In this document: in pieces, positions 1 to 29,075 of the stretch | How the letters are laid out: the number at the start of each line of letters is the position of its first letter | How positions within the stretch are numbered: position 1 is the stretch's first letter | Source of the DNA: a virus | Taxonomy: Duplodnaviria; Heunggongvirae; Uroviricota; Caudoviricetes | Length of the DNA stretch: 29,075 nucleotides | Direction: 5' to 3' (one strand) | Virus record (IMG/VR): IMGVR_UViG_2541047746_000007 | Notes under the pieces: generated by a model | Databases searched by the model: none | The model's input: only the letters and a program-made list of their open reading frames with translations | Told to the model about the DNA's origin: nothing | Program-made: the position numbers and the translations under genes

Positions 1-90
1 TTGCCTCCCCCCCGTTGATGGGTAAAATAGCCGCAATTTTTCGTTTTCAACAAGCGCGGCGCGATGCCGCTTACTCAAGAAGAAAGAATT

Positions 91-165
91 ATGACGTTGT
101 CTCCTTATTTGCAAGAGGTGGCGAAGCGCCGCACTTTTGCCATTATTTCTCACCCCAATAATTAA
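91..165 (+). pseudogene. prfC: 5' fragment of peptide chain release factor 3 gene, truncated at the prophage junction
   Basis: ATG at 91 translates [22 protein letters not shown], which I recognise as the RF3 N-terminus; instead of continuing into the GTPase P-loop (D-A-G-K-T) it reads N-N-stop (TAA 163-165). Recalled from memory, not searched. Confidence 0.6.
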
Positions 166-319
166 GCCTAAATTAAAGCTCTTTTACTTTTTCAAAGTCC
201 TTTCAGTTAATTGATGTTTGGTTTTATAAGTCATTTAAATACAGTTAGTTATGTGGCTTCTTTAATTGAAAATTCTTTCATGTAACTTTAAATCGATCAG
301 GTTGCTTTCATCAAAAATC

Positions 320-377
320 TGTACATATGCTTGTACATAATGTACAAAGCAGCAGAGGTGTTTTGCGATTTGTACAA
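320..377. promoter_or_regulatory. Cluster of TGTACA-core palindromes upstream of int, including the perfect 17-bp palindrome TTGTACATAATGTACAA (331-347)
   Basis: Three TGTACA motifs within 60 bp directly upstream of the int start; the same TTGTAC/GTACAA half-sites recur in the cI-cro intergenic operator at 6648-6666. Confidence 0.4.
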
Positions 378-385
378 GGTGAGTA

Positions 386-1621
386 ATGGCGCTGTCTGAT
401 GCGTGGTTGCGTTCAGTCGTTGGAAAGGAACGTGATAAGGTTTTGGTTAAATCCGATCGTGATGGTCTGTCTGTCAGAGTATCACCGAAAGGTCGCGTAG
501 TGTTCCAATATCGTTATCAATGGGCAGGGAAAGGTGAGCGCCTTGATATCGGAACTTACCCGGCAACTGGATTAAAAGAGGCCAGAGAAGAAGTTATCCG
601 TCTCCGTGGTGAACTCGAGTCAAGCCGCAATCCACGATTAGTCAAGCAGGCTGAAAAACGAAAAGCTACTGAAGCCATGACGGTAGAGTCTGTGATCCGT
701 GCCTGGTATGAAGCATATTGTGTAAAAAATAAAAAAGGTTCTGAACAGATACTCCGCTCGTTTGAGCTGCACCTGTTCTCTAAAATCGGGAATATCCCTC
801 ACGATGCAGCTACATTGCATGATTGGTTAGAAGTCCTGGAGCCTCTTAGCACCAAGACTCCAGCAATAGTAGACCGATTGCTAATTAACGCAAAGCAGGC
901 TCATGTCTGGGCGTATAAGAGAAAGCTCATTGAAACTCGCCCACTGTCGGATATCACGGGTAAAGATATGGATATCCGTAAAGGTCAGAAAAAACGGTTT
1001 CTGACACATGATGAAATTAACATCCTTTATGCTGCGATCGATGGTTCTCGAATGGTTCCTAAATACCGAGCCTTCATTAAACTATTGCTGCATTTTGGTT
1101 GCCGTAGTTCAGAGCTAATTACTGCTAGGGTGGATGATTTTGATTTCATAAATAAGGTATGGACTGTACCACCAGAACGACATAAGACTGGGGACATAAC
1201 AGGCGAACCGCTAAAGCGGCCCATTATTGAACCGGTTGAAGAGCTTATAAAATACGTTATCTCTATGAACAACGGTTCCGATATGCTTTTTACTAAGGAA
1301 GGAAGCAGGGAGCCAGTTGGTCGGACATCATTGCAGTCGCTGCCTTACAATTTAATGCAGTTCGCATGGCGACGTTTGGGGTATCAATTTCCTCATTGGT
1401 CTCTTCATGATTTGAGACGAACAGCACGAACAAACTTTTCTGATCTTACTGCTCCTCATATTGCTGAAATAATGCTTGGTCATAAACTGCCAGGTGTATG
1501 GCAAGTTTATGATAAGAGCGATTATCTAGAAGAACAGCGTAAAGCTTACTGGGCATGGTGGGAGAGGGTTGAATCGATCGTTACTTGTACTGACTTAATC
1601 TCCAACGGACAGTTTGCGTAG
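386..1621 (+). CDS. int: Tyrosine recombinase / phage integrase, P4-type with N-terminal arm-binding (DUF4102-like) domain
   Basis: 411-aa ORF. N-terminus (LSDAWLRS...GLSVRVSPKGRVVFQYRY...DIGTYP) fits the P4-integrase arm-binding pattern; C-terminus has HDLRRTARTNF and a downstream Tyr typical of tyrosine recombinases. RBS AAGGTGAG precedes the ATG. Sits next to the host junction. Confidence 0.9.
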   Translation: MALSDAWLRSVVGKERDKVLVKSDRDGLSVRVSPKGRVVFQYRYQWAGKGERLDIGTYPATGLKEAREEVIRLRGELESSRNPRLVKQAEKRKATEAMTVESVIRAWYEAYCVKNKKGSEQILRSFELHLFSKIGNIPHDAATLHDWLEVLEPLSTKTPAIVDRLLINAKQAHVWAYKRKLIETRPLSDITGKDMDIRKGQKKRFLTHDEINILYAAIDGSRMVPKYRAFIKLLLHFGCRSSELITARVDDFDFINKVWTVPPERHKTGDITGEPLKRPIIEPVEELIKYVISMNNGSDMLFTKEGSREPVGRTSLQSLPYNLMQFAWRRLGYQFPHWSLHDLRRTARTNFSDLTAPHIAEIMLGHKLPGVWQVYDKSDYLEEQRKAYWAWWERVESIVTCTDLISNGQFA

Positions 1622-1779
1622 CCAGAGCGTAATCATATCTGCCAGTCCGCTGCGGATACCTTGTGTACTGGGTTTTTAGCCAGACTACGTTAACCGGTAG
1701 CTTCAGTATTTGGGGTGTCGGCAGGAGTTTGATGGTTTATTGGGTTACTGTGGGACTAAGGATGTAGGGATGCCAATCG

Positions 1780-2913
1780 ATGAATTATGAAAAATATCAT
1801 AGCACAAACAGAAGCAAGGGTTTGCGAACCTTCTGCTACTTAATTTATTATGTGCAGGTGATTTTTAATGTGATGAAGTGTTTTATGACTCGCGGAAACT
1901 TTGATTTTATAAACTCTAACGTGGTTTTCTCAGAAGCCGATAAGTCATTGTGGATTGATCTCATTAACACCGATTGTATTTGGTATGATATGATAATTAA
2001 TCCTCCTGATGATATAAGAACAAATAAGATAATAAAGAACTATCTCAGAATTATGGAAAAATATACGAGGGAAAGCTGTGAAAAGAGATTTATTTATTTC
2101 TTAGGTTCAAGAAAAAAAGTGAGGTTTTCAACCAAGAAACAGCCTAGGTATAACCCATTCACAAAAAATATAGTATTCACTCTGTTGATTGGCAAAGAAG
2201 AGCGAAAGCTTCGGATAAAATATTCCTTTTGCACGTTTACGCAGAATGGGGTAGTGAAGGTAACTCCAAATGTTAGAGTAACTGAGAAGTTTCTCTACAT
2301 TGAATATGAAAATGGCAATTTATGTGTGATGTCAGTTCATGATTTCGTAAACGGACATTATATTGATTTAGGAATTCATACAGAAGTGCATTACGTAGGA
2401 TATACACGTCATCCGCATCGGCGCCCTGTTGATTTTATTCACCGTGGCTTATCAAAGATGCTGTATAGCGTTTCAAATGACGATAATGATTTTTTTGTTT
2501 GTTTTAGTATATTTAATCCAAGGATTATATCTCTGAATAATAAATGTAATGTGGTCTTTAATATTTCAAATTCTCTACTGGATGAAATTGATGTTGATAA
2601 TGAGGGGAGAATTATTGAAAACTGCTTAATACGTTACTTTGATCCTAAGCTTCAAGATGATGACAAGGAAAGTAAAAGGTCAGATTTAAATAAAATGTTT
2701 ATGGACCTGGTGGAAAATAAAAAAATTAAAAAAATATACGTTAATTTTCAATATGAAAGGAATAATGAGTATTTCTGCTTTTACTCTAAAGTTGTTCCGC
2801 CGAAATTTCATCATTTCTTTGTGTTGGATTTTTCTGATGGCAAGATAAATATTGATAGAGACCAGGATATGATGACTCAGATGGCATTGTGCATGGGGTA
2901 TTATAATTATTAA
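1780..2913 (+). CDS. Hypothetical protein, AT-rich orphan cargo gene (candidate defence/abortive-infection protein); start uncertain (alternative ATGs at 1873 and 1885)
   Basis: Long uninterrupted ORF in a region visibly much more AT-rich than the flanking phage DNA. Protein is rich in N/K/I/F/Y/D. I recognise no known motif (no Walker A, no clear nuclease or recombinase signature). Confidence 0.55.
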   Translation: MNYEKYHSTNRSKGLRTFCYLIYYVQVIFNVMKCFMTRGNFDFINSNVVFSEADKSLWIDLINTDCIWYDMIINPPDDIRTNKIIKNYLRIMEKYTRESCEKRFIYFLGSRKKVRFSTKKQPRYNPFTKNIVFTLLIGKEERKLRIKYSFCTFTQNGVVKVTPNVRVTEKFLYIEYENGNLCVMSVHDFVNGHYIDLGIHTEVHYVGYTRHPHRRPVDFIHRGLSKMLYSVSNDDNDFFVCFSIFNPRIISLNNKCNVVFNISNSLLDEIDVDNEGRIIENCLIRYFDPKLQDDDKESKRSDLNKMFMDLVENKKIKKIYVNFQYERNNEYFCFYSKVVPPKFHHFFVLDFSDGKINIDRDQDMMTQMALCMGYYNY

Positions 2914-3122
2914 TATTTCGCCTGATGCCAACTCAAAATCTTTTTTGTCGCATCCATTGTGGATTAATATTCAGAGGTAAGGGGTATCTGCGGAATTTAT
3001 ATTTTGCAGGATGAGCATACAATACATGATATAACATCTGTTTTTGGCACAGAGCATATAGTCAGATTATGTTTAGTTCTGTGCCATAGATGGATATTAT
3101 CTCACCTCTTGGCTAACTCTCA

Positions 3123-3317
3123 TTACTCAATAACTCCAGCAAATCTGTATATTTTGCGTGATGCCCATTTATTTGGGCAGGATTTAATATCAGGATCTGG
3201 AAAATCTGGCCTGTATTTCTGGCCTGTCCTCCTGTTTACGCTGTTCCAGCGAAGCACCGTCGATATTGAAACGCCACAGAATTCGGCGACTTGTTTTGTT
3301 GTCATTAAGTTGCTCAT
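3123..3317 (-). CDS. AlpA/excisionase-family helix-turn-helix protein (putative Xis or regulator)
   Basis: 64 aa; TTKQVAEFCGVSISTVLRW is an HTH_17/AlpA-type helix-turn-helix. RBS GGAGGGG lies 5 nt upstream of the ATG. It is the last gene of the leftward operon, adjacent to int. Confidence 0.6.
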   Translation of the reverse strand: MSNLMTTKQVAEFCGVSISTVLRWNSVNRRTGQKYRPDFPDPDIKSCPNKWASRKIYRFAGVIE

Positions 3318-3351
3318 TGCTACCCCTCCAGCGGTTGTTCAGTTGAAAGAC

Positions 3352-3888
3352 TCATGCGCATGTGCGTAACTCCGATAACTCGTTAAAGCGTTCCATAAAC
3401 ATCCCGTAGGCATGGCCTGGCGACAGTGGAATAACTTTGAACATCTCTGTGGCAGAGATGCCTTCCAGTACTGGCCAGAAAGAGCCATCCTCAAGCCCGA
3501 GATCGCGGCGTTCGGTTGCCAGCATGATGAGATCGGCATATTTCACGGGTGTACTCATAACCGGGGGTAACCCGTATTTCTCACGGATTACTGTGTCTAT
3601 TTTTTCTTCCATCCGTTTATAGTCAGGAAGAAAGCGTTTCAGTGGTGCGGGGATGTCCTGGCAATACGCTTCTGTTGCATCATGCATTAACGCTTCAAAA
3701 GCAAATTCCTGCGGTACCAGCTGGCTGCAAAGCACCGCATGTTGGGCGACGCTGTAGAAGTGTGAAAGATGACCGGCAAAGCGACAGATATTTGAAAGGG
3801 AAACCGCGATATCGTTAATATCGATGTCGTCTTTATTTATCCTGTCATAATAAAAATGCTTCCCGGAAAAAGTTTTAATAAATGACAT
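3352..3888 (-). CDS. yfdR: HD-domain phosphohydrolase, YfbR/YfdR-like 5'-deoxynucleotidase
   Basis: Motifs H..H (FAGHLSHF...AQHAV) and HD (ALMHDATEAYCQDIPAPLKRF) match the YfbR-type HD fold. Start moved to the ATG at 3888 (RBS GGAGAA), giving 178 aa, the length I recall for K-12 YfdR. Confidence 0.7.
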   Translation of the reverse strand: MSFIKTFSGKHFYYDRINKDDIDINDIAVSLSNICRFAGHLSHFYSVAQHAVLCSQLVPQEFAFEALMHDATEAYCQDIPAPLKRFLPDYKRMEEKIDTVIREKYGLPPVMSTPVKYADLIMLATERRDLGLEDGSFWPVLEGISATEMFKVIPLSPGHAYGMFMERFNELSELRTCA

Positions 3889-4015
3889 TTTGTTCTCCAC
3901 GTATATGCGTTGCACCGTGCTGAATTCTGGTAAAAGGAAGCCCTCACCATCTGGCGATTATTGGGTAAATTATGTTGACATAAATGCCCCCGCAGGGGCA
4001 TTTGCAGTAATGAAA

Positions 4016-4840
4016 TCAGGCGGTGAAAGTACCAATAAAGGTTTCTACTTTGCTGTCTTTGAATTTCTCAACAAGCAGATCACGAAATTCGTTAGCCATT
4101 TCTTCCTGCACCGCTTCCAGCTGAATAATGCGCAGAACCAGTACAGGACGATCGCCAGTGATAATGCTGAGGCGTAATTTAAACGGACGTTCTTTCAGAC
4201 CTTCAAACGGAACGCATTTAAATTCAAATGCCACTGGCATAATGTCTTTGGTCTTCGCTTCGACAGACTCCATCAGGGAGCGTTTGCCGCTGAAGTCATT
4301 ATCTTCAAAATCAGCGGTCTGGTTCGCTTCAATTGTGATTTTACGGATCGCCGCAGCCGCTTTGGTTGCCTGAATGGCGTCACCATTAGCATCAAAGCCC
4401 ACAAGGTAGTCGGCCCAGTCTTCAATCCATTCTGCCAGTGACTTCTGGGAGTTACGCTCGCCGTTAACAGACAACAGGGCAGAGAACGGTGCTGTCTTTT
4501 TCAGTTTGAGAGTGGCGGTGTTATCTGCGTGACCTGGTTCATCAATAGTACCCAGGTTAAGCACACTGACTGCTCGCATATTATCGGCATCAATAAAGCA
4601 GCGGGTGCCTTCATTTGCAAGATCTTTAGAATAACGGGTAAAGTCATCGATGCTGGCAGTGGAAAGCGCACCACGGAAACGGAAGCGATTTAAATTAAAT
4701 TTTTCCAGATCATGAATGCGGAAATTCTCAGGCAATGCCACAGCATCGGCACCAATCTTACTGATAATTTCATTAACACCCTGAGCAGAAATAAGGGCAT
4801 GGATTTGATTAATTGCGGTTGCGTCTAAGTTCTGAGACAT
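4016..4840 (-). CDS. yfdQ: YfdQ-like protein (DUF2303 family), function unknown
   Basis: 274-aa ORF with RBS GTGAGGA. Length and the P-Q-R gene order match the KpLE1/CPS-53 yfdP-yfdQ-yfdR arrangement as I recall it; not searched. Confidence 0.6.
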
Positions 4841-4905
4841 AATAAGTCCTCACTATATAAAGATATTCAGTGATGAGATAAATAATCAGTTTATTAAAAA
4901 CGATA

Positions 4906-5268
4906 TTAACGACCTGCTGCGCGGAGTTTTCCGTCAGGTTCACCGGCAAGAGTCAGTAATTGTCCCTGGTCTTCCTGCAGAATAGTCAGGCGACCACCGC
5001 GATTGACATACATCGGCGTTTCGGTGGTGTCTTCTTCGGAAATTTTCCCGCGGTTAGTCGGGCGAACATATGAGAGTTTGTGTTTGATTTTCACACGGTT
5101 CTCATCAAATGGTTCGATTTCCAGGTTGAGTGAGACCTTACCTTTGGTTTTCGTGTTCATCACACCTGAAGCGACTTCACTGAGAACTGCGCCGATTTTG
5201 GTTTCAAATACGCCGCCGTCCAGCTCCCCGATAAATGCCCGCACATCAGTACTGCGTTCGCTAGCCAT
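4906..5268 (-). CDS. yfdP: YfdP-like small protein, function unknown
   Basis: The track ORF (to 5454) is probably over-extended. The internal ATG at 5268 has a strong RBS (GAGGAG) and gives about 120 aa, beginning MASERSTDVRAFIGELDGG. Confidence 0.55.
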   Translation of the reverse strand: MASERSTDVRAFIGELDGGVFETKIGAVLSEVASGVMNTKTKGKVSLNLEIEPFDENRVKIKHKLSYVRPTNRGKISEEDTTETPMYVNRGGRLTILQEDQGQLLTLAGEPDGKLRAAGR

Positions 5269-5316
5269 TTTGCTGCTCCTCATCATATCGACCCTGCAAG
5301 GTCGGTTGGTTTCTCC

Positions 5317-5405
5317 ACAAAACAGAGAAGAACACCTGCGGTGGCAGCCGCCCGGATGGATTGGGTTATGAGCCCGTCGTCCGGTGATGCTCTTCTCTGT
5401 TTTGT
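5317..5405 (-). promoter_or_regulatory. Large hairpin in the early-left leader RNA (15-bp perfect stem, 59-nt loop), preceded by a boxA-like CGCTCTTTTTACA
   Basis: ACAAAACAGAGAAGA (5317-5331) is the exact reverse complement of TCTTCTCTGTTTTGT (5391-5405). On the minus strand GCTCTTTTTACAAA sits immediately 5' of the stem. Confidence 0.3.
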
Positions 5406-5413
5406 AAAAAGAG

Positions 5414-5450
5414 CGGTACCAGCCGGAAGCAAGTGTACAAACTGGTACCG
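5414..5450 (-). terminator. Hairpin plus U-run in the leader (candidate tL-type terminator or attenuator)
   Basis: 9-bp stem CGGTACCAG/CTGGTACCG with a 19-nt loop; on the minus strand it is followed by GCUCUUUUU. The loop contains another TTTGTACA motif. Confidence 0.35.
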
Positions 5451-5889
5451 CCAAAGCAGTGGCTGTTGTGGTGACCGGTGCTGATCTCCGGCTTGCGGTT
5501 ATTTCAGACTCTCACGGGTGTTTAATTGCCCCGCCGAACAGCTCTTTTCCGCAATAGCTGCAATGTCTTTCGCGCATCAGCCTGCGCATTCACCACAACG
5601 CTGAGAGCACTTAGCCAGTTACGGCACCACACTTTGTCGCGGTTCCATAAATGCCCTCATCGTTGCACCCTGGTCTCTTCCCAGGTGTCAAACCGAACCG
5701 CCACGCAGGTTAGGCGTCTTATCAGCATCATCATTGACTTGCACATTCCGGCTACCTGGTTTGTTTGTCCGAGCAAGGAGTGGATTGTCCCCTTTAACGT
5801 CCCCAGACCGCTAACGACGCATGTGCCATACGCCGTGTTACAACCAAATTTTGTTTGAATCTTGCCTGCCTCATGTTTCTTTTGGATAC

Positions 5890-5917
5890 ATTATGTATCT
5901 CATGGGTACATTGTCAA
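5890..5917 (-). promoter_or_regulatory. Candidate PL early-left promoter (TTGACA-16 nt-CATAAT), overlapped by palindrome GATACATTATGTATC (5885-5899)
   Basis: Minus-strand -35 TTGACA (5917-5912) and -10 CATAAT (5895-5890) with a 16-nt spacer; a 15-bp palindrome overlaps the -10, consistent with an OL operator. Confidence 0.45.
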
Positions 5918-5920
5918 GTA

Positions 5921-5943
5921 TAAAAAAACCTGCCGAAGCAGGT
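5921..5943 (-). terminator. Rho-independent terminator after cI
   Basis: Minus-strand hairpin ACCUGC-UUCG-GCAGGU followed by a U7 run, 14 nt beyond the cI stop. Confidence 0.65.
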
Positions 5944-5956
5944 TCATAAATATTGA

Positions 5957-6631
5957 TTAGGCCTTTATTGTGTATCTTCTTGGTTTTCCCGAGAAAATCA
6001 CTGTACCAATTATAGAGCAATTACCGTTAATCTTAATGTAAGGCTCAGGCCAGTTTGGGTTTAATGCTTTGAGATAACGCTGTGTTCCATCTTCTATCAA
6101 TCGCTTGAAGGTGGTTTCGCCTGTATCGTGCATCAATGCAATAACGTCGTCACCGTGGCAGGCAGGGACTTCGGGATCAACAAAAATCATGTCTCCAGGG
6201 CGGTACTCATCAATCATTGAATCACCAATCACCCGCAAGATATAAGTCATTTCGCCACAGGGTACAGGGCAGGGATACGTTTCTGCTGTGCTCAAATCAA
6301 CCTCAGAATAGCCAACTTCTTTCCATGCTCCGGCCTGTACCCATGATATGACAGGGACTAACGTTATTTGTTTGTTAGTGATTGAAACATCAGGTTTTTT
6401 TGTGATGTTCGTTGTCTGGTGTTCTTGATCAAGCCATCCGACAGGCAGGTCGAAACATTTTTCGATGTGCCGTGCCATGCTGTCACCGATATTTTTAGTA
6501 GCGCCATCCCCCATAAACCTGCTGGTTTGGGTTGGCTCGCGATCAATCATGGTGGCAAAGGATGAATTTCCGCCAACACCATCTCTCAGTTTTCTGGCGT
6601 TAGACCGCCGGATGTCATGGATTGTTTTCAT
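5957..6631 (-). CDS. cI: CI-type repressor (HTH_XRE N-terminal domain + S24/LexA-like peptidase C-terminal domain)
   Basis: 224 aa; N-terminal HTH region, C-terminal GDSM serine motif with a downstream lysine typical of autocleaving S24 repressors. Divergent from cro across an operator region. Confidence 0.85.
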   Translation of the reverse strand: MKTIHDIRRSNARKLRDGVGGNSSFATMIDREPTQTSRFMGDGATKNIGDSMARHIEKCFDLPVGWLDQEHQTTNITKKPDVSITNKQITLVPVISWVQAGAWKEVGYSEVDLSTAETYPCPVPCGEMTYILRVIGDSMIDEYRPGDMIFVDPEVPACHGDDVIALMHDTGETTFKRLIEDGTQRYLKALNPNWPEPYIKINGNCSIIGTVIFSGKPRRYTIKA

Positions 6632-6647
6632 AACGAAATTAAAACCT

Positions 6648-6666
6648 TTGTACCGATAAGGTACAA
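6648..6666. promoter_or_regulatory. OR operator palindrome TTGTACCGATAAGGTACAA; a second palindrome ATATGTA-N9-TACATAT (6696-6718) spans the cro RBS
   Basis: Perfect 7-bp inverted half-sites in the 90-bp cI-cro intergenic region; candidate PR -35 TTGAAG (6672-6677) and -10 TAATAT (6694-6699). Confidence 0.5.
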
Positions 6667-6721
6667 GTATCTTGAAGGTTCATTTCAATCATGTAATATG
6701 TATACCGGAGGTACATATTGT

Positions 6722-6922
6722 ATGAAAGCGTATTGGGACTCTTTAACCAAAGAACAGCAGGGCGAGTTGGCCGGAAAAGTTGGCTCAACACCTGGCTACT
6801 TACGGCTGGTTTTCAATGGTTATAAAAAAGCCAGTTTTGTGCTGGCGAAAAAACTTGAGCAATGCACGTCAGGTGCAATTACGAAATCTGACTTAAGACC
6901 GGATATCTATCCGAAAGATTAA
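6722..6922 (+). CDS. cro: Cro/YdaS-family HTH repressor
   Basis: 66 aa from the ATG at 6722 (RBS GGAGG 6706-6710). The GSTPGYLRLVFNGYKKAS...KSDLRPDIYP pattern resembles YdaS/Cro-type proteins. The track ORF start at 6617 is over-extended into the operator region. Confidence 0.8.
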   Translation: MKAYWDSLTKEQQGELAGKVGSTPGYLRLVFNGYKKASFVLAKKLEQCTSGAITKSDLRPDIYPKD

Positions 6923-6953
6923 CAGAACACCTTCAATTTTTAACCACAGAACG

Positions 6954-7517
6954 ATGAGGCTAACCGTGGGTAAGTATCACTGGAAAGTAGAAAAACAGCC
7001 TGAGTGGTACGTGAAAGCTGTCAGAAAAACTATCGCAGCGTTGCCGGGTGGTTACGCTGAAGCAGCTGACTGGCTGGATGTAACAGAGAACGCATTATTT
7101 AACCGCCTTCGTGCCGATGGCGATCAGATTTTCCCGCTGGGATGGGCAATGGTTTTACAGCGCGCGGCTGGCACTCACTACATTGCGGATGCTGTCGCAC
7201 AGTCTGCTGGTGGGGTGTTCGTATCGCTTCCTGAAATTGAGGAAGTAGAGAACGCCGATATAAACCAGCGCCTGCTGGAAGTCATCGAACAGATCGGGAA
7301 TTACTCAAAGCAGATTCGTTCGGCAATCGAAGATGGGGTCGTGGAGCCACACGAGCAGACAGCAATTAATGATGAGTTGTATCTGTCAATTTCGAAGCTC
7401 CAAGAGCATGCAGCACTGGTCTACAAAATCTTTTGCGCTCCAGAAAAGAGTGACGCCCGCGAGTGTGCAGCTCCGGGCGTCGTGGCGTTTTGTGTCTGTG
7501 GAGAAACTAACGCATGA
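6954..7517 (+). CDS. CII-like / YdaT-like early regulatory protein (assignment uncertain)
   Basis: 187-aa ORF immediately after cro; its stop overlaps the next start (ATGA). Family call is by position and vague recollection only. Alternative GTG start at 6966 has a better RBS. Confidence 0.5.
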   Translation: MRLTVGKYHWKVEKQPEWYVKAVRKTIAALPGGYAEAADWLDVTENALFNRLRADGDQIFPLGWAMVLQRAAGTHYIADAVAQSAGGVFVSLPEIEEVENADINQRLLEVIEQIGNYSKQIRSAIEDGVVEPHEQTAINDELYLSISKLQEHAALVYKIFCAPEKSDARECAAPGVVAFCVCGETNA

Positions 7518-15918: not shown

Positions 15919-15947
15919 TTGCATTTTTCAAAAAATATGGATAAAAT
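15919..15947 (+). promoter_or_regulatory. Candidate late promoter PR' (TTGCAT-17 nt-TAAAAT), probable qut region
   Basis: Promoter-like hexamers 32 nt downstream of the Q stop, followed about 50 nt later by an intrinsic terminator, as in lambda PR'-tR'. Confidence 0.45.
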
Positions 15948-15992
15948 TCTTTCAACGATGGGCTTTATATACCCGACGTTAAGAAAAAGTAG

Positions 15993-16017
15993 AAAACCCG
16001 CTGATGAGCGGGTTTTT
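15993..16017 (+). terminator. Rho-independent terminator (tR'-like)
   Basis: AAAA-CCCGCT-GATG-AGCGGG-TTTTT: 6-bp GC-rich stem, 4-nt loop, U-run. Confidence 0.7.
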
Positions 16018-16302
16018 GTGCTTTAAATAGGGTAATAGAGATGTTGAATCTCATTCCGGGATTCATGTTTGTTTACTTATTATTTATCGGGTGACTTTGC
16101 CTGATGTTTAAAATGTTTTCTTCCAGTGCTATGTCCCTAGATACAATGAGTCTGCATATTACATTATTAGCAGAGCTATTACGGTCAAAGTACAGCATAA
16201 GCTTTTAAAGCCAATCAACCAGTCATCAAGACAGACGGGGTTATTCATGAAAACTCTCCATGTTTGATTCGATGGGGCCTGAAATTAAAGCTTTAATATA
16301 GC

Positions 16303-16515
16303 TCATGAAAGGTAAACATTGGCAGCTGAAGGGCCACGCAGACCATTTATCCGGCAAAATTCCACGCGTAATCCGGTGGTAATTTCTTCTGCATCGCGGA
16401 GATTGAGCGCTGAAACATGAAGCTGGACATCGATACGACCATCGGATGGGGTGATAAGACCCTTGCCGCTTTTGCCGTCAAAGGTTTTGACAATTCCTGT
16501 CATTTTACGGGACAA
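16303..16515 (-). CDS. cspF: Cold-shock-domain protein, CspF/CspH-like
   Basis: 70 aa beginning [26 protein letters not shown] and ending [16 protein letters not shown] start with RBS AAGGAA. Divergent partner of the cspB-like gene. Confidence 0.75.
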
Positions 16516-16815
16516 AAAAATTCCTTAATACTGATAACTGGGCGCACTATACACACGTTCCTGAAGAAAGCTATAGTTTTTTGATGGGGTTGAAGATGGC
16601 TGGATGTCTAAAATAAACATTGCTTCATATGTTCAACTATGCGTTAATGATTGCGTCGGTTTGAAGAACAGACGATATACGAAGTAGTTTACTAAAGCAG
16701 TTCTCATTTCAGGTGTTATTCACTTATTCCTTCTTTGAGTCTCTCCAATTAAGTACGAAGTCGTTTCTGTTATACAAGCCATTTATGCCGAAAGGCTCAA
16801 GTTAAGGAATGTAGA

Positions 16816-17031
16816 ATGTCAAATAAAATGACTGGTTTAGTAAAATGGTTTAACGCTGATAAAGGTTTTGGCTTTATTTCTCCTGTTGATGGTAGTAAAG
16901 ATGTGTTTGTGCATTTTTCTGCGATTCAGAATGATAATTTTCGAACCTTATTTGAAGGTCAAAAGGTTACCTTCTCTGTAGAGAGTGGTGCTAAAGGTCC
17001 TGCAGCAGCAAATGTCATAATTACTGATTAA
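16816..17031 (+). CDS. cspB: Cold-shock protein, CspB-like
   Basis: 71 aa; [38 protein letters not shown] carries the RNP1/RNP2 motifs of CspA-family proteins. RBS AAGGAA. Confidence 0.8.
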
Positions 17032-17312
17032 AATTCATAGTTTGTCTGTATACGATAACGAAGAAGGCTGATGCCTGAGTGGAGATACAGACAGAGTGGT
17101 GAATATTGGATCTCTTTAATAAATAGTAAGGAGGTCCAATACATGAAACAATGGCCAGCATATTTGGCAATAACTTAATCAGGAAAAGTATGCTAACCAT
17201 TGTGGTGAAGTGCAGGTTTGCTGCATGAATAGTTTTACAGCAGAAGCTAACTGCTGGCATAGCAAAACAAAGTGCGTAAGTGGATGACTCCCACAAAAAG
17301 TACCACAATATT

Positions 17313-17337
17313 AAACCCGCTCAGGCGGGTTTTTTAT
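17313..17337 (+). terminator. Rho-independent terminator, possibly bidirectional
   Basis: AAA-CCCGC-TCAG-GCGGG-TTTTTT downstream of cspB, in the gap before the convergent minus-strand zinc-ribbon gene. Confidence 0.75.
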
Positions 17338-17394
17338 TATCTGCTTTAAATATGTTATTAAAATATAAAAAATACTTGTTACGAATAAAATCAA

Positions 17395-17565
17395 TCAAGC
17401 TACAGCTTTAAGATTTGTCTGGAATACTTTGTTGCAATGAGGGCAGATCAAAAGGGCACCTTTTTGTACTCTTGAAAAACTGTGTTCTGACTCTTGGGTG
17501 CAGTTTGGGCAGGAACATTTAACGAGATAATTACGGCGTGATTTTGAGTCTTTACGTTCTGACAT
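17395..17565 (-). CDS. Small zinc-ribbon protein (Cys4, Com-like architecture), function unknown
   Basis: ATG at 17565 with RBS AGGAAAA; 56 aa with CSCPNC...(18 residues)...CPHC. The track ORF (to 17616) is over-extended. Confidence 0.5.
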   Translation of the reverse strand: MSERKDSKSRRNYLVKCSCPNCTQESEHSFSRVQKGALLICPHCNKVFQTNLKAVA

Positions 17566-17783
17566 AGGCTTTTCCTGTATAAATGGCCGTATACAGTACA
17601 CTAAATATGAAAACATATCTCGTATTATTATTTAATATATGATTTTCTTTTAAAATAATTACCCACATTTTTAATGTGTCTGTTTTTTAGCGCCGTTGAG
17701 AACAACGTTTGCTATAAAAACTAACCCATAGACTCCGATCTTTTCAAACATATTGCACCATCTGTGTACATCGGGGTGAGGAT

Positions 17784-17999
17784 ATGAAATCAATGGATAA
17801 GTTAACAACAGGTATCGCCTATGGCACATCGGCTGGTAATGCTGGTTTCTGGGCATTGCAGTTACTCGATAAAGTAACTCCGTCACAGTGGGCTGCAATC
17901 GGTGTGCTGGGTAGTCTGGTTTTTGGCCTGCTGACGTATCTGACAAACCTTTATTTCAAGATTAAAGAAGACAGGCGTAAGGTTGCGAGAAGAGAGTAA
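17784..17999 (+). CDS. Class II holin (EssQ/EssD / phage-21 S-like), dual-start motif
   Basis: 71 aa; [26 protein letters not shown] with two predicted transmembrane segments and a charged C-terminal tail. M1-K-S-M4 dual start as in holin/antiholin pairs. RBS GGGGTGAGGA. Confidence 0.85.
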
Positions 18000-18003
18000 T
18001 CCA

Positions 18004-18555
18004 ATGACACAAGACTATGAACTGGTTGTGAAAGGAGTCCGCAATTTTGAGAATAAAGTGGCGGTAACTGTAGCCTTACGGGACAAAAAACGCTTTGACG
18101 GTGAAATTTTTGACCTGGACATCTCGCTGGACCGTGTTGAAGGTGCCGCGCTGGAGTTTTATGAGGCAGCAGCCAGAATGAGAATCAGACAGGTATTCCT
18201 GGATGTTGCTGCCGGGTTATGTGTAGGGGATGAGCAGTCGCCGGAAAAGCGCCCCATAATTTTAGAGGCGCAGAATGTGTGGATAACCTACAAAGGAAAG
18301 CTACCGGGAAGAATTACTGGTTCTCTGAAGACGCCACCGACGGCATTGCGGTCAGAAAAAGATGATATTGAATCGCCCATTGAAAAACTGGAGGGCAGCG
18401 TCGCTGATCTGAATAAAAAATTGTCGGTGCTGATCCCTTCTGAAGATGAAAAAAAACGCCGCGATGAGCAGTTTGCGGCGTTTTACGATTATTGCATTGA
18501 AGTTACTCGCAGGAATTTTGTGAAGATTTTTGAGGAGGGTAAATCTCTTCAGTAA
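18004..18555 (+). CDS. Hypothetical protein in the lysis cassette
   Basis: ATG at 18004 immediately after the holin stop; 183 aa, acidic and coiled-coil-like. Lies between holin and endolysin, where Qin carries ydfR as I recall. Confidence 0.5.
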   Translation: MTQDYELVVKGVRNFENKVAVTVALRDKKRFDGEIFDLDISLDRVEGAALEFYEAAARMRIRQVFLDVAAGLCVGDEQSPEKRPIILEAQNVWITYKGKLPGRITGSLKTPPTALRSEKDDIESPIEKLEGSVADLNKKLSVLIPSEDEKKRRDEQFAAFYDYCIEVTRRNFVKIFEEGKSLQ

Positions 18556-18763
18556 GCTTAATGGCGGACGCTGCAATTAATTCAGGAAGGTCCGCAAGGT
18601 CATCTGTCAGTGGATATGATGAAAAATCGGCGGCAGTTCTGTTAAGAAGCGCTTTAACTAATTCCTTTTCCTTCTCCGGCAACAAGTTGATTAGAGCTAC
18701 GACTGCTTGCCTGAGTGCGATTAAATCAGCAAAAGTTTGTTTTGGTAGATTTGTGTAATCCAT
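18503..18763 (-). CDS. Hypothetical acidic protein encoded antisense within the lysis cassette
   Basis: 86 aa from the ATG at 18763 with RBS GAGGTG. Helical-looking protein with atypical codon usage (GC3 about 40%). Its 3' end overlaps the upstream plus-strand gene by 53 nt. Confidence 0.35.
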   Translation of the reverse strand: MDYTNLPKQTFADLIALRQAVVALINLLPEKEKELVKALLNRTAADFSSYPLTDDLADLPELIAASAIKLTEEIYPPQKSSQNSCE

Positions 18764-18876
18764 AGTCACCTCTGTGTTTATCAGATTGACATCCTCCTCC
18801 CGCCAGTGCCCATCACTGGTGAGGTAAGATTTAACATATCCGGGGATTTGAAGCCGATAAATCCTGATAAATATCC

Positions 18877-19904
<1,028 letters not shown>

Positions 19905-20267
19905 ATTAATATTAAATCGGATTATTTTTAGCGCTGAATGTGAAATTTAAATAAAAAGGACTCTTCCATGAGTCAAAATCCTTGAAATCTTAAGGGTAAG
20001 ATAAAAGGTCATTAGACAGAATGACACGTTTTATTAATAAATAAAGCTATTGTTTCATTCGTGTGTTTTTCTTTACAAAAGTAATCCTTGCTATGGTTGG
20101 TTAATCATGCGTTAATGGTGTTCTGGTTTGTTACAAAATTATCTGAAGCAGTCATTGTTATAATTTTATTATTTGTACCTCTTGAGATTTCCTTGTTGGT
20201 TTTTCTCTCTGATATTTTTTTTCGGACCATTCTGCCCAAGGGCTAACTTCTTCAAAAGGTAATAATG

Positions 20268-20480
20268 ATGTCTAACAAAATGACTGGTTTAGTGAAATGG
20301 TTTAACCCTGAAAAAGGTTTTGGTTTCATCACGCCGAAAGATGGTAGCAAAGATGTGTTTGTGCATTTCTCAGCTATTCAGAGCAACGATTTCAAAACGT
20401 TAACTGAGAATCAGGAAGTCGAATTTGGTATTGAGAACGGACCTAAAGGCCCTGCAGCTGTTCATGTAGTGGCACTTTGA
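20268..20480 (+). CDS. cspI: Cold-shock protein CspI-like
   Basis: 70 aa; [42 protein letters not shown]...[13 protein letters not shown]. Long AT-rich 5' leader upstream, typical of csp genes. Confidence 0.85.
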
Positions 20481-20685
20481 GGTAGAAAATATTACAAACC
20501 ATATTCACTTTAGATGCCCGTGTTGCCATGGTTCTCAGTATAGAACATCATCTTTTGATGTTTCTGACAGAAATCCTTTCGGGGCAAAATGTATCTTTTG
20601 TAAATCAATGATGATTACATTTGATAATATTTCACAATACTTAAATGTTAGCCATCTGTCGTTAGATTTAAGAAAGTGAAAATGA

Positions 20686-20707
20686 AGGCTCCTTCGGGAG
20701 CTTTTTT
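20686..20707 (+). terminator. Rho-independent terminator downstream of cspI
   Basis: GGCTCC-TTCG-GGAGC followed by TTTTTT. Confidence 0.6.
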
Positions 20708-20751
20708 GCTTAGTGTCTAGTCGATGGATACTCACATATTACGGTAACATT

Positions 20752-20982
20752 ATGAAAAAAATAATAGTTTTTTTTAACTCTGAACCAGCAATGGTAGTGC
20801 CAGTGATGACCGGAGTTAACACCATCATGCGTGAATATCCAAATGGCGAAACAACACACCTCACTGTAATGGCTGCAGGGTTTCCATCTCTGACCGGAGA
20901 TCATAAAGTCATTTATGTAGCAGCGGATCGACATGTAACTTCAGAAGAAATTCTGGAAGCAGCAATGAGACTCTTGAATTGA
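20752..20982 (+). CDS. Hypothetical small protein (moron)
   Basis: 76 aa from the ATG at 20752 (MKKIIVFFNSEPAMVVPVMTG...); weak RBS. Sits between cspI and gnsB, where Qin carries ynfN as I recall. Confidence 0.45.
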   Translation: MKKIIVFFNSEPAMVVPVMTGVNTIMREYPNGETTHLTVMAAGFPSLTGDHKVIYVAADRHVTSEEILEAAMRLLN

Positions 20983-21154
20983 TTTGATTCTAATGCATTG
21001 ATAATAAATGATAATCATCTTTATCTGTTTGTGTGAAATTTAGACCGTCGTATGTTGATTATTGCGATGTTTCATCTTATCTTTTATACGTTTGCTCCAT
21101 ATAATTGACACTACTGTGTACCAGGACAGTCATAACAGACTAAAAGAGGAAATG

Positions 21155-21328
21155 ATGAACATTGAAGAGTTAAAAACAAAAACAGAAGCAGATATTTCTG
21201 AATATATAACAAAAAAAATCATTGAGCTTAAGAAAAAGACCGGGAAAGAAGTTACCAGTATCCAGTTTACTGCACGGGAAAAAATGACTGGTCTTGAAAG
21301 CTATGATATCAAGATTGATTTAATCTAG
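21155..21328 (+). CDS. gnsB: GnsA/GnsB-family protein
   Basis: 57 aa; MNIEELKTKTEADISEYITKKIIELKKKTGKEVTSIQFTAREKMTGLESYDIKIDLI matches the GnsA/GnsB sequence as I recall it. RBS AAGAGGA. Confidence 0.75.
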   Translation: MNIEELKTKTEADISEYITKKIIELKKKTGKEVTSIQFTAREKMTGLESYDIKIDLI

Positions 21329-21623
21329 CATGTTTATAGTATTAGCATCAATTTCTCATCAGATGCTATTCAACAATACAAATTACCCATAAACCTCGTT
21401 TTTACGGGGTTTTGTTATATTTAAACATTACCGAATAGATATAAATCTCGATTGTCAATGGTATTGGTTGTGTGACAATACCTAGTCTTTCCGGTATGCC
21501 TGAAGAGAATACAAACGACAGATTATGTAAGGGAAACGCGCTGAAACTTTCACTCTTTCATGCTGAGTGATTTGACGTTATATTTTTAGCCGCAAGTGAA
21601 GAGCAAACGAATGGAGCGACAAA

Positions 21624-21830
21624 ATGCATAAAGATCAATACACTGATGCCCCCTCCCAGGAGCAGGTTCGTGTAAAAACTATGCTTAATAGCACCATTTC
21701 GATGGGTTACCCGGATGTTGTAATTGCATGTATAGAACATCAAGTATCTCTGGAAGCATTCAGGGCAATTGAGGCCGCGTTAGTAAAGCACGATAAGAAT
21801 ACGAAGGATTATTCCCTGGTGGTTGACTGA
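21624..21830 (+). CDS. Hypothetical small protein
   Basis: 68 aa with RBS GGAG 8 nt upstream of the ATG. No recognised motif. Confidence 0.45.
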
Positions 21831-22195
21831 TCACCATAACTGCTAACCATTCTGACCATTTCACAAGTGACAGAGTCAATATCGTATTCTGTCACTGTAA
21901 GGCTAATACAGTACTGCAATTCAACTACAGCAATGCCTCGTATTTAGGTGAATTTACAATATCGTCCAGTTCGGATGCCGGCTGCATTTCTGAAGATAAG
22001 GCATTTCGGTTCGCGTATTTTCCCCTCATGCTCGTCAGTCCTGCGCGTAGTAAGAAACAGGACACTCACACTAATTTGTGTGGGCATGCTGTGATGTCCT
22101 TCTGAATTATCCCCATGCCATTATGTAACGCTCTGTTTCAGATGCTCGTCACGGTTGTCAGGCTGTCGGGTCCTCCCAGTGGGGGTCCCTGCCAC

Positions 22196-22213
22196 GGGGC
22201 GGGAGCGTCGCGG
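22196..22213. other. Candidate cos site (cosN-like GGGGCGGGAGCGTCGCGG)
   Basis: Closely resembles the lambda left-end sequence GGGCGGCGACCTCGCGGG; lies about 170 bp upstream of the small terminase gene with A/T-rich flanks. Confidence 0.4.
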
Positions 22214-22382
22214 AAAAAGGCTAGTTTTTGCATTTTTATCGGCCACCATCATCTTTGCATCTTATTGATTATTAATGGTTGTTTGTTTTTTGTATGTCGA
22301 ATTGAGTGTTTTTTGTTCGACATCGAACGCGTTTTCTTAAAGTTGTTCGCACGATGCATGTTTAAAGCTCTCCGGAGGAAAT

Positions 22383-22874
22383 ATGGATCATGAGTTGAAA
22401 AACCTGGTGCTGAATATTAATCAACTGGCGGCTTTATCTGGTCTGCACCGCCAGACTGTCGTGGCAAGACTGAAAAACATTCGTCCCGCTGGTGGACATG
22501 ACAAACTCAAGCTATACCGGTTGACCGATATTCTGACTGAATTTATGGGGTTACCACCGCCGGTTGCTGAGGGCGAAATGGATCCACATGAACGCAAAGC
22601 CTGGTATCAGTCTGAACGTGAGCGTCTTAAGTTCGAACAGGAAACGGCACAACTCATTCCGGCCAGTGATGTCAGACGGGAGTTTGCCATCTGGGCAAAA
22701 GCGGTCGTGCAGGTGCTGGAGACATTACCGGATATTCTGGAACGTGACTGCGGCCTGCAGCCTGCCGCTGTGAGCCGTGTTCAGTCCATTATTGATGATC
22801 TGCGCGATCAGATAGCCCTGCGGGTGACCGAAGCAGGTGCGGATGATGAGGAGGAATTACAGCAGGAGGAGTAA
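22383..22874 (+). CDS. Terminase small subunit (Nu1-like, N-terminal HTH)
   Basis: 163 aa; N-terminal LNINQLAALSGLHRQTVVARLKN helix-turn-helix, acidic C-terminus. Stop overlaps the large-terminase start (TAATG). RBS GGAGG. Confidence 0.75.
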   Translation: MDHELKNLVLNINQLAALSGLHRQTVVARLKNIRPAGGHDKLKLYRLTDILTEFMGLPPPVAEGEMDPHERKAWYQSERERLKFEQETAQLIPASDVRREFAIWAKAVVQVLETLPDILERDCGLQPAAVSRVQSIIDDLRDQIALRVTEAGADDEEELQQEE

Positions 22875-24976
22875 TGCTGAATCAGGAAACCGCAAAGGCA
22901 GCACGAACCGATTCAGGTTATATCCTTCGCGCACCGAGACGAATGCGGGTTGCTGATGCCGTTGCTCAGTATATGCGGGTGCCCATGGGGGCCGGGAACT
23001 CAGTCCCGTGGGATCCGCTGGTGGCACCGTATGTTATTGAGCCTATGAACTGCCTGGCCTCGCGTGAATACGACGCAGTGATATTTGTTGGCCCGGCACG
23101 AACCGGCAAGACTATCGGCCTGATTGACGGCTGGGTGATTTACAACGTGATTTGCGATCCTGCTGATATGCTGATCATTCAGATGACGGAGGAAAAAGCC
23201 CGCGAACACTCCAAAAAACGACTCGCCAGAACGTTTCGCGTCAGCCCGGAAGTGGTCAGTCGCCTGAGTCCGAACAAAAATGACAACAACGTTTATGACA
23301 GAACATTCCTTGCTGGCAACTACCTGAAAATCGGCTGGCCGTCAGTCAATATCATGTCCTCATCAGATTATAAATGCGTGGCGCTGACGGATTATGACCG
23401 TTTTCCGGAAGATATTGATGGCGAGGGGGATGCCTTCTCTCTTGCCTCAAAACGTACCACCACATTTATGTCCAGTGGTATGACGCTGGTGGAGAGTTCC
23501 CCCGGCAGGGATGTGAAGGATGTGAAATGGCGACGGACTTCACCGCATGAGGCTCCACCAACCACGGGGATCCTGTCGCTCTATAACCGTGGCGATCGCC
23601 GTCGCTGGTACTGGCCCTGTCCACACTGTGGTGAGTATTTTCAGCCCTGCGGCGATGTGGTTGCTGGTTTCCGTGATATTGCCGATCCCGTGCTGGCAAG
23701 TGAGGCGGCTTATATTCAGTGTCCTTCCTGTTCAGGACGGATTATGCCTGAACAAAAACGTGAGCTGAACGGACGTGGGGTCTGGTTGCGGGATGGTGAA
23801 TCCATCAATGCGGATGGCAGTCGTTATGGTGATCCCCGACGCTCACGTATTGCGTCATTCTGGATGGAGGGTCCGGCAGCTGCTTACCAGACACTCTCGC
23901 AACTCGTTTACAAACTGCTTGCTGCAGAACAGGAATACGAGACAACCGGAAGTGAAGAAACACTCAAGACGGTTATCAATACCGACTGGGGATTACCTTA
24001 TCTTCCCCGTGCCAGCATGGAGCAACGAAAAAGTGAACTGCTTGAGCAGCGGGCAGAGCCAGTTCCTTCCCGCAGTGTGCCGGATGGCGTTAATTTCCTG
24101 GTGGCGACAGTTGATGTGCAGGCGGGACGTCATCGCCGTTTTGTGGTTCAGGTAACGGGCTATGGCAGCCGTGGCGAACGCTGGATTATTGATCGTTACA
24201 ACATCACGCAGTCATTGCGCGGTGACAGCGACGGGGAGAGCCAGCGAATTGATCCGGCCAGCTATCCGGAAGACTGGGATGTCCTGCTGACGGATGTTTT
24301 TCATAAAAGCTGGCCGCTGGCCTCCGATCCTTCTCAACAAATGCGACTGATGGCAATGGCGGTGGACTCCGGCGGTGAAGACGGAGTCACTGATAATGCC
24401 TATAAATTCTGGCGTCGTTGCCGTCGTGATGGCCTTGGTAAACGTATTTACCTGTTTAAGGGCGACAGCATCCGGCGCGCAAAACTGATCACCCGTACAT
24501 TCCCTGATAACACCGGACGAACGGGCCGACGGGCGCAGGCCGCAGGTGATGTACCGCTCTGGCTTCTTCAGACGGATGCCCTGAAAGACCGGGTGAATAA
24601 CGCGTTATGGCGTGACTCGCCAGGTCCCGGCTATGTGCATTTCCCTGACTGGCTGGGGAGCTGGTTTTACGACGAACTGACGTATGAAGAGCGGAGCAGT
24701 GACGGGAAATGGAGTAAGCCGGGTCGCGGTGCCAACGAAGCTTTTGACCTGATGGTGTATGCCGAGGCTCTGGTCATTCTGCATGGATACGAAAAGATCC
24801 GCTGGCCGGATGCACCGGAGTGGGCGAGCCGGGAAACCTGGCTGGAGTGTGTCCCGGACAGTACCGAACCGTCACCCACACCGGAACCGGTATCCACGCC
24901 TGTTAAAAAACAAAAACGGAAGAAAACAGTAACTGACGATGTTAACCCCTGGCTGACTTCCGGAGGATGGTTATGA
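22874..24976 (+). CDS. Terminase large subunit (GpA family)
   Basis: 700 aa; Walker A (GPARTGKT) and a CPHCGE zinc motif that aligns with lambda gpA (ACPHCGEE). Confidence 0.9.
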   Translation: MLNQETAKAARTDSGYILRAPRRMRVADAVAQYMRVPMGAGNSVPWDPLVAPYVIEPMNCLASREYDAVIFVGPARTGKTIGLIDGWVIYNVICDPADMLIIQMTEEKAREHSKKRLARTFRVSPEVVSRLSPNKNDNNVYDRTFLAGNYLKIGWPSVNIMSSSDYKCVALTDYDRFPEDIDGEGDAFSLASKRTTTFMSSGMTLVESSPGRDVKDVKWRRTSPHEAPPTTGILSLYNRGDRRRWYWPCPHCGEYFQPCGDVVAGFRDIADPVLASEAAYIQCPSCSGRIMPEQKRELNGRGVWLRDGESINADGSRYGDPRRSRIASFWMEGPAAAYQTLSQLVYKLLAAEQEYETTGSEETLKTVINTDWGLPYLPRASMEQRKSELLEQRAEPVPSRSVPDGVNFLVATVDVQAGRHRRFVVQVTGYGSRGERWIIDRYNITQSLRGDSDGESQRIDPASYPEDWDVLLTDVFHKSWPLASDPSQQMRLMAMAVDSGGEDGVTDNAYKFWRRCRRDGLGKRIYLFKGDSIRRAKLITRTFPDNTGRTGRRAQAAGDVPLWLLQTDALKDRVNNALWRDSPGPGYVHFPDWLGSWFYDELTYEERSSDGKWSKPGRGANEAFDLMVYAEALVILHGYEKIRWPDAPEWASRETWLECVPDSTEPSPTPEPVSTPVKKQKRKKTVTDDVNPWLTSGGWL

Positions 24977-25185
24977 ACCAGAATGATATCGAAGCCATGA
25001 TTCAGCGTTATACGGAAGCTGAAATGGCGGTGCTGGACGGAAAATCCGTCACCTTTAATGGTCAGCAGATGACCATGGAAAACTTATCTGAGATCCGGCA
25101 GGGACGGCAGGAGTGGGAGCGCCGCCTTGCGGCTCTGATTACACGACGACGGGGGCATCCCGGGTACCGGCTTGCGAGGTTCTGA
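24973..25185 (+). CDS. Head-tail joining protein gpW-like
   Basis: 70 aa from the ATG at 24973 (RBS GGAGG, ATGA overlap with the terminase stop). C-terminal RRRGHPGY resembles the lambda gpW tail (RRRGPAGFYV). Confidence 0.7.
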   Translation: MNQNDIEAMIQRYTEAEMAVLDGKSVTFNGQQMTMENLSEIRQGRQEWERRLAALITRRRGHPGYRLARF

Positions 25186-26693
25186 TGGCAATTCTTGATG
25201 ATGTGATTGGCGTTTTTTCACCAGGATGGAAAGCGGCAAGGCTGCGTTCCCGTGCGGTGATCCAGGCTTATGAGGCCGTAAAAACGACGCGGACACACAA
25301 AGCCCGGCGGGAAAACCGAACTGCCGACCAGTTAAGCCAGTACGGGGCCGTGTCGTTACGTGAGCAGGCCCGTTACCTTGATAACAACCACGATCTGGTC
25401 ATTGGTGTATTTGACAAGCTGGAAGAACGGGTGGTGGGGAAAAACGGGATTATTGTCGAGCCACATCCGGTATTACGCAATGGGGCCATTGCCCGTGATC
25501 TGGCAGCGGAGATACGCACCCGATGGAGTGAATGGTCTGTCAGTCCGGAAGTCACCGGGCAGTTTACCCGTCCGATGCTGGAACGTCTGATGTTGCGTAC
25601 CTGGCTGCGCGATGGTGAGGTGTTTGCCCAGATGGTTTCCGGGCGCATAAACAGCCTGACGCCTTCTGCCGGTGTTCATTTCTGGCTGGAGGCGCTCGAG
25701 CCGGACTTTATTCCCATGACCAGTGATGAGAGCAACAGGCTGAATCAGGGCGTGTTTGTTGATGACTGGGGGCGTCCCGAAAAATATCTGGTGTATAAAA
25801 GCCGTCCCGTATCCGGACGGCAGATGGAAACCAAAGAAGTGGATGCAGAGCGAATGCTGCATCTTAAATTTGTTCGCCGTCTGCACCAGATGCGCGGGAC
25901 GTCTTTGTTGTCCGGTGTGCTGATCCGCCTCAGTGCCCTGAAAGAGTATGAAGATTCTGAGCTGACTGCAGCAAGGATCGCCGCTGCTCTGGGGATGTAC
26001 ATCCGGAAAGGCGACGGGCAGAGCTATGAACCGGATGGTAATGGCAGCAAGGATAAGGAACGCGAGCTTACCATTCAGCCAGGCATTATTTACGACGATC
26101 TGAAACCCGGCGAAGAAATCGGAATGGTGAAGTCGGATCGCCCCAATCCTAATCTTGAAACTTTTCGTAATGGTCAGTTGCGTGCCGTGGCGGCGGGCAG
26201 TCGTCTGAGTTTTTCCAGTACAGCGCGCAACTATAACGGCACTTACAGCGCCCAGCGTCAGGAGCTGGTTGAATCCACTGATGGCTACCTGATCCTGCAG
26301 GACTGGTTTATTGGTGCCGTCACCCGCCCGATGTATCGTGCCTGGCTGAAACAGGCTGTGGCATCCGGTGTTATCAGGCTACCCCGCGATCTTGATCGTT
26401 CTTCACTGTATACCGCGGTGTATTCCGGACCGGTGATGCCGTGGATTGACCCTGTTAAGGAGGCTGAGGCCTGGAAAATTCAGATTCGTGGTGGAGCGGC
26501 GACAGAATCAGACTGGGTACGTGCAGGTGGTCGTAATCCAGATGATGTCAAACGTCGGCGCAAGGCCGAAATTGATGAAAACCGCAAGCTGGATCTGGTA
26601 TTTGATACCGATCCGGCCAGTGATAAAGGAGGCAGCAGTGCCGCAACGAAACGACAGGAGCCGCAGCACACCGACGACCAGTCCGAAGAATAA
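25185..26693 (+). CDS. Portal protein (lambda gpB-like)
   Basis: 502 aa from the ATG at 25185 (ATGA overlap with the gpW stop); size and position between gpW and the protease/capsid gene. The track ORF start at 25113 is over-extended. Confidence 0.8.
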   Translation: MAILDDVIGVFSPGWKAARLRSRAVIQAYEAVKTTRTHKARRENRTADQLSQYGAVSLREQARYLDNNHDLVIGVFDKLEERVVGKNGIIVEPHPVLRNGAIARDLAAEIRTRWSEWSVSPEVTGQFTRPMLERLMLRTWLRDGEVFAQMVSGRINSLTPSAGVHFWLEALEPDFIPMTSDESNRLNQGVFVDDWGRPEKYLVYKSRPVSGRQMETKEVDAERMLHLKFVRRLHQMRGTSLLSGVLIRLSALKEYEDSELTAARIAAALGMYIRKGDGQSYEPDGNGSKDKERELTIQPGIIYDDLKPGEEIGMVKSDRPNPNLETFRNGQLRAVAAGSRLSFSSTARNYNGTYSAQRQELVESTDGYLILQDWFIGAVTRPMYRAWLKQAVASGVIRLPRDLDRSSLYTAVYSGPVMPWIDPVKEAEAWKIQIRGGAATESDWVRAGGRNPDDVKRRRKAEIDENRKLDLVFDTDPASDKGGSSAATKRQEPQHTDDQSEE

Positions 26694-28665
26694 TTCCTGG
26701 TTCAGGATGCAGGCAGGTCACCAGAGTGACGCGGATATTTATATTTATGACGAGATTGGTTTCTGGGGTGTTACGGCGAAGCAGTTTATCAGTGATCTGA
26801 ATGCACTGGGCGATATCACCCACATTAATCTCCATATTAATTCACCGGGTGGCGATGTCTTTGAAGGCATCGCCATTTTTAATGCACTGAAAACACATGG
26901 TGCGTCCATTACCGTTTATGTCGACGGTGTGGCGGCGTCAATGGCGTCGGTCATTGCGATGGTGGGAAACCCGGTCATTATGCCGGAAAACTCCTTCATG
27001 ATGATTCATAAACCATTTGGCTTTACGGGCGGTGATGCGGAGGACATGCGCACCTATGCCGACCTGCTCGATAAAGTTGAGGCGGTTCTGTTACCCGCTT
27101 ATGCACAGAAAACCGGGAAAACCACCGATGAAATTGCTGCCATGCTGGCGGATGAGACCTGGATGTCCGGTGCCGAATGTCTGGCACAGGGATTTGCTGA
27201 TCAGGTGACACCAGCCGTTAAGGCAATGGCATGTATTCAGTCAAAACGTACAGAGGAATTTAAAAAGATGCCGGAATCCATTCGAAATATGATTACTCCG
27301 CCACGCAACAGTGCTCCACGCGTACAGGATGATGGACCTGCAGCCTCCCGGACGCCAGTGCAGGCAGCAGCACCCGTGGTGGATGAAAACAGCATCCGTG
27401 CGCAGGTCCTGGCAGAGCAAAAAGCGCGTGTAAACGGTATTAATGATCTGTTTGCCATGTTTGGCGGGCGTTATCAGTCGTTGCAGGCTCAGTGTCTTGC
27501 CGATCCTGAATGTTCGCTGGAGCAGGCCCGCGAAAAGCTGTTGAACGAGATGGGGCGCGAGTCCACGCCATCCAATAAAAATACCCCGGCTCATATTTAT
27601 GCCGGTAACGGTAATTTTGTGGGGGACGGGATCCGCCAGGCGCTGATGGCGCGCGCCGGGTTTGAAAAAACTGAACGTGATAATGTCTACAACGGGATGA
27701 CCCTGCGTGAATATGCCCGTATGTCACTGACTGAACGTGGTATTGGTGTTTCCAGTTATAACCCGATGCAGATGGTCGGTGCGGCGTTCACACACAGTAC
27801 GTCTGACTTCGGTAATATTCTGCTGGATGTTGCGAACAAAGCCATTCTGCAGGGCTGGGAAGATGCCCCTGAAACCTATGAACAGTGGACGCGGAAAGGT
27901 CAGTTGTCTGATTTTAAAATTGCCCATCGTGTGGGTATGGGGGGCTTCAGTGCTCTGCGTCAGGTGCGTGAAGGGGCAGAATATAAATACGTCACCACCG
28001 GAGATAAACAGGCCACTATTGCACTGGCGACCTATGGCGAGCTGTTCAGTATCACCCGTCAGGCCATTATCAATGATGATCTGAATATGCTGACCGATGT
28101 CCCGATGAAGCTGGGCCGTGCGGCGAAATCCACTATTGCCGATCTGGTTTATGCCATTCTGACGTCTAACCCGAAAATCTCCACAGATAATGTAAGTCTG
28201 TTCGATAAAGCGAAACATGCAAACGTACTGGAGAGCGCGGCAATGGACGTGGCATCGCTGGATAAAGCCCGCCAGTTGATGCGCGTTCAGAAAGAGGGTG
28301 AGCGTCATCTGAATATTCGTCCTGCGTTCGTACTGGTACCGACGGCGATGGAGTCTGTTGCTAACCAGGTCATTCGCTCCTCAAGTGTCAAGGGGGCTGA
28401 CATTAACGCCGGTATTATTAACCCGGTGAAAGATTTTGCGACCGTTATTGCAGAGCCTCGTCTTGATGATAACAGCCAGACCACCTTCTACCTGGCTGCG
28501 TCCAAAGGCTCCGATACGATTGAAGTGGCTTATCTCAACGGTGTGGATACGCCATATATTGATCAGATGGAGGGCTTCAGTGTGGATGGCGTGACAACGA
28601 AAGTGCGTATTGACGCTGGTGTTGCGCCAGTTGATCACCGCGGCCTGGTGAAATGTACGGCGTAA
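26638..28665 (+). CDS. Prohead protease (ClpP/S14-like) fused to a major capsid protein domain
   Basis: N-terminal ClpP-like segment (IYIYDEIGFWGV...INSPGGDVFEGIAIFNAL...ASMASVIAM), then a linker and a large C-terminal capsid-like domain. GTG at 26638 has a strong RBS (AAGGAGG); ATG at 26706 is an alternative start. Confidence 0.75.
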   Translation: MPQRNDRSRSTPTTSPKNNSWFRMQAGHQSDADIYIYDEIGFWGVTAKQFISDLNALGDITHINLHINSPGGDVFEGIAIFNALKTHGASITVYVDGVAASMASVIAMVGNPVIMPENSFMMIHKPFGFTGGDAEDMRTYADLLDKVEAVLLPAYAQKTGKTTDEIAAMLADETWMSGAECLAQGFADQVTPAVKAMACIQSKRTEEFKKMPESIRNMITPPRNSAPRVQDDGPAASRTPVQAAAPVVDENSIRAQVLAEQKARVNGINDLFAMFGGRYQSLQAQCLADPECSLEQAREKLLNEMGRESTPSNKNTPAHIYAGNGNFVGDGIRQALMARAGFEKTERDNVYNGMTLREYARMSLTERGIGVSSYNPMQMVGAAFTHSTSDFGNILLDVANKAILQGWEDAPETYEQWTRKGQLSDFKIAHRVGMGGFSALRQVREGAEYKYVTTGDKQATIALATYGELFSITRQAIINDDLNMLTDVPMKLGRAAKSTIADLVYAILTSNPKISTDNVSLFDKAKHANVLESAAMDVASLDKARQLMRVQKEGERHLNIRPAFVLVPTAMESVANQVIRSSSVKGADINAGIINPVKDFATVIAEPRLDDNSQTTFYLAASKGSDTIEVAYLNGVDTPYIDQMEGFSVDGVTTKVRIDAGVAPVDHRGLVKCTA

Positions 28666-28689
28666 ACGTCGCAGACAACAACTCTGATG

Positions 28690-28708
28690 GCCCGTAAGGG
28701 CTTTTTTT
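28690..28708 (+). terminator. Weak Rho-independent terminator after the capsid gene
   Basis: GCCC-GTAA-GGGC followed by TTTTTTT. Confidence 0.5.
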
Positions 28709-28751
28709 GTACCTGAAATCAGCCCCTGAACGGGGCTGTGCGGAGACAGTT

Positions 28752-29075
28752 ATGGCAAAGAATTTTGTAGAAGAAGGAAAAACGGTGGCGATTGTTGCCA
28801 GTGCAGCCATCAGCAGCGGAGATCTGGTGCAGGTGGGGGATGTTTTTGCGGTGGCGCTGACCGATATTCCACAGGGAGAAACAGGCGACGGCATAACCGA
28901 AGGTGTGTTTATGCTGCCTAAGCTGAAAACGGATGACATGAAAACGGGTAAGAAGGTTTATCTGAAGTCAGGAAAAGTTCAGCTGACTAACAGCGGCTCT
29001 GAGCCGCTGGTCGGGGTTGTCTGGGCAGATGCCGGAACCAGTGCAGAAGAAGTGCCGGTAAAACTCAATGTCTGA
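28752..29075 (+). CDS. Small head-associated protein (DUF2190-like, putative decoration protein)
   Basis: 107 aa from the ATG at 28752 (RBS GGAGA); Gly/Val/Ala-rich beta-type sequence immediately downstream of the capsid gene. Ends TGA at 29073-29075. Confidence 0.55.
   Translation: MAKNFVEEGKTVAIVASAAISSGDLVQVGDVFAVALTDIPQGETGDGITEGVFMLPKLKTDDMKTGKKVYLKSGKVQLTNSGSEPLVGVVWADAGTSAEEVPVKLNV

Follow-up and report, generated by a model that had tools for sequence, protein, structure and literature searches.

A lambda-like prophage junction at the 5′ end of Escherichia coli prfC and the substitute gene start carried by its relatives

The stretch of viral DNA considered here (IMG/VR record IMGVR_UViG_2541047746_000007; 29,075 nt, hereafter the window) opens on what looks like the beginning of a bacterial gene and raises the question of whether a phage has entered prfC, the gene for release factor 3 (RF3), at its 5′ end and, if so, what becomes of the gene. 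Alignment with the genome of E. coli K-12 MG1655 revealed that window positions 1–155 are identical to chromosomal positions 4609324–4609478 without a mismatch (155/155 nt). This K-12 stretch begins just past the stop codon of yjjG and comprises the yjjG–prfC spacer together with nucleotides 1–65 of prfC. From base 156 onward, the aligned window sequence is unrelated to prfC. The initial annotation, made from the letters alone, had placed a prophage junction within the 5′ coding region of prfC, and the change from K-12 identity to divergence at base 156, read directly from the alignment, bears this out. Translation of positions 91–168 yielded 22 RF3 residues followed by Asn-Asn and a stop codon (163–165), 24 amino acids in total, and intact RF3 continues after Pro22 with DAGKT, the P-loop; the reading of this frame as a prfC stub that diverges just ahead of the P-loop was accurate to the codon. 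Because host identity stops at base 155, the third base of the Pro22 codon is phage DNA, although the codon still specifies proline. A sigma-70-like site at positions 1–28 (TTGCCT-16-TAAAAT, 9 of 12 positions) is a consensus match only.

The same junction was found in many other genomes. Among 5426 complete E. coli genomes, 701 matched positions 1–385 at a coverage of at least 80% and 5425 matched their prfC part, and a chance resemblance is therefore excluded. In the complete genomes that share the 385 bases, yjjG lies directly upstream, and the PGAP annotation gives the stub as an incomplete CDS with a tyrosine recombinase after it. The reading of 91–165 as an ORF that resembles prfC by chance, or as a duplicated piece that has nothing to do with an insertion, retains practically no probability: it is refuted by the K-12 identity, which extends through the upstream spacer, by the yjjG context, and by the remainder of prfC, which in the genomes with attL is found at the far end of the prophage. 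Collectively, these data support the assignment of positions 1–385 to the attL of a prophage within codons 17–22 of E. coli prfC (Table 1).

Table 1. Features of the window, with strand and the evidence for each assignment
Feature	Position	Strand	Evidence
Host yjjG–prfC intergenic DNA with native prfC leader	1–90	+	100% K-12 identity; yjjG end directly upstream
Truncated prfC stub: 22 RF3 codons and phage-encoded Asn-Asn-stop	91–165	+	Translation; K-12 alignment; PGAP incomplete CDS
14-bp att core ATTATTTCTCACCC, codons Ile18-Ile19-Ser20-His21-Pro22, just ahead of the P-loop	142–155	+	Three-way alignment; present in 2H10 attP
Phage P′ arm of attL	156–385	+	Divergence from prfC at base 156; four TGTACA(A) repeats
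Left part of lambda-like prophage, continuing past the right end of the window	156–29075		PHROG matches; gene map of one relative
Tyrosine integrase, 411 aa; arm-binding, central and catalytic domains	386–1621	+	Pfam; PHROG 1 integrase
CI-like repressor	5957–6631	-	PHROG
Antiterminator Q	15135–15887		PHROG
Large terminase	22874–24976		PHROG
Portal	25113–26693		PHROG
Protease/capsid fusion	26446–28665		PHROG

The crossover, which the initial annotation expected an alignment with an uninterrupted prfC locus to reveal, was located in this way. A three-way alignment of attB, attL and attR delimited a common core of 14 bp, ATTATTTCTCACCC, and the same core was directly observed in attP. Consistent with this placement, the depositors of the Stx2c phage LC727876 mark a 14-bp insertion duplication at the position that aligns with the core. 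A second core copy or an attR was also sought within the window, where the core proved to be single-copy and the right junction lies beyond the end; the window itself is therefore unable to show how prfC is reconstituted. Since the attR of this prophage falls outside the window, reconstitution was read in close relatives only.

In one such relative, NZ_CP076704, the far junction carries a ribosome-binding-site-like stretch and a phage ATG with 16 codons to the left of the 14-bp core. The far end of this prophage reads ...caaagagacaacaattATGACAAGCCTTTTGGCCGCAGAGGTAGCGAAAAGAAGAACCTTTGCAATTATTTCTCACCC and runs on into host prfC, so that attR is composed of phage-derived ATGACAAGCCTTTTGGCCGCAGAGGTAGCGAAAAGAAGAACCTTTGCA and the core, followed by host GGACGCCGGTAAG. 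The rebuilt ORF, observed as such in related lysogens, is an in-frame fusion of 528 aa in NZ_CP076704, where PGAP annotates it as an intact peptide chain release factor 3; compared with native RF3, it is one residue shorter and changed at residues 2–7. The initial annotation's proposal that prfC is restored in frame at attR thus holds in this relative. The free phage 2H10 (NC_049950) was found to carry the prfC mimic in an unsplit attP, with the order dinI (reading away), two LexA-box-like sites, TGTACAA repeats, the mini-prfC start, again TGTACAA repeats, and int. Because the 2H10 attP holds a prfC start and relatives carry the fusion at attR, the phage does carry a substitute prfC start.

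Across the nine codons to the left of the core (EVAKRRTFA), 8 of 27 nt differ from native prfC, and all eight differences are synonymous; when eight substitutions were drawn at random 200,000 times, not one set kept the peptide. The phage leader likewise retains a purine-rich stretch and AATTATGAC, like native prfC. Read codon by codon, these comparisons show that the phage piece codes for a proper RF3 N-terminus. The all-synonymous pattern could reflect selection within the phage or the capture of the prfC start of another bacterium.

From this evidence, we regard it as very probable that positions 1–385 are the attL of a lambda-like temperate phage that inserts at the 5′ end of prfC with its own tyrosine integrase and rebuilds RF3 at attR with its mimic. 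In this reading, recombination occurs within the 14-bp core common to attP and attB (prfC codons 18–22). The left arm of attP contains the prfC 5′ mimic, with a purine-rich leader, an ATG and codons, and integration moves it to attR, in frame with the remaining host prfC, a fusion by which the RF3 ORF is rebuilt. The native promoter and the first 22 codons stay behind at attL as a 24-codon stub pointing at int.

Whether the rebuilt ORF is also expressed bears on a different outcome, in which prfC is effectively knocked out: the ORF would be rebuilt on paper, but the phage arm would be without an adequate promoter or ribosome-binding site, and lysogens would be poor in RF3, a shortage that would be tolerated because prfC is dispensable. 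In line with that outcome, a strict sigma-70 scan of the P arm gave no match on the prfC strand ahead of the phage-borne ATG. Inspection of the P arm by eye revealed only the -10-like hexamers TACAAT and CATAAT, lying inside TGTACAA repeats and without a good -35. The neighbouring phage genes in NZ_CP076704 (dinI, a ynaM/ynfT-family gene, ydfK and a recombinase) are all oriented away from prfC and offer no read-through help; any transcription of prfC must therefore begin in the 219-bp spacer between dinI and prfC′. The initial annotation had treated prfC as a gene of essential function, which does not hold in E. coli: ΔprfC strains are viable and in routine use, and Ogura 2007 agrees. That study also reported that an Stx1 phage (O103) in prfC changes a short stretch at the N-terminus and takes away both the native promoter and the native ribosome-binding site, and left open whether the rebuilt gene is expressed, and Bobay 2013 listed prfC among the genes 'disrupted' by phage integration.

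Against a knock-out stand the in-frame phage copy with its eight of eight synonymous substitutions in conserved codons, the retained purine-rich leader and AATTATGAC, and the persistence of the arrangement with an intact ORF in ~13% of E. coli genomes. Analogous elements have, moreover, been shown experimentally to supply promoters: a new promoter was reported for the prfC gene rebuilt by SXT, and one was demonstrated with a lacZ fusion for a dusA element. We consider a knock-out improbable; a working promoter in the P arm and a functional chimeric RF3 are inferred. The replacement 5′ end that the initial annotation had expected the phage to carry was, accordingly, observed in its coding part, with N-terminal codons in frame at the attR of NZ_CP076704 and present in the attP of 2H10, whereas its promoter part, for which the strict scan gave no match, stands as a prediction.

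Two LexA-box-like sites (CTGT-N8-ACAG) were noted in the P arm of 2H10 (locus L084, 1249–1264 and 1277–1292), and an identical sequence occurs in a second locus (L002, 1840–1885). SOS control of the rebuilt prfC was judged unlikely, as the sites lie 15–60 nt from the divergent dinI start and 160–200 nt upstream of the prfC′ ATG; by position, they probably control the dinI-like gene, which diverges from the phage-borne prfC start, rather than prfC. The part of the P arm nearest to dinI, with these sites, also appears on an 88.9-kb plasmid (NZ_CP024617.1, 8735–8808), where a stretch annotated as 'site-specific integrase' is a 94.6% match to the initial 74 bases of the attR query.

TGTACA(A) repeats lie in the P′ arm at 320–325, 332–337, 341–346 and 371–376, and this short arm holds four of the seven TGTACA copies of the 29-kb window. 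In 2H10 (L084, 1318–1432 and 1690–1736), all eight TGTACAA copies of a 4.5-kb stretch fall within attP, with four to the left and four to the right of the core, a clustering that none of 200 shuffles reached. These repeats are likely candidates for the arm-binding sites of the integrase. The sole -10-like hexamers ahead of the phage-borne prfC start overlap with them. The integrase itself has matches to PF13356 (Arm-DNA-bind_3, formerly DUF4102; E = 6.7e-16), PF22022 and PF00589 (E = 6.1e-17), and an NCBIfam search returned sub-threshold integrase matches only. A tRNA-targeting system was rejected because tRNA genes are absent from the window and from the surroundings of those integrase relatives that have no prfC stub. 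Directly after int, a 377-aa ORF (1780–2913) gave no Pfam match and matched PHROG 7779, a family of unknown function, with E = 1e-246; the gene in this position varies among the relatives examined.

The stub and int are co-directional, the int start lying 230 nt beyond the core. No terminator-like site was found within window positions 1–500, and the RNA structure of the spacer from stub to int (156–400) showed no excess over shuffles (z = 0.16). Integration might then also exchange promoters, such that the host prfC promoter reads through the stub into int while RF3 comes to depend on a weak phage promoter in the TGTACAA repeats. Under such an exchange, the integrase or the state of the phage could tune RF3 and host regulation could set basal int expression. 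Read-through from the host promoter is proposed on the grounds that a terminator-like site was not found and that the spacing is kept across the family, but we hold this extension of the model to be improbable. If it were true, integrase occupancy or phage state could adjust the level of RF3 and with it termination fidelity, and host regulation of a translation factor could set the basal expression of int.

Beyond the junction, the window encodes what is expected of a lambda-like temperate prophage: an integrase, a CI-like repressor, Q, lysis genes, and a terminase/portal/capsid module. Prophages located at prfC in complete E. coli genomes matched 82–84% of window positions 1–25000 at ~98% identity. 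The prophage of NZ_CP076704 (84% matched at 97.7% identity), which was mapped as a whole, is a lambda-like element of ~46 kb that separates yjjG from prfC and has a complete head-tail module. The junction could, alternatively, be a fossil, left by a decayed and immobile prophage that is inherited vertically; the visible part of the element is its left 29 kb only, and IS elements occur in some relatives. Such decay is hard to reconcile with an uninterrupted integrase ORF and with the repressor, Q, terminase, portal and capsid genes in the window. Close relatives have been deposited as phage genomes, among them 2H10 and cdtI, which have the same int and an unsplit attP. The prfC junction, furthermore, occurs in hosts of many sources, and most genomes have an empty site: among the 5426 complete E. 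coli genomes, direct counts gave attL in 701 (~13%), attR in 684 and an uninterrupted attB in 4717 (87%). We accordingly regard a fossil as very unlikely and retain the active-phage explanation. The same counts indicate that nearly all interruptions of the prfC site are of this one type.

The integrase region of the window is shared with phage cdtI (NC_009514; 96.1% over the int region), with 27 Stx1a- and Stx2c-converting phages, with 2H10 and with PhiR63_1. Over window positions 142–1621, which include the core, the P′ arm and int, DNA identity was 95–96% to cdtI, 2H10 and the Stx1a/Stx2c phages and 99.9% to PhiR63_1. The window thus has its integrase, core, host gene and position in common with cdtI, the O103 Stx1 phage, the CC119 Stx1a/Stx2c phages (LC7278xx), 2H10 and PhiR63_1, whereas the cargo and the late regions vary between them; no stx or cdt gene was noticed among the ORFs examined. 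In Nakamura 2023, Stx1a and Stx2c phages were mapped to prfC, and Smyshlyaev 2021 placed the integrases of phage cdtI and of SXT in one cluster, all members of which insert at prfC. Integration at the 5′ end of a gene is indeed uncommon, as the initial annotation remarked, although insertion at prfC has long been described for phage cdtI and for Stx1 and Stx2c phages; the arrangement is no new biology.

The SXT/R391 integrative conjugative elements also insert at the 5′ end of prfC (Hochhut & Waldor 1999). With a published SXT int/attL primer, SXT-type left junctions were recovered from metagenomes at 42 loci (L165–L206), and in 38 of the 42 the host stub ends at the same prfC codons as the phage stub. 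One of these loci (L206) holds an SXT/R391-type element in an E. coli-type prfC. The SXT-type integrase of 413 aa is homologous to that of the window and has the same domain layout, with 38.6% identity over the full length (E = 3.5e-90). Its arm contains GTACAA repeats, mostly TGTACAAA, compared with TGTACA(A) in the window. In SXT/R391, int is found 0.8–2.1 kb into the element and on the other strand, so that it converges with the stub (for example, L168, reverse complement 1–2100), unlike the co-directional phage int close to the core. SXT/R391 elements are also conjugative, whereas the element of the window is a phage.

Membership in SXT/R391 was rejected on two grounds. Members have an integrase nearly identical (~99%) to IntSXT, and that of the window is only 38.6% identical; they also share a conserved conjugative-transfer backbone, in place of which the window encodes lambda-like repressor, Q, terminase, portal and capsid genes and the full relative has tail genes. 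The window does have the features of the broader IntSXT-subgroup, prfC-targeting ('SXT') cluster of Smyshlyaev 2021, namely, the DUF4102/Arm-DNA-bind_3 and catalytic domains together with insertion at prfC. Integrase homology, the same site and this cluster placement therefore identify the element as a phage whose integrase belongs to a known prfC-targeting group. The same strategy of 5′-end insertion with replacement N-terminal codons is followed at a different target gene by the dusA elements (Farrugia 2015; IMEVchUSA3, Durand 2021), which bring a new promoter as well.

To place the integrase in a wider family, 80 loci were retrieved from representative genomes with a profile of its relatives. 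In 19 of the 80, int begins 203–237 nt past the His codon of a prfC stub, with the same cut irrespective of the synonymous codons of the host; these relatives, from other Proteobacteria, come from Pantoea, Serratia, Pseudomonas, Marinobacterium, Methylobacter, Variovorax, Halomonas, Microbulbifer and others. When IMG/VR viral contigs were scanned with the integrase profile for divergent attP, the matches were confined to near-identical fragments of E. coli prophages that begin at int, and no diversity was gained.

Nine further loci (L033–L037, L039, L043, L046 and L056) encode integrases of 44–47% identity beside a 5′ stub of another host gene, lepA (EF4). The lepA stub is cut at MKNIRNFSIIAHID| (peptide NFSIIAHID|), which is homologous to the prfC cut and corresponds to the start of the P-loop in a paralogous translational GTPase. 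The distance from the His codon of this stub to int is 208–226 nt, like that of the prfC relatives, and the lepA and prfC target DNAs have 16 of 23 bases in common. A prophage insertion in Salmonella lepA is mentioned for Hermans 2006 in the account given by Bobay 2013. Because the lepA-type integrase (46.6%) is closer to that of the window than the SXT-type prfC integrase is (38.6%), these comparisons suggest that integrases of this family may have switched targets between paralogous GTPase genes.

The locus therefore provides a clear textbook case in which a phage targets the highly conserved codons that lead into the P-loop of a translational GTPase, carrying a spare gene start in return. 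Surveys that score prfC as 'disrupted' in such lysogens are probably wrong as far as the ORF is concerned.

Follow-up and report, generated by a model that had tools for sequence, protein, structure and literature searches.

Background

PD-T4-3, PD-Lambda-1 and Uzume have been reported as single-gene defense systems with GIY-YIG-like domains. PD-T4-3 is also named CMoRE (PDB 9u75) and is a single-gene GIY-YIG type IV restriction enzyme from E. coli (PMC12923530). It is ~248 aa in length, has the motif GIYxY-YIG and consists of an N-terminal nuclease followed by a C-terminal modification sensor; its specificity for 5hmC and 5ghmC has been demonstrated (PMC12923530).

The sequence analyzed here, referred to as the window, is 29,075 nt in length and has one 377-aa ORF at positions 1780–2913 on the plus strand, flanked by an integrase and an excisionase. 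The carrier prophage is the complete lambda-like temperate phage PhiR63_1. A phage Dam gene at positions 9852–10538 is part of the replication module and is 7 kb from the cassette described below. The conserved gene within the ORF encodes a 342-aa protein (Table 1), and the best reading of its family is a new family within a known kind, i.e., a candidate solitary defense endonuclease.

There is no sequence kinship between this family and PD-T4-3/CMoRE, and the family profile fails to retrieve 9u75 from the PDB. The order of domains also differs. The 342-aa protein has a basic domain, then the putative nuclease (aa 142–262) and then a C-terminal domain, whereas CMoRE has its nuclease at the N-terminus and its sensor at the C-terminus. 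The motif is S-V-H-D-F ... Y-V-G in place of GIYxY-YIG. The protein would share with PD-Lambda-1 and Uzume the logic of a solitary GIY-YIG defense protein, but it has no match in PADLOC-DB v2. With respect to the GIY-YIG superfamily (PF01541, clan CL0418), which includes I-TevI, the UvrC N-domain, T4 EndoII and R.Eco29kI, the family is below Pfam detection: neither the window protein nor the family consensus passes the gathering threshold of PF01541 or its clan, and a PF01541 scan of 40 members gave one match, which is sub-threshold (E = 0.012).

Table 1. Features of the integrase-excisionase region, in window coordinates
Feature	Position	Strand	Description
Tyrosine integrase	386..1621	+	Pfam PF00589 (Phage_integrase), PF13356 (Arm-DNA-bind_3), PF22022; RefSeq; directly 5' of cargo, same orientation
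Mobile cargo cassette	~1650..3033	.	~1.4 kb; one gene with ~235 bp upstream and ~120 bp downstream
35-codon N-terminal extension	1780..1884	+	Missing from all homologs; probably 5' leader
Promoter-like TTGCGA-18-TATTAT	1822..1851	+	Consensus scan; 5' of ATG 1885; weak
Conserved CDS	1885..2913	+	342 aa; WP_225092812.1; PHROG 7779; solitary GIY-YIG nuclease candidate
N-terminal beta-rich basic domain	1885..2307	+	aa 1–141; proposed DNA-binding or sensor domain
Divergent GIY-YIG nuclease core (predicted)	2308..2670	+	aa 142–262
Variant 'GIY' half-motif S150-V-H152-D-F154	2332..2346	+	Conservation table; putative equivalence to GIY Tyr
'YIG' half-motif Y170-V-G172	2392..2400	+	Aligned to I-TevI Y17-V-G19
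R180, candidate catalytic Arg	2422..2424	+	Aligned to I-TevI R27; 109/122 sequences
E245, candidate metal-binding catalytic Glu	2617..2619	+	Aligned to I-TevI E75; 108/122 sequences
C-terminal alpha/beta domain	2671..2910	+	aa 263–342; AF2 model; conserved S301, H310, F312
Excisionase	3123..3317	-	PHROG 1553, E = 1e-34; convergent with cargo gene

The conserved gene and its start codon

The original prediction, made from the nucleotide sequence, was of a long ORF between the integrase and excisionase genes. The ORF is present, but the conserved gene is 342 aa and not 377 aa. The ATG at position 1885 is the start annotated in RefSeq (WP_225092812.1), and the PHROG 7779 alignment begins at residue 36 of the 377-aa ORF. 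All homologs have M-x-R-G as the N-terminus, and in the Serratia and Klebsiella orthologs there are in-frame stop codons 5' of the equivalent of ATG 1885. Conservation thus does not reach into the 35 codons upstream of this ATG. In the Serratia copy, this stretch contains a stop codon and an indel of 1 nt.

The sequence at positions 1885–2913 is a real gene under purifying selection. It is beyond chance because it is a 1-kb ORF at 32% GC, has homologs with identities down to ~20% and shows a dN/dS of 0.12–0.20; the dN/dS rules out a pseudogene or chance ORF. The AT-rich block described in the original prediction is evident, with a GC content of 0.321 for the gene vs 0.445 for the integrase gene and 0.470 over all 29,075 nt of the window. 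In each of the seven hosts compared, the gene has a higher AT content than its flanks.

Promoter-like sites in the region are at chance level by the consensus scan (8 found vs 7.9 expected). The site listed in Table 1 has its -35 hexamer kept in Serratia, but not the -10. No terminator was found in the cassette, and nothing was detected in its 235-bp leader with Rfam, a small-ORF search or RNA folding.

The cassette and the integrase-proximal slot

Comparison with three sister prophages, which share the yjjG-side attachment site, shows that homology ends at positions 1641–1651 and restarts at positions 3033–3062. A conjugative plasmid from Serratia liquefaciens matches positions 1650–3033 with 84% identity over 1402 nt and has unrelated flanks. 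The cassette edges are firm, since these two independent comparisons agree. The cassette ends carry repeats (CTGCGGA / GGTATC), which are absent from the Serratia copy and are probably due to chance.

The sister prophages carry different cargo in the same slot. In E. coli 98201, the sister prophage has an identical attachment site, an integrase that is >90% identical and the same slot edges. Its cargo is likewise a single AT-rich gene, which encodes a dGTPase (PADLOC match, E = 9e-105). The products of the two cargo genes are not related to each other; one is a dGTPase that depletes nucleotides and the other, the 342-aa protein, is a predicted nucleic-acid cutter. Across the prophage lineage, the cargo between integrase and excisionase consists of the dGTPase, the 342-aa gene and two more unannotated proteins, WP_001564320.1 and WP_000040218.1. 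The cassette is well supported by its context as foreign, bounded and swappable integrase-proximal cargo.

Distribution of the family and genomic neighborhoods

The 342-aa protein belongs to PHROG 7779, which is listed with function unknown, and the family comprises 218 representative clusters. No significant match to a Pfam, NCBIfam or PADLOC family was found; a marginal match to NNH2 (E = 0.05) was dismissed. The original statement that the protein has no recognizable family is thus correct for these curated collections, but not for PHROG. PADLOC-DB v2, which covers known and candidate defense systems, gave zero hits at E ≤ 10. Sequence searches of the PDB, run with the 342-aa protein alone and also with the profile of its family, gave chance hits only, and Foldseek showed no match at E ≤ 0.001 in the PDB or BFVD. 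A 122-member profile search for other architectures retrieved family members only, none of which has a Pfam domain. No mention of WP_225092812, A0A193M1C9 or PhiR63_1 was found in the literature searched. The protein is absent from the main texts of DefensePredictor and of the domain-centric screen, and WP_225092812 is missing from those of the DefensePredictor supplement tables that were examined.

In 50,697 phage records and IMG/VR, the family is confined to one E. coli prophage lineage. Most members are found outside phages, i.e., in chromosomal islands, ICEs, plasmids and one Tn7-like element. The gene is present in 61 of 5426 E. coli genomes.

Distant homologs neighbor defense loci in several hosts. 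In a Salmonella ICE, the homolog adjoins an m5C-methyltransferase/DUF4928/Vsr module; in Robbsia it adjoins BrxR, BilABCD and two RTs, and in Klebsiella a type I RM system, an RT and ScoMcrA-HNH. The Proteus homolog is in an integrase-bounded island with CTD6/MC2 (ABC-3C), and the Acinetobacter homolog is in a Tn7-like transposon. TA modules (CcdAB, PIN) neighbor the family gene in some genomes. No conserved partner gene is present across the contexts examined, and no adjacent methyltransferase was found, either in the cassette itself or in 11 further contexts. The methyltransferase next to the Salmonella homolog is part of its own methyltransferase/DUF4928/Vsr module. The swappable cassette, the dGTPase in the sister slot and the RM, Bil, RT (DRT-like) and ABC-3C neighbors give good support to the original proposal of integrase-proximal foreign cargo with a candidate defense gene.

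Domain organization and the predicted GIY-YIG core

The basic N-domain has a net charge of +11. There is no transmembrane or hydrophobic segment in the 342-aa protein, which makes a membrane superinfection-exclusion protein, one of the roles first considered, unlikely. A profile search found the two domains that flank the core in no other family.

Profile-profile comparison by hhalign of the family core with a GIY-YIG reference set gives P = 1.1e-4. The two flanking domains give P = 0.34 and, for the C-terminal domain, 0.55. The hhalign probability for the core is just 56%. The reference set consists of sequences that were validated by Pfam, with Cho left out as sub-threshold; an I-TevI homolog search for a GIY-YIG profile was of little use, as it produced nine close relatives only. 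None of 300 column shuffles reached the real core score, and the reversed core profile scores 9.1 vs 27.2 for the real one.

In the hhalign register, Y170, G172, R180 and E245 are over I-TevI Y17, G19, R27 and E75. I-TevI R27 is mutated in PDB 1ln0 and E75 in PDB 1mk0. The motif string of the core is S-[IV]-[H/Y]152 ... Y170-V-G172 ... R180 ... H186 ... E245 ... N/D260. Y170, G172, R180, H186 and E245 are each 88–93% conserved in 122 diverse members, with Y170 kept in 110 and G172 in 114 of these sequences. Position 260 aligns to I-TevI N90 and is N in 71/122 and D in 19/122 sequences; the window protein has D here. The core also has an acidic S-N-[DE]-[DE]-N-D loop at positions 197–202, where D202 is near-invariant (119/122).

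The largest differences from the superfamily are in the first half-motif. The GIY tyrosine is mostly replaced by histidine (position 152 is H in 98/122 and Y in 16/122 sequences), and the 'GIY' candidate, which is outside the hhalign alignment, is 18 residues before Y170 compared to the canonical 10–11. The AF2 model places an inserted helix (151–157) in this spacing, directly after a strand at 146–150. The predicted core agrees with the superfamily fold, an alpha/beta core of ~100 aa with a three-stranded sheet and flanking helices, and the model also displays a long beta-hairpin (aa 201–228) inserted ahead of the Glu helix.

The core shows similarity in sequence and in predicted structure to the GIY-YIG fold, with the candidate catalytic residues in register, and the protein is very likely a nuclease of this fold, its activity being predicted. 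Two suggestions of the original prediction have to be given up: a PD-(D/E)xK nuclease has no structural or sequence support, a divergent GIY-YIG being indicated instead, and the fold is not entirely new, as the core is GIY-YIG-like. Both peptide motifs named at that time are present in the protein, and one of them, HYVGYTRHPHRRP, is the YIG-Arg part of the candidate active site.

Proposed function and alternatives

Guilt by association suggests that the 342-aa protein probably has a defense function. On balance, the cassette gene is predicted to encode a soluble single-chain endonuclease that serves as anti-phage or anti-mobile-DNA cargo for the lysogen, although this is put forward with less assurance. 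We infer expression in the lysogen, DNA binding by the N-domain, nuclease activity, the mode of discrimination and a defense phenotype as parts of one proposal, as follows. The temperate phage would supply the nuclease to its lysogen as defense cargo. The basic N-domain most likely binds DNA and would give target discrimination by reading some feature of the invading DNA, and the GIY-YIG site would then cleave this DNA. In the putative active site, E245 would hold the metal and R180 would stabilize the transition state, with Y170 and H/Y152 acting on the scissile phosphate. The C-terminal domain may possibly function in oligomerization.

No methyltransferase travels with the gene, and the discrimination between self and non-self therefore cannot be that of classical R-M; a type II R-M system was rejected for lack of a partner methyltransferase. 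The most likely mode would be a type-IV-like reading of modified or phage-specific DNA, comparable to that of PD-T4-3/CMoRE. Direct type-IV-like restriction by the 342-aa protein is a tentative assignment. It is rather doubtful, but conceivable, that the protein represents an unrecognized class of solitary restriction enzyme, where the N-domain is a new reader of a phage-specific DNA feature and is joined to a re-wired GIY-YIG site. With the same reserve, the feature read might be a base modification outside the range of SRA, EVE, McrB-N and CMoRE-C, or a structure-specific cue. The re-wiring, an equally speculative element, would consist of His for the first Tyr and the 18-residue spacer.

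A nuclease of the Abi or toxin type is a somewhat unlikely alternative to defense by direct restriction. The GIY-YIG protein would be silent in the lysogen and triggered by a phage protein or infection cue. Silencing might be, e.g., by the acidic loop or the flanking domains, and once the protein is on, host and phage nucleic acid would be degraded without discrimination and the cell killed or arrested, a sequence of events to which we give the same low likelihood. A solitary nuclease without a methyltransferase or immunity partner is consistent with this, the conserved acidic stretch ending at D202 is reminiscent of the acidic loop by which CMoRE is autoinhibited, and TA modules are nearby in some genomes. 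The defense-island contexts fit Abi as well as direct restriction. However, the basic N-domain weakly suggests a module for DNA binding rather than for the sensing of a protein, and CMoRE, a characterized single-gene GIY-YIG defense enzyme, restricts directly and not by Abi. It is improbable that the nuclease serves the phage itself, whether in host-DNA degradation or nicking during lytic growth (compare T4 EndoII), in recombination, in repair or in anti-plasmid competition. The family is mostly non-phage and is found in only one prophage lineage in the phage collections, and the gene is in an integrase-proximal accessory slot, where it is interchangeable with a defense dGTPase and belongs to neither the early nor the late lytic operons.

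Homing enzymes of the I-TevI/Seg type carry their catalytic domain at the N-terminus, tethered to NUMOD or HTH DNA-binding modules at the C-terminus, and are found in phage genes or introns. A free-standing GIY-YIG homing endonuclease, a selfish element that cuts integrase-excisionase sites lacking the gene and spreads by repair, would account for the AT-richness and the patchy presence in E. coli genomes. This explanation is very improbable, as the core is central and NUMOD/HTH modules are not detected by Pfam. The slot takes unrelated cargo, including the defense dGTPase, which implies a general accessory hotspot; the Serratia plasmid and chromosomal copies differ in their flanks, and such unrelated flanks imply that there is no co-converted homing site. 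The near absence of the family from phage collections also argues against homing. A catalytically dead GIY-YIG-like scaffold, with the fold kept in a DNA-binding regulator or sensor that does not cleave, is highly improbable. The replacement of the GIY Tyr by His in most members, the non-canonical spacing, the Asp at the N90 equivalent in the E. coli protein and the failure of curated GIY-YIG HMMs to detect the family would be compatible with it. Against this, the five core residues from Y170 to E245 are retained at identities down to ~20%, a degree of conservation that a functional active site would be expected to show. His can serve as a general base, and a Tyr is present at position 152 in 16 members.

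Significance of the family

A nuclease in a prophage hotspot is unsurprising in kind and is what a specialist would expect. If the 342-aa protein is a working defense nuclease, it would represent the fourth sequence-unrelated single-gene GIY-YIG defense family after PD-T4-3/CMoRE, PD-Lambda-1 and Uzume. A broader definition of the active site would follow from the substitution of His for Tyr and from the stretched GIY-YIG spacing, if true. No relatives of the flanking domains could be detected, and these two domains may provide a new mode of foreign-DNA recognition. If the N-domain is a new reader, the GIY-YIG superfamily would gain a new catalytic variant as well as a new sensor fold, and the protein may be a possible reagent for mapping modified bases. 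The single-gene cargos of the integrase-proximal slot are interchangeable and together form a small library of natural origin.

The cargo gene and its prophage context

The prophage is a lambdoid E. coli prophage with an insertion point that adjoins yjjG, and the deposited complete temperate phage PhiR63_1 is nearly identical to it across the cargo-gene region. The cargo gene has the same orientation as int. Windowed GC is 0.30-0.33 over positions 1800-3000 and 0.43-0.50 on both sides, and the coding sequence has a GC content of 0.321 vs. 0.470 for the full window. These values, and the Pfam and PHROG assignments of the neighboring genes, confirm the AT-rich open reading frame between integrase and excisionase described in the original prediction. 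In each of the seven hosts compared, the gene also has a higher AT content than the DNA flanking it.

The 377 aa length first given to the protein is too long. The conserved protein is 342 aa and starts at ATG 1885, on which four lines of evidence are concordant: this is the RefSeq start (WP_225092812.1, "hypothetical protein"), the PHROG 7779 profile match begins at residue 36 of the long ORF, every homologue has the N-terminus M-x-R-G, and in-frame stop codons lie closely upstream of the start in the Serratia and Klebsiella orthologues. The homologues range in identity down to about 20%. This is a genuine gene on which selection acts: dN/dS is 0.12-0.20 in all pairs with unsaturated dS. A promoter-like site is found upstream of the start; such sites occur at chance frequency, and the -10 element is unconserved in Serratia. 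Read-through from int could be another route of transcription. The 5' leader matches no Rfam family, and neither a small ORF nor an RNA fold of note is found in it.

Features of the prophage and of related loci (L001, L009, L014 and L015)
Feature	Position	Strand	Match or remark
69-nt "incomplete hypothetical protein" (RefSeq)	L001:2592-2660 (about 90-160 in the window)		between yjjG and int
Tyrosine integrase	386-1621	+	Pfam Phage_integrase, Arm-DNA-bind_3, Phage_int_M
Cassette	about 1650-3033		
377-aa ORF	1780-2913	+	between integrase and excisionase
Promoter-like site	1822-1851		
Cargo gene, 342 aa	1885-2913	+	PHROG 7779
121-aa hypothetical protein	3004-3369	+	PhiR63_1 record
Inverted repeat, 34 nt	3020-3053 / 3078-3111		74% complementary
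Excisionase, 64 aa	3123-3317	-	PHROG 1553, E = 1e-34
yfdR and yfdQ	3352-4840	-	PHROG 318 (yfdR), DUF2303 (yfdQ)
Dam N6-adenine methyltransferase	9852-10538	+	PF05869, E = 1e-45
DUF1706 gene	11412-11930		
ISL3-family transposase	11949-13169		PF01610, E = 1e-58
dGTPase, sister prophage			PADLOC defence model, E = 9e-105
WP_001564320.1, 515 aa, sister prophage	L014:2380-3927	-	no match in any library (Pfam, PADLOC included)
WP_000040218.1, 239 aa, sister prophage	L015:2495-3214	+	no match in any library (Pfam, PADLOC included)
Arcobacter gene cluster	L009:5859-8960		

Several other features of the prophage were observed. RefSeq has no annotation where the PhiR63_1 record places the 121-aa protein, and the excisionase seems to be absent or wrong-stranded in both public annotations. 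After xis are yfdR, an HD-domain 5'-deoxynucleotidase gene, and yfdQ, in the order of CPS-53/KplE1-type prophages; a nucleotide-metabolising enzyme beside the accessory slot may have its own bearing on phage-phage conflict. The phage-type orphan Dam is in the replication module, 7 kb from the cargo gene and with no linkage to the nuclease proposed below. It would be relevant if that nuclease were sensitive to adenine methylation. In the early region, the DUF1706 gene precedes the transposase gene. This arrangement (11412-13169) is absent from the PhiR63_1 annotation, a point of difference between the two phages at which the prophage studied here may be disrupted. The 69-nt fragment is present in every lysogen examined and is probably what is left of the 5' end of the gene into which this prophage family integrates, or the att-site duplication of that integration.

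A cassette in a variable slot

Three sister prophages (related prophages at the same attachment site in other E. coli genomes) have integrases with 91-93% nucleotide identity and share the xis-yfdR side. Their homology to the window ends at 1641-1651 and restarts at 3033-3062. A Serratia liquefaciens conjugative plasmid has 84% identity to positions 1650-3033 over 1402 nt, with unrelated flanks. The breakpoints together with the independent plasmid match therefore delimit a separate unit of about 1.38 kb, the cassette, in which one gene is preceded by about 235 bp and followed by about 120 bp. The full int-cargo-xis arrangement is found in only 61 of 5426 complete E. coli genomes.

The slot in the sister prophages holds a dGTPase or one of two proteins (see table), WP_001564320.1 and WP_000040218.1, whose genes are candidates for unknown defence cargo of this hotspot. 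The imperfect inverted repeat is at the cassette/backbone junction downstream of xis and may serve as a terminator for both directions or as a site of recombination. Its core hairpin in the sister prophages, TCCGCT-N10-AGCGGA, is also directly outside the cassette in the Serratia plasmid, which suggests that the plasmid copy was captured from a prophage backbone.

A probable divergent GIY-YIG core

A Pfam scan of the protein gave nothing above noise, NCBIfam and PADLOC gave zero matches, and the matching family, PHROG 7779, carries no function assignment. A first database search found 47 clusters; the number rose to 218 when 1.84 billion representatives were searched exhaustively with an HMM. 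Full-length members are nearly all 320-345 aa with a single architecture. A search with the 122-member profile returned family members only, none with a Pfam domain. Among the papers that could be searched, none names the phage, the protein or its UniProt entry; earlier experimental characterization may exist.

The family alignment has a block, HYVGYT-x-NP-xx-RP-xxxx-H-x-G, followed by E-G-x-I-I-E ... YF ... Q, which resembles a GIY-YIG active site and was taken as a lead. The reference set comprised I-TevI, an I-TevI relative, E. coli and B. subtilis UvrC, YhbQ, human SLX1 and T4 EndoII, limited to sequences passing Pfam PF01541; the I-TevI sequence was confirmed against PDB 1mk0 and 1ln0. 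Profile-profile comparison (hhalign) of the core (aa 142-262, 122 sequences) with this set aligns 84 columns with a score of 27.4, P = 1.1e-4 and an HH-suite probability of 56%. For the N-terminal region P is 0.34, and for the C-terminal one 0.55. None of 300 column shuffles of the core reached the real score (mean 9.3 +/- 1.8, maximum 17.1), and the reversed profile scored 9.1.

In the profile alignment, Y170-V-G172 corresponds to Y17-V-G19 of I-TevI (Y170 in 110 and G172 in 114 of 122 members), R180 to R27 (109/122) and E245 to E75 (108/122). In two deposited I-TevI structures, R27 and E75 are the mutated positions. Position 260 corresponds to N90 and is N in 71 and D in 19 of the 122, the prophage protein having D. 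H186 is kept in 107 of 122 diverse members. The first half-motif is atypical. The best "GIY" candidate, S150-[I/V]-[H/Y]152-D-F154 (H in 98 and Y in 16 of 122 at position 152), is outside the hhalign alignment; it follows the strand at 146-150, and the spacing to Y170, which takes in an inserted short helix, is 18 residues where 10-11 is canonical. The protein fits the GIY-YIG superfamily in fold, YIG, Arg and Glu, but is below the curated Pfam threshold.

Residues 142-262 thus very probably form a divergent GIY-YIG nuclease core. The PD-(D/E)xK enzyme suggested earlier is rejected in its favor, and the alternative of a new fold with no recognisable family gives way to a 218-cluster family with this core.

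A divergent subgroup (P0103, P0112, P0114, P0118 and P0143 among them in the family alignment) has the N-domain and a partial core match, and matches the family profile in two stretches. These sequences apparently lack Y170 and/or E245, with A or Q in those columns. Loss of activity, a new role or misalignment may account for this.

Residues 1-141 make up an N-terminal domain that is rich in beta structure and strongly basic, with a pI of 9.7 and a net charge of +11 (the family median is +8); this suggests nucleic-acid binding. The charge is centred on aa 60-110, around a conserved E-K-R-F-I-Y-F-x-x-S-R-K-K-V-R-F. In the C-terminal domain (aa 263-342), S301, H310 and F312 are conserved. Four remaining matches, to the N-termini of BBOX1 and TmpA and to 3luu and 3k8r, are with small beta-domains of the DUF971 type, which presumably correspond to one of the flanking domains. 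An acidic stretch, S-N-[DE]-[DE]-N-D (197-202), is conserved, and its last residue, D202, is near-invariant (119/122).

Neighborhoods of the homologues

Twelve independent contexts were compared; five have recognised defence genes, three are mobile or toxin-antitoxin contexts and four (Arcobacter, Budviciaceae, Psychrobium and Cronobacter) are uninformative. The five include the E. coli hotspot. In Salmonella Carmel the homologue adjoins an m5C-methylase/DUF4928/Vsr module inside a conjugative element, and in Robbsia it lies between BrxR plus BilABCD and two reverse transcriptases. The Klebsiella variicola homologue has a type I R-M system with a large reverse transcriptase on one side and a ScoMcrA-type HNH protein on the other. 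In Proteus, an integrase-bounded island at smpB carries it directly after CTD6/MC2 proteins, which we take to be ABC-3C conflict-system components. The mobile and toxin-antitoxin contexts are a Tn7-like transposition module (Acinetobacter), CcdAB with a PIN toxin (a Pseudomonadales MAG) and a conjugative plasmid (Serratia). No conserved partner gene and no accompanying methyltransferase gene is found among the 12 contexts. In Arcobacter the homologue is 30 bp downstream of three co-oriented genes (Band_7/SPFH, 140 aa and 250 aa), in what looks like an operon, the sole context hinting at partner proteins.

Proposed function

The best-supported reading is that the cargo gene encodes a solitary defence endonuclease. 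The defence role originally predicted is well supported by context, i.e., the dGTPase in the same slot and the homologues beside defence genes. The form of superinfection exclusion by a membrane protein is disfavored because the 342-aa protein has no hydrophobic segment (peak 19-residue hydropathy 0.87). In the proposed mechanism, the basic N-domain would bind and discriminate DNA and the GIY-YIG site would cut it. By established GIY-YIG chemistry, E245 would hold the metal, R180 would stabilise the transition state, and Y170 with H/Y152 would act at the scissile phosphate.

Self-protection cannot be that of classical R-M, since there is no cognate methyltransferase. Direct, feature-dependent restriction is tentatively the leading mode, and an abortive-infection nuclease switched on by a trigger is rather unlikely. 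A nuclease that serves the phage, of the T4 EndoII kind, is improbable; the family is almost absent from phage collections, being present in one of 50,697 deposited phage records and at 14 IMG/VR loci, all at least 98% identical and of the same prophage lineage, and each having 1.5 kb between the gene and the integrase end. A homing endonuclease is very improbable, and a scaffold with a dead catalytic site is the least probable reading.

The closest characterised analogue of the proposed defence endonuclease is CMoRE/PD-T4-3, a type IV enzyme in which a separate domain reads 5hmC and 5ghmC and an acidic loop over the active site restrains it (PMC12923530). The present family likewise has a conserved acidic stretch in sequence, but the domain order differs. 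A review lists PD-T4-3, PD-Lambda-1 and Uzume as three single-gene defence systems with GIY-YIG domains. Their mode is like that predicted here, but the 342-aa protein is a member of none; PADLOC-DB v2 gives zero matches to it at E <= 10. The novelty lies in an orphan sequence family whose GIY-YIG core is re-wired and whose two other domains are unexplained, whereas the role of a prophage-borne solitary nuclease is already familiar in kind. Although unsurprising in this respect, the cargo gene is a directly testable candidate with clear mutants.

Follow-up and report, generated by a model that had tools for sequence, protein, structure and literature searches.

A phage yfdP-yfdQ gene pair with an accessory HD-domain gene and a structured leader RNA in the early-left operon of a lambdoid prophage

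Three consecutive genes lie on the minus strand of a 29,075-nucleotide stretch of Caudoviricetes DNA (IMG/VR record IMGVR_UViG_2541047746_000007), referred to here as the window. The gene yfdP (positions 4906-5268), preceded by a GAGGAG ribosome-binding site at 5276-5281, encodes a 120-aa protein of the YfdP family (PHROG 204, E = 5e-50), yfdQ (4016-4840) encodes a 274-aa protein of the DUF2303 family (PF10065; PHROG 210, E = 1e-119), and yfdR (3352-3888) encodes a 178-aa HD-domain phosphohydrolase (PHROG 318, E = 1e-109) with a metal site composed of H50, H69, D70 and D119. The excisionase gene xis (3123-3317, minus strand; PHROG 1553, E = 1e-34) is next in the same operon. Note that the reading frame of yfdR extends back to a GTG at 3915; the start used for K-12 and by PGAP is the ATG at 3888, with its Shine-Dalgarno sequence GGAGA. 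The 127-nt spacer between yfdQ and yfdR, taken whole, has no unusual structure (z = -0.85). Inside it is a 9-bp GC-rich hairpin, AAAUGCCCC-UGCG-GGGGCAUUU (3982-4003, minus strand), which could act as a weak terminator or as an RNA-stability element.

The original prediction held that these genes resemble the yfdP-yfdQ-yfdR block of the E. coli K-12 element KpLE1 (CPS-53). Identities to the CPS-53 proteins (97.5% for YfdP, 99.3% for YfdQ and 94.4% for YfdR) and the PHROG matches bear this out, and at the level of sequence the relation goes beyond resemblance and is one of orthology. Membership in DUF2303 was judged by a full-length Pfam match above the gathering score in a single-domain protein of about 270 aa. 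YfdQ aligns to model positions 2-269 of 269 with 311.7 bits (cut-off 26.6; E = 4.9e-93) and is a full-length member, so that the check by HMM search proposed earlier confirmed the assignment. YfdP belongs to its family by the match to PHROG 204 and by its place directly upstream of the DUF2303 gene; in precomputed annotation, all listed YfdP homologues carry PF27127.

Transcription of the early-left genes presumably begins at a pL-like sigma-70 promoter (TTGACA-16-CATAAT, 5917-5890, minus strand; 11 of 12 positions agree with the consensus), situated a short way downstream of the terminator (5926-5945) of a cI-like gene (5957-6631, Peptidase_S24). No ORF of at least 40 aa intervenes between this promoter and yfdP, and the promoter-proximal genes of the early-left operon are yfdP, yfdQ and yfdR. 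With a strong sigma-70-like promoter past the cI-like terminator, and with xis directly following yfdR (yfdS and yfdT are absent from the window), the early-left reading of the locus holds. An O-like initiator gene (8537-9394) is followed by a PerC/YfdN-like gene. The main ORFs of the 29-kb window, from int to terminase, were scanned against PHROGs and revealed no exo, bet, gam, erf, recT, sak or abc gene, as had been anticipated for this operon. The scan turned up only RusA and a DUF968/HNH protein, each encoded in the nin region.

The window contains 15 Chi sites when 0.79 are expected by shuffling, and the excess persists (P = 0.002) even against the Chi density of E. coli. Chi density is one site per 1.94 kb here and one per 1.86 kb in phage LLS, the namesake of the "LLS functional type" of lambdoid phages described by Zheng et al. 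2025 (PMC12315714). Phages of this type have no Rec module, no N, a replication gene of the O type only, many Chi sites and the same three genes, and the combination of missing Rec functions and high Chi density is viewed as dependence on host RecBCD (PMC12315714). Judged on 29 kb of prophage, our sequence has no Rec module, a Chi density well above that of the host, no N homologue and only an O-type gene, features that place it with the LLS-type lambdoids. The 15 Chi sites, and the RecBCD strategy they suggest, explain the missing Rec functions better than does a substitution by the three genes; the likeliest source of recombination is host RecBCD, working from the many Chi sites of the phage.

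Comparison with the nearest relatives sets the block in its mosaic context. K-12 CPS-53 has the same three genes in the same order, with the same spacing, ribosome-binding sites and start codons, but yfdS and yfdT follow yfdR where the window has xis. The window keeps an intact leader RNA (described below), the pL-like promoter and the repressor, whereas K-12 has lost all three. Integration sites also differ, adjoining yjjG in the closest relatives of the window and argW in K-12. Phages ST64B (sb37-sb36-sb35), phiNP and LLS (gp39-gp38-gp37) carry the block directly after the repressor gene, together with the same leader RNA element, and share the absence of a Rec module and of N, the O-type gene only and the high Chi density. 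However, their proteins are only 57-75% identical to those of the window, and their immunity regions, integrases and late genes belong to other mosaics. The window also contains an IS element, so that this particular prophage copy may not be fully functional.

Directly upstream of yfdP, the minus strand encodes a structured leader RNA (5287-5452) that is supported by folding energy (z = -7.2) and by covariation. Its first 5' part is a GC-rich hairpin with a U-run (5452-5404). This part is followed by a long stem, P1 (5410-5313), which encloses a three-way junction and an invariant 22-mer, GACGGGCUCAUAACCCAAUCCA (5378-5357), that mimics the anticodon arm of tRNA-fMet, and then by a small 3' hairpin (5305-5290). 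The invariant loop of this three-way-junction RNA of about 100 nt copies 14 nt of the anticodon arm of the initiator tRNA. In Klebsiella and Pantoea phages the same RNA core occurs in the late leader, at the end of a tRNA array, which suggests a reused role. No Rfam family matched positions 2900-7000 of the window, even at E <= 1. Sequence homology to the put elements of HK022 was rejected, the 22-nt core being absent from HK022 even when three mismatches are allowed; any analogy to put would be one of function. The leader may represent a new cis-acting phage RNA. In N-less lambdoids it could serve as a put-like processive antiterminator; other options are a decoy or a tRNA-like signal that directs processing by RNase P or RNase III. 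The leader seems more novel than the three genes themselves, and an RNA resembling tRNA-fMet could bear on the control of early-left transcription in N-less lambdoids.

The taxonomic distribution of the three genes revealed that they do not behave as one unit. A YfdP homologue is encoded directly upstream of YfdQ in all nine diverse phages compared and in all 81 E. coli-type loci; YfdR accompanies the pair in 77 of these 81 loci but in only two of the nine diverse phages. The conserved unit is an obligate yfdP-yfdQ pair to which yfdR is accessory, and the notion of a conserved trio does not stand. Since YfdR is missing from most of the non-enteric phages that carry the pair, the function of the pair must be independent of YfdR. 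The pair spans temperate enteric lambdoids and virulent phages of Xanthomonas, Vibrio, Pseudomonas and Acinetobacter, and its neighbours across phages are genes for SSB, exonuclease, Erf, RecT or Rad52. ArgO145 has gam-like, RecT, exonuclease and SSB genes in front of the pair, in Xanthomonas phage CP2 the pair sits with Erf, exonuclease and SSB, and in Vibrio phage 1.232.O it co-occurs with a Rad52-like protein. The complete Rec modules beside the pair in ArgO145 and CP2 speak against the claim that the three genes stand in place of recombination genes, a view shared by Zheng et al. 2025 (PMC12315714), who also decided against it.

The YfdQ family comprises 1815 clusters at 50% identity, with single-domain members of about 270 aa, and is essentially restricted to phages (only 24 of 72,556 plasmids carry it). 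This count, with 21 of the 24 plasmids non-mobilizable, led us to discard the idea of a gene from the leading region of conjugative plasmids. No domain fusion of YfdQ was found in the top 150 of the 1815 family representatives, and the few apparent fusions of PF10065 with PF27127 are too short to be real. YfdP is neither a fragment nor a paralogue of YfdQ (HHalign probability of 0.1%). Fold searches with YfdP and YfdQ recovered no recognizable fold relative and no annealase-like fold, and neither protein showed homology or fold likeness to Red-beta/RecT, Erf, Rad52/Sak, Sak4, Exo/RecE, Gam/Abc2 or SSB. Given that genes for SSB, exonucleases and annealases adjoin the pair in unrelated virulent phages, the targets of the pair are probably DNA intermediates of replication or recombination, or the proteins that bind these intermediates, and not nucleotides.

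A structure for this family has been deposited as PDB 9o7m ("YfdQ Protein"), an entry with 36 chains. The number of chains in the PDB sequence file makes it appear that YfdQ forms large oligomers. The entry and the window YfdQ belong to the same family and have the same length of 274 aa (E = 5.9e-45, and 2e-58 with a profile), but they are only about 38% identical. Its source is a virulent Xanthomonas phage similar to CP2 and MET23-P3, which has Erf, exonuclease and SSB and differs from our prophage in having no YfdR. YfdQ of phage CP2 is 93.5% identical to the 9o7m sequence, and a YfdP homologue precedes its gene. Profile searches of the PDB returned 9o7m as the sole match, and two candidate partners from CP2, whose phage is closely related to that of the 9o7m sequence, namely the YfdP homologue and ORF36, are both absent from the PDB. 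The entry was released after 8 April 2026 and lies outside the fold library used in our fold searches. Our literature search found no paper for it; a cryo-EM preprint on PhiXacm4-11, considered as its origin, deposits other entries and leaves YfdQ unmentioned. At intermediates of replication or recombination the pair may build a large oligomer, and YfdR may be an addition made in enteric phages that links this oligomer to DnaA. That both the pair, as an obligate machine devoid of fold relatives, and the leader, as a new cis-acting RNA, are genuine novelties is a joint proposition that we regard as possible but rather doubtful.

The YfbR-type H..HD motifs expected in the third gene are present. 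When YfdR of the window is aligned with K-12 YfdR, Sb35 of ST64B, a homologue from a Pseudomonas phage and YfbR of E. coli, residues H50, H69, D70 and D119 are invariant, as are E73 and D78. The H...HD...D site that defines metal-dependent phosphohydrolases of the HD domain is thus complete in YfdR. YfbR reportedly uses a catalytic Glu and a substrate Asp located after the HD motif (HDxxE....D), and its N-terminal Arg-Trp loop is said to read deoxyribose. YfdR has the former arrangement (E73, D78) and lacks the latter, the YfbR segment LKLINRWPL aligning to a gap in all YfdR-type sequences. The Pfam model of YfbR-like HD proteins (PF12917) is matched by residues 50-113 alone and barely above threshold (26.1 bits; cut-off 25.9), and the NCBIfam model of YfbR equivalogs (PRK03826) scores 21.3 bits, far under its cut-off of 122. 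By these profiles, YfdR appears to be a relative of YfbR but not an equivalog. The two proteins share the HD fold family, the H..HD..D site and the HDxxE...D..P.P.K motif; they differ in overall sequence (25% identity to YfbR, PDB 2paq) and in the N-terminal substrate loop, which is not kept in YfdR. DnaA binding, reported for K-12 YfdR, is not a known activity of YfbR (PMC4776307). RefSeq names K-12 yfdR a 5'-deoxynucleotidase. As relayed in PMC4776307 (citing Zimmerman 2008), the nucleotide affinity of YfdR is much lower than that of YfbR, and its function is called elusive. Such functional data as exist for it indicate binding to DnaA and inhibition of initiation at oriC.

We favor with modest confidence, at a probability of roughly 40% for the full explanation, a role of the block in early interference with host replication. 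K-12 YfdR, 94% identical to the protein of the window, belongs to the HD-domain phosphohydrolases and shows weak activity as a dNMPase; the purified protein binds domain I of DnaA via Phe46 and competes with DiaA and DnaB (PMC4776307). The same study shows that multicopy yfdQ and yfdR with either yfdS or yfdT inhibit initiation at oriC in vivo, that extracts enriched in YfdQRST inhibit initiation in vitro, and that yfdQ and yfdR are both required for this inhibition while yfdP is dispensable (PMC4776307). Upon induction or infection, transcription from pL would express the genes as an early host-takeover module. YfdR, aided by YfdQ, would damp DnaA-dependent initiation at oriC, and this would free DnaB/DnaC and precursors for a phage that has an origin-binding protein alone and no helicase loader. 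YfdP-YfdQ would constitute a separate, obligately paired and phage-specific module, and not a replacement recombinase. Noguchi and Katayama (PMC4776307) drew a functional analogy to lambda P, which is likewise made early by a phage, binds DnaA and inhibits initiation at oriC. The likeness is in function only. Lambda P is unrelated in sequence, is not an HD protein, binds domain III of DnaA and is itself a helicase loader, whereas YfdR binds domain I and the phage studied here has no loader gene. If the link between YfdR and DnaA operates during induction, it would explain how loader-less lambdoids compete with oriC for DnaB.

Several observations count against interference with replication. 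In K-12, yfdQ and yfdR alone are insufficient and need yfdS or yfdT, both missing from the window. The K-12 effects were seen on overexpression alone, replication was unaffected by deleting yfdQRST, and an artefact is a possibility that the authors themselves raise (PMC4776307). Pull-downs detected no complex of YfdQ with YfdR or with DnaA (PMC4776307). Finally, a terminator-like hairpin precedes yfdP, and most non-enteric phages with the pair lack YfdR.

Four other explanations must be weighed. YfdR could be mainly an enzyme that, early in infection, removes phosphate from dNMPs or from nucleotides that are modified or toxic, with YfdP and YfdQ as unrelated passengers, so that precursors are rebalanced or nucleotide-directed host defences blunted. 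The full conservation of metal and catalytic residues from YfbR to the phage homologues of YfdR, at identities of 25-38%, argues that the chemistry is under selection, and the RefSeq name, the description of PHROG 318 ("deoxyribonucleoside 5' monophosphate phosphatase") and the closest solved relative of YfdR, the HD protein Atu1052 (E = 1e-13), point the same way. Nevertheless, the low nucleotide affinities relayed above, the equivalog score of 21 bits, the missing counterpart of the YfbR "LINRWPL" segment and the lack of a PADLOC match or known defence-system link for the block weigh against it, as does the waste that dNMP hydrolysis would make of precursors needed by a replicating phage; we consider this explanation unlikely. 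Far less probable is that YfdP and YfdQ make up an unrecognized system for ssDNA annealing or mediation that replaces exo/bet/gam in Rec-less lambdoids. The pair does occupy the usual early-left Rec position where Rec genes are absent, genes for SSB and exonuclease lie next to it in virulent phages, YfdQ appears oligomeric as annealases are (by the chain count of 9o7m), beta-beta-beta-alpha units are predicted in an AF2 model, and a K-12 yfdQ deletion is weakly MMS-sensitive, as relayed in PMC4776307 (citing Rooney 2009). However, the pair coexists with full Rec modules in ArgO145 and CP2 and with the Rad52-like protein in Vibrio phage 1.232.O, Chi enrichment offers another source of recombination, and such a role was judged unlikely in PMC12315714.

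Alternatively, a YfdP-YfdQ oligomer could counter or trigger defence, either by sequestering or mimicking a target of a host immune system or by shielding ssDNA or the ends of phage DNA against nucleases of the host. Both genes are confined to phages, lie close to the promoter and are probably expressed early, temperate and virulent phages of many Gammaproteobacteria conserve the pair, and the lack of a fold relative and the recent determination of a phage YfdQ structure also fit. The absence of any PADLOC relation and of a defence link for the pair in the literature searched makes this improbable, and so does the high conservation of YfdQ, whose invariant polar residues E46, R56, H104, E140, D141, R166 and R223 resemble an enzyme or a fixed interface more than an arms-race protein. 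More remote still, low expression from the prophage could aid the stress tolerance of the host (H2O2, acid, MMS, hydroxyurea) rather than lytic growth. The defective remnant CPS-53 still keeps yfdPQRST, and 58% of complete E. coli genomes contain the block. Sensitivity to H2O2 rises when yfdQ or yfdS is deleted, and sensitivity to MMS when yfdQ is deleted, according to PMC4776307 (citing Wang 2010 and Rooney 2009), and multicopy yfdQRS or yfdQRT increases hydroxyurea resistance (PMC4776307). Yet a repressor-controlled pL-like promoter and an upstream terminator-like hairpin should keep the genes silent in the lysogen, and a benefit to the lysogen leaves unexplained the same pair in strictly virulent Xanthomonas and Vibrio phages.

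The block is already known: its genes have names in K-12 and RefSeq, PGAP annotates them across thousands of genomes, and papers of 2016 and 2025 discuss them. The finding of the three genes in itself adds little, and its value is that of a pointer to a widespread block. The question is now sharper, given that the conserved unit is the yfdP-yfdQ pair, that this pair keeps the company of SSB and nuclease genes in virulent phages, and that a solved oligomeric structure stands unpublished. The yfdP-yfdQ-yfdR block, found in 3151 of the 5426 complete E. coli genomes and also in many Stx phages, ranks among the most frequent early gene blocks that prophages of E. coli carry.

The window spans the left-hand portion of a lambdoid prophage, in which an integrase gene (386-1621, + strand) and a low-GC open reading frame (1780-2913, +) are followed by the excisionase gene xis (3123-3317, -) and by yfdR, yfdQ and yfdP (3352-5268, -; 178, 274 and 120 aa). 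An ORF-poor leader of about 620 nt separates yfdP from the gene of a cI-like S24 repressor (5957-6631, -). Beyond it lie cro-like and cII-like genes, an O-like replication initiator gene (8537-9394, +; PHROG 270) and, directly after it, a PerC/YfdN-like activator gene (9397-9885). Nin-region genes including rusA follow the replication module, then Q, lysis genes and terminase. The window ORFs include no P, DnaC or DnaB-type gene in the replication module, which appears to consist of a single O-like initiator.

The original prediction of a YfdP/YfdQ/YfdR-like trio at 3352-5268 was borne out, the proteins being 97.5%, 99.3% and 94.4% identical, respectively, to those of the K-12 cryptic prophage CPS-53. 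The yfdP start (5268) lies 7 nt downstream of GAGGAG. The yfdR frame is open back to a GTG at 3915, and K-12 and phage PhiR63_1 both use the ATG at 3888, which has GGAGA in front of it. DNA of 3000-5600 was matched in 3151 of 5426 complete E. coli genomes, where PGAP names the genes yfdP, yfdQ and yfdR ("5'-deoxynucleotidase"), and in 71 phage records, SfV, mEp460, cdtI and many Stx phages among them. The block is therefore previously known and annotated.

The trio is a YfdP-YfdQ pair with an accessory YfdR. Among nine diverse YfdQ loci (ST64B, ArgO145, four Vibrio phages, Pseudomonas LPPA56, Xanthomonas CP2 and one Acinetobacter phage), a YfdP-like ORF, detected with an HMM built from YfdP homologues (E 6e-69 to 1.5e-13), lies directly upstream of the YfdQ (DUF2303) gene in all nine, and a YfdR homologue occurs in two only, ST64B and LPPA56. 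The E. coli-type loci (80 viral contigs and the window) have YfdP adjacent in 81/81, with a constant gap of 66 nt, and YfdR next in 77/81. YfdS and YfdT are found in 60 and 42 of the 80 related viral contigs; both genes are absent from the window, where xis stands directly after yfdR (3123-3352). DUF2303 comprises 1815 clusters at 50% identity, of which the best 150 all consist of one domain, measure about 265-290 aa and offer no informative fusion. Since only 24 of 72,556 plasmids, mostly non-mobilizable, carry it, DUF2303 is essentially a phage gene. Ten polar residues of YfdQ (E46, R56, T61, Y70, H104, Q132, E140, D141, R166 and R223) are at least 90% conserved among members with a median identity of 39%, a pattern that would suit a catalytic site, a phosphate-binding site or a fixed interface. 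A mutual relatedness of YfdP and YfdQ was rejected, their sequences being unrelated on comparison. YfdP has a conserved C-terminal tail, QEDQGQL[LF]TL (residues ~98-106, window ~4951-4977, -), modelled with low confidence. The tail loosely resembles the beta-clamp-binding consensus (QL[SD]LF or QLxLxL), and is a candidate only.

The block had also been thought to replace recombination genes, and this part of the interpretation failed. In ArgO145, a gam-like gene and genes for a RecT-like protein, an exonuclease and SSB immediately precede yfdP-yfdQ. In CP2 (2639-5468), the pair is followed by a 511-aa protein with a weak DUF1351 match and then by Erf, exonuclease, endonuclease and SSB genes, and Vibrio phage 1.232.O has a Rad52-like gene close to it. 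Because the pair stands beside full recombination modules in ArgO145 and CP2, yfdPQ is no substitute for them. No annealase-like fold was detected for YfdP or YfdQ, and a cryptic recombinase is the least probable of the functions considered here. Zheng et al. 2025 likewise consider such a role unlikely for gp37-39 of phage LLS (PMC12315714), which belongs to a lambdoid class with no Rec module and high Chi. The absence of a Rec module is better explained by the Chi richness of the window. Chi octamers (GCTGGTGG) occur at 15 sites within 7206-23492, 11 of them on the + strand, and at none in 1-7205. This count in 29 kb compares with 0.79 expected from shuffling and 6.3 at the density of E. coli K-12 (P = 0.002), whereas HK022, which has Erf and Abc2, carries 2 in 40.7 kb. 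The density of one per 1.94 kb is close to that of LLS (one per 1.86 kb), and the window shares with LLS an O-type initiator without helicase or loader gene, the lack of an N homologue and the yfdPQR block. No minus-strand ORF longer than 39 aa was found between pL and the conserved yfdP leader. Taken together, high Chi, lack of a Rec module and the LLS traits indicate that the prophage fits this published lambdoid class, which depends on RecBCD.

Which function the block performs is a matter of competing explanations. The original prediction read YfdR as an HD-domain 5'-deoxynucleotidase that could reshape nucleotide pools. When YfdR of the window is aligned with its K-12 counterpart, with Sb35 of ST64B, with a homologue from a Pseudomonas phage and with YfbR of E. 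coli, residues H50, H69, D70 and D119, together with E73, D78 and K84, are invariant, so no metal-binding residue is lost and the HD motif stands. YfdR is a member of PHROG 318 (E 1.5e-109). It passes the Pfam YfbR-like model marginally (26.1 bits, cut-off 25.9) and fails the NCBIfam YfbR equivalog (21 bits, cut-off 122); its closest solved relative is the HD protein Atu1052 (2gz4, E 1.3e-13), with YfbR at only E 0.4. The N-terminal "LINRWPL" of YfbR has no counterpart in YfdR in the same alignment, which fits the nucleotide affinities far below those of YfbR given for YfdR where PMC4776307 cites Zimmerman et al. 2008. Remodelling of nucleotide pools by the enzyme seems unlikely, an anti-defence role of the block is more doubtful still, and a stress benefit to the lysogen is improbable.

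We tentatively favour (probability about 0.4) an early host-takeover role of the block, centred on replication. YfdR would bind DnaA domain I and, with YfdQ, damp initiation at oriC, which would help a phage that relies on borrowed DnaB and DnaC. Because SSB and nuclease genes constantly accompany the pair, YfdP-YfdQ may form an independent oligomeric module that acts on intermediates of replication or recombination. Functional data are limited to K-12, where purified YfdR binds DnaA, with Phe46 in domain I of DnaA being important, and where multicopy yfdQ and yfdR together with yfdS or yfdT inhibit oriC initiation, yfdQR alone being insufficient and yfdP dispensable; deletion gave no replication phenotype (PMC4776307). 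Against the takeover role, however, the K-12 phenotype required yfdS or yfdT, neither of which is in the window, the effect was seen on overexpression only, and most lineages have the pair without YfdR.

A solved structure for a YfdQ homologue is available in PDB entry 9o7m ("YfdQ Protein", 274 aa, 36 chains; E 5.9e-45, with a profile 1.8e-58), for which no publication was found in the literature searched. This recent deposit comes from a virulent Xanthomonas phage resembling CP2/MET23-P3, and its sequence shares 94-99% identity with YfdQ homologues from the CP2/MET23-P3 group of virulent podophages of Xanthomonas and Xylella. As YfdQ chains begin at label C, chains A and B must be other components; comparison with neighbouring phage proteins rejected these as their identity. 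The structure prediction originally suggested for YfdP and YfdQ yielded AlphaFold2 models (pLDDT 78.4 and 78.3) but no meaningful fold match, Foldseek returning nothing at E <= 0.001 from a PDB library older than 9o7m.

Upstream of yfdP, 83/85 yfdP loci conserve the terminal ~180 nt of the leader, the remainder of which is mosaic. Segment 5269-5460 (-) folds at -87.8 kcal/mol (z = -7.2); the leader upstream of it is unremarkable (z = -1.9). The structured RNA (5287-5452, -; core 22-mer 5357-5378) comprises, from 5' to 3', a GC-rich hairpin with a U-run, a P1 stem of 20-25 bp closing a three-way junction, a P2 arm and a variable P3 hairpin. The hairpin and U-run are terminator-like. The apical 22 nt of P2 (GACGGGCUCAUAACCCAAUCCA) are invariant in the element, and a run of 14 nt in this invariant loop (CGGGCUCAUAACCC) matches the anticodon stem-loop of the E. 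coli initiator tRNA (metZ) exactly; ARAGORN found no tRNA and Rfam gave no match in the leader RNA. In a 21-sequence alignment, 95.8% of cells pair, versus 38-49% with partners slid, and compensatory changes occur at 9 pairs versus at most 2 in slid controls, the structure having been derived from these same, related sequences. Covariation supports the fold, and G.U wobble pairs place it on the yfdP sense strand. Over all fetched loci the core occurs 204 times (90 unique), with a YfdP homologue within 1.5 kb downstream in 164. E. coli-type prophages, ST64B, phiNP and LLS have it between repressor and yfdP; Klebsiella and Pantoea lambdoids carry it downstream of Q, in the late leader. A tRNA array directly precedes it in the Klebsiella phages, where P1 is an acceptor-like stem of 6-7 bp, with ACCA after it in two of the three. 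HK022 has no copy. The leader RNA might be a put-like antiterminator, of the kind that LLS must have according to a speculation of Zheng et al. (PMC12315714); it might otherwise serve as a processing site for RNase III or RNase P, or as a decoy of tRNA-fMet.

The ORF at 1780-2913 (377 aa, 32% GC), between int and xis, matches PHROG 7779 of unknown function (E 1e-246) and nothing in Pfam, NCBIfam or PADLOC. It resembles a moron or cargo gene and recurs in PhiR63_1; strain BMH-17-0027 has another gene at that place. Plus-strand ORFs at 3004-3369 and 5526-5858, annotated as hypothetical proteins in PhiR63_1, are antisense to xis and the leader, respectively, and are probably not genes; the latter has no PHROG match. 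Between rusA and a KilA-N-type regulator gene, which are adjacent in related prophages, 11412-13169 (+) encodes a 172-aa ORF (PHROG 4809) and a 406-aa transposase ORF (PHROG 5749). This segment has the appearance of an insertion sequence, and its presence may mean that the prophage copy is partly disabled. Finally, the 127-nt yfdQ-yfdR spacer, similar in length in K-12 and ST64B, contains a perfect 9-bp GC-rich hairpin with a UGCG loop and no clear U-tract (3982-4003, -), which could set the YfdQ:YfdR expression ratio.

What the first reader, a model, noticed from the sequence alone, without database searches (positions are those of the whole stretch)
5269..5956. N-less early-left operon with a ~600-nt structured leader: boxA-like element, terminator-like hairpin and a 15-bp-stem hairpin
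About 600 nt separate the predicted PL (5890-5917) from the first early-left gene (5268), with no ORF of 60 aa or more in the transcribed direction, so no N-like antiterminator is encoded where lambda has one. The leader instead holds a hairpin plus U-run (5414-5450), then a boxA-like CGCUCUUUUUACA next to a perfect 15-bp stem with a 59-nt loop (5317-5405). This looks like a cis-acting RNA control element (put-like antitermination RNA, attenuator or sRNA) rather than empty spacer.
Basis: partly seen in the sequence, partly recalled or inferred. Interest (0 to 1): 0.6.

Follow-up and report, generated by a model that had tools for sequence, protein, structure and literature searches.

The report
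Modular phage RNA genes behind PL
The 600-base "empty" stretch after this prophage's early-left promoter is a string of conserved, folded RNA modules, one a distant relative of the prophage small RNAs STnc100/PasD on a tRNA-shaped scaffold with a hypervariable insert, that recur in hundreds of unrelated phages, often next to tRNA genes.

Summary
The sequence features are real: a repressor-controlled PL (5890-5917), no conserved ORF, a strong hairpin plus U-run (5406-5452) and a perfect 15-bp stem (5317-5405). The "boxA" is not supported.

The main content was missed. Between PL and the hairpin lies a ~385-nt composite RNA at 5464-5848, minus strand. It has three parts:
- Module A: five helices and a pseudoknot.
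- A clamp helix (K5/K3).
- Module B: a tRNA-shaped scaffold (closing helix and two hairpins with kissing loops) carrying a hypervariable insert.

Covariation supports A, B and the 15-bp-stem module C. B occurs in more than 170 distinct contexts in phages and prophages of Gamma- and Betaproteobacteria. Typical settings are just downstream of CI-type repressor genes, upstream of lysis genes, or in tRNA arrays (P1, RCS47). No Rfam family reaches its threshold on A, B or C. B grades through SfIV/ST64B intermediates into Rfam STnc100, the Hfq-dependent STnc100/PasD prophage sRNA family.

The hairpin plus U-run is the terminator of this RNA. Module C displays a 14-nt copy of the initiator-tRNA anticodon arm.

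Best reading: immediate-early non-coding RNA gene(s) ending at a promoter-proximal terminator, with read-through feeding yfdPQR. It does not resemble HK022 put. Function is unproven.

The parts
5890..5917 (-). PL promoter (TTGACA-16-CATAAT) with an operator-like palindrome at 5893-5911 in the spacer
   Evidence: 11/12 match. Searches show related palindromes at 6648-6666 and ~6699-6717 in the cI-cro region.
5926..5945 (-). Intrinsic terminator of the S24/LexA-type repressor gene (5957-6631)
   Evidence: repressor Pfam PF00717.
5664..5848 (-). Module A: a conserved structured RNA. H1 5815-5835. Invariant GGCACAU (5821-5827) can pair with AUGUGC in block GGUAGCCGGAAUGUGCAAG (5738-5756) as a pseudoknot. 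H2 encloses a variable hairpin. H4 5691-5711. H5 5669-5685.
   Evidence: Homologues sit directly after trnI in P1 and before tRNA-Arg in O157 typing phage 9. The 17-sequence alignment is 97.4% paired, 8 pairs show changes on both sides, and 0/500 shuffles reach this. Coordinates.
5600..5661 (-). Clamp helix: K5 (5649-5661, GAUGAGGGCAUUU) pairs with K3 (5600-5612, AAGUGCUCUCAGC) and encloses a small variable hairpin. In other phages the enclosed segment is a tRNA-like sequence or the module C hairpin.
   Evidence: K5...K3-B order recurs in most loci. The pairing appears in the MFE fold. Sequences.
5465..5599 (-). Module B: a tRNA-shaped scaffold. P1 GUUGUGGUGA (5590-5599) pairs with CACCACAAC (5465-5473). 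P2 hairpin 5572-5588. Hypervariable insert 5493-5571. P3 hairpin 5474-5492. The P2 loop GCUGA and the P3 loop UCAGC are complementary.
   Evidence: Model R1 scores 94 bits, E 4e-23. Covariation: 96.2% paired, 11 pairs with changes on both sides, 0/500 shuffles. Insert length is ~13-200 nt across >120 viral contigs. 49 of 60 substitutions against phage Ayreon fall in 5450-5600.
5406..5452 (-). Intrinsic terminator (12-13-bp stem, 19-nt loop, CUCUUUUU).
   Evidence: dG -22.5 kcal/mol for the 76-nt segment 5470-5395; terminator-like sites follow B in 49/122 contexts against 10/102 controls. The Rfam STnc100 terminator aligns to the SfIV copy of this hairpin. One search shows the stem varies while the U-run is kept.
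5317..5405 (-). The loop of the first hairpin carries CGGGCUCAUAACCC (5363-5376), identical to the anticodon stem-loop of E. coli initiator tRNA metY.
   Evidence: 8 of 32 pairs compensatory; 14-nt identity to metY; not coding; z -5.96.
5266..5303 (-). Small hairpin (5290-5303), Shine-Dalgarno GAGGAG and the ATG of yfdP (5268)

Best explanation
The leader is an array of non-coding RNA genes, not a regulatory spacer.

Proposed course of events:
1. When the S24/LexA-type repressor is inactivated, PL fires.
2. The first ~470 nt made are a structured RNA: module A, a clamp helix and module B, ending at the intrinsic terminator at 5452-5406.
3. Polymerases that read through the terminator transcribe module C and then yfdP-yfdQ-yfdR.

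Module B is a tRNA-shaped scaffold. A closing helix stacks on a T-arm-like hairpin. A D-arm-like hairpin kisses that hairpin's loop. A hypervariable domain sits where the anticodon arm would be. B is a distant member of the superfamily that includes the Hfq-dependent prophage sRNAs STnc100 and PasD.

I infer that B plus the terminator, alone or still joined to A, acts in trans as a stable RNA. Its constant scaffold would give stability or bind a conserved host factor. Its variable insert would carry the specificity, either as a seed or as a ligand surface.

Shown here: the promoter and operator, the terminator, the conservation, the covariation, the distribution, and the graded similarity to STnc100.

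Inferred: that transcription ends at the terminator in vivo, that any processing occurs, that the RNA acts in trans, and what it binds.
For: Structure and conservation:
- B: 24 pairs including the loop-loop helix, 96.2% paired, 11 pairs changed on both sides, 0/500 shuffles, slid controls 26-51% paired.
- A: 27 pairs, 97.4% paired, 8 pairs changed on both sides, 0/500 shuffles.
- C: 8 of 32 pairs compensatory.

Not coding:
- 60 substitutions against phage Ayreon split 23/20/17 by position mod 3, with indels of 1, 1, 8, 7, 1 and 3 nt.
- The reading frame through C is not conserved.

Distribution:
- 53 genome loci, from Enterobacterales to Janthinobacterium, Massilia, Aeromonas and Lysobacterales.
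- 3276 E. coli records match part of the query.

Recurrent contexts:
- A CI-type repressor ~1 kb upstream on the same strand in 48 loci.
- Lysozyme and spanin genes downstream in 31-33 loci.
- A tRNA within 600 nt in 31 of 173 contexts, always on the same strand.

Terminator:
- A terminator-like site follows B in 49/122 contexts against 10/102 controls.

Link to known sRNAs (a graded series):
- Rfam STnc100 scores 38.4 and 35.1 bits on the SfIV and ST64B elements, which my B model scores at 35.1 and 38.9 bits at the same places.
- Canonical STnc100 of phage 933W scores 207.7 bits in Rfam and aligns in register to the B model at 10.6 bits.
- STnc100 and PasD are expressed, Northern-verified, Hfq-dependent sRNAs ending in terminators (PMC8550237, PMC5331693, bioRxiv 10.64898/2026.05.13.724894).
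Against: - No expression data exist for this locus. E. coli K-12 lacks it.
- The window's B does not match the Rfam STnc100 model, even at E<=10 on 256 nt, so homology rests on intermediates and shared architecture.
- A 25-nt core identical between E. coli and Janthinobacterium elements is far more conserved than typical Hfq sRNA scaffolds. That points to some other conserved partner.
- Modules A and C have no described relative, so their roles are open.
- How enough polymerase passes a 12-bp-stem terminator without N is unexplained. Relatives carry extra PL-proximal elements (E5', and boxA in SfIV) that this window lacks.
Confidence: 0.55

Rival explanations
1. A cis-acting processive antiterminator, working like put. 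The nascent A and/or B RNA would bind the transcribing RNA polymerase and make it resistant to the terminator at 5452-5406 and to later ones. That would replace N in this N-less operon.
For: - The layout is promoter, structured RNA, terminator, then genes, in an N-less phage.
- The other recurrent contexts, before lysis genes and inside tRNA operons, are also long operons that must read through hairpins.
- Extreme conservation of the 25-nt core fits a universally conserved partner such as RNA polymerase.
- For the related phage LLS, the authors can only speculate about a put-like mechanism (PMC12315714).
Against: - No similarity to HK022 putL in size, position or fold (PMC9378689).
- Relatives of B (STnc100, PasD) accumulate as free, Hfq-bound sRNAs (PMC8550237).
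- A hypervariable insert, and tRNA-like segments nested in the K5/K3 clamp or the insert, are odd for an RNA that must dock co-transcriptionally.
- Relatives carry a different conserved element (E5') at the true put position, right after PL, and keep A/B as well.
Confidence: 0.13
2. tRNA mimics serving translation or anti-defence. B (a tRNA-like fold) and C (a copy of the initiator-tRNA anticodon arm) would act as decoys or ligands for tRNA-binding host factors: anticodon nucleases such as VapC-type toxins that cut tRNA-fMet, RNase P, modification enzymes, or the 30S P site. The variable insert would track an arms race.
For: - 14-nt identity of the C loop to the metY anticodon stem-loop. The CAU loop and GGG/CCC stem are kept in P1 and other copies, with covarying closing stems.
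- B has an acceptor/T-arm-like coaxial layout and loop-loop contact.
- tRNA genes lie on the same strand nearby in 31/173 contexts. Some variable segments (the K5-K3 enclosed segment in L101, the B insert in L126) contain tRNA-like D- and T-arm sequences.
- The insert is the substitution hot spot.
Against: - ARAGORN and the Rfam tRNA model do not recognise B or C.
- B has no T-loop consensus and no 3' CCA.
- No defence or tRNA-related protein gene is consistently adjacent.
- The role of VapC is recalled from the literature and was not tested here.
Confidence: 0.17
3. Non-functional mosaic debris: remnants of tRNA genes and recombination scars that are carried along, or small protein-coding genes that were missed.
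For: - The region is a mosaic of pieces found separately in other phages.
- Some annotators called small ORFs on it, such as P1 plp/upl and Ayreon hypotheticals.
Against: - Compensatory changes occur in three independent modules.
- A 25-nt core is kept across bacterial classes.
- Substitutions show no codon periodicity and the indels break frames.
- The annotated ORFs differ between close relatives and are not conserved.
Confidence: 0.04

Closest known systems
STnc100 (Rfam RF02076) and PasD1/PasD2 prophage sRNAs
   Same: - The same architecture as module B. A closing helix UGGUG/CACCA is followed by GAAU, then a first hairpin and a variable middle. A second hairpin abuts the 3' strand of the closing helix, and an intrinsic terminator follows.
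- Encoded in lambdoid prophage operon leaders. The SfIV and ST64B copies occupy the same cI-to-yfdP position as the window's B.
   Different: - The window's B is not detected by the Rfam model.
- Its two hairpins have different sequences and longer, mutually complementary loops.
- Its core reaches Betaproteobacteria.
- It sits behind PL and is joined to module A by a clamp helix, whereas STnc100/PasD lie between Q or stx and the lysis genes (bioRxiv 10.64898/2026.05.13.724894).
- Hfq dependence is unknown here.
HK022 put RNAs (putL, putR)
   Same: An RNA element downstream of PL in a lambdoid phage without N, upstream of a terminator.
   Different: - put is ~70 nt, forms two stem-loops and starts at +3 of the transcript (PMC9378689).
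- There is no sequence or model similarity.
- The window's elements total ~385 nt, start ~35 nt downstream of the start site, and recur outside PL contexts.
GOLLD and ROOL large RNAs
   Same: Large, multi-helix RNAs found in prophages and often beside tRNA genes. In this family tRNA-like segments lie inside variable regions. That GOLLD can hold tRNAs within variable regions is my recollection. The tRNA and prophage association of both RNAs is from PMC5737381.
   Different: - No Rfam match to either.
- Different phyla (Proteobacteria phages against Firmicutes and others).
- Smaller and modular: A, B and C also occur separately.
Promoter-proximal terminated phage transcripts that double as sRNAs (lambda PR'-tR' 6S RNA; StxS)
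   Same: A promoter, a short structured RNA and a terminator, with read-through needed for the genes downstream. Comparison from general knowledge, not tested here.
   Different: Those sit at the late promoter and depend on Q. Here the promoter is PL, it is repressor-controlled, and no antiterminator is known.
Transfer RNA, and engineered tRNA scaffolds for RNA expression
   Same: A closing helix stacked on a 5-bp hairpin, a second hairpin whose loop contacts the first, and cargo placed where the anticodon arm would be. Co-located and co-oriented with tRNA genes.
   Different: Not recognised by ARAGORN or the Rfam tRNA model. No T-loop or D-loop consensus and no CCA end. The loops pair by five Watson-Crick base pairs.

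Membership tests
STnc100 (RF02076) | Reaches the Rfam gathering score (47 bits) | tested here: not met
   No hit at E<=10 on window 5395-5650 or 5100-6100. The SfIV and ST64B intermediates reach 38.4 and 35.1 bits. Canonical 933W reaches 207.7 bits.
STnc100 (RF02076) | Architecture: closing helix UGGUG/CACCA, GAAU junction, hairpin, variable region, a hairpin abutting the 3' strand, then a terminator | tested here: met
   The B model aligns in register to canonical STnc100.
STnc100 / PasD | Accumulates as a discrete Hfq-dependent sRNA | not testable with these tools
   Shown only for STnc100 and PasD themselves (PMC8550237, PMC5331693).
HK022-type put RNA | ~70-nt two-stem-loop RNA beginning at the start of the PL transcript | tested here: not met
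   putL read from HK022 (numbering agrees with PMC9378689). The window's first ~35 nt are unstructured and A-rich. No similarity.
HK022-type put RNA | Acts in cis on RNA polymerase (beta-prime zinc-binding domain) to suppress termination | not testable with these tools
   Needs read-through assays.
lambda nut site / N antitermination | boxA (CGCUCUUA / GCUCUUUAACAA) followed by a boxB hairpin, plus an N gene | tested here: not met
   No boxA within 2 mismatches in the leader. The GCUCUUU core is not conserved in homologues. No N-like ORF. SfIV has a perfect boxA, so the test can succeed.
tRNA | Cloverleaf recognised by ARAGORN or Rfam RF00005 | tested here: not met
   Only partial mimicry: the B layout, and a 14-nt identity of C to the initiator anticodon arm.
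GOLLD / ROOL | Match to the Rfam covariance models | tested here: not met
Intrinsic (Rho-independent) terminator | G+C-rich hairpin immediately followed by a U-run | tested here: met
   5452-5406. Missed by the simple scan only because its loop is 19 nt. Conserved as a hairpin plus U-run with different stems.

The most novel reading that the evidence does not exclude
Modules A, K, B and C would be a previously undescribed toolkit of phage RNA modules, spread across Proteobacteria phages and co-transcribed with tRNAs.
- B would be a natural tRNA-shaped display scaffold. Its invariant 25-nt core would bind a universal host machine, and its hypervariable insert would evolve rapidly.
- STnc100 and PasD would be one derived branch of this family.
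- C would be an initiator-tRNA anticodon-arm mimic.
- The ~385-nt A-K-B composite would be a proteobacterial counterpart of GOLLD/ROOL-type phage RNAs.
Probability: 0.4. Interest if true: 0.85.

Novelty: new variant of a known kind. Interest (0 to 1): 0.72.

Why it matters
- Scale and blind spot. A family present in thousands of E. coli genomes, in phage P1 and in phages of several proteobacterial classes has no model in Rfam 15. In places it is annotated as dubious proteins, for example P1 plp/upl.
- A wider frame for known sRNAs. The family links the poorly understood STnc100/PasD sRNAs of pathogenic E. coli to a much larger, older group built on a tRNA-like scaffold with a swappable domain. 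That gives a concrete hypothesis for how these sRNAs diversify.
- An open question made testable. How lambdoid phages of the ST64B/LLS/mEp460 class express early-left genes without N is unresolved. The parts are now mapped: PL, the RNA, the terminator, module C, and the E5'/boxA elements present in relatives but absent here.
- A specific lead. The initiator-tRNA anticodon-arm copy can be tested for roles in translation or anti-defence.

Tried and rejected
- Known RNA families: Rfam at gathering and at E<=10 found nothing in the leader, and only tRNAs and one IS element in 20 related loci.
- tRNA genes: ARAGORN found none in the window.
- Small proteins: rejected. This covers the 26-aa Arg-rich ORF 5794-5874, the 49-aa ORF 5283-5432, the plus-strand 110-aa ORF 5526-5858 and the 182-aa extension of yfdP. 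Substitutions show no codon periodicity, the indels break frames and the frames are not conserved.
- P1 Plp as a lipoprotein explaining the 40-nt core: rejected. The ORF lies on the opposite strand, starts with TTG, is Cys-rich nonsense and differs in RCS47.
- Hammerhead-like reading of CUGAUG...GAAA: rejected by eye. There is no room for stem II, and GAAA is not conserved.
- put homology: HK022 putL was located and compared, with no similarity. The paper on HK639-type antiterminator RNAs could not be read.
- Literature search for the core sequence: no paper holds it. Searches for tRNA-like phage RNAs and for GOLLD/ROOL analogues in Enterobacteria found nothing relevant.
- E. coli K-12 as a source of expression data: CPS-53 lacks the element.
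- rydB: it shares only the 17-nt P3 hairpin, too weak to call homology.
- RNAalifold's nested long-range model for module A: replaced by the H1-plus-pseudoknot model because H1 covaries and the alternative pairs do not.
Full report
**Setting**

The window is a lambdoid prophage of E. coli. Pfam assignments place these genes:
- integrase at 386-1621;
- a yfdR-like 5'-deoxynucleotidase (3915-3352), yfdQ/DUF2303 (4840-4016) and yfdP (5268-4906) on the minus strand;
- an S24/LexA-type repressor at 6631-5957 (minus);
- a cro-like gene (6617-6922), a CII-like gene, Ash, replication genes, Dam and RusA;
- an ISL3 transposase;
- antiterminator Q (15135-15887) and lysozyme (18877-19410).

A genome 98.8% identical over the finding annotates nothing between the repressor (ymfK) and yfdP.

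**Checking the observation**

The promoter TTGACA-16-CATAAT at 5917-5890 matches 11 of 12 consensus positions. It follows the repressor's own terminator at 5945-5926. Its spacer holds ATGTACCCATGAGATACAT, which resembles TTGTACCGATAAGGTACAA (6648-6666) and a third palindrome in the cI-cro region. It is therefore a repressor-controlled PL.

The hairpin plus U-run is real. It has a 12-13-bp stem at 5452-5411 followed by CUCUUUUU (dG -22.5 kcal/mol for the 76-nt segment 5470-5395, which also holds a small upstream hairpin). The 15-bp arms 5405-5391 and 5331-5317 are perfectly complementary. The surrounding 142 nt fold at -59.5 kcal/mol, z = -5.96.

The boxA reading fails:
- No site within two mismatches of GCUCUUUAACAA lies in the leader.
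- The GCUCUUU core is simply the 3' arm of the terminator stem running into its U-tract.
- It is replaced by other sequences in homologues, while the U-run persists.

**The leader is a mosaic of modules**

BLAST against phage genomes split the leader into pieces that occur separately elsewhere.
- The piece at 5849-5593 matches P1, P7 and D6 directly after the tRNA-Ile gene trnI and before ban. It also matches O157 typing phage 9 directly before tRNA-Arg.
- The piece at 5612-5464 matches RCS47 just after tRNA-Thr.
- A 40-nt core of the second piece is ~92% identical in T1-like, N4-like and Ackermannviridae phages. There it lies in stretches holding only tiny annotated ORFs, and beside tRNA genes in the N4-like phage.

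**Module B (5465-5599)**

Its two ends are nearly invariant and its middle is not. The 5' end reads GUUGUGGUGA-AU-GCGCAGGCUGAUGCGC. The 3' end reads GCCGGAGAUCAGCACCGG-(U/C)-CACCACAAC.

Inserts ran from about 13 to about 200 nt of unrelated sequence. The exact 25-nt core is also in 53 bacterial genome loci. These include Enterobacterales, Aeromonas, Janthinobacterium, Massilia, Undibacterium, Xenophilus, Lysobacterales, Moraxellaceae and a Geobacteraceae MAG.

The ends pair as a closing helix (P1). Inside it are hairpin P2, the insert, and hairpin P3, which abuts the 3' strand of P1. The P2 loop (GCUGA) is complementary to the P3 loop (UCAGC).

On a 39-sequence alignment these 24 pairs are 96.2% paired. 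Eleven pairs show changes on both sides, and no shuffle out of 500 reaches the observed values. Sliding the partners drops pairing to 26-51%.

The layout resembles a tRNA. An acceptor-like helix stacks on a T-arm-like hairpin, a D-arm-like hairpin touches its loop, and cargo replaces the anticodon arm. It is not a tRNA by ARAGORN or Rfam.

A covariance model built from the alignment scores the window copy at 94 bits, E 4e-23.

Against phage Ayreon (90% identical overall), 49 of 60 substitutions and most indels fall in 5450-5600, that is, in the insert.

**Module A and the clamp**

Module A spans 5664-5848. Its conserved blocks are:
- ACGGCGUAUGGCACAUGCGUCG;
- AGCGGUCYGG ... CCRGGUAGCCGGAAUGUGCAAGCC;
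- UCACCAUCGUGGCGGUUCGGUGUGAC;
- a hairpin CCUCG-GAAGAGA-CGAGG.

Two variable hairpins lie between the blocks.

My model has five helices, including a pseudoknot between the invariant GGCACAU and AUGUGC. It is 97.4% paired on 17 sequences, eight pairs show changes on both sides, and no shuffle out of 500 reaches this.

After A comes K5 (consensus GGUAAGAGCAUU). It pairs with K3 (AGUGCUCUUUCC), which immediately precedes B. In the window both arms have diverged but still pair (5649-5661 with 5600-5612). In other phages the segment enclosed by K5 and K3 is a tRNA-like sequence or the module C hairpin.

The order A - K5 - K3 - B recurs in many loci. The window therefore holds a complete ~385-nt composite.

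**The terminator**

A terminator-like hairpin plus U-run lies within 160 nt downstream of B in 49 of 122 distinct contexts. Control windows show this in 10 of 102.

The 'terminator-like hairpin' is therefore the 3' end of the RNA gene.

**Module C (5317-5405)**

Eight diverged copies share three features (8 of 32 pairs compensatory):
- an inner hairpin whose closing stem covaries (CCGGA/UCCGG, GCGUG/CACGC, CCUGAUG/CAUCAGG, CCUGU/ACAGG);
- a variable hairpin.

The inner loop carries CGGGCUCAUAACCC. This is identical over 14 nt to the anticodon stem-loop of E. coli initiator tRNA metY.

The hairpin alone also occurs inside K5/K3 clamps and next to tRNAs. C precedes different genes in different phages and is read in different frames, so it is not coding.

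**Link to known sRNAs**

SfIV and ST64B have the same layout: repressor, PL, a long gap, terminator, C, then yfdP-like. In both, the Rfam family STnc100 scores 38.4 and 35.1 bits (gathering score 47). It does so at the places my B model scores 35.1 and 38.9 bits.

The STnc100 consensus has the same plan. It has a closing helix UGGUG/CACCA, GAAU, a hairpin, a variable middle, the hairpin CCGGG-AGGCA-CCCGG abutting the 3' strand, and a terminator.

Canonical STnc100 of phage 933W lies downstream of stx2B in an operon that also holds three tRNAs. It scores 207.7 bits in Rfam and aligns in register to my model at 10.6 bits.

The window's own B gets no STnc100 hit. The three forms therefore make a graded series, and B is best called a distant subfamily.

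What is known of the described members:
- STnc100 has eleven expressed copies in EDL933, one verified by Northern blot (PMC5331693).
- PasD1 and PasD2 are Hfq-dependent, Northern-verified sRNAs of EPEC (PMC8550237).
- PasD was recently recognised as a structural homologue of STnc100 with a different seed. Both lie between Q and the lysis genes, and their function is unknown (bioRxiv 10.64898/2026.05.13.724894).

**Contexts**

Among loci with B:
- 48 have a CI-type repressor about 1 kb upstream on the same strand, as here;
- 31-33 have lysozyme and spanin genes downstream;
- 31 of 173 distinct contexts have a tRNA within 600 nt, always on the same strand.

**The N-less problem**

Relatives of this operon (LLS, ST64B, phiNP) are noted in the literature to lack N. 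A put-like mechanism is offered there only as speculation (PMC12315714).

I read HK022 putL from its genome; the residue numbering agrees with PMC9378689. It has no similarity to anything in the window.

In SfIV, ST64B, phiNP and eight other loci, a different conserved ~65-nt element (E5') begins about 10 nt after the promoter, and one of its stems covaries. SfIV also has a perfect rrn-type boxA.

The window has neither. How its polymerase passes the terminator is unexplained. Leaky termination is the simplest assumption.

**Conclusion**

The finding is real and more interesting than stated, but the interpretation shifts. The leader is an array of RNA genes or modules expressed first from PL. 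Module B belongs to the wider STnc100/PasD superfamily. The flagged hairpins are this RNA's terminator and a separate initiator-tRNA-mimicking module.

A cis-antitermination role cannot be excluded, and neither can a tRNA-decoy role. The trans-acting function is inferred, not shown.

Noticed in passing
window 17185-17336 (+): A second, weak module-B-like element (R1 21 bits): AGUAUGCUAACC-AUUGUGGUGAA ... UACCACAAU. An intrinsic terminator (AAACCCGCUCAGGCGGGUUUUUU) follows directly. It lies between Q plus the first cspA-like gene and the lysis genes, which is the classic STnc100/PasD position. Rfam gives no STnc100 hit.
   Followed up: partly
window 7874-8062 (+): Rfam isrK (55.4 bits) is followed directly by a C4 antisense RNA (82.8 bits). 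Both lie inside the mechanical ORF 7514-8350, which carries an Ash-family domain. This looks like a P1/P7-type antisense immunity module in a lambdoid prophage.
   Followed up: no
window 16655-17094 and 20110-20526 (+): Two cspA thermoregulator/cold-shock gene matches (156.5 and 110.1 bits) in the late region, flanking the lysis genes.
   Followed up: no
window 11949-13169 (+): An ISL3-family transposase is inserted among the early-right (nin-region) genes.
   Followed up: no
L185 (SfIV) ~445-520; L186 (ST64B) ~940-1010; L187 (phiNP) ~830-900; eight IMG/VR and genome loci: A conserved ~65-nt structured element (E5'): CAACAGCGAACAGGCAGGACGCCCACGAAGUAGCCGCC-stem-GGAUGAUUCGCU. It starts ~10 nt after PL promoters of different immunities, and one stem covaries. 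It is a candidate put-like early antiterminator for this N-less phage class. It is absent, or perhaps internally deleted, in the window. SfIV also has a perfect boxA at L185 548-559.
   Followed up: partly
L004 (phage P1) 463-1032 and L003 (RCS47) 1556-2167: The annotated CDSs plp ('putative lipoprotein') and upl lie on the strand opposite to module-B-type RNA elements. They start with TTG/Leu and differ between P1 and RCS47. They are probably spurious calls over non-coding RNA genes. P1 carries at least three B-type copies and one module A (after trnI, before ban).
   Followed up: partly
L188 (E. coli K-12) 2723-2739, rydB: The core-genome sRNA RydB contains CCGGAGAUAAGCGCCGG, nearly identical to the P3 hairpin of module B. 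Nothing else aligns. It may be a relic or chance.
   Followed up: partly
module A H4 region in many homologues (e.g. L005 ~2114-2132): The conserved GAUUCACCAU of module A is complementary to the conserved GUGGUGAAU of module B, giving a possible A-B or intermolecular pairing. In the window the A copy reads CUAACCUG, so the complementarity is lost. Covariation supports pairing within A.
   Followed up: no
window 4906-5454 (-): The yfdP reading frame is open for 186 nt upstream of its annotated ATG, through module C and into the terminator. SfIV gp34 is annotated with such an extension. The frame is not conserved in diverged homologues.
   Followed up: yes

Follow-up and report, generated by a model that had tools for sequence, protein, structure and literature searches.

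The 56-codon open reading frame (ORF) at positions 17395–17565 is ynfU, a named gene for a small putative zinc-binding protein of the Qin-type prophage of Escherichia coli. It lies in the window, the whole 29,075-nt stretch of a Caudoviricetes virus record analyzed here (IMG/VR record IMGVR_UViG_2541047746_000007). The account that we favor, and that we consider probable, is that ynfU is an autonomous, translated and selected gene for a basic zinc-ribbon protein, that it belongs to a mobile cold-shock islet, and that it travels as prophage cargo. According to this account, an AT-rich cold-shock islet (cspF, cspB and ynfU, with cspI and ynfQ further on) would be cargo lodged between Q and the holin gene of a Qin-type prophage. 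The ynfU gene of the window would then lie outside the lambdoid lysis module, and the same ynfU–csp pair is also present at ordinary chromosomal sites in many Enterobacterales.

The gene itself is already known, having been named and experimentally detected since 2019. The Pfam model PF23499 (YnfU) matched the ORF at 2.5e-31 (107.7 bits, cutoff 27) over residues 1–49 of the 49-position model, and NCBIfam NF038384 matched it at 7.9e-23 (79.8 bits, cutoff 36). A 401-nt query spanning ynfU found matches in 1651 of 5426 complete E. coli genomes, and the PGAP label in all 1651 was “ynfU: putative zinc-binding protein YnfU”. The counterpart in K-12 MG1655 is b4776, flanked by essQ and cspB in the cryptic prophage Qin; the two proteins are identical at 55 of 56 residues, with D6N as the sole change. 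Over the ynfU stretch, the window is 100% identical to strains CFT073, S88 and APEC O1, and the gene order in the identical region of CFT073 is Q-like ydfT, cspF, cspB, ynfU, essQ, rrrQ, rzpQ, cspI, ynfQ, ynfN, gnsB. The initial annotation, made from the sequence alone, had described the ORF as unaccounted for by standard gene sets. That description fits phage resources: PHROGs has no family for YnfU and returned only marginal matches to families of unknown function, and ynfU is left unannotated in some phage records. It does not fit RefSeq K-12, Pfam or NCBIfam, all of which include the gene. The features on which the following sections draw are these:

17395–17565, minus strand: ynfU coding sequence, 56 aa, MSERKDSKSRRNYLVKCSCPNCTQESEHSFSRVQKGALLICPHCNKVFQTNLKAVA (ORF list, Pfam, NCBIfam, PGAP and K-12 match).
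17576–17573, minus strand: Shine-Dalgarno core AGGA, 7 nt 5' of the ynfU ATG (read from the sequence).
17566–17640, minus strand: conserved ynfU upstream cassette, ~75 nt (alignment of prophage and non-prophage upstream regions).
17313–17340, plus strand, with a weaker U-rich tail on the minus strand: GC-rich hairpin and T tract, the cspB terminator (terminator scan).
17149–17306, plus strand: conserved structured non-coding element, ~155 nt, four hairpins (nhmmer and alignments).
16655–17094, plus strand: cspB (coding sequence 16816–17031) with a cspA-type thermoregulator mRNA (Rfam RF01766, Pfam CSD).
16303–16515, minus strand: cspF, divergent from cspB and the third islet member (Pfam CSD, 5.6e-22; cspF in CFT073 and K-12).
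17784–17999, plus strand: essQ, a holin gene of P21 S type and the first lysis gene (Pfam PF04971, 7.3e-34).
20491–20679, plus strand: ynfQ, YmcF-like, 62 aa, ATT start (Pfam PF23641, 6.2e-34; K-12 b4724).

The signals around the ORF match the earlier description of a 56-aa reading frame with a good ribosome-binding site. The ATG of ynfU lies at 17565–17563 and its TGA stop at 17397–17395, and an alignment of upstream regions revealed that AGGA or GGAG is kept at the ribosome-binding position across 18 genera and phages. A longer 73-aa frame starting with an ATG at 17616 was ruled out, as the ATG of the 56-aa form is the start that fits the conserved ribosome-binding site, the Pfam model and the family alignment alike. 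The upstream cassette accompanies ynfU and is conserved in every context. Within it lie an invariant GTGTA..GT, a -10-like TACTGT (17598–17593) and an A-rich tract, and its conservation implies that ynfU has its own promoter, presumed to lie within 17566–17640, and a 5' untranslated region (UTR) of ~20 nt. A consensus promoter-scan match at 17654–17627 was set aside; it falls outside the conserved part of the upstream region. Neither an Rfam scan nor the upstream alignment revealed a cspA-type thermoregulator in the short ynfU 5' UTR. At the other end of the gene, the terminator hairpin (17313–17332) starts 62 nt past the ynfU stop and also forms in minus-strand RNA, so that 17313–17340 probably serves as a shared bidirectional terminator for the convergent cspB and ynfU. 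ynfU is thus a self-contained unit: a conserved cassette with the ribosome-binding site and the presumed promoter comes first, then the ORF, and finally the terminator that it shares with cspB.

Translation has been shown for the K-12 orthologue, which differs from the window protein at D6N. Ribo-RET, a form of ribosome profiling that captures initiation complexes in a stalled state, detected YnfU of K-12, and a chromosomal SPA tag verified it (Weaver et al. 2019, bioRxiv 10.1101/511675). None of the other small proteins new to that study was as abundant (bioRxiv 10.1101/511675), and a transposon-reporter screen, PIRT-seq, detected YnfU independently (PMC12350097). YnfU is well expressed at 37 °C, from a cryptic prophage (bioRxiv 10.1101/511675), and therefore is not strictly cold-induced. 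Selection on the gene is equally plain. Homologous copies were intact in 80 of 81 cases, and pairwise Nei-Gojobori estimates over a 44-codon ungapped core gave a median dN/dS of 0.10 across 759 pairs (mean dS 1.23). These two results indicate that the protein, and not the DNA alone, is under selection; ynfU is under purifying selection, far beyond what a chance ORF would show. The initial annotation had allowed that the ORF might be neither translated nor conserved. Ribo-RET, the SPA tag and PIRT-seq in K-12, together with an Enterobacterales-wide family, rule against this, and the proposal of a genuine, translated and conserved Cys4 zinc-ribbon mini-protein, with expression signals of its own and opposed to the late region of the prophage, was upheld.

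The YnfU family is small and confined to Enterobacterales, and an exhaustive profile search of 1.84 billion representatives returned only 41 cluster representatives at E up to 1e-3. Members occur in Escherichia, Shigella, Citrobacter, Klebsiella, Raoultella, Enterobacter, Kosakonia, Kluyvera, Lelliottia, Leclercia, Yokenella, Atlantibacter, Cronobacter, Franconibacter, Salmonella, Hafnia, Edwardsiella and Erwinia. In the 55 sequences aligned, the family core reads LVKCxCPxCSxxSEHSxSRVQKGxxLxCPxCxxLF, in which C19, P20, C22, S26, H28, S29, C41, P42 and C44 are either fully invariant or kept in at least 90% of members. Two CPxC knuckles stand ~18 residues apart with an SEHS..R.QK motif in between. 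Because C17 is missing in distant family members, the ligand set is CPxC...CPxC (C19, C22, C41 and C44). The Cys4 ribbon that had been read from the window (VKCSCPNC...CPHC) is therefore present, and its four ligands are invariant or nearly so across the 55 members. Family members are uniformly basic, with a median net charge of +7 and a pI of 9.7.

Structure prediction agrees with this pattern. An AF2 model built from the 55 diverse sequences reached a pLDDT of 74.9 overall and 81–86 in the core, with predicted strands at 14–18, 25–29, 38–40 and 47–49, a short helix at 30–35 and disordered tails; it was preferred to a first model built from 20 close sequences, which was dropped (pLDDT 59). 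With moderate confidence, the prediction shows a core that is a single four-stranded zinc ribbon, preceded by an N-terminal Arg/Lys tail that is predicted to be disordered. We infer zinc binding from the Cys4 pattern and the predicted fold; the literature searched yielded no metal analysis of the protein. The modeled fold would support the term “zinc ribbon” and nothing more specific. A Foldseek search of the PDB with the first, 20-sequence model returned nothing under E = 1, and profile matches to solved structures were marginal (Tim15, 0.03; L44e, 0.044; PA0128, 0.66). The Ribo-RET study had already pointed out both CPXC zinc knuckles, along with a threading match of moderate strength to PA0128 (bioRxiv 10.1101/511675). 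In our searches, the N-terminal zinc ribbon of PhnA/YjdM (PF08274) scored 22.4 bits against YnfU, under its gathering threshold of 30.8.

To ask which genes accompany ynfU, we surveyed 80 species-representative loci, whose outer flanks clustered into 32 distinct contexts. A cold-shock-domain (CSD) gene lies less than 1 kb from ynfU in 57 of the 80 loci, and an adjacent csp gene was found in 24 of the 32 flank contexts. With about nine csp genes to a genome of 4.6 Mb, chance adjacency of ynfU and a csp gene would be expected at ~0.5%. The csp gene is convergent with ynfU and directly downstream of it in 39 loci, and the full layout of the window (ynfU, a convergent csp and a divergent second csp) recurs in 26; a YmcF-like gene lies within 1 kb in 14. 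The neighbor is of the cold-inducible type: adjacent csp genes carried the cspA thermoregulator RF01766 above its gathering score in 17 of 18 genera sampled. Most ynfU copies lie between housekeeping genes and not in prophages: the Lelliottia locus lies between a liv transporter and pgsA/uvrC, and the Klebsiella locus likewise has housekeeping genes around it. Distant branches of the family keep the linkage as well: in Hafnia, the order is ynfU, DUF2058, CSD, and Edwardsiella has a CSD gene on both sides of ynfU. In phage PHB10, the neighbors of ynfU are cspB-like and cspF-like genes close to int and umuDC, well away from the lysis genes. Phages HannyBb, Tritos and 2H10 have an identical ynfU. 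Association thus places ynfU in the cold-shock islet, as judged by the 57 loci, the 24 flank clusters, Hafnia and Edwardsiella. The linkage is strong and not absolute, since csp-less members exist: 23 of the 80 loci have no csp neighbor within 1 kb, the Enterobacter, Erwinia and Citrobacter 57-aa branches have no csp near ynfU, and in a Klebsiella phage ynfU adjoins a holin gene without csp. Adjacency to YnaE was rejected as a general feature of ynfU; it was found in Lelliottia only.

Several further observations concern these loci. Contigs filed as Veillonella parvula (a MAG; L016), Vagococcus (L038), Kocuria (L052) and a Bacillota MAG (L054) bear an enterobacterial ynfU–csp pair with up to 100% identity to E. 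coli, and look like contamination or mis-binning of public assemblies. Near ynfU–csp islets, we also detected the STnc100 sRNA in Superficieibacter and C. amalonaticus (L044, 3740–3869; L094, 2969–3101) and a FourU thermometer in an Enterobacter (L074, 2717–2781).

What YnfU does can be proposed only tentatively. The proposal that we rank first, to which we give less than even weight, is that YnfU is a nucleic-acid-binding protein, with RNA or the ribosome as its most likely target, and acts with Csp chaperones at low temperature or in csp-inducing states. Binding would run through the basic tail and the conserved SEHSF.RVQKG face, and YnfU would share with the Csp RNA chaperones a role in RNA metabolism or translation, in the cold or in other states that induce csp genes. 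A link between ynfU and cold shock was not found in the literature searched, and the papers that mention ynfU (on silver nanoparticles, a hypomagnetic field, the pangenome and an Enterobacter prophage) gave no functional information. The csp linkage itself could have arisen because one ancestral module was transferred as a whole, or from a shared preference for common AT-rich islets, and not from joint function.

The same invariant SEHSF.RVQKG surface between the knuckles also suggests a specific partner, and YnfU might instead modulate a larger protein, for example as a DNL-type (Tim15/Zim17-like) escort of Hsp70, with no role in nucleic-acid binding. Most small proteins are expected to bind larger ones (Weaver et al., bioRxiv 10.1101/511675), and weak matches point in this direction, namely to Tim15 (E = 0.03, over C..C..S.H..S...KG..LI.CPHC) and to Pfam zf-DNL (E = 0.076). 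However, all matches of this kind are sub-threshold (13.4 bits against a cutoff of 27), and the csp linkage would be left unexplained. YnfU does not fall within the DNL zinc finger family (Tim15/Zim17, PF05180), as its score is below threshold and the DNL motif is not kept in the YnfU family. We therefore regard a purely protein-binding role as unlikely and retain the proposal of a nucleic-acid-binding partner of the Csp proteins.

A second alternative accepts the cargo status of ynfU and denies its tie to cold: ynfU would be a moron that benefits the host or excludes phages, and its adjacency to csp would be hitch-hiking in AT-rich islets. The islet is indeed AT-rich, ynfU is opposed to the late operon with a presumed promoter and a terminator of its own, its product is made at 37 °C from within a cryptic prophage, and some family members have no csp neighbor. 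But the csp linkage outlasts synonymous-site saturation, orientation changes and differences in CSD subtype across families of Enterobacterales, most copies sit amid housekeeping genes, and a PADLOC search gave no match. This alternative appears doubtful to us, to about the same degree as the previous one, and the cold-shock association remains our preferred basis for interpreting ynfU.

The initial annotation placed ynfU next to the lysis genes and implied a functional tie to lysis. The survey does not bear this out: only 11 of the 80 loci have lysis or Q genes at 4 kb or less from ynfU, against 57 with a CSD gene within 1 kb. Because holin and endolysin genes co-occur with it so inconsistently, ynfU does not qualify as an accessory gene of the lambdoid lysis cassette. 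It was seen next to lysis genes because the order Q, cspF, cspB, ynfU, essQ, rrrQ is fixed within E. coli-type prophages, and lysis-gene adjacency is specific to those prophages. A scan of IMG/VR yielded 80 E. coli prophage copies, all identical; these confirmed the local layout and added no diversity. The diverse alignment (A5) varied too much to serve as a seed for such a scan. The orientation that had been reported, opposite to both cspB and the lysis cassette, is correct in its first part, as ynfU converges on cspB (16816–17031, plus strand). It is not convergent with the lysis cassette: ynfU and essQ are divergent, head-to-head and 218 bp apart.

The islet in the window (15888–17783) has a GC content of 37.5%, compared with 47% for the whole window. 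Its cspB mRNA scored 156.5 bits against Rfam RF01766 (gathering score 78), and the cspB product matched Pfam CSD at 8.4e-32; within the window, RF01766 was found on cspB and cspI. Beyond the islet, the lysis cassette differs from that of K-12 Qin at one stretch, 17983–18769. Between the holin and lysozyme genes, a ydfR-like gene has become, by fusion or extension, a 190-aa ORF, an 88-aa reverse ORF lies at 18503–18769, also between holin and lysozyme, and the annotation of the CFT073 counterpart of 17983–18769 lists an incomplete YdfR and a hypothetical protein. Elsewhere in the window, at 7874–8062 (plus strand), adjacent Rfam matches mark the isrK Hfq-binding RNA (55 bits) and the C4 antisense RNA (83 bits), a pairing typical of the P1/P7-like or anti-Q type immunity region of lambdoid prophages.

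Because the Q gene ends at 15887, a Q-modified late transcript must cross the islet before it reaches essQ, and it follows from the layout that such transcripts would read ynfU antisense. One could suppose from this that the act of ynfU transcription is what matters, either because it limits how far transcripts from cspB or the late promoter run into the lysis genes, or because it yields antisense RNA to the cspB 3' element. The antiterminated transcript that crosses 15.9–17.8 kb on its way to essQ and the conserved element opposite the ynfU 3' end fit this idea; the low dN/dS, the invariant Cys ligands and SEHS motif, the accumulation of YnfU protein (Weaver et al., bioRxiv 10.1101/511675) and the location of most ynfU copies outside prophages do not. 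We consider a transcription-only role highly improbable and continue with ynfU as a gene that works through its protein.

The conserved element at 17149–17306 sits between the cspB stop and the terminator, opposite the 3' end of ynfU and antisense to the stretch just past the ynfU stop. An nhmmer search found it in 32 of 106 sources and in many genera, with an E value of 1.5e-34 in Edwardsiella; the K-12 copy is at NC_000913 1,641,064–1,641,221, on the minus strand. It always has the orientation of cspB, and G-U wobbles favor the cspB-sense strand, while covariation support is weak. We found no Rfam match for the element and no annotation of it in K-12 RefSeq, and a literature search found no description of a cspB 3' UTR sRNA. 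The element is a candidate 3' UTR-derived sRNA and thus a separate lead beside ynfU. Just upstream of it, at 17128–17179 (plus strand), a perfect Shine-Dalgarno sequence TAAGGAGGT precedes an 11-codon ORF (MKQWPAYLAIT, then a stop); this stretch is not conserved outside Escherichia.

The initial annotation had also reported a start-less paralogue of the ORF after cspI. This turned out to be ynfQ, a YmcF-like gene of a separate and unrelated Pfam family. Its translation begins (I)TNHIHFRCPCCHGSQYRTSSFDVSDRNPFGAKCIFCKSMM..., and it is the sole other CxxC...CxxC ORF near cspI. No ynfU paralogue was found within the window by tblastn or blastn, and hhalign of the YnfU and YnfQ family alignments gave a probability of 2.5%. 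ynfQ lacks an ATG, GTG or TTG because its annotated start is an ATT at 20491, 11 nt past the cspI stop and in the same orientation as cspI. The start position encodes Ile in most genera and is an ATG (Met) in one Atlantibacter locus. Next to ynfQ, the homologue of YnfR at 20682–20720 (plus strand) stops after 12 codons (MKAPSGAFLLSV, then a stop), and the YnfR homologue in CFT073 is flagged as a pseudogene, “too short”. In K-12, YnfR is a cold-shock-induced protein of 21 aa, MKAPSGAFLLGVYSMDTHILR (PMC6001520).

A fuller version of our proposal is correspondingly less secure. In it, YnfU would be a dedicated zinc-ribbon cold-shock cofactor that binds RNA or the ribosome and cooperates with cold-inducible Csp chaperones, and ynfU would form a mobile module with cspB and possibly with the 3' RNA at 17149–17306, exchanged between the chromosome and lambdoid prophages; we think it improbable that all these parts hold together. 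As a discovery, ynfU offers little that is new, because its annotation and its experimental detection came before this analysis. Neither the csp linkage nor the neighboring RNA element was found described in the literature searched, and both are modest additions and not a new kind of system. Their value is to redirect the functional question: ynfU is better approached as a companion of cold-inducible csp genes than as a regulator of lysis or a Com-like protein. YnfU is among the more abundant small proteins of E. coli that are still without a function.

The weakest alternative, that YnfU is an activator of Mu Com type that binds a stem-loop in a target mRNA (from the lysis genes or cspB) and opens its ribosome-binding site, draws on the shared traits of phage-encoded Cys4 zinc proteins of ~60 aa, on the basic character of YnfU and on the conserved structured RNA that adjoins ynfU on the other strand, and we dismiss it as the least probable of all, given the lack of sequence similarity, the co-transcription of com with mom, set against a ynfU that runs into a terminator and has no gene behind it, and a family whose members are mostly outside phages and away from lysis genes. 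The Com resemblance that had been suggested was accordingly not sustained: BLASTP against Mu Com gave E = 0.35 over 18 residues, no target gene lies downstream, and the Com family is absent among the Pfam matches listed for YnfU (E up to 0.29). YnfU shares neither sequence homology nor target-gene overlap with Com, and there is no positive support for the statement that it works like Com.

Among known systems, the closest to the window gene is K-12 YnfU itself, which has the same length, start, CPxC pairs and cspB–essQ position in a Qin-type prophage; nothing of substance differs. Compared with K-12 Qin, the window represents a more complete Qin-like prophage. The similarity to the zinc ribbons of PhnA/YjdM (PA0128, PDB 2AKL), LysW, eL42/L44e and Tim15 is sub-threshold, and YnfU shares no common context or extra domain with them. 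Mu Com (62 aa), the translational activator of mom, is like YnfU a small phage-encoded Cys4 zinc protein. However, com (769–957) overlaps its target mom (908–1603) within one operon; that operon logic is absent for ynfU, because ynfU is monocistronic and a terminator follows it, and cysteine spacing and context also differ. The lambda morons bor and lom are, like ynfU, independently transcribed cargo of the late region, opposite in orientation, AT-rich and expressed from the prophage, but YnfU is cytoplasmic and not an envelope protein, and most of its relatives are chromosomal. Finally, the YmcF-like proteins, including YnfQ (PF23641), are encoded downstream of cspG and cspI and resemble YnfU as small Cys4 proteins beside a cold-shock gene. 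YnfQ is co-transcribed after its csp gene and starts at an ATT, whereas ynfU has a presumed promoter of its own and usually converges on its csp neighbor.

Follow-up and report, generated by a model that had tools for sequence, protein, structure and literature searches.

Results

Gene organization of the lysis cassette

The DNA analyzed here, referred to as the window, is a 29,075-nt stretch of viral sequence (IMGVR_UViG_2541047746_000007). Over positions 17700-19500, the window matches prophage DNA in E. coli CFT073, S88, APEC O1 and strains related to them with 100% identity. In RefSeq, the local gene order starts with cspF (minus strand), cspB (plus strand) and ynfU (minus strand), followed by the essQ holin gene. 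The features on which the analysis centers are listed below.

17784-17999: essQ, holin (RefSeq; holin assignment confirmed by Pfam)
18004-18339, plus strand: DUF1327 (YdfR) N-terminal part of a 183-aa ORF (Pfam; "truncated pseudogene" in PGAP)
18340-18555, plus strand: module B, encoding the C-terminal ~70 residues of the YdfR-like protein (183 aa in all) and overlapping gene A over its final 53 nt
18484-18449, minus strand: terminator-like hairpin, AAAACGCCGC-12 nt-GCGGCGUUUU, followed by a run of eight U residues; starts 19 nt after the stop codon of A
18503-18763, minus strand: gene A, an 86-aa coding sequence (ATG at 18763, TAA at 18505-18503; WP_001306174.1; phrog_2572)
18561-18758, plus strand: 65-aa ORF antisense to A, with third codon positions in common (the shadow ORF; not a gene)
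18773-18767, minus strand: Shine-Dalgarno site AGAGGTG of gene A, with GAGG 5 nt before the ATG
18803-18819, minus strand: palindrome CCAGTG-N5-CACTGG, in the presumed 5' UTR of A and also in the upstream leader of rrrQ
18826-18878: conserved block, 70-115 nt upstream of the A start, reading ATGGATATTTATCAGGATTTATCGG...GGATATGTTAA on the minus strand and forming the rrrQ leader on the other
18833-18861, minus strand: candidate promoter of A, with a -35 element TTTATC (18861-18856), a 17-nt spacer and a -10 element TATGTT (18838-18833)
18877-19410: rrrQ, lysozyme (RefSeq; lysozyme assignment confirmed by Pfam)
19407-19904: rzpQ (RefSeq; DUF2514 assignment confirmed by Pfam)

By its gene content, the locus is a lambdoid lysis cassette of the Qin/Stx type, with the order essQ, ydfR-like gene, A, rrrQ and rzpQ. 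Rfam gave no match at gathering score within 18440-18880; its four matches in the window (two cspA thermoregulators, C4 and isrK) all lie outside that interval.

A preliminary description of this DNA had pointed to an 86-aa minus-strand ORF with a ribosome-binding site at 18503-18763, and both the ATG and the Shine-Dalgarno site were located as given above. The ORF listing contains a longer version that begins at a GTG (18503-18769, 88 aa), and the ATG at 18763 yields 86 aa; the RefSeq/PGAP coding sequence in CFT073 and S88, annotated as a "hypothetical protein", is exactly the 86-aa ORF. The 53-nt overlap with the preceding plus-strand gene was also correct, as the ydfR-like ORF ends with a TAA at 18553-18555 and the two genes converge over 18503-18555. 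That neighbor, described as a lysis-cassette gene, encodes a YdfR (DUF1327) fusion protein and is not a canonical lysis gene.

The low-GC codon usage ascribed to A is evident from a GC content of 41.4% and a GC3 of 35.6%, compared with 47.0% GC for the window, 51.5% for rrrQ and 48.8% for the N-terminal part of ydfR. The product is acidic (pI 4.57, net charge -5.5). Its helical, protein-like character, also claimed earlier, agrees with the AlphaFold2 prediction of three helices (residues 8-26, 30-48 and 56-74) in two models with a mean pLDDT of 71-73. The N-terminus, MDYTNLPKQTFADL, lacks a hydrophobic signal, and the sole cysteine is residue 85, so that there is no lipobox signal peptide. Upstream of the gene, the stem of the palindrome at 18803-18819 is kept in the variants seen while its loop varies.

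Distribution of gene A and origin of the segment

Of 5426 complete E. coli genomes, 364 (~7%) match the segment that carries A (18340-18876), and inducible phages and Stx-producing strains are among those with a match to the cassette segment. Gene A is encoded in each of the eight phage genome records that match, 2H10, PhiR63_1 and PhiR12 among them, and the exact protein occurs on at least 1000 contigs. The family is a narrow one, comprising E. coli, E. albertii, Salmonella and metagenomic contigs, and a scan of GTDB species representatives returned one E. coli locus only.

In the Qin prophage of K-12, the ydfR stop overlaps the rrrQ start and leaves no spacer; homology to the window is lost at 18209 and picks up again at 18867, and the whole segment of B and A is absent. 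The segment is therefore an insertion or replacement relative to this reference prophage, and its GC content is below that of its flanks. More generally, A is present in some phages and absent from the same place in close relatives (K-12 Qin, H-19B and BP-4795).

Conservation of the A reading frame

Because the window contains 57 ORFs of at least 86 aa, the length of A is not unusual by itself and the case for the gene rests on conservation. The same count suits the view that A is spurious, i.e. a chance open frame in a late-operon spacer or in decaying prophage DNA. Gene A matched phrog_2572 over its full length (E=1.2e-53, 180 bits), with residues 1-86 on profile positions 1-86 of 86. A first protein search with A returned near-identical E. 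coli copies only, and an exhaustive HMMER and profile search recovered homologues of 38-57% identity: P0020, P0021, P0023 and P0025, which align over the full length, and also P0026 and P0043. These divergent homologues, 89-93 aa long, were recovered from Salmonella and from lambdoid prophages in metagenomic assemblies. Two other matches were set aside. P0019 (975 aa) is a repeat protein that matches A through eight repeated stretches and is not usefully homologous, and P0022 appears to be a heavily mutated or corrupted copy of A.

Polymorphic sites in 88 sampled loci fell at codon positions 3, 2 and 1 in the proportion 15:7:7. Among copies at least 90% identical, dN/dS was 0.3-0.6, and the value for the plus-strand shadow frame was even lower than that for the A frame. 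Since the wobble positions are common to both frames, neither the codon-position counts nor the dN/dS of close variants could separate them, and the divergent homologues were needed in order to tell one frame from the other. These near-equal statistics, the lower dN/dS of the shadow frame among close variants, and the finding that the frame at 18561-18758 is also open in the divergent homologues would all be compatible with the 65-aa plus-strand ORF, co-directional with the lysis genes, being the real gene and A its shadow.

The divergent homologues argue for the A frame. With synonymous sites saturated (dS >1.1), dN/dS was 0.30-0.35 in the A frame versus 0.47-0.53 in the shadow frame, and the A frame gave higher identity and higher BLOSUM scores. 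The open shadow frame is uninformative, as a stop codon can form in it only where the sense gene has a Tyr, His or Gln codon preceded by a suitable third base; this argument derives from the genetic code and was applied to the divergent alignment, and it means that an open frame is expected in that phase from composition alone. The shadow frame is also without a start codon in the divergent clades, having no ATG near its 5' end, and the ATG that it has in the window is TTG in 24 of the 88 loci. It has no Shine-Dalgarno site at a usable distance, and it matched no family in PHROG or Pfam. It is thus extremely improbable that the plus-strand ORF is the gene.

As for a chance origin, the A frame runs uninterrupted for 86-93 codons in three clades with no more than 38-57% protein identity, at a depth where synonymous sites are saturated. 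The Shine-Dalgarno site (AGAGG; TAAGGA in the divergent homologues) and the start codon are kept at the equivalent place, the indels among homologues (2, 4 and 7 codons) are all in frame, and amino acid replacements are milder than in the alternative frame. We estimate from base composition that a chance 86-codon frame at ~40% GC would stay open in fewer than 1/100 cases per lineage. On the other side stand the absence of a known domain, the close-variant dN/dS of 0.3-0.6 and several damaged copies: the ATG is ACG in 9 of the 88 loci, codon Q19 is a stop in one of the 88, and one copy is truncated by an IS3 insertion. The change of ATG to ACG, which falls outside all plus-strand coding sequences, is present in strain CFSAN029787. 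Damage of this kind is usual for prophage accessory genes. The spurious ORF that the preliminary description had offered as an alternative is thus very unlikely and is rejected here, and A is, on the strength of these comparisons, very probably a genuine protein-coding gene under moderate constraint.

The late-gene partner of A and module B

In every context recovered (at least five), A converges on a late-operon gene with a tail-to-tail overlap of 59 nt, or 53 nt in the clade of the window. The partners encode proteins of 73, 116, 144, 183 or 243 aa; their N-terminal parts differ, and their C-terminal ~60 residues are homologous.

183 aa, DUF1327 protein: the window
73 aa, free-standing: Salmonella, L093, L097 and L099; starts 8 nt inside the end of an Rz-like DUF2514 gene and is followed by a small terminase gene
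116 aa, YdfR C-terminal fusion: L096
144 aa: L102 and L105; downstream of a Q antiterminator gene
243 aa, DUF1327 protein: L103 and L104

For example, residues 37-71 of the 73-aa protein of L093 align with residues 149-183 of the partner in the window at 43% identity. The cassettes take two layouts, S-ydfR::B-A-R and S-R-Rz-B-A. In the window, the YdfR-like coding sequence (18004-18555, 183 aa) is intact and matches phrog_2091 from end to end, which makes the PGAP label of a pseudogene with a missing C-terminus look like an artefact of comparison to a shorter YdfR.

Module B is, as judged from its relatives, real coding sequence. Proteins of 213 and 217 aa found elsewhere, with no A beside them, match it at their N-terminus (57-63% identity); the length of the 73-aa form is constant even in variants with as little as 77% identity; and dN/dS within the Salmonella clade is 0.23. 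From one clade to another, B diverges much more than A and retains 17-32% identity.

A hairpin shared by A and module B

The hairpin at 18484-18449 lies within the coding sequence of the partner, over the codons KKRRDEQFAAFY. Its predicted folding energy is -14.6 kcal/mol (z=-3.8). Eight base pairs of the stem are kept in three clades, with one compensatory change from G-C to A-U that shifts the B codons from RR...AA to RHH...GVA. The arms encode the conserved B residues RR and AA, the loop is large (12 nt), the U tract is poorer outside the clade of the window, and the covariation is a single event. Overall, the hairpin looks like an intrinsic terminator on the A strand, with moderate support.

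The pairing of A and B could reflect a two-part control of lysis or late genes, a specific form of the lysis-timing regulator suggested in the preliminary description, in which A made before the late phase restrains the B-carrying protein or otherwise delays lysis, until Q-dependent transcription over A frees this brake. Strict co-inheritance of A with B, the tail-to-tail overlap kept in every context, and the placement of both always in or beside lysis cassettes are what such a control would predict. However, physical overlap alone could explain the co-inheritance, as the tail of A and the hairpin lie within B. Module B is also poorly conserved between clades and exists without A, and the arrangement is unlike known toxin-antitoxin or holin-antiholin systems, for which PADLOC and Pfam gave no match. 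On balance, we consider a two-part control unlikely.

The upstream block and a candidate promoter

The block at 18826-18878 is nearly invariant across clades. Its persistence in the Salmonella and L102 contexts, which have no lysozyme gene next to it, argues for a role in serving A. H-19B and BP-4795, however, have a mere spacer of ~50 nt at this place; there the 55-nt block simply separates ydfR from R, with no antisense gene, so that part of its conservation may serve rrrQ. The two candidate promoter hexamers and the 17-nt spacer length are kept in three clades; the -10 element is TATTGT in Salmonella and the spacer sequence varies. The candidate agrees with the sigma-70 consensus at 7 of 12 positions and was not listed by a consensus scan. 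We regard TTTATC-17-TATGTT as a putative weak promoter of A.

Unrelated antisense ORFs upstream of R

Other lambdoid phages carry small antisense ORFs just upstream of R, next to this conserved block or to a part of it.

phrog_10490: 95 aa
phrog_1853: 104-106 aa, including gp06 of Stx2-86
phage Perceval: 79 aa
phage Chlobot: 90 aa; also overlaps a converging ydfR-like gene

They share the position and orientation of A and are of similar size, and some overlap the converging ydfR-like gene. As candidate distant relatives of A they were rejected, since BLASTP and hhalign detected no sequence or profile similarity.

The occupation of one slot beside one block by unrelated antisense ORFs would fit a function that depends on transcription and not on the protein. 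The active product could then be mainly an antisense RNA that pairs with the late mRNA between ydfR::B and rrrQ, and so tunes lysozyme or blocks superinfecting relatives, with the ORF secondary. A transcript of A would show full complementarity to a ~375-nt stretch of late mRNA directly upstream of rrrQ, and STnc6030 offers a precedent in superinfection exclusion (PMC7067206). Selection on the A protein points the other way: neither the conservation across clades at saturated synonymous divergence nor the kept ribosome-binding site and start codon would be required of an RNA that acts in cis alone. The region also has no Rfam match. An RNA as the main product seems improbable to us; RNA and protein may both act.

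Searches for a function of A

No family of known function was matched by A in Pfam (also with E values up to 10), NCBIfam, PADLOC or sequence profiles of the PDB. A match to ABATE fell far below the cut-off, and DUF1823 (PF08853), the label carried by A in the PhiR12 records, scored 13.2 bits (E=0.11) in a partial match against a Pfam gathering threshold of 25 bits. The A models show a generic three-helix shape, and Foldseek comparisons with PDB and viral structures gave nothing better than E=1.9; the top PDB row, AcrIIC4, had a probability of 0.21 and is not evidence. A type II toxin-antitoxin system or known anti-phage defence was rejected, as A, its homologues and the B proteins had no PADLOC match and the genes are convergent and not co-directional.

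In the literature, nothing was found on the A protein, and work on ydfR concerns the neighboring domain. That YdfR-type domain, which has been reported to bind RNase E, is the sole functional lead at the locus.

Discussion

We propose that A is probably a moron-like accessory gene that is transcribed separately and in opposition to the Q-dependent late genes. It would be transcribed alone from the weak promoter in the rrrQ leader, giving an mRNA of ~375 nt that ends at the hairpin. Served by a putative promoter of its own, A would be made in the lysogen or early in infection, when the late operon is off. The Q-modified polymerase of lambdoid late operons is expected to ignore a terminator of this type. 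Such a polymerase would pass the hairpin and shut off A through transcriptional collision and through duplex formation with the A mRNA, and expression would alternate between A and the late protein that carries module B. The product of A, small, acidic and predicted to form three helices, would most likely act by binding another protein, for which the most obvious candidate may be the co-inherited module B or the YdfR-type late protein; an interaction between A and B is at this point conjecture. As for the antisense-encoded regulator of lysis timing offered in the preliminary description, the constant position of A antisense to lambdoid late or lysis genes, and its constant overlap with one late-gene module, fit a link to late gene expression; no homology or fold, however, points to regulation. 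A specific role for A in lysis timing or in antagonising B is unlikely.

A bolder scheme would make A and B together a mobile, convergent "flip" switch of ~0.5 kb. It would be part of lambdoid lysis cassettes, with the terminator and tail of A encoded within B. Late transcription antiterminated by Q would run through this terminator and flip expression from A to the B-carrying protein, whose N-terminal domain is of the YdfR type. A would counteract that protein and thereby set the timing or leakiness of late and lysis functions, and the slot upstream of the lysozyme gene would be an unrecognised hot spot for unrelated antisense genes at a shared promoter block. We hold this scheme to be improbable.

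The usual picture of a lysis cassette in lambdoid and Stx phages is a simple S-R-Rz block read in one direction, and a subset of these cassettes carries a conserved small gene in reverse, locked tail-to-tail to a late gene. In Stx phages, late and lysis functions are tied to toxin release. If A is expressed from the prophage, it becomes a candidate accessory factor of the lysogen or a candidate brake on late and lysis functions. Two annotations should also be amended, namely the intact ydfR-fusion gene that PGAP calls a truncated pseudogene and the unsupported "DUF1823" label. The ORF was already annotated as a hypothetical protein and as a PHROG without function, and accessory genes antisense to late genes are a known class. 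What appears to be undescribed is the evidence that A is coding, the conserved tail-to-tail arrangement that joins it to a late-gene module containing its terminator-like hairpin, and the variable antisense slot upstream of R. A is accordingly best seen as an uncharacterised member of a familiar class and not as a new principle.

Comparison with known systems

The entries closest to A are phrog_2572, which it matches over the full length, and WP_001306174.1, which has the same coordinates in CFT073 and S88. These entries carry no function or context, and the divergent homologues and the pairing with B are added here.

In lambda, the bor gene adjoins the lysis genes, with transcription opposite to that of the late operon and expression in the lysogen. 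Like bor and other lambdoid morons, A is an extra gene in some relatives, antisense to late genes and of low GC content relative to its neighbors, with its own ribosome-binding site, a downstream hairpin and U-run, and a candidate promoter. There are differences as well. Bor is a lipoprotein with a signal sequence, whereas A is predicted to be an acidic, cytoplasmic helical protein that has neither signal nor lipobox. The location of A is within the lysis cassette, where it either separates the ydfR-like gene from R or follows the Rz-like gene, and it has 53-59 nt and a putative terminator in common with late coding sequence.

A position antisense to lytic genes has been described as typical of the accessory (moron) loci of prophages in an analysis of Salmonella prophage transcriptomes (PMC7067206). 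In the same work, STnc6030, a prophage RNA antisense to late genes, was found to exclude superinfecting phage (PMC7067206). STnc6030 of Salmonella phage BTP1 and the OOP RNA of lambda resemble the A transcript proposed here in being antisense to lytic or late genes and in having 3' ends complementary to a converging gene. Both are non-coding RNAs, whereas the A locus encodes a conserved protein.

The converging ydfR-like gene

The plus-strand gene whose 3' end overlaps gene A, the minus-strand 86-aa CDS, lies as follows:

18004-18555, plus strand, ydfR-like gene; intact 183-aa ORF that matches phrog_2091 end to end

The PGAP annotation covers 18004-18339 only and treats that stretch as a pseudogene of the 'YdfR family protein' that lacks its C-terminal end. 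The ORF consists of DUF1327, the YdfR domain, joined in frame to a C-terminal module (module B), which Salmonella prophages also carry in a free-standing 73-aa form. To all appearances the pseudogene label is an artefact of annotation.

Altered copies of gene A

One haplotype, carried by L009 (E. coli CFSAN029787) and eight IMG/VR loci, has lost the gene A start codon (ATG to ACG, aligned to window 18762) and also lacks 21 nt of module B, an in-frame deletion aligned to 18394-18414, such that gene A and its module B partner are altered jointly. The L038 and L022 haplotypes, found in 4 of the 88 sampled loci, carry a 2-nt CT insertion exactly at the gene A stop codon (aligned to 18505/18506) that lengthens gene A and puts the final 17 residues of the plus-strand protein out of frame. 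In E. coli 2013C-3277 (L008, 1-1500), gene A is interrupted by an IS3-family element at a point corresponding to about 18571 of the window, and this insertion accounts for truncated database proteins, such as P0012, that read from gene A into IS sequence.

The interval between gene A and rrrQ

A palindrome lies between gene A and the lysozyme gene rrrQ:

18803-18819, 17-nt palindrome CCAGTG-N5-CACTGG

In related loci its stem is constant and its loop variable; it could serve as an operator, or as an RNA hairpin in either leader. No recognisable Shine-Dalgarno sequence was found within the 20 nt preceding the rrrQ ATG at 18877 (…CCTGATAAATATCC ATG). The ydfR stop codon overlaps this same ATG in the K-12 Qin prophage, which suggests translational coupling there; rrrQ of the window is preceded by a 320-nt untranslated spacer.

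RNA elements elsewhere in the window

Rfam models matched the following regions:

7874-8062, plus strand, adjacent isrK (55 bits) and C4 antisense RNA (83 bits)
16655-17094, plus strand, full-length cspA-type thermoregulator leader (RF01766)
20110-20526, plus strand, full-length cspA-type thermoregulator leader (RF01766)

Small-RNA pairs of the isrK/C4 type are known from P1/P7-type immunity regions and from some prophage regulatory regions. The two cspA-type leaders stand ahead of cspB and cspI, cold-shock genes of the prophage that lie on either side of the lysis cassette. Cold induction has been stated for genes of the ydfR cluster (PMC13232886).

Antisense ORFs upstream of the lysozyme gene

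Unrelated small ORFs of 79-106 aa (phrog_10490, phrog_1853 and others) occupy the position and orientation of gene A in other lambdoid and Stx phages:

L010, 2851-3138, minus strand, small ORF
L011, 2596-2916, minus strand, small ORF
L110, 1633-1947, plus strand, small ORF
L111, 1639-1878, plus strand, small ORF
L112, 1301-1573, plus strand, small ORF

These ORFs lie directly upstream of the lysozyme gene and adjoin all or part of the conserved leader block. The slot may be a site at which antisense accessory genes are exchanged unusually often.

Follow-up and report, generated by a model that had tools for sequence, protein, structure and literature searches.

Why does a phage with a lambda-type right end carry AT-rich DNA with a cold-shock gene between Rz and cos, and what keeps it there? 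In the window, by which we mean the whole 29,075-nucleotide stretch of viral DNA analysed here, this region (19905–22195) begins directly after the stop codon of the DUF2514/Rz gene, whose 3′ end is at 19904, and runs to a lambda-like cosN cut at 22196/22197. A prophage of E. coli S88 matches this region at 100% identity, and the isolated phages HannyBb and mEp460_ev081 match it at 99.9%. The window as a whole resembles S88 from 13552 onward only, and its left 13.6 kb is not contained in one piece in any complete E. coli genome. A csp-type leader, cspI, gnsB and two small ORFs, which an initial annotation had placed between Rz and cos, are all found where it put them (Table 1).

The same annotation described the region as 2.3 kb of AT-rich, Qin-like DNA. 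The low GC content holds overall (37.5%, where the lysis cassette has 47% and the terminase genes have 54%), but the AT-rich portion proper is 19905–21465 (34% GC, with 45% at 21466–22196), and blastn confines the Qin-like homology to 19907–21465 (about 1.56 kb, 34% GC), with approximately 91% nucleotide identity to K-12. The remaining 0.7 kb or so, from 21457 through ybcW to cos, is lambda-type backbone with 81% identity to lambda. These limits follow from the blastn tracts, with 19907–21465 matching K-12 and Tritos, 21457–22196 matching Tritos and 21457–21975 matching the lambda-like phage 4W, and they define a mosaic joint. Alignment reveals short similar sequences in both flanks of the joint; a minus-strand DUF1398 gene (ybcV/ydfO) lies at this point in Tritos, lambda and K-12 and is absent from the present phage. 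A repeat search found no direct or inverted flanking repeats marking a mobile cassette, and a permissive Rfam search of 19700–22500 returned, beyond RF01766, only a chance-level match to Atu_C8 (E = 0.85).

Table 1. Features between Rz and cos, in window coordinates.
Feature	Position	Strand	Length and evidence
cspI promoter (putative)	20088..20116	+	−35 TTGCT(A) 20088–20093; extended −10 TGCGTTAAT 20108–20116
cspI 5′ leader, cspA thermoregulator type	20123..20267	+	about 145 nt; start point inferred
cspI	20268..20480	+	70 aa, cold-shock domain; Pfam CSD 1.7e-31
YmcF/YnfQ-family 'cold shock small protein'	20491..20679	+	62 codons; so named by RefSeq in the identical S88 sequence
ynfR remnant	20682..20720	+	12 codons (MKAPSGAFLLSV, then stop); 'too short' flag in S88
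Intrinsic terminator of the cspI–ynfQ unit	20684..20710	+	GGCUCC-UUCG-GGAGCU, then U6
ynfN, full-length	20752..20982	+	76 aa; phrog_3425 1e-55
gnsB, GnsA/GnsB family	21155..21328	+	57 aa; Pfam PF08178 (GnsAB_toxin) 2.1e-33
Intrinsic terminator after gnsB	21391..21416	+	terminator scan; RNA fold −11 kcal/mol, z-score −2.0
Mosaic joint	21457..21465	.	Qin-type homology stops, lambda-type starts
ybcW homologue, lambda right-end gene	21624..21830	+	68 aa; phrog_657 4.6e-48
cos	22169..22208	.	cosQ-like GGGTCCT... segment, then cosN

Searches uphold the gene identities that had been proposed. CspI is the same protein as K-12 CspI (shared RefSeq accession WP_000066495.1), with the Pfam CSD domain covering residues 6–70 and both RNP1 (KGFGFI) and RNP2 (VFVHF) present in the translation; domain and leader together place it in the cold-inducible subgroup (CspA/B/G/I) of the CspA family. 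The Rfam cspA thermoregulator RF01766, a model that also spans coding sequence, matches 20110–20526 with 110.1 bits (gathering score 78). Alignment with cspB and cspG shows that the hairpin box (GCC-AAgGGC) and the start region (ATGTCTAACAAAATGACT) are conserved in the cspI leader, whereas 13 nt of the cold-box segment that both paralogues have are missing from it. The CspI paper (Wang 1999) is said to give a cspI UTR of 145 nt. The promoter is putative, named by analogy with cspA; its columns are invariant in an alignment of the regions upstream of K-12 cspI, the present phage's own cspB and K-12 cspG. It was recovered solely by this alignment with paralogues; a consensus promoter scan missed it and gave 7 matches against 8.9 expected in shuffled sequence, showing no excess. 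A 52-aa ORF at 20088–20246, annotated in HannyBb, was rejected as a gene as it lies inside the cspI leader.

The two small ORFs formerly listed as unknown are ynfN and a YbcW homologue, and that list lacked both an ATT-initiated ORF of the YnfQ family and the ynfR remnant. ORF finders and some phage annotations overlook the first of these, which is an addition to the gene list. Its ATT start stands 10 nt past the cspI stop, with a Shine–Dalgarno sequence (GAGG) that overlaps this stop, and no ATG, GTG or TTG start would yield the conserved N-terminal half. The product has zinc-ribbon-like cysteines (CPCC...CIFC) and shares 58 of 62 residues with the K-12 Qin copy and 43 of 62 with K-12 YmcF, ATT being kept in both. 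It thus combines the features of the YmcF/YnfQ family, namely a length of about 62 aa, two CxxC pairs, a position directly after a cold-inducible csp and a non-AUG start; the AUU start was reportedly published in the YmcF/YnfQ paper (D'Lima 2017).

Across 80 Enterobacteriaceae loci surveyed, the start is ATT or ATC at all 50 where a csp ends 9–10 nt upstream, and different genera share the csp–ynfQ arrangement down to its 10-nt spacer. Lineages in which the upstream csp is lost or damaged mostly have ATG (Klebsiella/Raoultella, Enterobacter/Leclercia/Silvania and Citrobacter sedlakii); Pseudescherichia has no csp, yet retains ATT, which follows a mini-ORF of 8 codons. This co-variation between a non-AUG start and an intact csp upstream is possibly worth a look. 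A minus-strand ORF at 20535–20735, also annotated in HannyBb, is antisense to ynfQ and was rejected as a gene. The terminator behind the ynfQ-family ORF is strong (RNA fold −14.8 kcal/mol, z-score −2.5), and overlaps the remnant of ynfR, whose K-12 product is 21 aa long and cold-induced (PMC6001520).

Further downstream, ynfN is intact in the present phage and frameshifted in K-12; the true product is the 76-aa form, a frameshift having reduced the K-12 reference form to a remnant. GnsB matches PF08178 over its full length (positions 1–54 of 54) and GnsA in the PDB (4XO2, 7.9e-20), and shares 53 of 57 residues (93%) with K-12 GnsB; a perfect TATAAT (21100–21105) and an AGAGGA Shine–Dalgarno sequence lie upstream of its gene. 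The YbcW homologue, whose gene is called ybcW in O157 genomes, is identical at 54 of 68 residues to YbcW of phage 4W. PDB sequence searches gave no meaningful match for YnfN, which has no recognisable fold, or for YbcW, so part of the block is without a mechanism; no NCBIfam model matches YnfN, GnsB, YbcW or the DUF1441 protein. We assigned cos by direct comparison with the lambda-type sequence (...GGGTCCTTTCCGGTGATCCGACAGGTTACG before the cut, GGGCGGCGACCTCGCGG after it) and with the Tritos genome record, which ends at the equivalent of position 22196. In cosN (22197–22208), the cut after 22196 gives the 12-nt end GGGCGGGAGCGT (lambda, GGGCGGCGACCT), between the same flanks as in lambda (ACG up to the cut, and CGCGG).

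The csp–gns block has the attributes of a moron as defined by Hendrix and Juhala. It is extra DNA between backbone genes, at a site from Rz to ybcW that holds bor and ybcV in lambda-type phages; it has its own conserved cspA-type promoter and two terminators, and its GC content is 34% against 47% and 54% in the lysis and terminase genes. The csp–gns part occurs in only 7 of 41 matching phage records, and lambda and many relatives lack it, with bor/ybcV in its place. The claim that the block is retained in working phages is borne out, the same block being present in isolated or induced HannyBb, mEp460_ev081, 2H10, Tritos, PhiR63_1 and PhiR42_1. It is found in 2,649 of 5,426 complete E. coli genomes, and the order Rz–csp–ynfQ–ynfN–gns recurs in three Citrobacter species. 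A second csp island (cspB) lies between Q and holin of the present phage. Synonymous change exceeds non-synonymous change in every ORF, the five ORFs are intact and dN/dS is 0–0.36 (0.18 for gnsB); cspI differs from the K-12 gene by 8 synonymous and 0 non-synonymous changes (Fisher p = 1.8e-6). Gene identities, architecture, conservation and selection are thus direct observations on the block. Of the earlier proposal that host-beneficial functions are under selection, purifying selection stands for all ORFs, and host benefit is an extrapolation from K-12 work (PMC7406224).

Taken together, we think it very probable that a Qin-type cold-shock moron block of lambdoid coliphages has been fused to a lambda-type right end and gives the lysogen a modest stress advantage. 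The block comprises three self-contained units inside the late operon, between Rz and cos: a putative cspA-family promoter driving the thermosensing leader, cspI and the ATT-initiated ynfQ/ymcF-family ORF, closed by the strong intrinsic terminator; ynfN; and gnsB with its own −10 element, Shine–Dalgarno sequence and terminator. The ybcW gene and cos are part of the phage backbone. Transcription of the three units in a lysogen would be independent of the phage repressor, and low temperature or late stationary phase would see the cspI mRNA stabilised and translated. The CspI protein would then act as an RNA/ssDNA chaperone, abundant GnsB, like GnsA, would shift membrane lipid composition, and the modest stress advantage from these products would lead purifying selection to retain the block.

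Near-identical copies in the literature suggest that transcription, cold induction and the stationary-phase phenotype would be the same in the present phage. RNA-seq of a Tritos lysogen, from 37 °C LB cultures with no cold shock, places CspI 93-fold, CspB 59-fold and YnfN 27-fold above prophage background (PMC9928086). K-12 cspI is induced on temperature downshift (Wang et al. 1999, as cited in PMC7406224), co-induction of K-12 cspI with ynfQ and ynfN has been reported (PMC11228462), and a cspI knockout of K-12 is lost in long-term stationary-phase competition (PMC7406224). The truncation of ynfR in the present phage indicates that not every element of the block is maintained. E. coli has highly redundant Csp paralogues, so one extra csp copy may bring little benefit. 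The block is real and ordinary, since its genes, their order, the K-12 cold-shock regulation and moron behaviour in a sister phage are already in print or part of routine annotation; what the analysis contributes is a set of corrections, namely the 1.56-kb extent of Qin-like DNA, the fuller gene list, the length of ynfN and the toxin label of GnsB.

Because the block is inside the late operon it would also be expressed in lytic growth, and could serve the phage. One unlikely extension of the host-benefit account proposes that csp and ynfQ are translationally coupled, with the AUU/AUC start used solely by re-initiation 10 nt after a highly translated csp, and that phages captured the pair along with ynfN and gnsB, the whole forming a module for growth in the cold and also aiding late-gene expression in lytic growth at low temperature. 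A purely phage-serving role strikes us as improbable: CspI, with CspB of the first island, would be an RNA chaperone/antiterminator that aids late genes, lysis and packaging in cold surroundings, such as those outside the gut, from within the Q-antiterminated late transcript. Such a role would fit the late-gene strand and position between Rz and cos, the second csp island between Q and holin, the retention of the block in plaque-forming or inducible phages, and the presence of CspA and CspE RNA chaperone/antiterminator models among the closest curated family matches of CspI. However, these genes come with a promoter and terminators of their own, their transcription is strong in lysogens that have not been induced, defective Qin prophages that are incapable of lytic growth keep cspI intact with zero non-synonymous change, and lambda and many relatives manage without the block.

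GnsB invites a different reading, in which it acts as the toxin in a module for addiction or abortive infection and stabilizes the prophage or excludes other phages. The family name in Pfam and NCBI ('GnsA/GnsB toxin / addiction module toxin') and the inclusion of ymcE–gnsA among listed E. coli type II toxin–antitoxin pairs (PMC8484670) point this way, but the block contains no YmcE homologue and hence no type II pair of the YmcE–GnsA kind, and without such a partner the 'toxin' label is unsupported for GnsB here. YnfN, whose gene stands where ymcE would be, has no relationship to YmcE (a local alignment scores 21 over 6 residues), and the 172-nt gap between ynfN and gnsB contrasts with the 11-nt overlap of ymcE and gnsA. 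In the survey, the family has ymcE beside it at 9 of 80 loci, all of the chromosomal cspG type. PADLOC, run on the block proteins, matched CspI alone, by the generic CSD_V domain (3e-15) with no retron components, and returned nothing for GnsB, YnfN, YnfQ or YbcW. We accordingly consider the toxin reading highly improbable, and an anti-phage defence system, for which PADLOC found no system-context match, was rejected. Least credible of all is selectively neutral cargo that hitch-hikes as lambdoid phages recombine: the recombination joint and the variable presence of ybcV/ydfO, IS4 and ynfR show a mosaic region, and ynfN is frameshifted in K-12, but the five intact ORFs, the substitution pattern of cspI and the 10-nt csp–ynfQ spacer kept across genera all argue against it.

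The preferred reading, a Qin-type moron block that benefits the lysogen, can be set against four known systems. One is the chromosomal cspH / cspG–ymcF–ymcE–gnsA arrangement, where a csp is followed, as here, by an ATT-initiated CxxC small ORF 10 nt on and then by gns. Nucleotide identity between the cspG locus and the present block is 74% over csp plus the small ORF and 73% over gns; the chromosomal locus has no phage context, and its middle gene is ymcE, a reported antitoxin gene that overlaps gnsA; in the phage this place is taken by ynfR and ynfN, neither of them related to ymcE. The lambda right end (Rz–bor–ybcV–ybcW–cos) shares the type of cosQ and cosN and their position relative to ybcW, but carries bor and ybcV in place of the cold-shock block, and 4 positions of its 12-nt cohesive end are different. 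Phage Tritos, which is prophage 3 of E. coli LF82, has the same two csp islands, lysis cassette and cspI–small ORF–ynfN–gnsB–ybcW–cos arrangement, and its CspI, CspB and YnfN have been published as morons (PMC9928086). In sequence the Tritos block is of the K-12 type and shares about 91% identity with the present one, and a 588-bp insert with minus-strand ybcV (DUF1398) separates gnsB from ybcW in Tritos and is absent here.

K-12 Qin shares genes, order and strand with the present phage, straight after Rz (rrrQ–rzpQ–cspI–ynfQ–ynfR–ynfN–gnsB), together with the promoter, leader and both terminators. The synteny previously suggested (ydfO–gnsB–ynfN–cspI) holds for cspI, ynfN and gnsB, which are in Qin order, and fails for ydfO (DUF1398), which is missing. 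The two copies differ in ynfN, frameshifted in Qin and full length here, and in ynfR, with 21 codons there and 12 here. After gnsB they part: Qin continues into ydfO–ynfO–nohA, whereas the present phage continues into ybcW, a lambda-type cos and intact terminase genes.

The island (19905–22195) begins one base past the stop of the DUF2514/Rz gene (19407–19904) and fills the gap between Rz and cos, as first described. At its right border, a lambda-type cos, the window reads ...GGGTCCTCCCAGTGGGGGTCCCTGCCACG/GGGCGGGAGCGTCGCGG against ...GGGTCCTTTCCGGTGATCCGACAGGTTACG/GGGCGGCGACCTCGCGG in lambda, and the last base of the deposited genome of Tritos (LF82 prophage 3) falls exactly at window position 22196. 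Four sources agree on the content (an ORF listing, searches with Pfam and with Rfam, and RefSeq's annotation of the identical sequence), and every feature between Rz and cos lies on the plus strand. Rfam, a protein accession shared with K-12 and PF08178 uphold the csp-type leader, CspI-like gene and GnsB-like gene of the initial annotation. Of its two small unknown ORFs, one is YnfN by its phrog match (phrog_3425, 1e-55); the other matches phrog_657 (5e-48) and is a homologue of YbcW, sharing 54/68 residues with the lambda-type protein.

Features of the two accessory islands, with pairwise selection measures; dN/dS and Fisher p derive from synonymous/non-synonymous counts that are small and point in one direction throughout
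Feature	Position	Strand	Remark	Compared with	Syn/non-syn	dN/dS	Fisher p
cspF	16303-16515	-	first accessory island
cspB	16816-17031	+	first accessory island
ynfU, zinc-binding small protein	17395-17565	-	first accessory island
cspI promoter	20088-20116	+	cspA-type
cspI leader	about 20123-20267	+	start inferred
cspI	20268-20480	+	70 aa	K-12	8/0	0	1.8e-6
YmcF/YnfQ-family ORF (ynfQ-like)	20491-20679	+	62 codons, ATT start	K-12	4.5/4.5	0.23	0.048
ynfR remnant	20682-20720	+	12 codons
Terminator 1	20684-20710	+	predicted, -14.8 kcal/mol
ynfN	20752-20982	+	76 aa	Tritos	7/5	0.21	0.009
gnsB	21155-21328	+	57 aa	K-12	6/5	0.18	0.008
Terminator 2	21391-21416	+	predicted, -11 kcal/mol
ybcW homologue	21624-21830	+	68 aa	lambda-type	10/15	0.36	0.019

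For the cspI leader, the Rfam cspA thermoregulator model matches 20110–20526 with 110 bits (gathering score, 78). When the region upstream of cspI is aligned with its counterparts at cspI and cspG of K-12 and at cspB of the window, TTGCT (-35) and TGCGTTAAT (extended -10) are invariant, the GCC-AA-GGC hairpin box and start region are kept, and the cold-box segment is 13 nt shorter in cspI of both strains. The cspI UTR, described by Wang et al. in 1999, is reportedly 145 nt long.

A scan for the small ORF behind cspI, with one genome per species, covered 80 loci in Enterobacteriaceae. An intact csp ends 9–10 nt upstream in 50 loci, its stop overlapping a TAAGG/TGAGG Shine–Dalgarno sequence in 50/50, and the start codon there is ATT (46) or ATC (4). 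ATG starts occur in Klebsiella/Raoultella, where only a 3' remnant of csp is left, in Enterobacter/Leclercia/Silvania, where csp is absent, and in Citrobacter sedlakii, whose csp has a changed 3' end; Pseudescherichia has no csp, yet keeps an ATT start behind an 8-codon mini-ORF. The sites lie at window 20478–20493 and at about 2960–3005 in the 80 loci (L008–L087). Counted irrespective of phylogeny, this sequence pattern suggests that the small ORF may be coupled to csp translation by termination–reinitiation, an association perhaps implicit already in the original description of YmcF/YnfQ, whose start D'Lima et al. are said in 2017 to have placed at AUU. Rz or lysozyme lies at most 3 kb upstream in 8/80 loci (Escherichia/Shigella plus three Citrobacter species), all of which also have ynfN and gns downstream. 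The deposited annotation of phage HannyBb (L004) misses the ATT-initiated gene wholly and lists a 52-aa ORF within the cspI leader (4184–4342) and a minus-strand ORF (4631–4831) antisense to the gene, an example of non-AUG small genes dropped by automated phage annotation.

The 76-aa YnfN is the conserved form, because M1, K3, V6, F7, F8 and N9 are invariant among homologues as distant as 51% identity. K-12 ynfN (4845–5074 in the K-12 copy, L002) carries a 1-bp deletion, and its 51-aa reference product is a frameshift remnant; the invariant N-terminal strand, MKKxxVFFN, is in the 76-aa protein. The predicted YnfN fold is confident, yet PDB comparison gave nothing informative.

We consider it probable that the island comprises three self-contained units transcribed while the prophage is repressed. 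The cspA-type promoter and leader would raise cspI expression in the cold and in late stationary phase, CspI would act as a nucleic-acid chaperone, a small zinc-ribbon protein would be produced from the cspI mRNA, and abundant GnsB would alter membrane lipid composition; Gns overproduction, studied by Sugai et al. in 2001, reportedly affects lipids. RNA-seq of an LF82 Tritos lysogen placed CspI 93-fold, CspB 59-fold and YnfN 27-fold over prophage background, and its authors list all three as morons (PMC9928086). In long-term stationary phase cspB, cspF and cspI are at their highest, and a cspI knockout is outcompeted by wild type (PMC7406224). K-12 cspI, ynfQ and ynfN are induced together and have similar LexA and SspA dependence (PMC11228462), which fits partial read-through of the first terminator. 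YnfR, encoded between cspI and ynfN, is cold-induced (PMC6001520). That the island is a cold-growth module serving the phage is unlikely.

Rather less probable is a GnsB toxin or addiction module. The whole of GnsB matches PF08178 (2.1e-33); the protein also matches solved GnsA (4XO2, 7.9e-20) and shares 53/57 residues with K-12 GnsB, and ymcE–gnsA is listed among type II TA pairs, inhibiting phospholipid synthesis (PMC8484670). The partner test failed: the name 'addiction module toxin' lacks a partner in the phage block because ynfN is unrelated to ymcE (local score 21) and stands 172 nt away from gnsB, which has a TATAAT and an SD of its own, whereas chromosomal ymcE and gnsA share 11 nt; PADLOC found nothing for GnsB. 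Neutral cargo is the least credible reading, the synonymous and non-synonymous counts weighing against it.

The first accessory island (15888–17783), between Q and holin, has the cspF/cspB/ynfU order of K-12 Qin, and its cspB matches the thermoregulator model (16655–17094, 156 bits) more strongly than cspI does. Past holin (17983–18769 region), a ydfR-like ORF spans 190 aa against 103 aa in K-12, overlapped at its end by a minus-strand ORF of 86–88 aa (18503–18769); in S88, whose prophage is near-identical, the ydfR-like ORF is annotated as a pseudogene and incomplete, whereas HannyBb and Tritos have a normal ydfR (312 nt). In the early region, an isrK Hfq-binding RNA (7874–7950; Rfam, 55 bits) directly precedes a C4 antisense RNA (7975–8062, 83 bits), a putative P1/P7-type antisense immunity element (7874–8062) beside Rha/ant-like genes.

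E. coli S88 (NC_011742.1) carries the island at 100% identity and phages HannyBb and mEp460_ev081 at 99.9%; 2649/5426 complete E. coli genomes have a match, and 1045 of these cover at least 80% of its length. Only from 13552 on does the window resemble S88 (99%); positions 1–13551, from integrase to replication, form a different mosaic, and none of the collection's complete E. coli genomes carries it unbroken, the best covering 86% at 96.7%. Within the island, K-12 Qin and the K-12-type block of Tritos align at about 91% identity across 19907–21465, and homology to the lambda right end runs from 21457 (81% to a lambda-like phage, 85% to Tritos). The tracts split at this joint, so the Qin-like block, initially taken as the full 2.3 kb, is 1.56 kb, and ybcW and cos are phage backbone. 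GC content is 34% in 19905–21465, 45% in 21466–22196, 47% in the lysis cassette and 54% in the terminase genes. Exactly on the joint lies a 7-bp inverted repeat (ATTGTCA-N14-TGACAAT, 21451–21479). A repeat search found no flanking repeats around the block that would mark a mobile cassette. Tritos, lambda and K-12 have a minus-strand DUF1398 gene (ybcV/ydfO) at the joint and the window does not; the expected synteny with Qin thus holds for cspI, ynfN and gnsB but not for ydfO. The flanks of that gene have a short similar sequence in common, where the window switches flank, and recombination between such flanks in Tritos would allow its loss or gain.

With these corrections the first observation is confirmed and its interpretation supported. 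The island is already known: RefSeq annotates its genes one by one, it has been described in K-12 Qin, and the paper on Tritos presents it as morons. Its paralogue is the chromosomal cspH/cspG–ymcF–ymcE–gnsA locus, where csp with its small ORF is 74% and gns 73% identical in nucleotides to the island and the middle gene is unrelated.

Follow-up and report, generated by a model that had tools for sequence, protein, structure and literature searches.

The prophage gene ynfQ, a member of the YmcF family with an annotated ATT start codon downstream of cspI

Escherichia coli K-12 MG1655 carries two small, related genes beside cold shock genes: ynfQ (b4724), which lies in the Qin prophage 10 nt after cspI, and ymcF (b4723), which lies 10 nt after cspG, and the annotated CDS of each begins with ATT. 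The K-12 annotation of this pair reportedly goes back to a Mol Cell 2018 paper on cold-shock ribosome profiling. The name calls for some care; the "ynfQ" of VanOrsdel 2018 is a different 37-aa ORF situated between ydfJ and ydfK and is not evidence for the gene considered here, and the main text of Weaver 2019 does not mention the ynfQ and ymcF genes. Published expression data describe ynfQ as "Qin prophage, cold shock induced", its fold changes following those of cspI (PMC11228462); cspG, cspI, ymcF and ynfQ are co-regulated (PMC11728337; PMC13058169), and in the RNA-seq tables ynfQ moves with cspI and ymcF with cspG (PMC11228462, PMC11728337, PMC13058169).

Two other E. coli genes with near-cognate starts serve for comparison. 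In reporters AUU, AUC, AUA and CUG initiate at 1-2% of AUG, and as of 2016 infC and pcnB were the only confirmed non-canonical starts in E. coli (bioRxiv 10.1101/063800). Cold induces infC, and IF3 discriminates against its AUU start; this discrimination against AUU is weaker in the cold, and AUU mRNAs did worse at low temperature in vitro (PMC5499595). Because AUU mRNAs are cold-sensitive in vitro, the AUU itself is unlikely to be a cold-favoring signal. With infC and pcnB, ynfQ shares a conserved near-cognate AUU in a gene that is linked to the cold response. However, unlike these two genes, the ymcF family has a start that alternates between ATT, ATC and ATG among genera, and the start of ynfQ sits in a junction where the stop codon of the upstream gene falls within the Shine-Dalgarno (SD) sequence.

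Identity, family and conservation of ynfQ

The locus compared here with these systems lies in a window of 29,075 nt, the whole stretch of DNA that was analyzed (IMG/VR record IMGVR_UViG_2541047746_000007), in which the genes follow a Qin-like lambdoid prophage order: cspF, cspB, ynfU, essQ, rrrQ, rzpQ, cspI, ynfQ, ynfN, gnsB. Elsewhere in the window Rfam reports isrK at 7874-7950 and a C4 antisense RNA at 7975-8062, both typical of lambdoid/P4-like prophage regulatory regions, as well as a second cspA thermoregulator at 16655-17094 that covers cspB. The open frame at issue is on the plus strand at 20470-20679; it begins after a TAG at 20467-20469, closes at the TGA at 20677-20679 and encodes 69 residues, and it has no ATG, GTG or TTG ahead of its first Cys, the 13 codons that precede the ribbon included. 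Both the placement of an open frame between the cspI stop and the terminator and the lack of a canonical start before the ribbon, as described in the original prediction, are therefore borne out. The two genes concerned are as follows.

20268..20480, plus strand: cspI coding sequence, 70 aa by the RefSeq start, stop TGA at 20478-20480 (WP_000066495.1 on identical DNA; ORF list); an additional in-frame ATG is at 20265
20491..20679, plus strand: ynfQ coding sequence, 62 codons plus TGA, encoding a putative small zinc-ribbon protein of the YmcF family (RefSeq, Pfam PF23641, 131 homologs, pN/pS)

The open frame is an ordinary annotated gene, ynfQ, with an unusual, likewise already annotated, start codon. 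On identical DNA (CFT073, FDAARGOS_497) the RefSeq CDS maps to 20491-20679 and starts with ATT; the gene is named ynfQ (also labeled ymcF), and its product, WP_071526745.1, is called "cold-shock protein" or "cold shock small protein YmcF". Many complete E. coli genomes contain identical copies of the 561-base segment that surrounds the ORF (2146 E. coli records). Gene, name and ATT start are thus already known from RefSeq and the K-12 annotation. The K-12 YnfQ differs from the present one at four residues; position 10 nt after a csp gene, ATT start and length of 62 codons are common to the present gene and K-12 ynfQ and ymcF, and the two K-12 proteins share with the present protein the core HFRCPCCHGSQYRTS.FD..NP.GAKCIFCKS. 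The true paralog of ynfQ is the chromosomal ymcF downstream of cspG, with 66-69% identity.

The ynfQ product matches Pfam PF23641 (YmcF-like) over its whole length, residues 1-62 on profile positions 1-62, at 116.5 bits (cutoff 27; E = 6.2e-34). A search of 5.8 billion proteins gave 131 homologs, nearly all from Enterobacterales and mostly of 62 aa, and the family is narrow, since an exhaustive profile search among 1.84 billion representative proteins gave only 42 clusters at 50% identity; PHROGs yielded no meaningful family for the ynfQ product. Of ~276 genome loci found, 80 were retrieved, and the ORF in the genome loci has 62 codons, or 64 in a minority. Among 69 unique sequences (the present ORF plus motif-filtered loci of different species, codons 2-47) mean pN is 0.104 and mean pS 0.776, a pN/pS of 0.13 with synonymous sites saturated, and dN/dS against Citrobacter is 0.03-0.08. 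An alignment of 45 sequences has invariant F7, C9, P10, C11, C12, G14, Q16, R18, S20 and D23, and likewise P29, G31, A32, K33, I35, F36, C37, K38 and M41; the columns of C9, C11, C12, H13, C34 and C37, residues that are all in the present protein, are invariant or at least 90% conserved. ATT, junction sequence and 62 codons are all kept in 80 of 80 viral contigs fetched, which are near-identical E. coli prophage copies only and do not widen the phylogenetic breadth. Judged from these alignments, ynfQ is a conserved coding gene under strong purifying selection across the Enterobacterales.

The ATT start codon and its alternatives

Two elements of the junction bear on the start of ynfQ.

20479..20482, plus strand: Shine-Dalgarno sequence GAGG of ynfQ, overlapping the cspI stop codon, with an 8-nt spacer to the start (sequence)
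20491..20493, plus strand: ATT initiation codon of ynfQ (RefSeq CDS start in CFT073, FDAARGOS_497 and K-12; aligned codons)

The order GAGG, 8 nt, ATT is that of an infC-type AUU start, and among 45 unique csp-coupled regions the start is ATT 41 times and ATC 4 times; by position, the start codon in these regions is A in 45, T in 45 and then T in 41 or C in 4, and the SD has A(-11) in 45, G(-10) in 37 and G(-9) in 45, with a spacer that is variable. Of 76 copies (the present ORF plus 75 genome loci), 56 carry ATT in the alignment column of codon 20491, 4 carry ATC (three Salmonella lineages and Siccibacter) and 16 carry ATG (the Klebsiella oxytoca group, Raoultella, C. sedlakii and Silvania); ATG also occupies this column in six further stand-alone loci (Enterobacter hormaechei, K. 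aerogenes, Leclercia, Kluyvera, Lelliottia and K. quasipneumoniae). In Dickeya lacustris an intact csp gene is followed 10 nt later by ATT, and in the Morganella phage IME1369_01 the csp stop is followed 10 nt later by an ATG in the same column. Examples of start codon positions among the numbered loci (L005-L094) are L032:1501, L085:701 and L093:690. The Kosakonia, Pseudescherichia and E. coli ynfQ types have an in-frame stop 9-13 codons upstream with no canonical start in between, and several database proteins of 70-71 aa are gene-caller extensions into the csp 3' end from spurious upstream starts.

Translation from the ATT at 20491 is thus supported, because orthologs align ATG, ATT or ATC at this codon and because the SD is conserved while its spacer varies. 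This ATT, following a GAGG box, had been put forward in the original prediction as a possible non-canonical start, and that part of the prediction agrees with the RefSeq and K-12 annotation and with the aligned ATG of orthologs. It had also proposed that intact homologs with a canonical start be sought in other genomes, and such homologs exist, with ATG in Klebsiella, Raoultella, Enterobacter, Leclercia, Kluyvera, Lelliottia and the Morganella phage.

Other accounts of the frame can be weighed on the same alignments. Two ATT codons precede the ribbon, and initiation could be imagined elsewhere in the frame, for example at the second of these, 20503 (Ile5). However, 20503 is 20 nt from the GAGG, too distant for SD-directed initiation; the ATG of orthologs aligns at 20491 instead, and codon 5 is CTC (Leu) in ymcF, all of which makes a start other than 20491 exceedingly unlikely. 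A different account, in which the original prediction had envisaged recoding coupled to cspI, would make YnfQ a C-terminal extension of CspI that is produced by a +1 frameshift at CUU UGA G or by readthrough. CUU UGA is the slippery site of the prfB +1 frameshift, and like prfB the cspI terminus, GCA CUU UGA GGU, has CUU UGA G (20475-20481), with a +1 frame (UUU GAG GUA ...) that is the frame of ynfQ and is stop-free before the ribbon. The likeness to prfB goes no further, however. The SD-like stimulator is absent 3 nt upstream of CUU, where the sequence is GUAGUGGCA, and the site is not conserved among csp-ymcF junctions: of the 45 unique csp-coupled regions only 5 contain CTT TGA, and the codon before the csp stop varies (CTC 11, CGC 12, CTT 11, GTA 4, CGT 5, CAC 1). 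Nor is the frame relation constant; the spacing is 9 nt in eight Kosakonia-type regions, so that ymcF there shares the frame of csp, and elsewhere ymcF is in the +1 frame. The stretch from the csp stop to the ATT is not conserved as protein, and stand-alone orthologs that lack an upstream csp gene start with ATG at the aligned codon. Recoding is therefore highly improbable as the source of YnfQ, since neither the csp-ymcF frame relation nor the last csp codon is conserved; a minor frameshift product in E. coli is conceivable but is not needed to explain ynfQ.

The 13 codons that lack ATG, GTG or TTG before the ribbon, and the absence of the ORF from the annotation of most phage records, could also be read as the marks of a pseudogene, a former zinc-ribbon gene that has lost its start codon and is no longer translated. 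Decay of this kind, which had been one of the readings originally offered, is refuted by a pN of only 0.10 against a saturated pS of 0.78, by the nearly constant 62 codons (intact in all 80 viral contigs; 62, in a minority 64, in genome loci) and by the full-length Pfam match. The five Cys are moreover invariant or nearly so, the same ATT/ATC arrangement is kept from Escherichia to Dickeya, and both RefSeq and K-12 annotate the frame as a CDS; that ynfQ is a pseudogene is almost certainly wrong. The remaining claim, that the ORF parallels and is a paralog of the protein encoded at 17395-17565, concerns YnfU (PF23499, NF038384; 56 aa), and would have both genes derive from one zinc-ribbon ancestor duplicated within the prophage. 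Both proteins are small (62 and 56 aa) and have two Cys knuckles with SF between them, in CxxC...SF...CxxC layouts with spacings of C12 to C34 in YnfQ versus C22 to C41 in YnfU; both genes adjoin csp genes in the present prophage, Shimwellia blattae has ynfU and a ymcF-like gene side by side with a csp gene, and both proteins give weak matches to NCBIfam ECs_2282_CxxC (E = 0.002 and 0.068), which are far below cutoff. However, the two belong to separate Pfam families, PF23641 versus PF23499, that do not cross-match, and the PF23499 and NF038384 profiles give no match to the ynfQ ORF. The pairwise alignment of the two peptides that had been suggested as a check yields no BLASTP alignment at E <= 100; hhalign of the 45-sequence YmcF and 19-sequence YnfU alignments gives a probability of 5% over 8 columns that span one CPxC knuckle, and reciprocal hmmsearch of YmcF and YnfU reaches 2.5-4.8 bits, even with databases as small as 19 and 45 sequences. 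The proposed paralogy thus fails BLASTP, profile-sequence and profile-profile tests alike, and common descent of ynfQ and ynfU by duplication in the prophage is very improbable; small metal ribbons that are unrelated to each other can both have a CxxC...SF...CxxC layout. The structure model of YnfU (pLDDT 59) is too poor for a fold comparison with YnfQ.

What YnfU shares with YnfQ is that it is a small, Cys-rich, putative zinc-binding protein encoded in the same prophage beside a csp gene; unlike YnfQ, it has a canonical ATG start, is encoded on the opposite strand and is here uncoupled from csp. The mechanical ORF call for ynfU (17395-17616, minus strand) has 73 codons from an upstream ATG, and RefSeq, Pfam and NCBIfam fit the 56-aa form that starts from 17565. 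On the Shimwellia blattae chromosome the adjacent csp, ynfU and ymcF-like genes (L089:1-900) are associated with no obvious prophage. The YnfU and YmcF families, two unrelated groups of small Cys-rich proteins, thus recur together near csp genes.

Predicted structure of the YnfQ protein

The most conserved part of YnfQ coincides with its predicted metal-binding core.

20506..20616, plus strand: conserved metal-binding core (predicted), residues 6-42, HFRCPCCHGSQYRTS.FD....NP.GAKCIFCKS.M (conserved columns, AlphaFold2)

AlphaFold2 with the 45-sequence alignment gives a mean pLDDT of 74.9 and about 90 in the core (block means of 89 for residues 11-20, 89 for 21-30 and 92 for 31-40), the model having two short strands and a C-terminal helix of lower confidence. 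YnfQ is predicted to be a 62-residue protein of zinc-ribbon type with five conserved Cys and one His, modeled here as a generic zinc ribbon. Its AlphaFold2 core is matched best, if weakly, by the zinc ribbons of TFIIE-alpha, TFIIB and ribosomal protein eL43, with which it has in common two Cys knuckles carried by a small beta-sheet; a 2026 review gives YnfQ a rubredoxin-like model that includes a metal site (PMC13348028). The segment CPCCHGSQY (20515-20541, residues 9-17) resembles Rieske box II of cytochrome b6f (CPCHGSQY), and the Rieske-like PDB matches (E = 0.04-0.9) are not significant. Five conserved Cys and one His exceed the needs of a Cys4 zinc site, and YnfQ may hold zinc, iron or an Fe-S cluster. 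The fold suggests a metal-stabilized ribbon of a type that docks onto nucleic acid or onto components of transcription or translation, and the favored suggestion is that YnfQ may act in cold shock as a metal-stabilized adaptor that contacts RNA or the machinery of transcription or translation.

The probable cspI-ynfQ transcript and the choice of start codon

Three further features frame the two genes.

20110..20526, plus strand: cspI mRNA leader and coding region, a cspA-type thermoregulator whose 3' end overlaps the ynfQ start (Rfam RF01766)
20685..20707, plus strand: terminator-like hairpin with stem GGCUCC/GGAGCU, UUCG loop and T6 tail, 5 nt past the ynfQ stop (sequence, folds)
20682..20720, plus strand: ynfR remnant of 12 codons, ended by TAG at 20718-20720 and overlying the terminator (PGAP pseudo-CDS, "too short")

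The thermoregulator match at 20110-20526 scores 110.1 bits (gathering score 78; E = 1.3e-27), and the hairpin at 20685-20707 appears in both the minimum-energy and the centroid folds, a pattern scan reporting the same stem-loop on the complementary strand. The K-12 gene downstream of ynfQ, ynfR (b4749), encodes 21 aa, and its product has been detected by epitope tagging (PMC6001520); here a TAT-to-TAG change cuts the ynfR ORF to 12 codons. The cspI stop is 10 nt upstream of ynfQ, and a csp gene is likewise directly upstream in 50 of the 75 genome loci. A conserved RNA structure that would hide the SD was considered and set aside; the fold of the single sequence pairs the GAGG with cspI codons, and the alignment fold does not support this, RNAalifold on 23 diverse junctions giving no SD-masking helix and only a 5-pair hairpin inside csp.

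Because the cspA-type thermoregulator match spans cspI and a terminator-like hairpin follows ynfQ, the simplest transcript would be cspI-ynfQ; co-transcription with cspI would in turn make ynfQ cold-induced. On such an mRNA ribosomes would start at the AUU either by binding afresh to the SD or once they have finished cspI, that is by translational coupling, and termination-initiation coupling is favored since the cspI stop is inside the ynfQ SD, 10 nt from the start. The near-cognate AUU or AUC would limit YnfQ to a small fraction of the amount of Csp, which is massively expressed, and IF3 and temperature may modulate the expression of YnfQ from its AUU. Taken as a whole, the explanation that the frame is a prophage-borne gene of the ymcF family, ynfQ, that starts at ATT 20491 and follows cspI on a cspA-type mRNA is regarded as highly probable.

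What may be new here is that the start codon follows coupling to csp. In lineages that are not independent, ATT or ATC is the start wherever an intact csp gene ends 9-10 nt upstream in the genome loci (50 of 50), as well as in the present locus and in Dickeya, whereas loci that lack an intact csp gene have ATG at the aligned codon in 22 cases from about 9 lineages; in Shimwellia, also without an intact upstream csp, an ATG lies 6 codons upstream of the aligned codon. Exceptions occur on both sides. The Morganella phage IME1369_01 has ATG with an intact csp, so that ATG is not strictly barred after an intact csp gene, and nine loci from 2 lineages (Pseudescherichia and Atlantibacter) have ATT without one. 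At one Citrobacter sedlakii locus (L014:1100-1520) csp has lost its stop through a deletion at its 3' end and the csp frame runs into an ATG-started ymcF, an arrangement that may be a csp-ymcF fusion or a csp pseudogene. Since the lineages are not independent, the pattern of start codon and csp is a lead and not a result. A tentative explanation, which we hold to be possible but somewhat doubtful, is that the weak AUU or AUC is kept by selection specifically where ymcF or ynfQ joins a highly expressed csp gene through the stop-in-SD junction, acting as a fixed attenuator or as an IF3- or temperature-sensitive valve that would keep the YmcF:Csp ratio low, and that where csp is decayed or absent the gene would take AUG and a stronger SD of its own.

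The start codon also has consequences for annotation. The ORF also occurs, for the most part without annotation, in phages such as mEp460, 2H10, HannyBb and Tritos, a gap that is due to its ATT start; in the phage records LR597641.1, NC_049950.1 and PV340573.1 the identical or near-identical ynfQ ORF lacks a CDS annotation. Gene callers that are limited to ATG, GTG and TTG miss ynfQ or add false N-terminal extensions. The locus carries little weight as a discovery, the gene, its name and its ATT start being already in RefSeq and in the K-12 annotation. The ymcF/ynfQ family is nevertheless among the very few conserved AUU- or AUC-initiated genes of enterobacteria, on a cold-shock thermosensor mRNA, and it offers a convenient natural case of how near-cognate starts, translational coupling and IF3 set protein ratios in cold shock.
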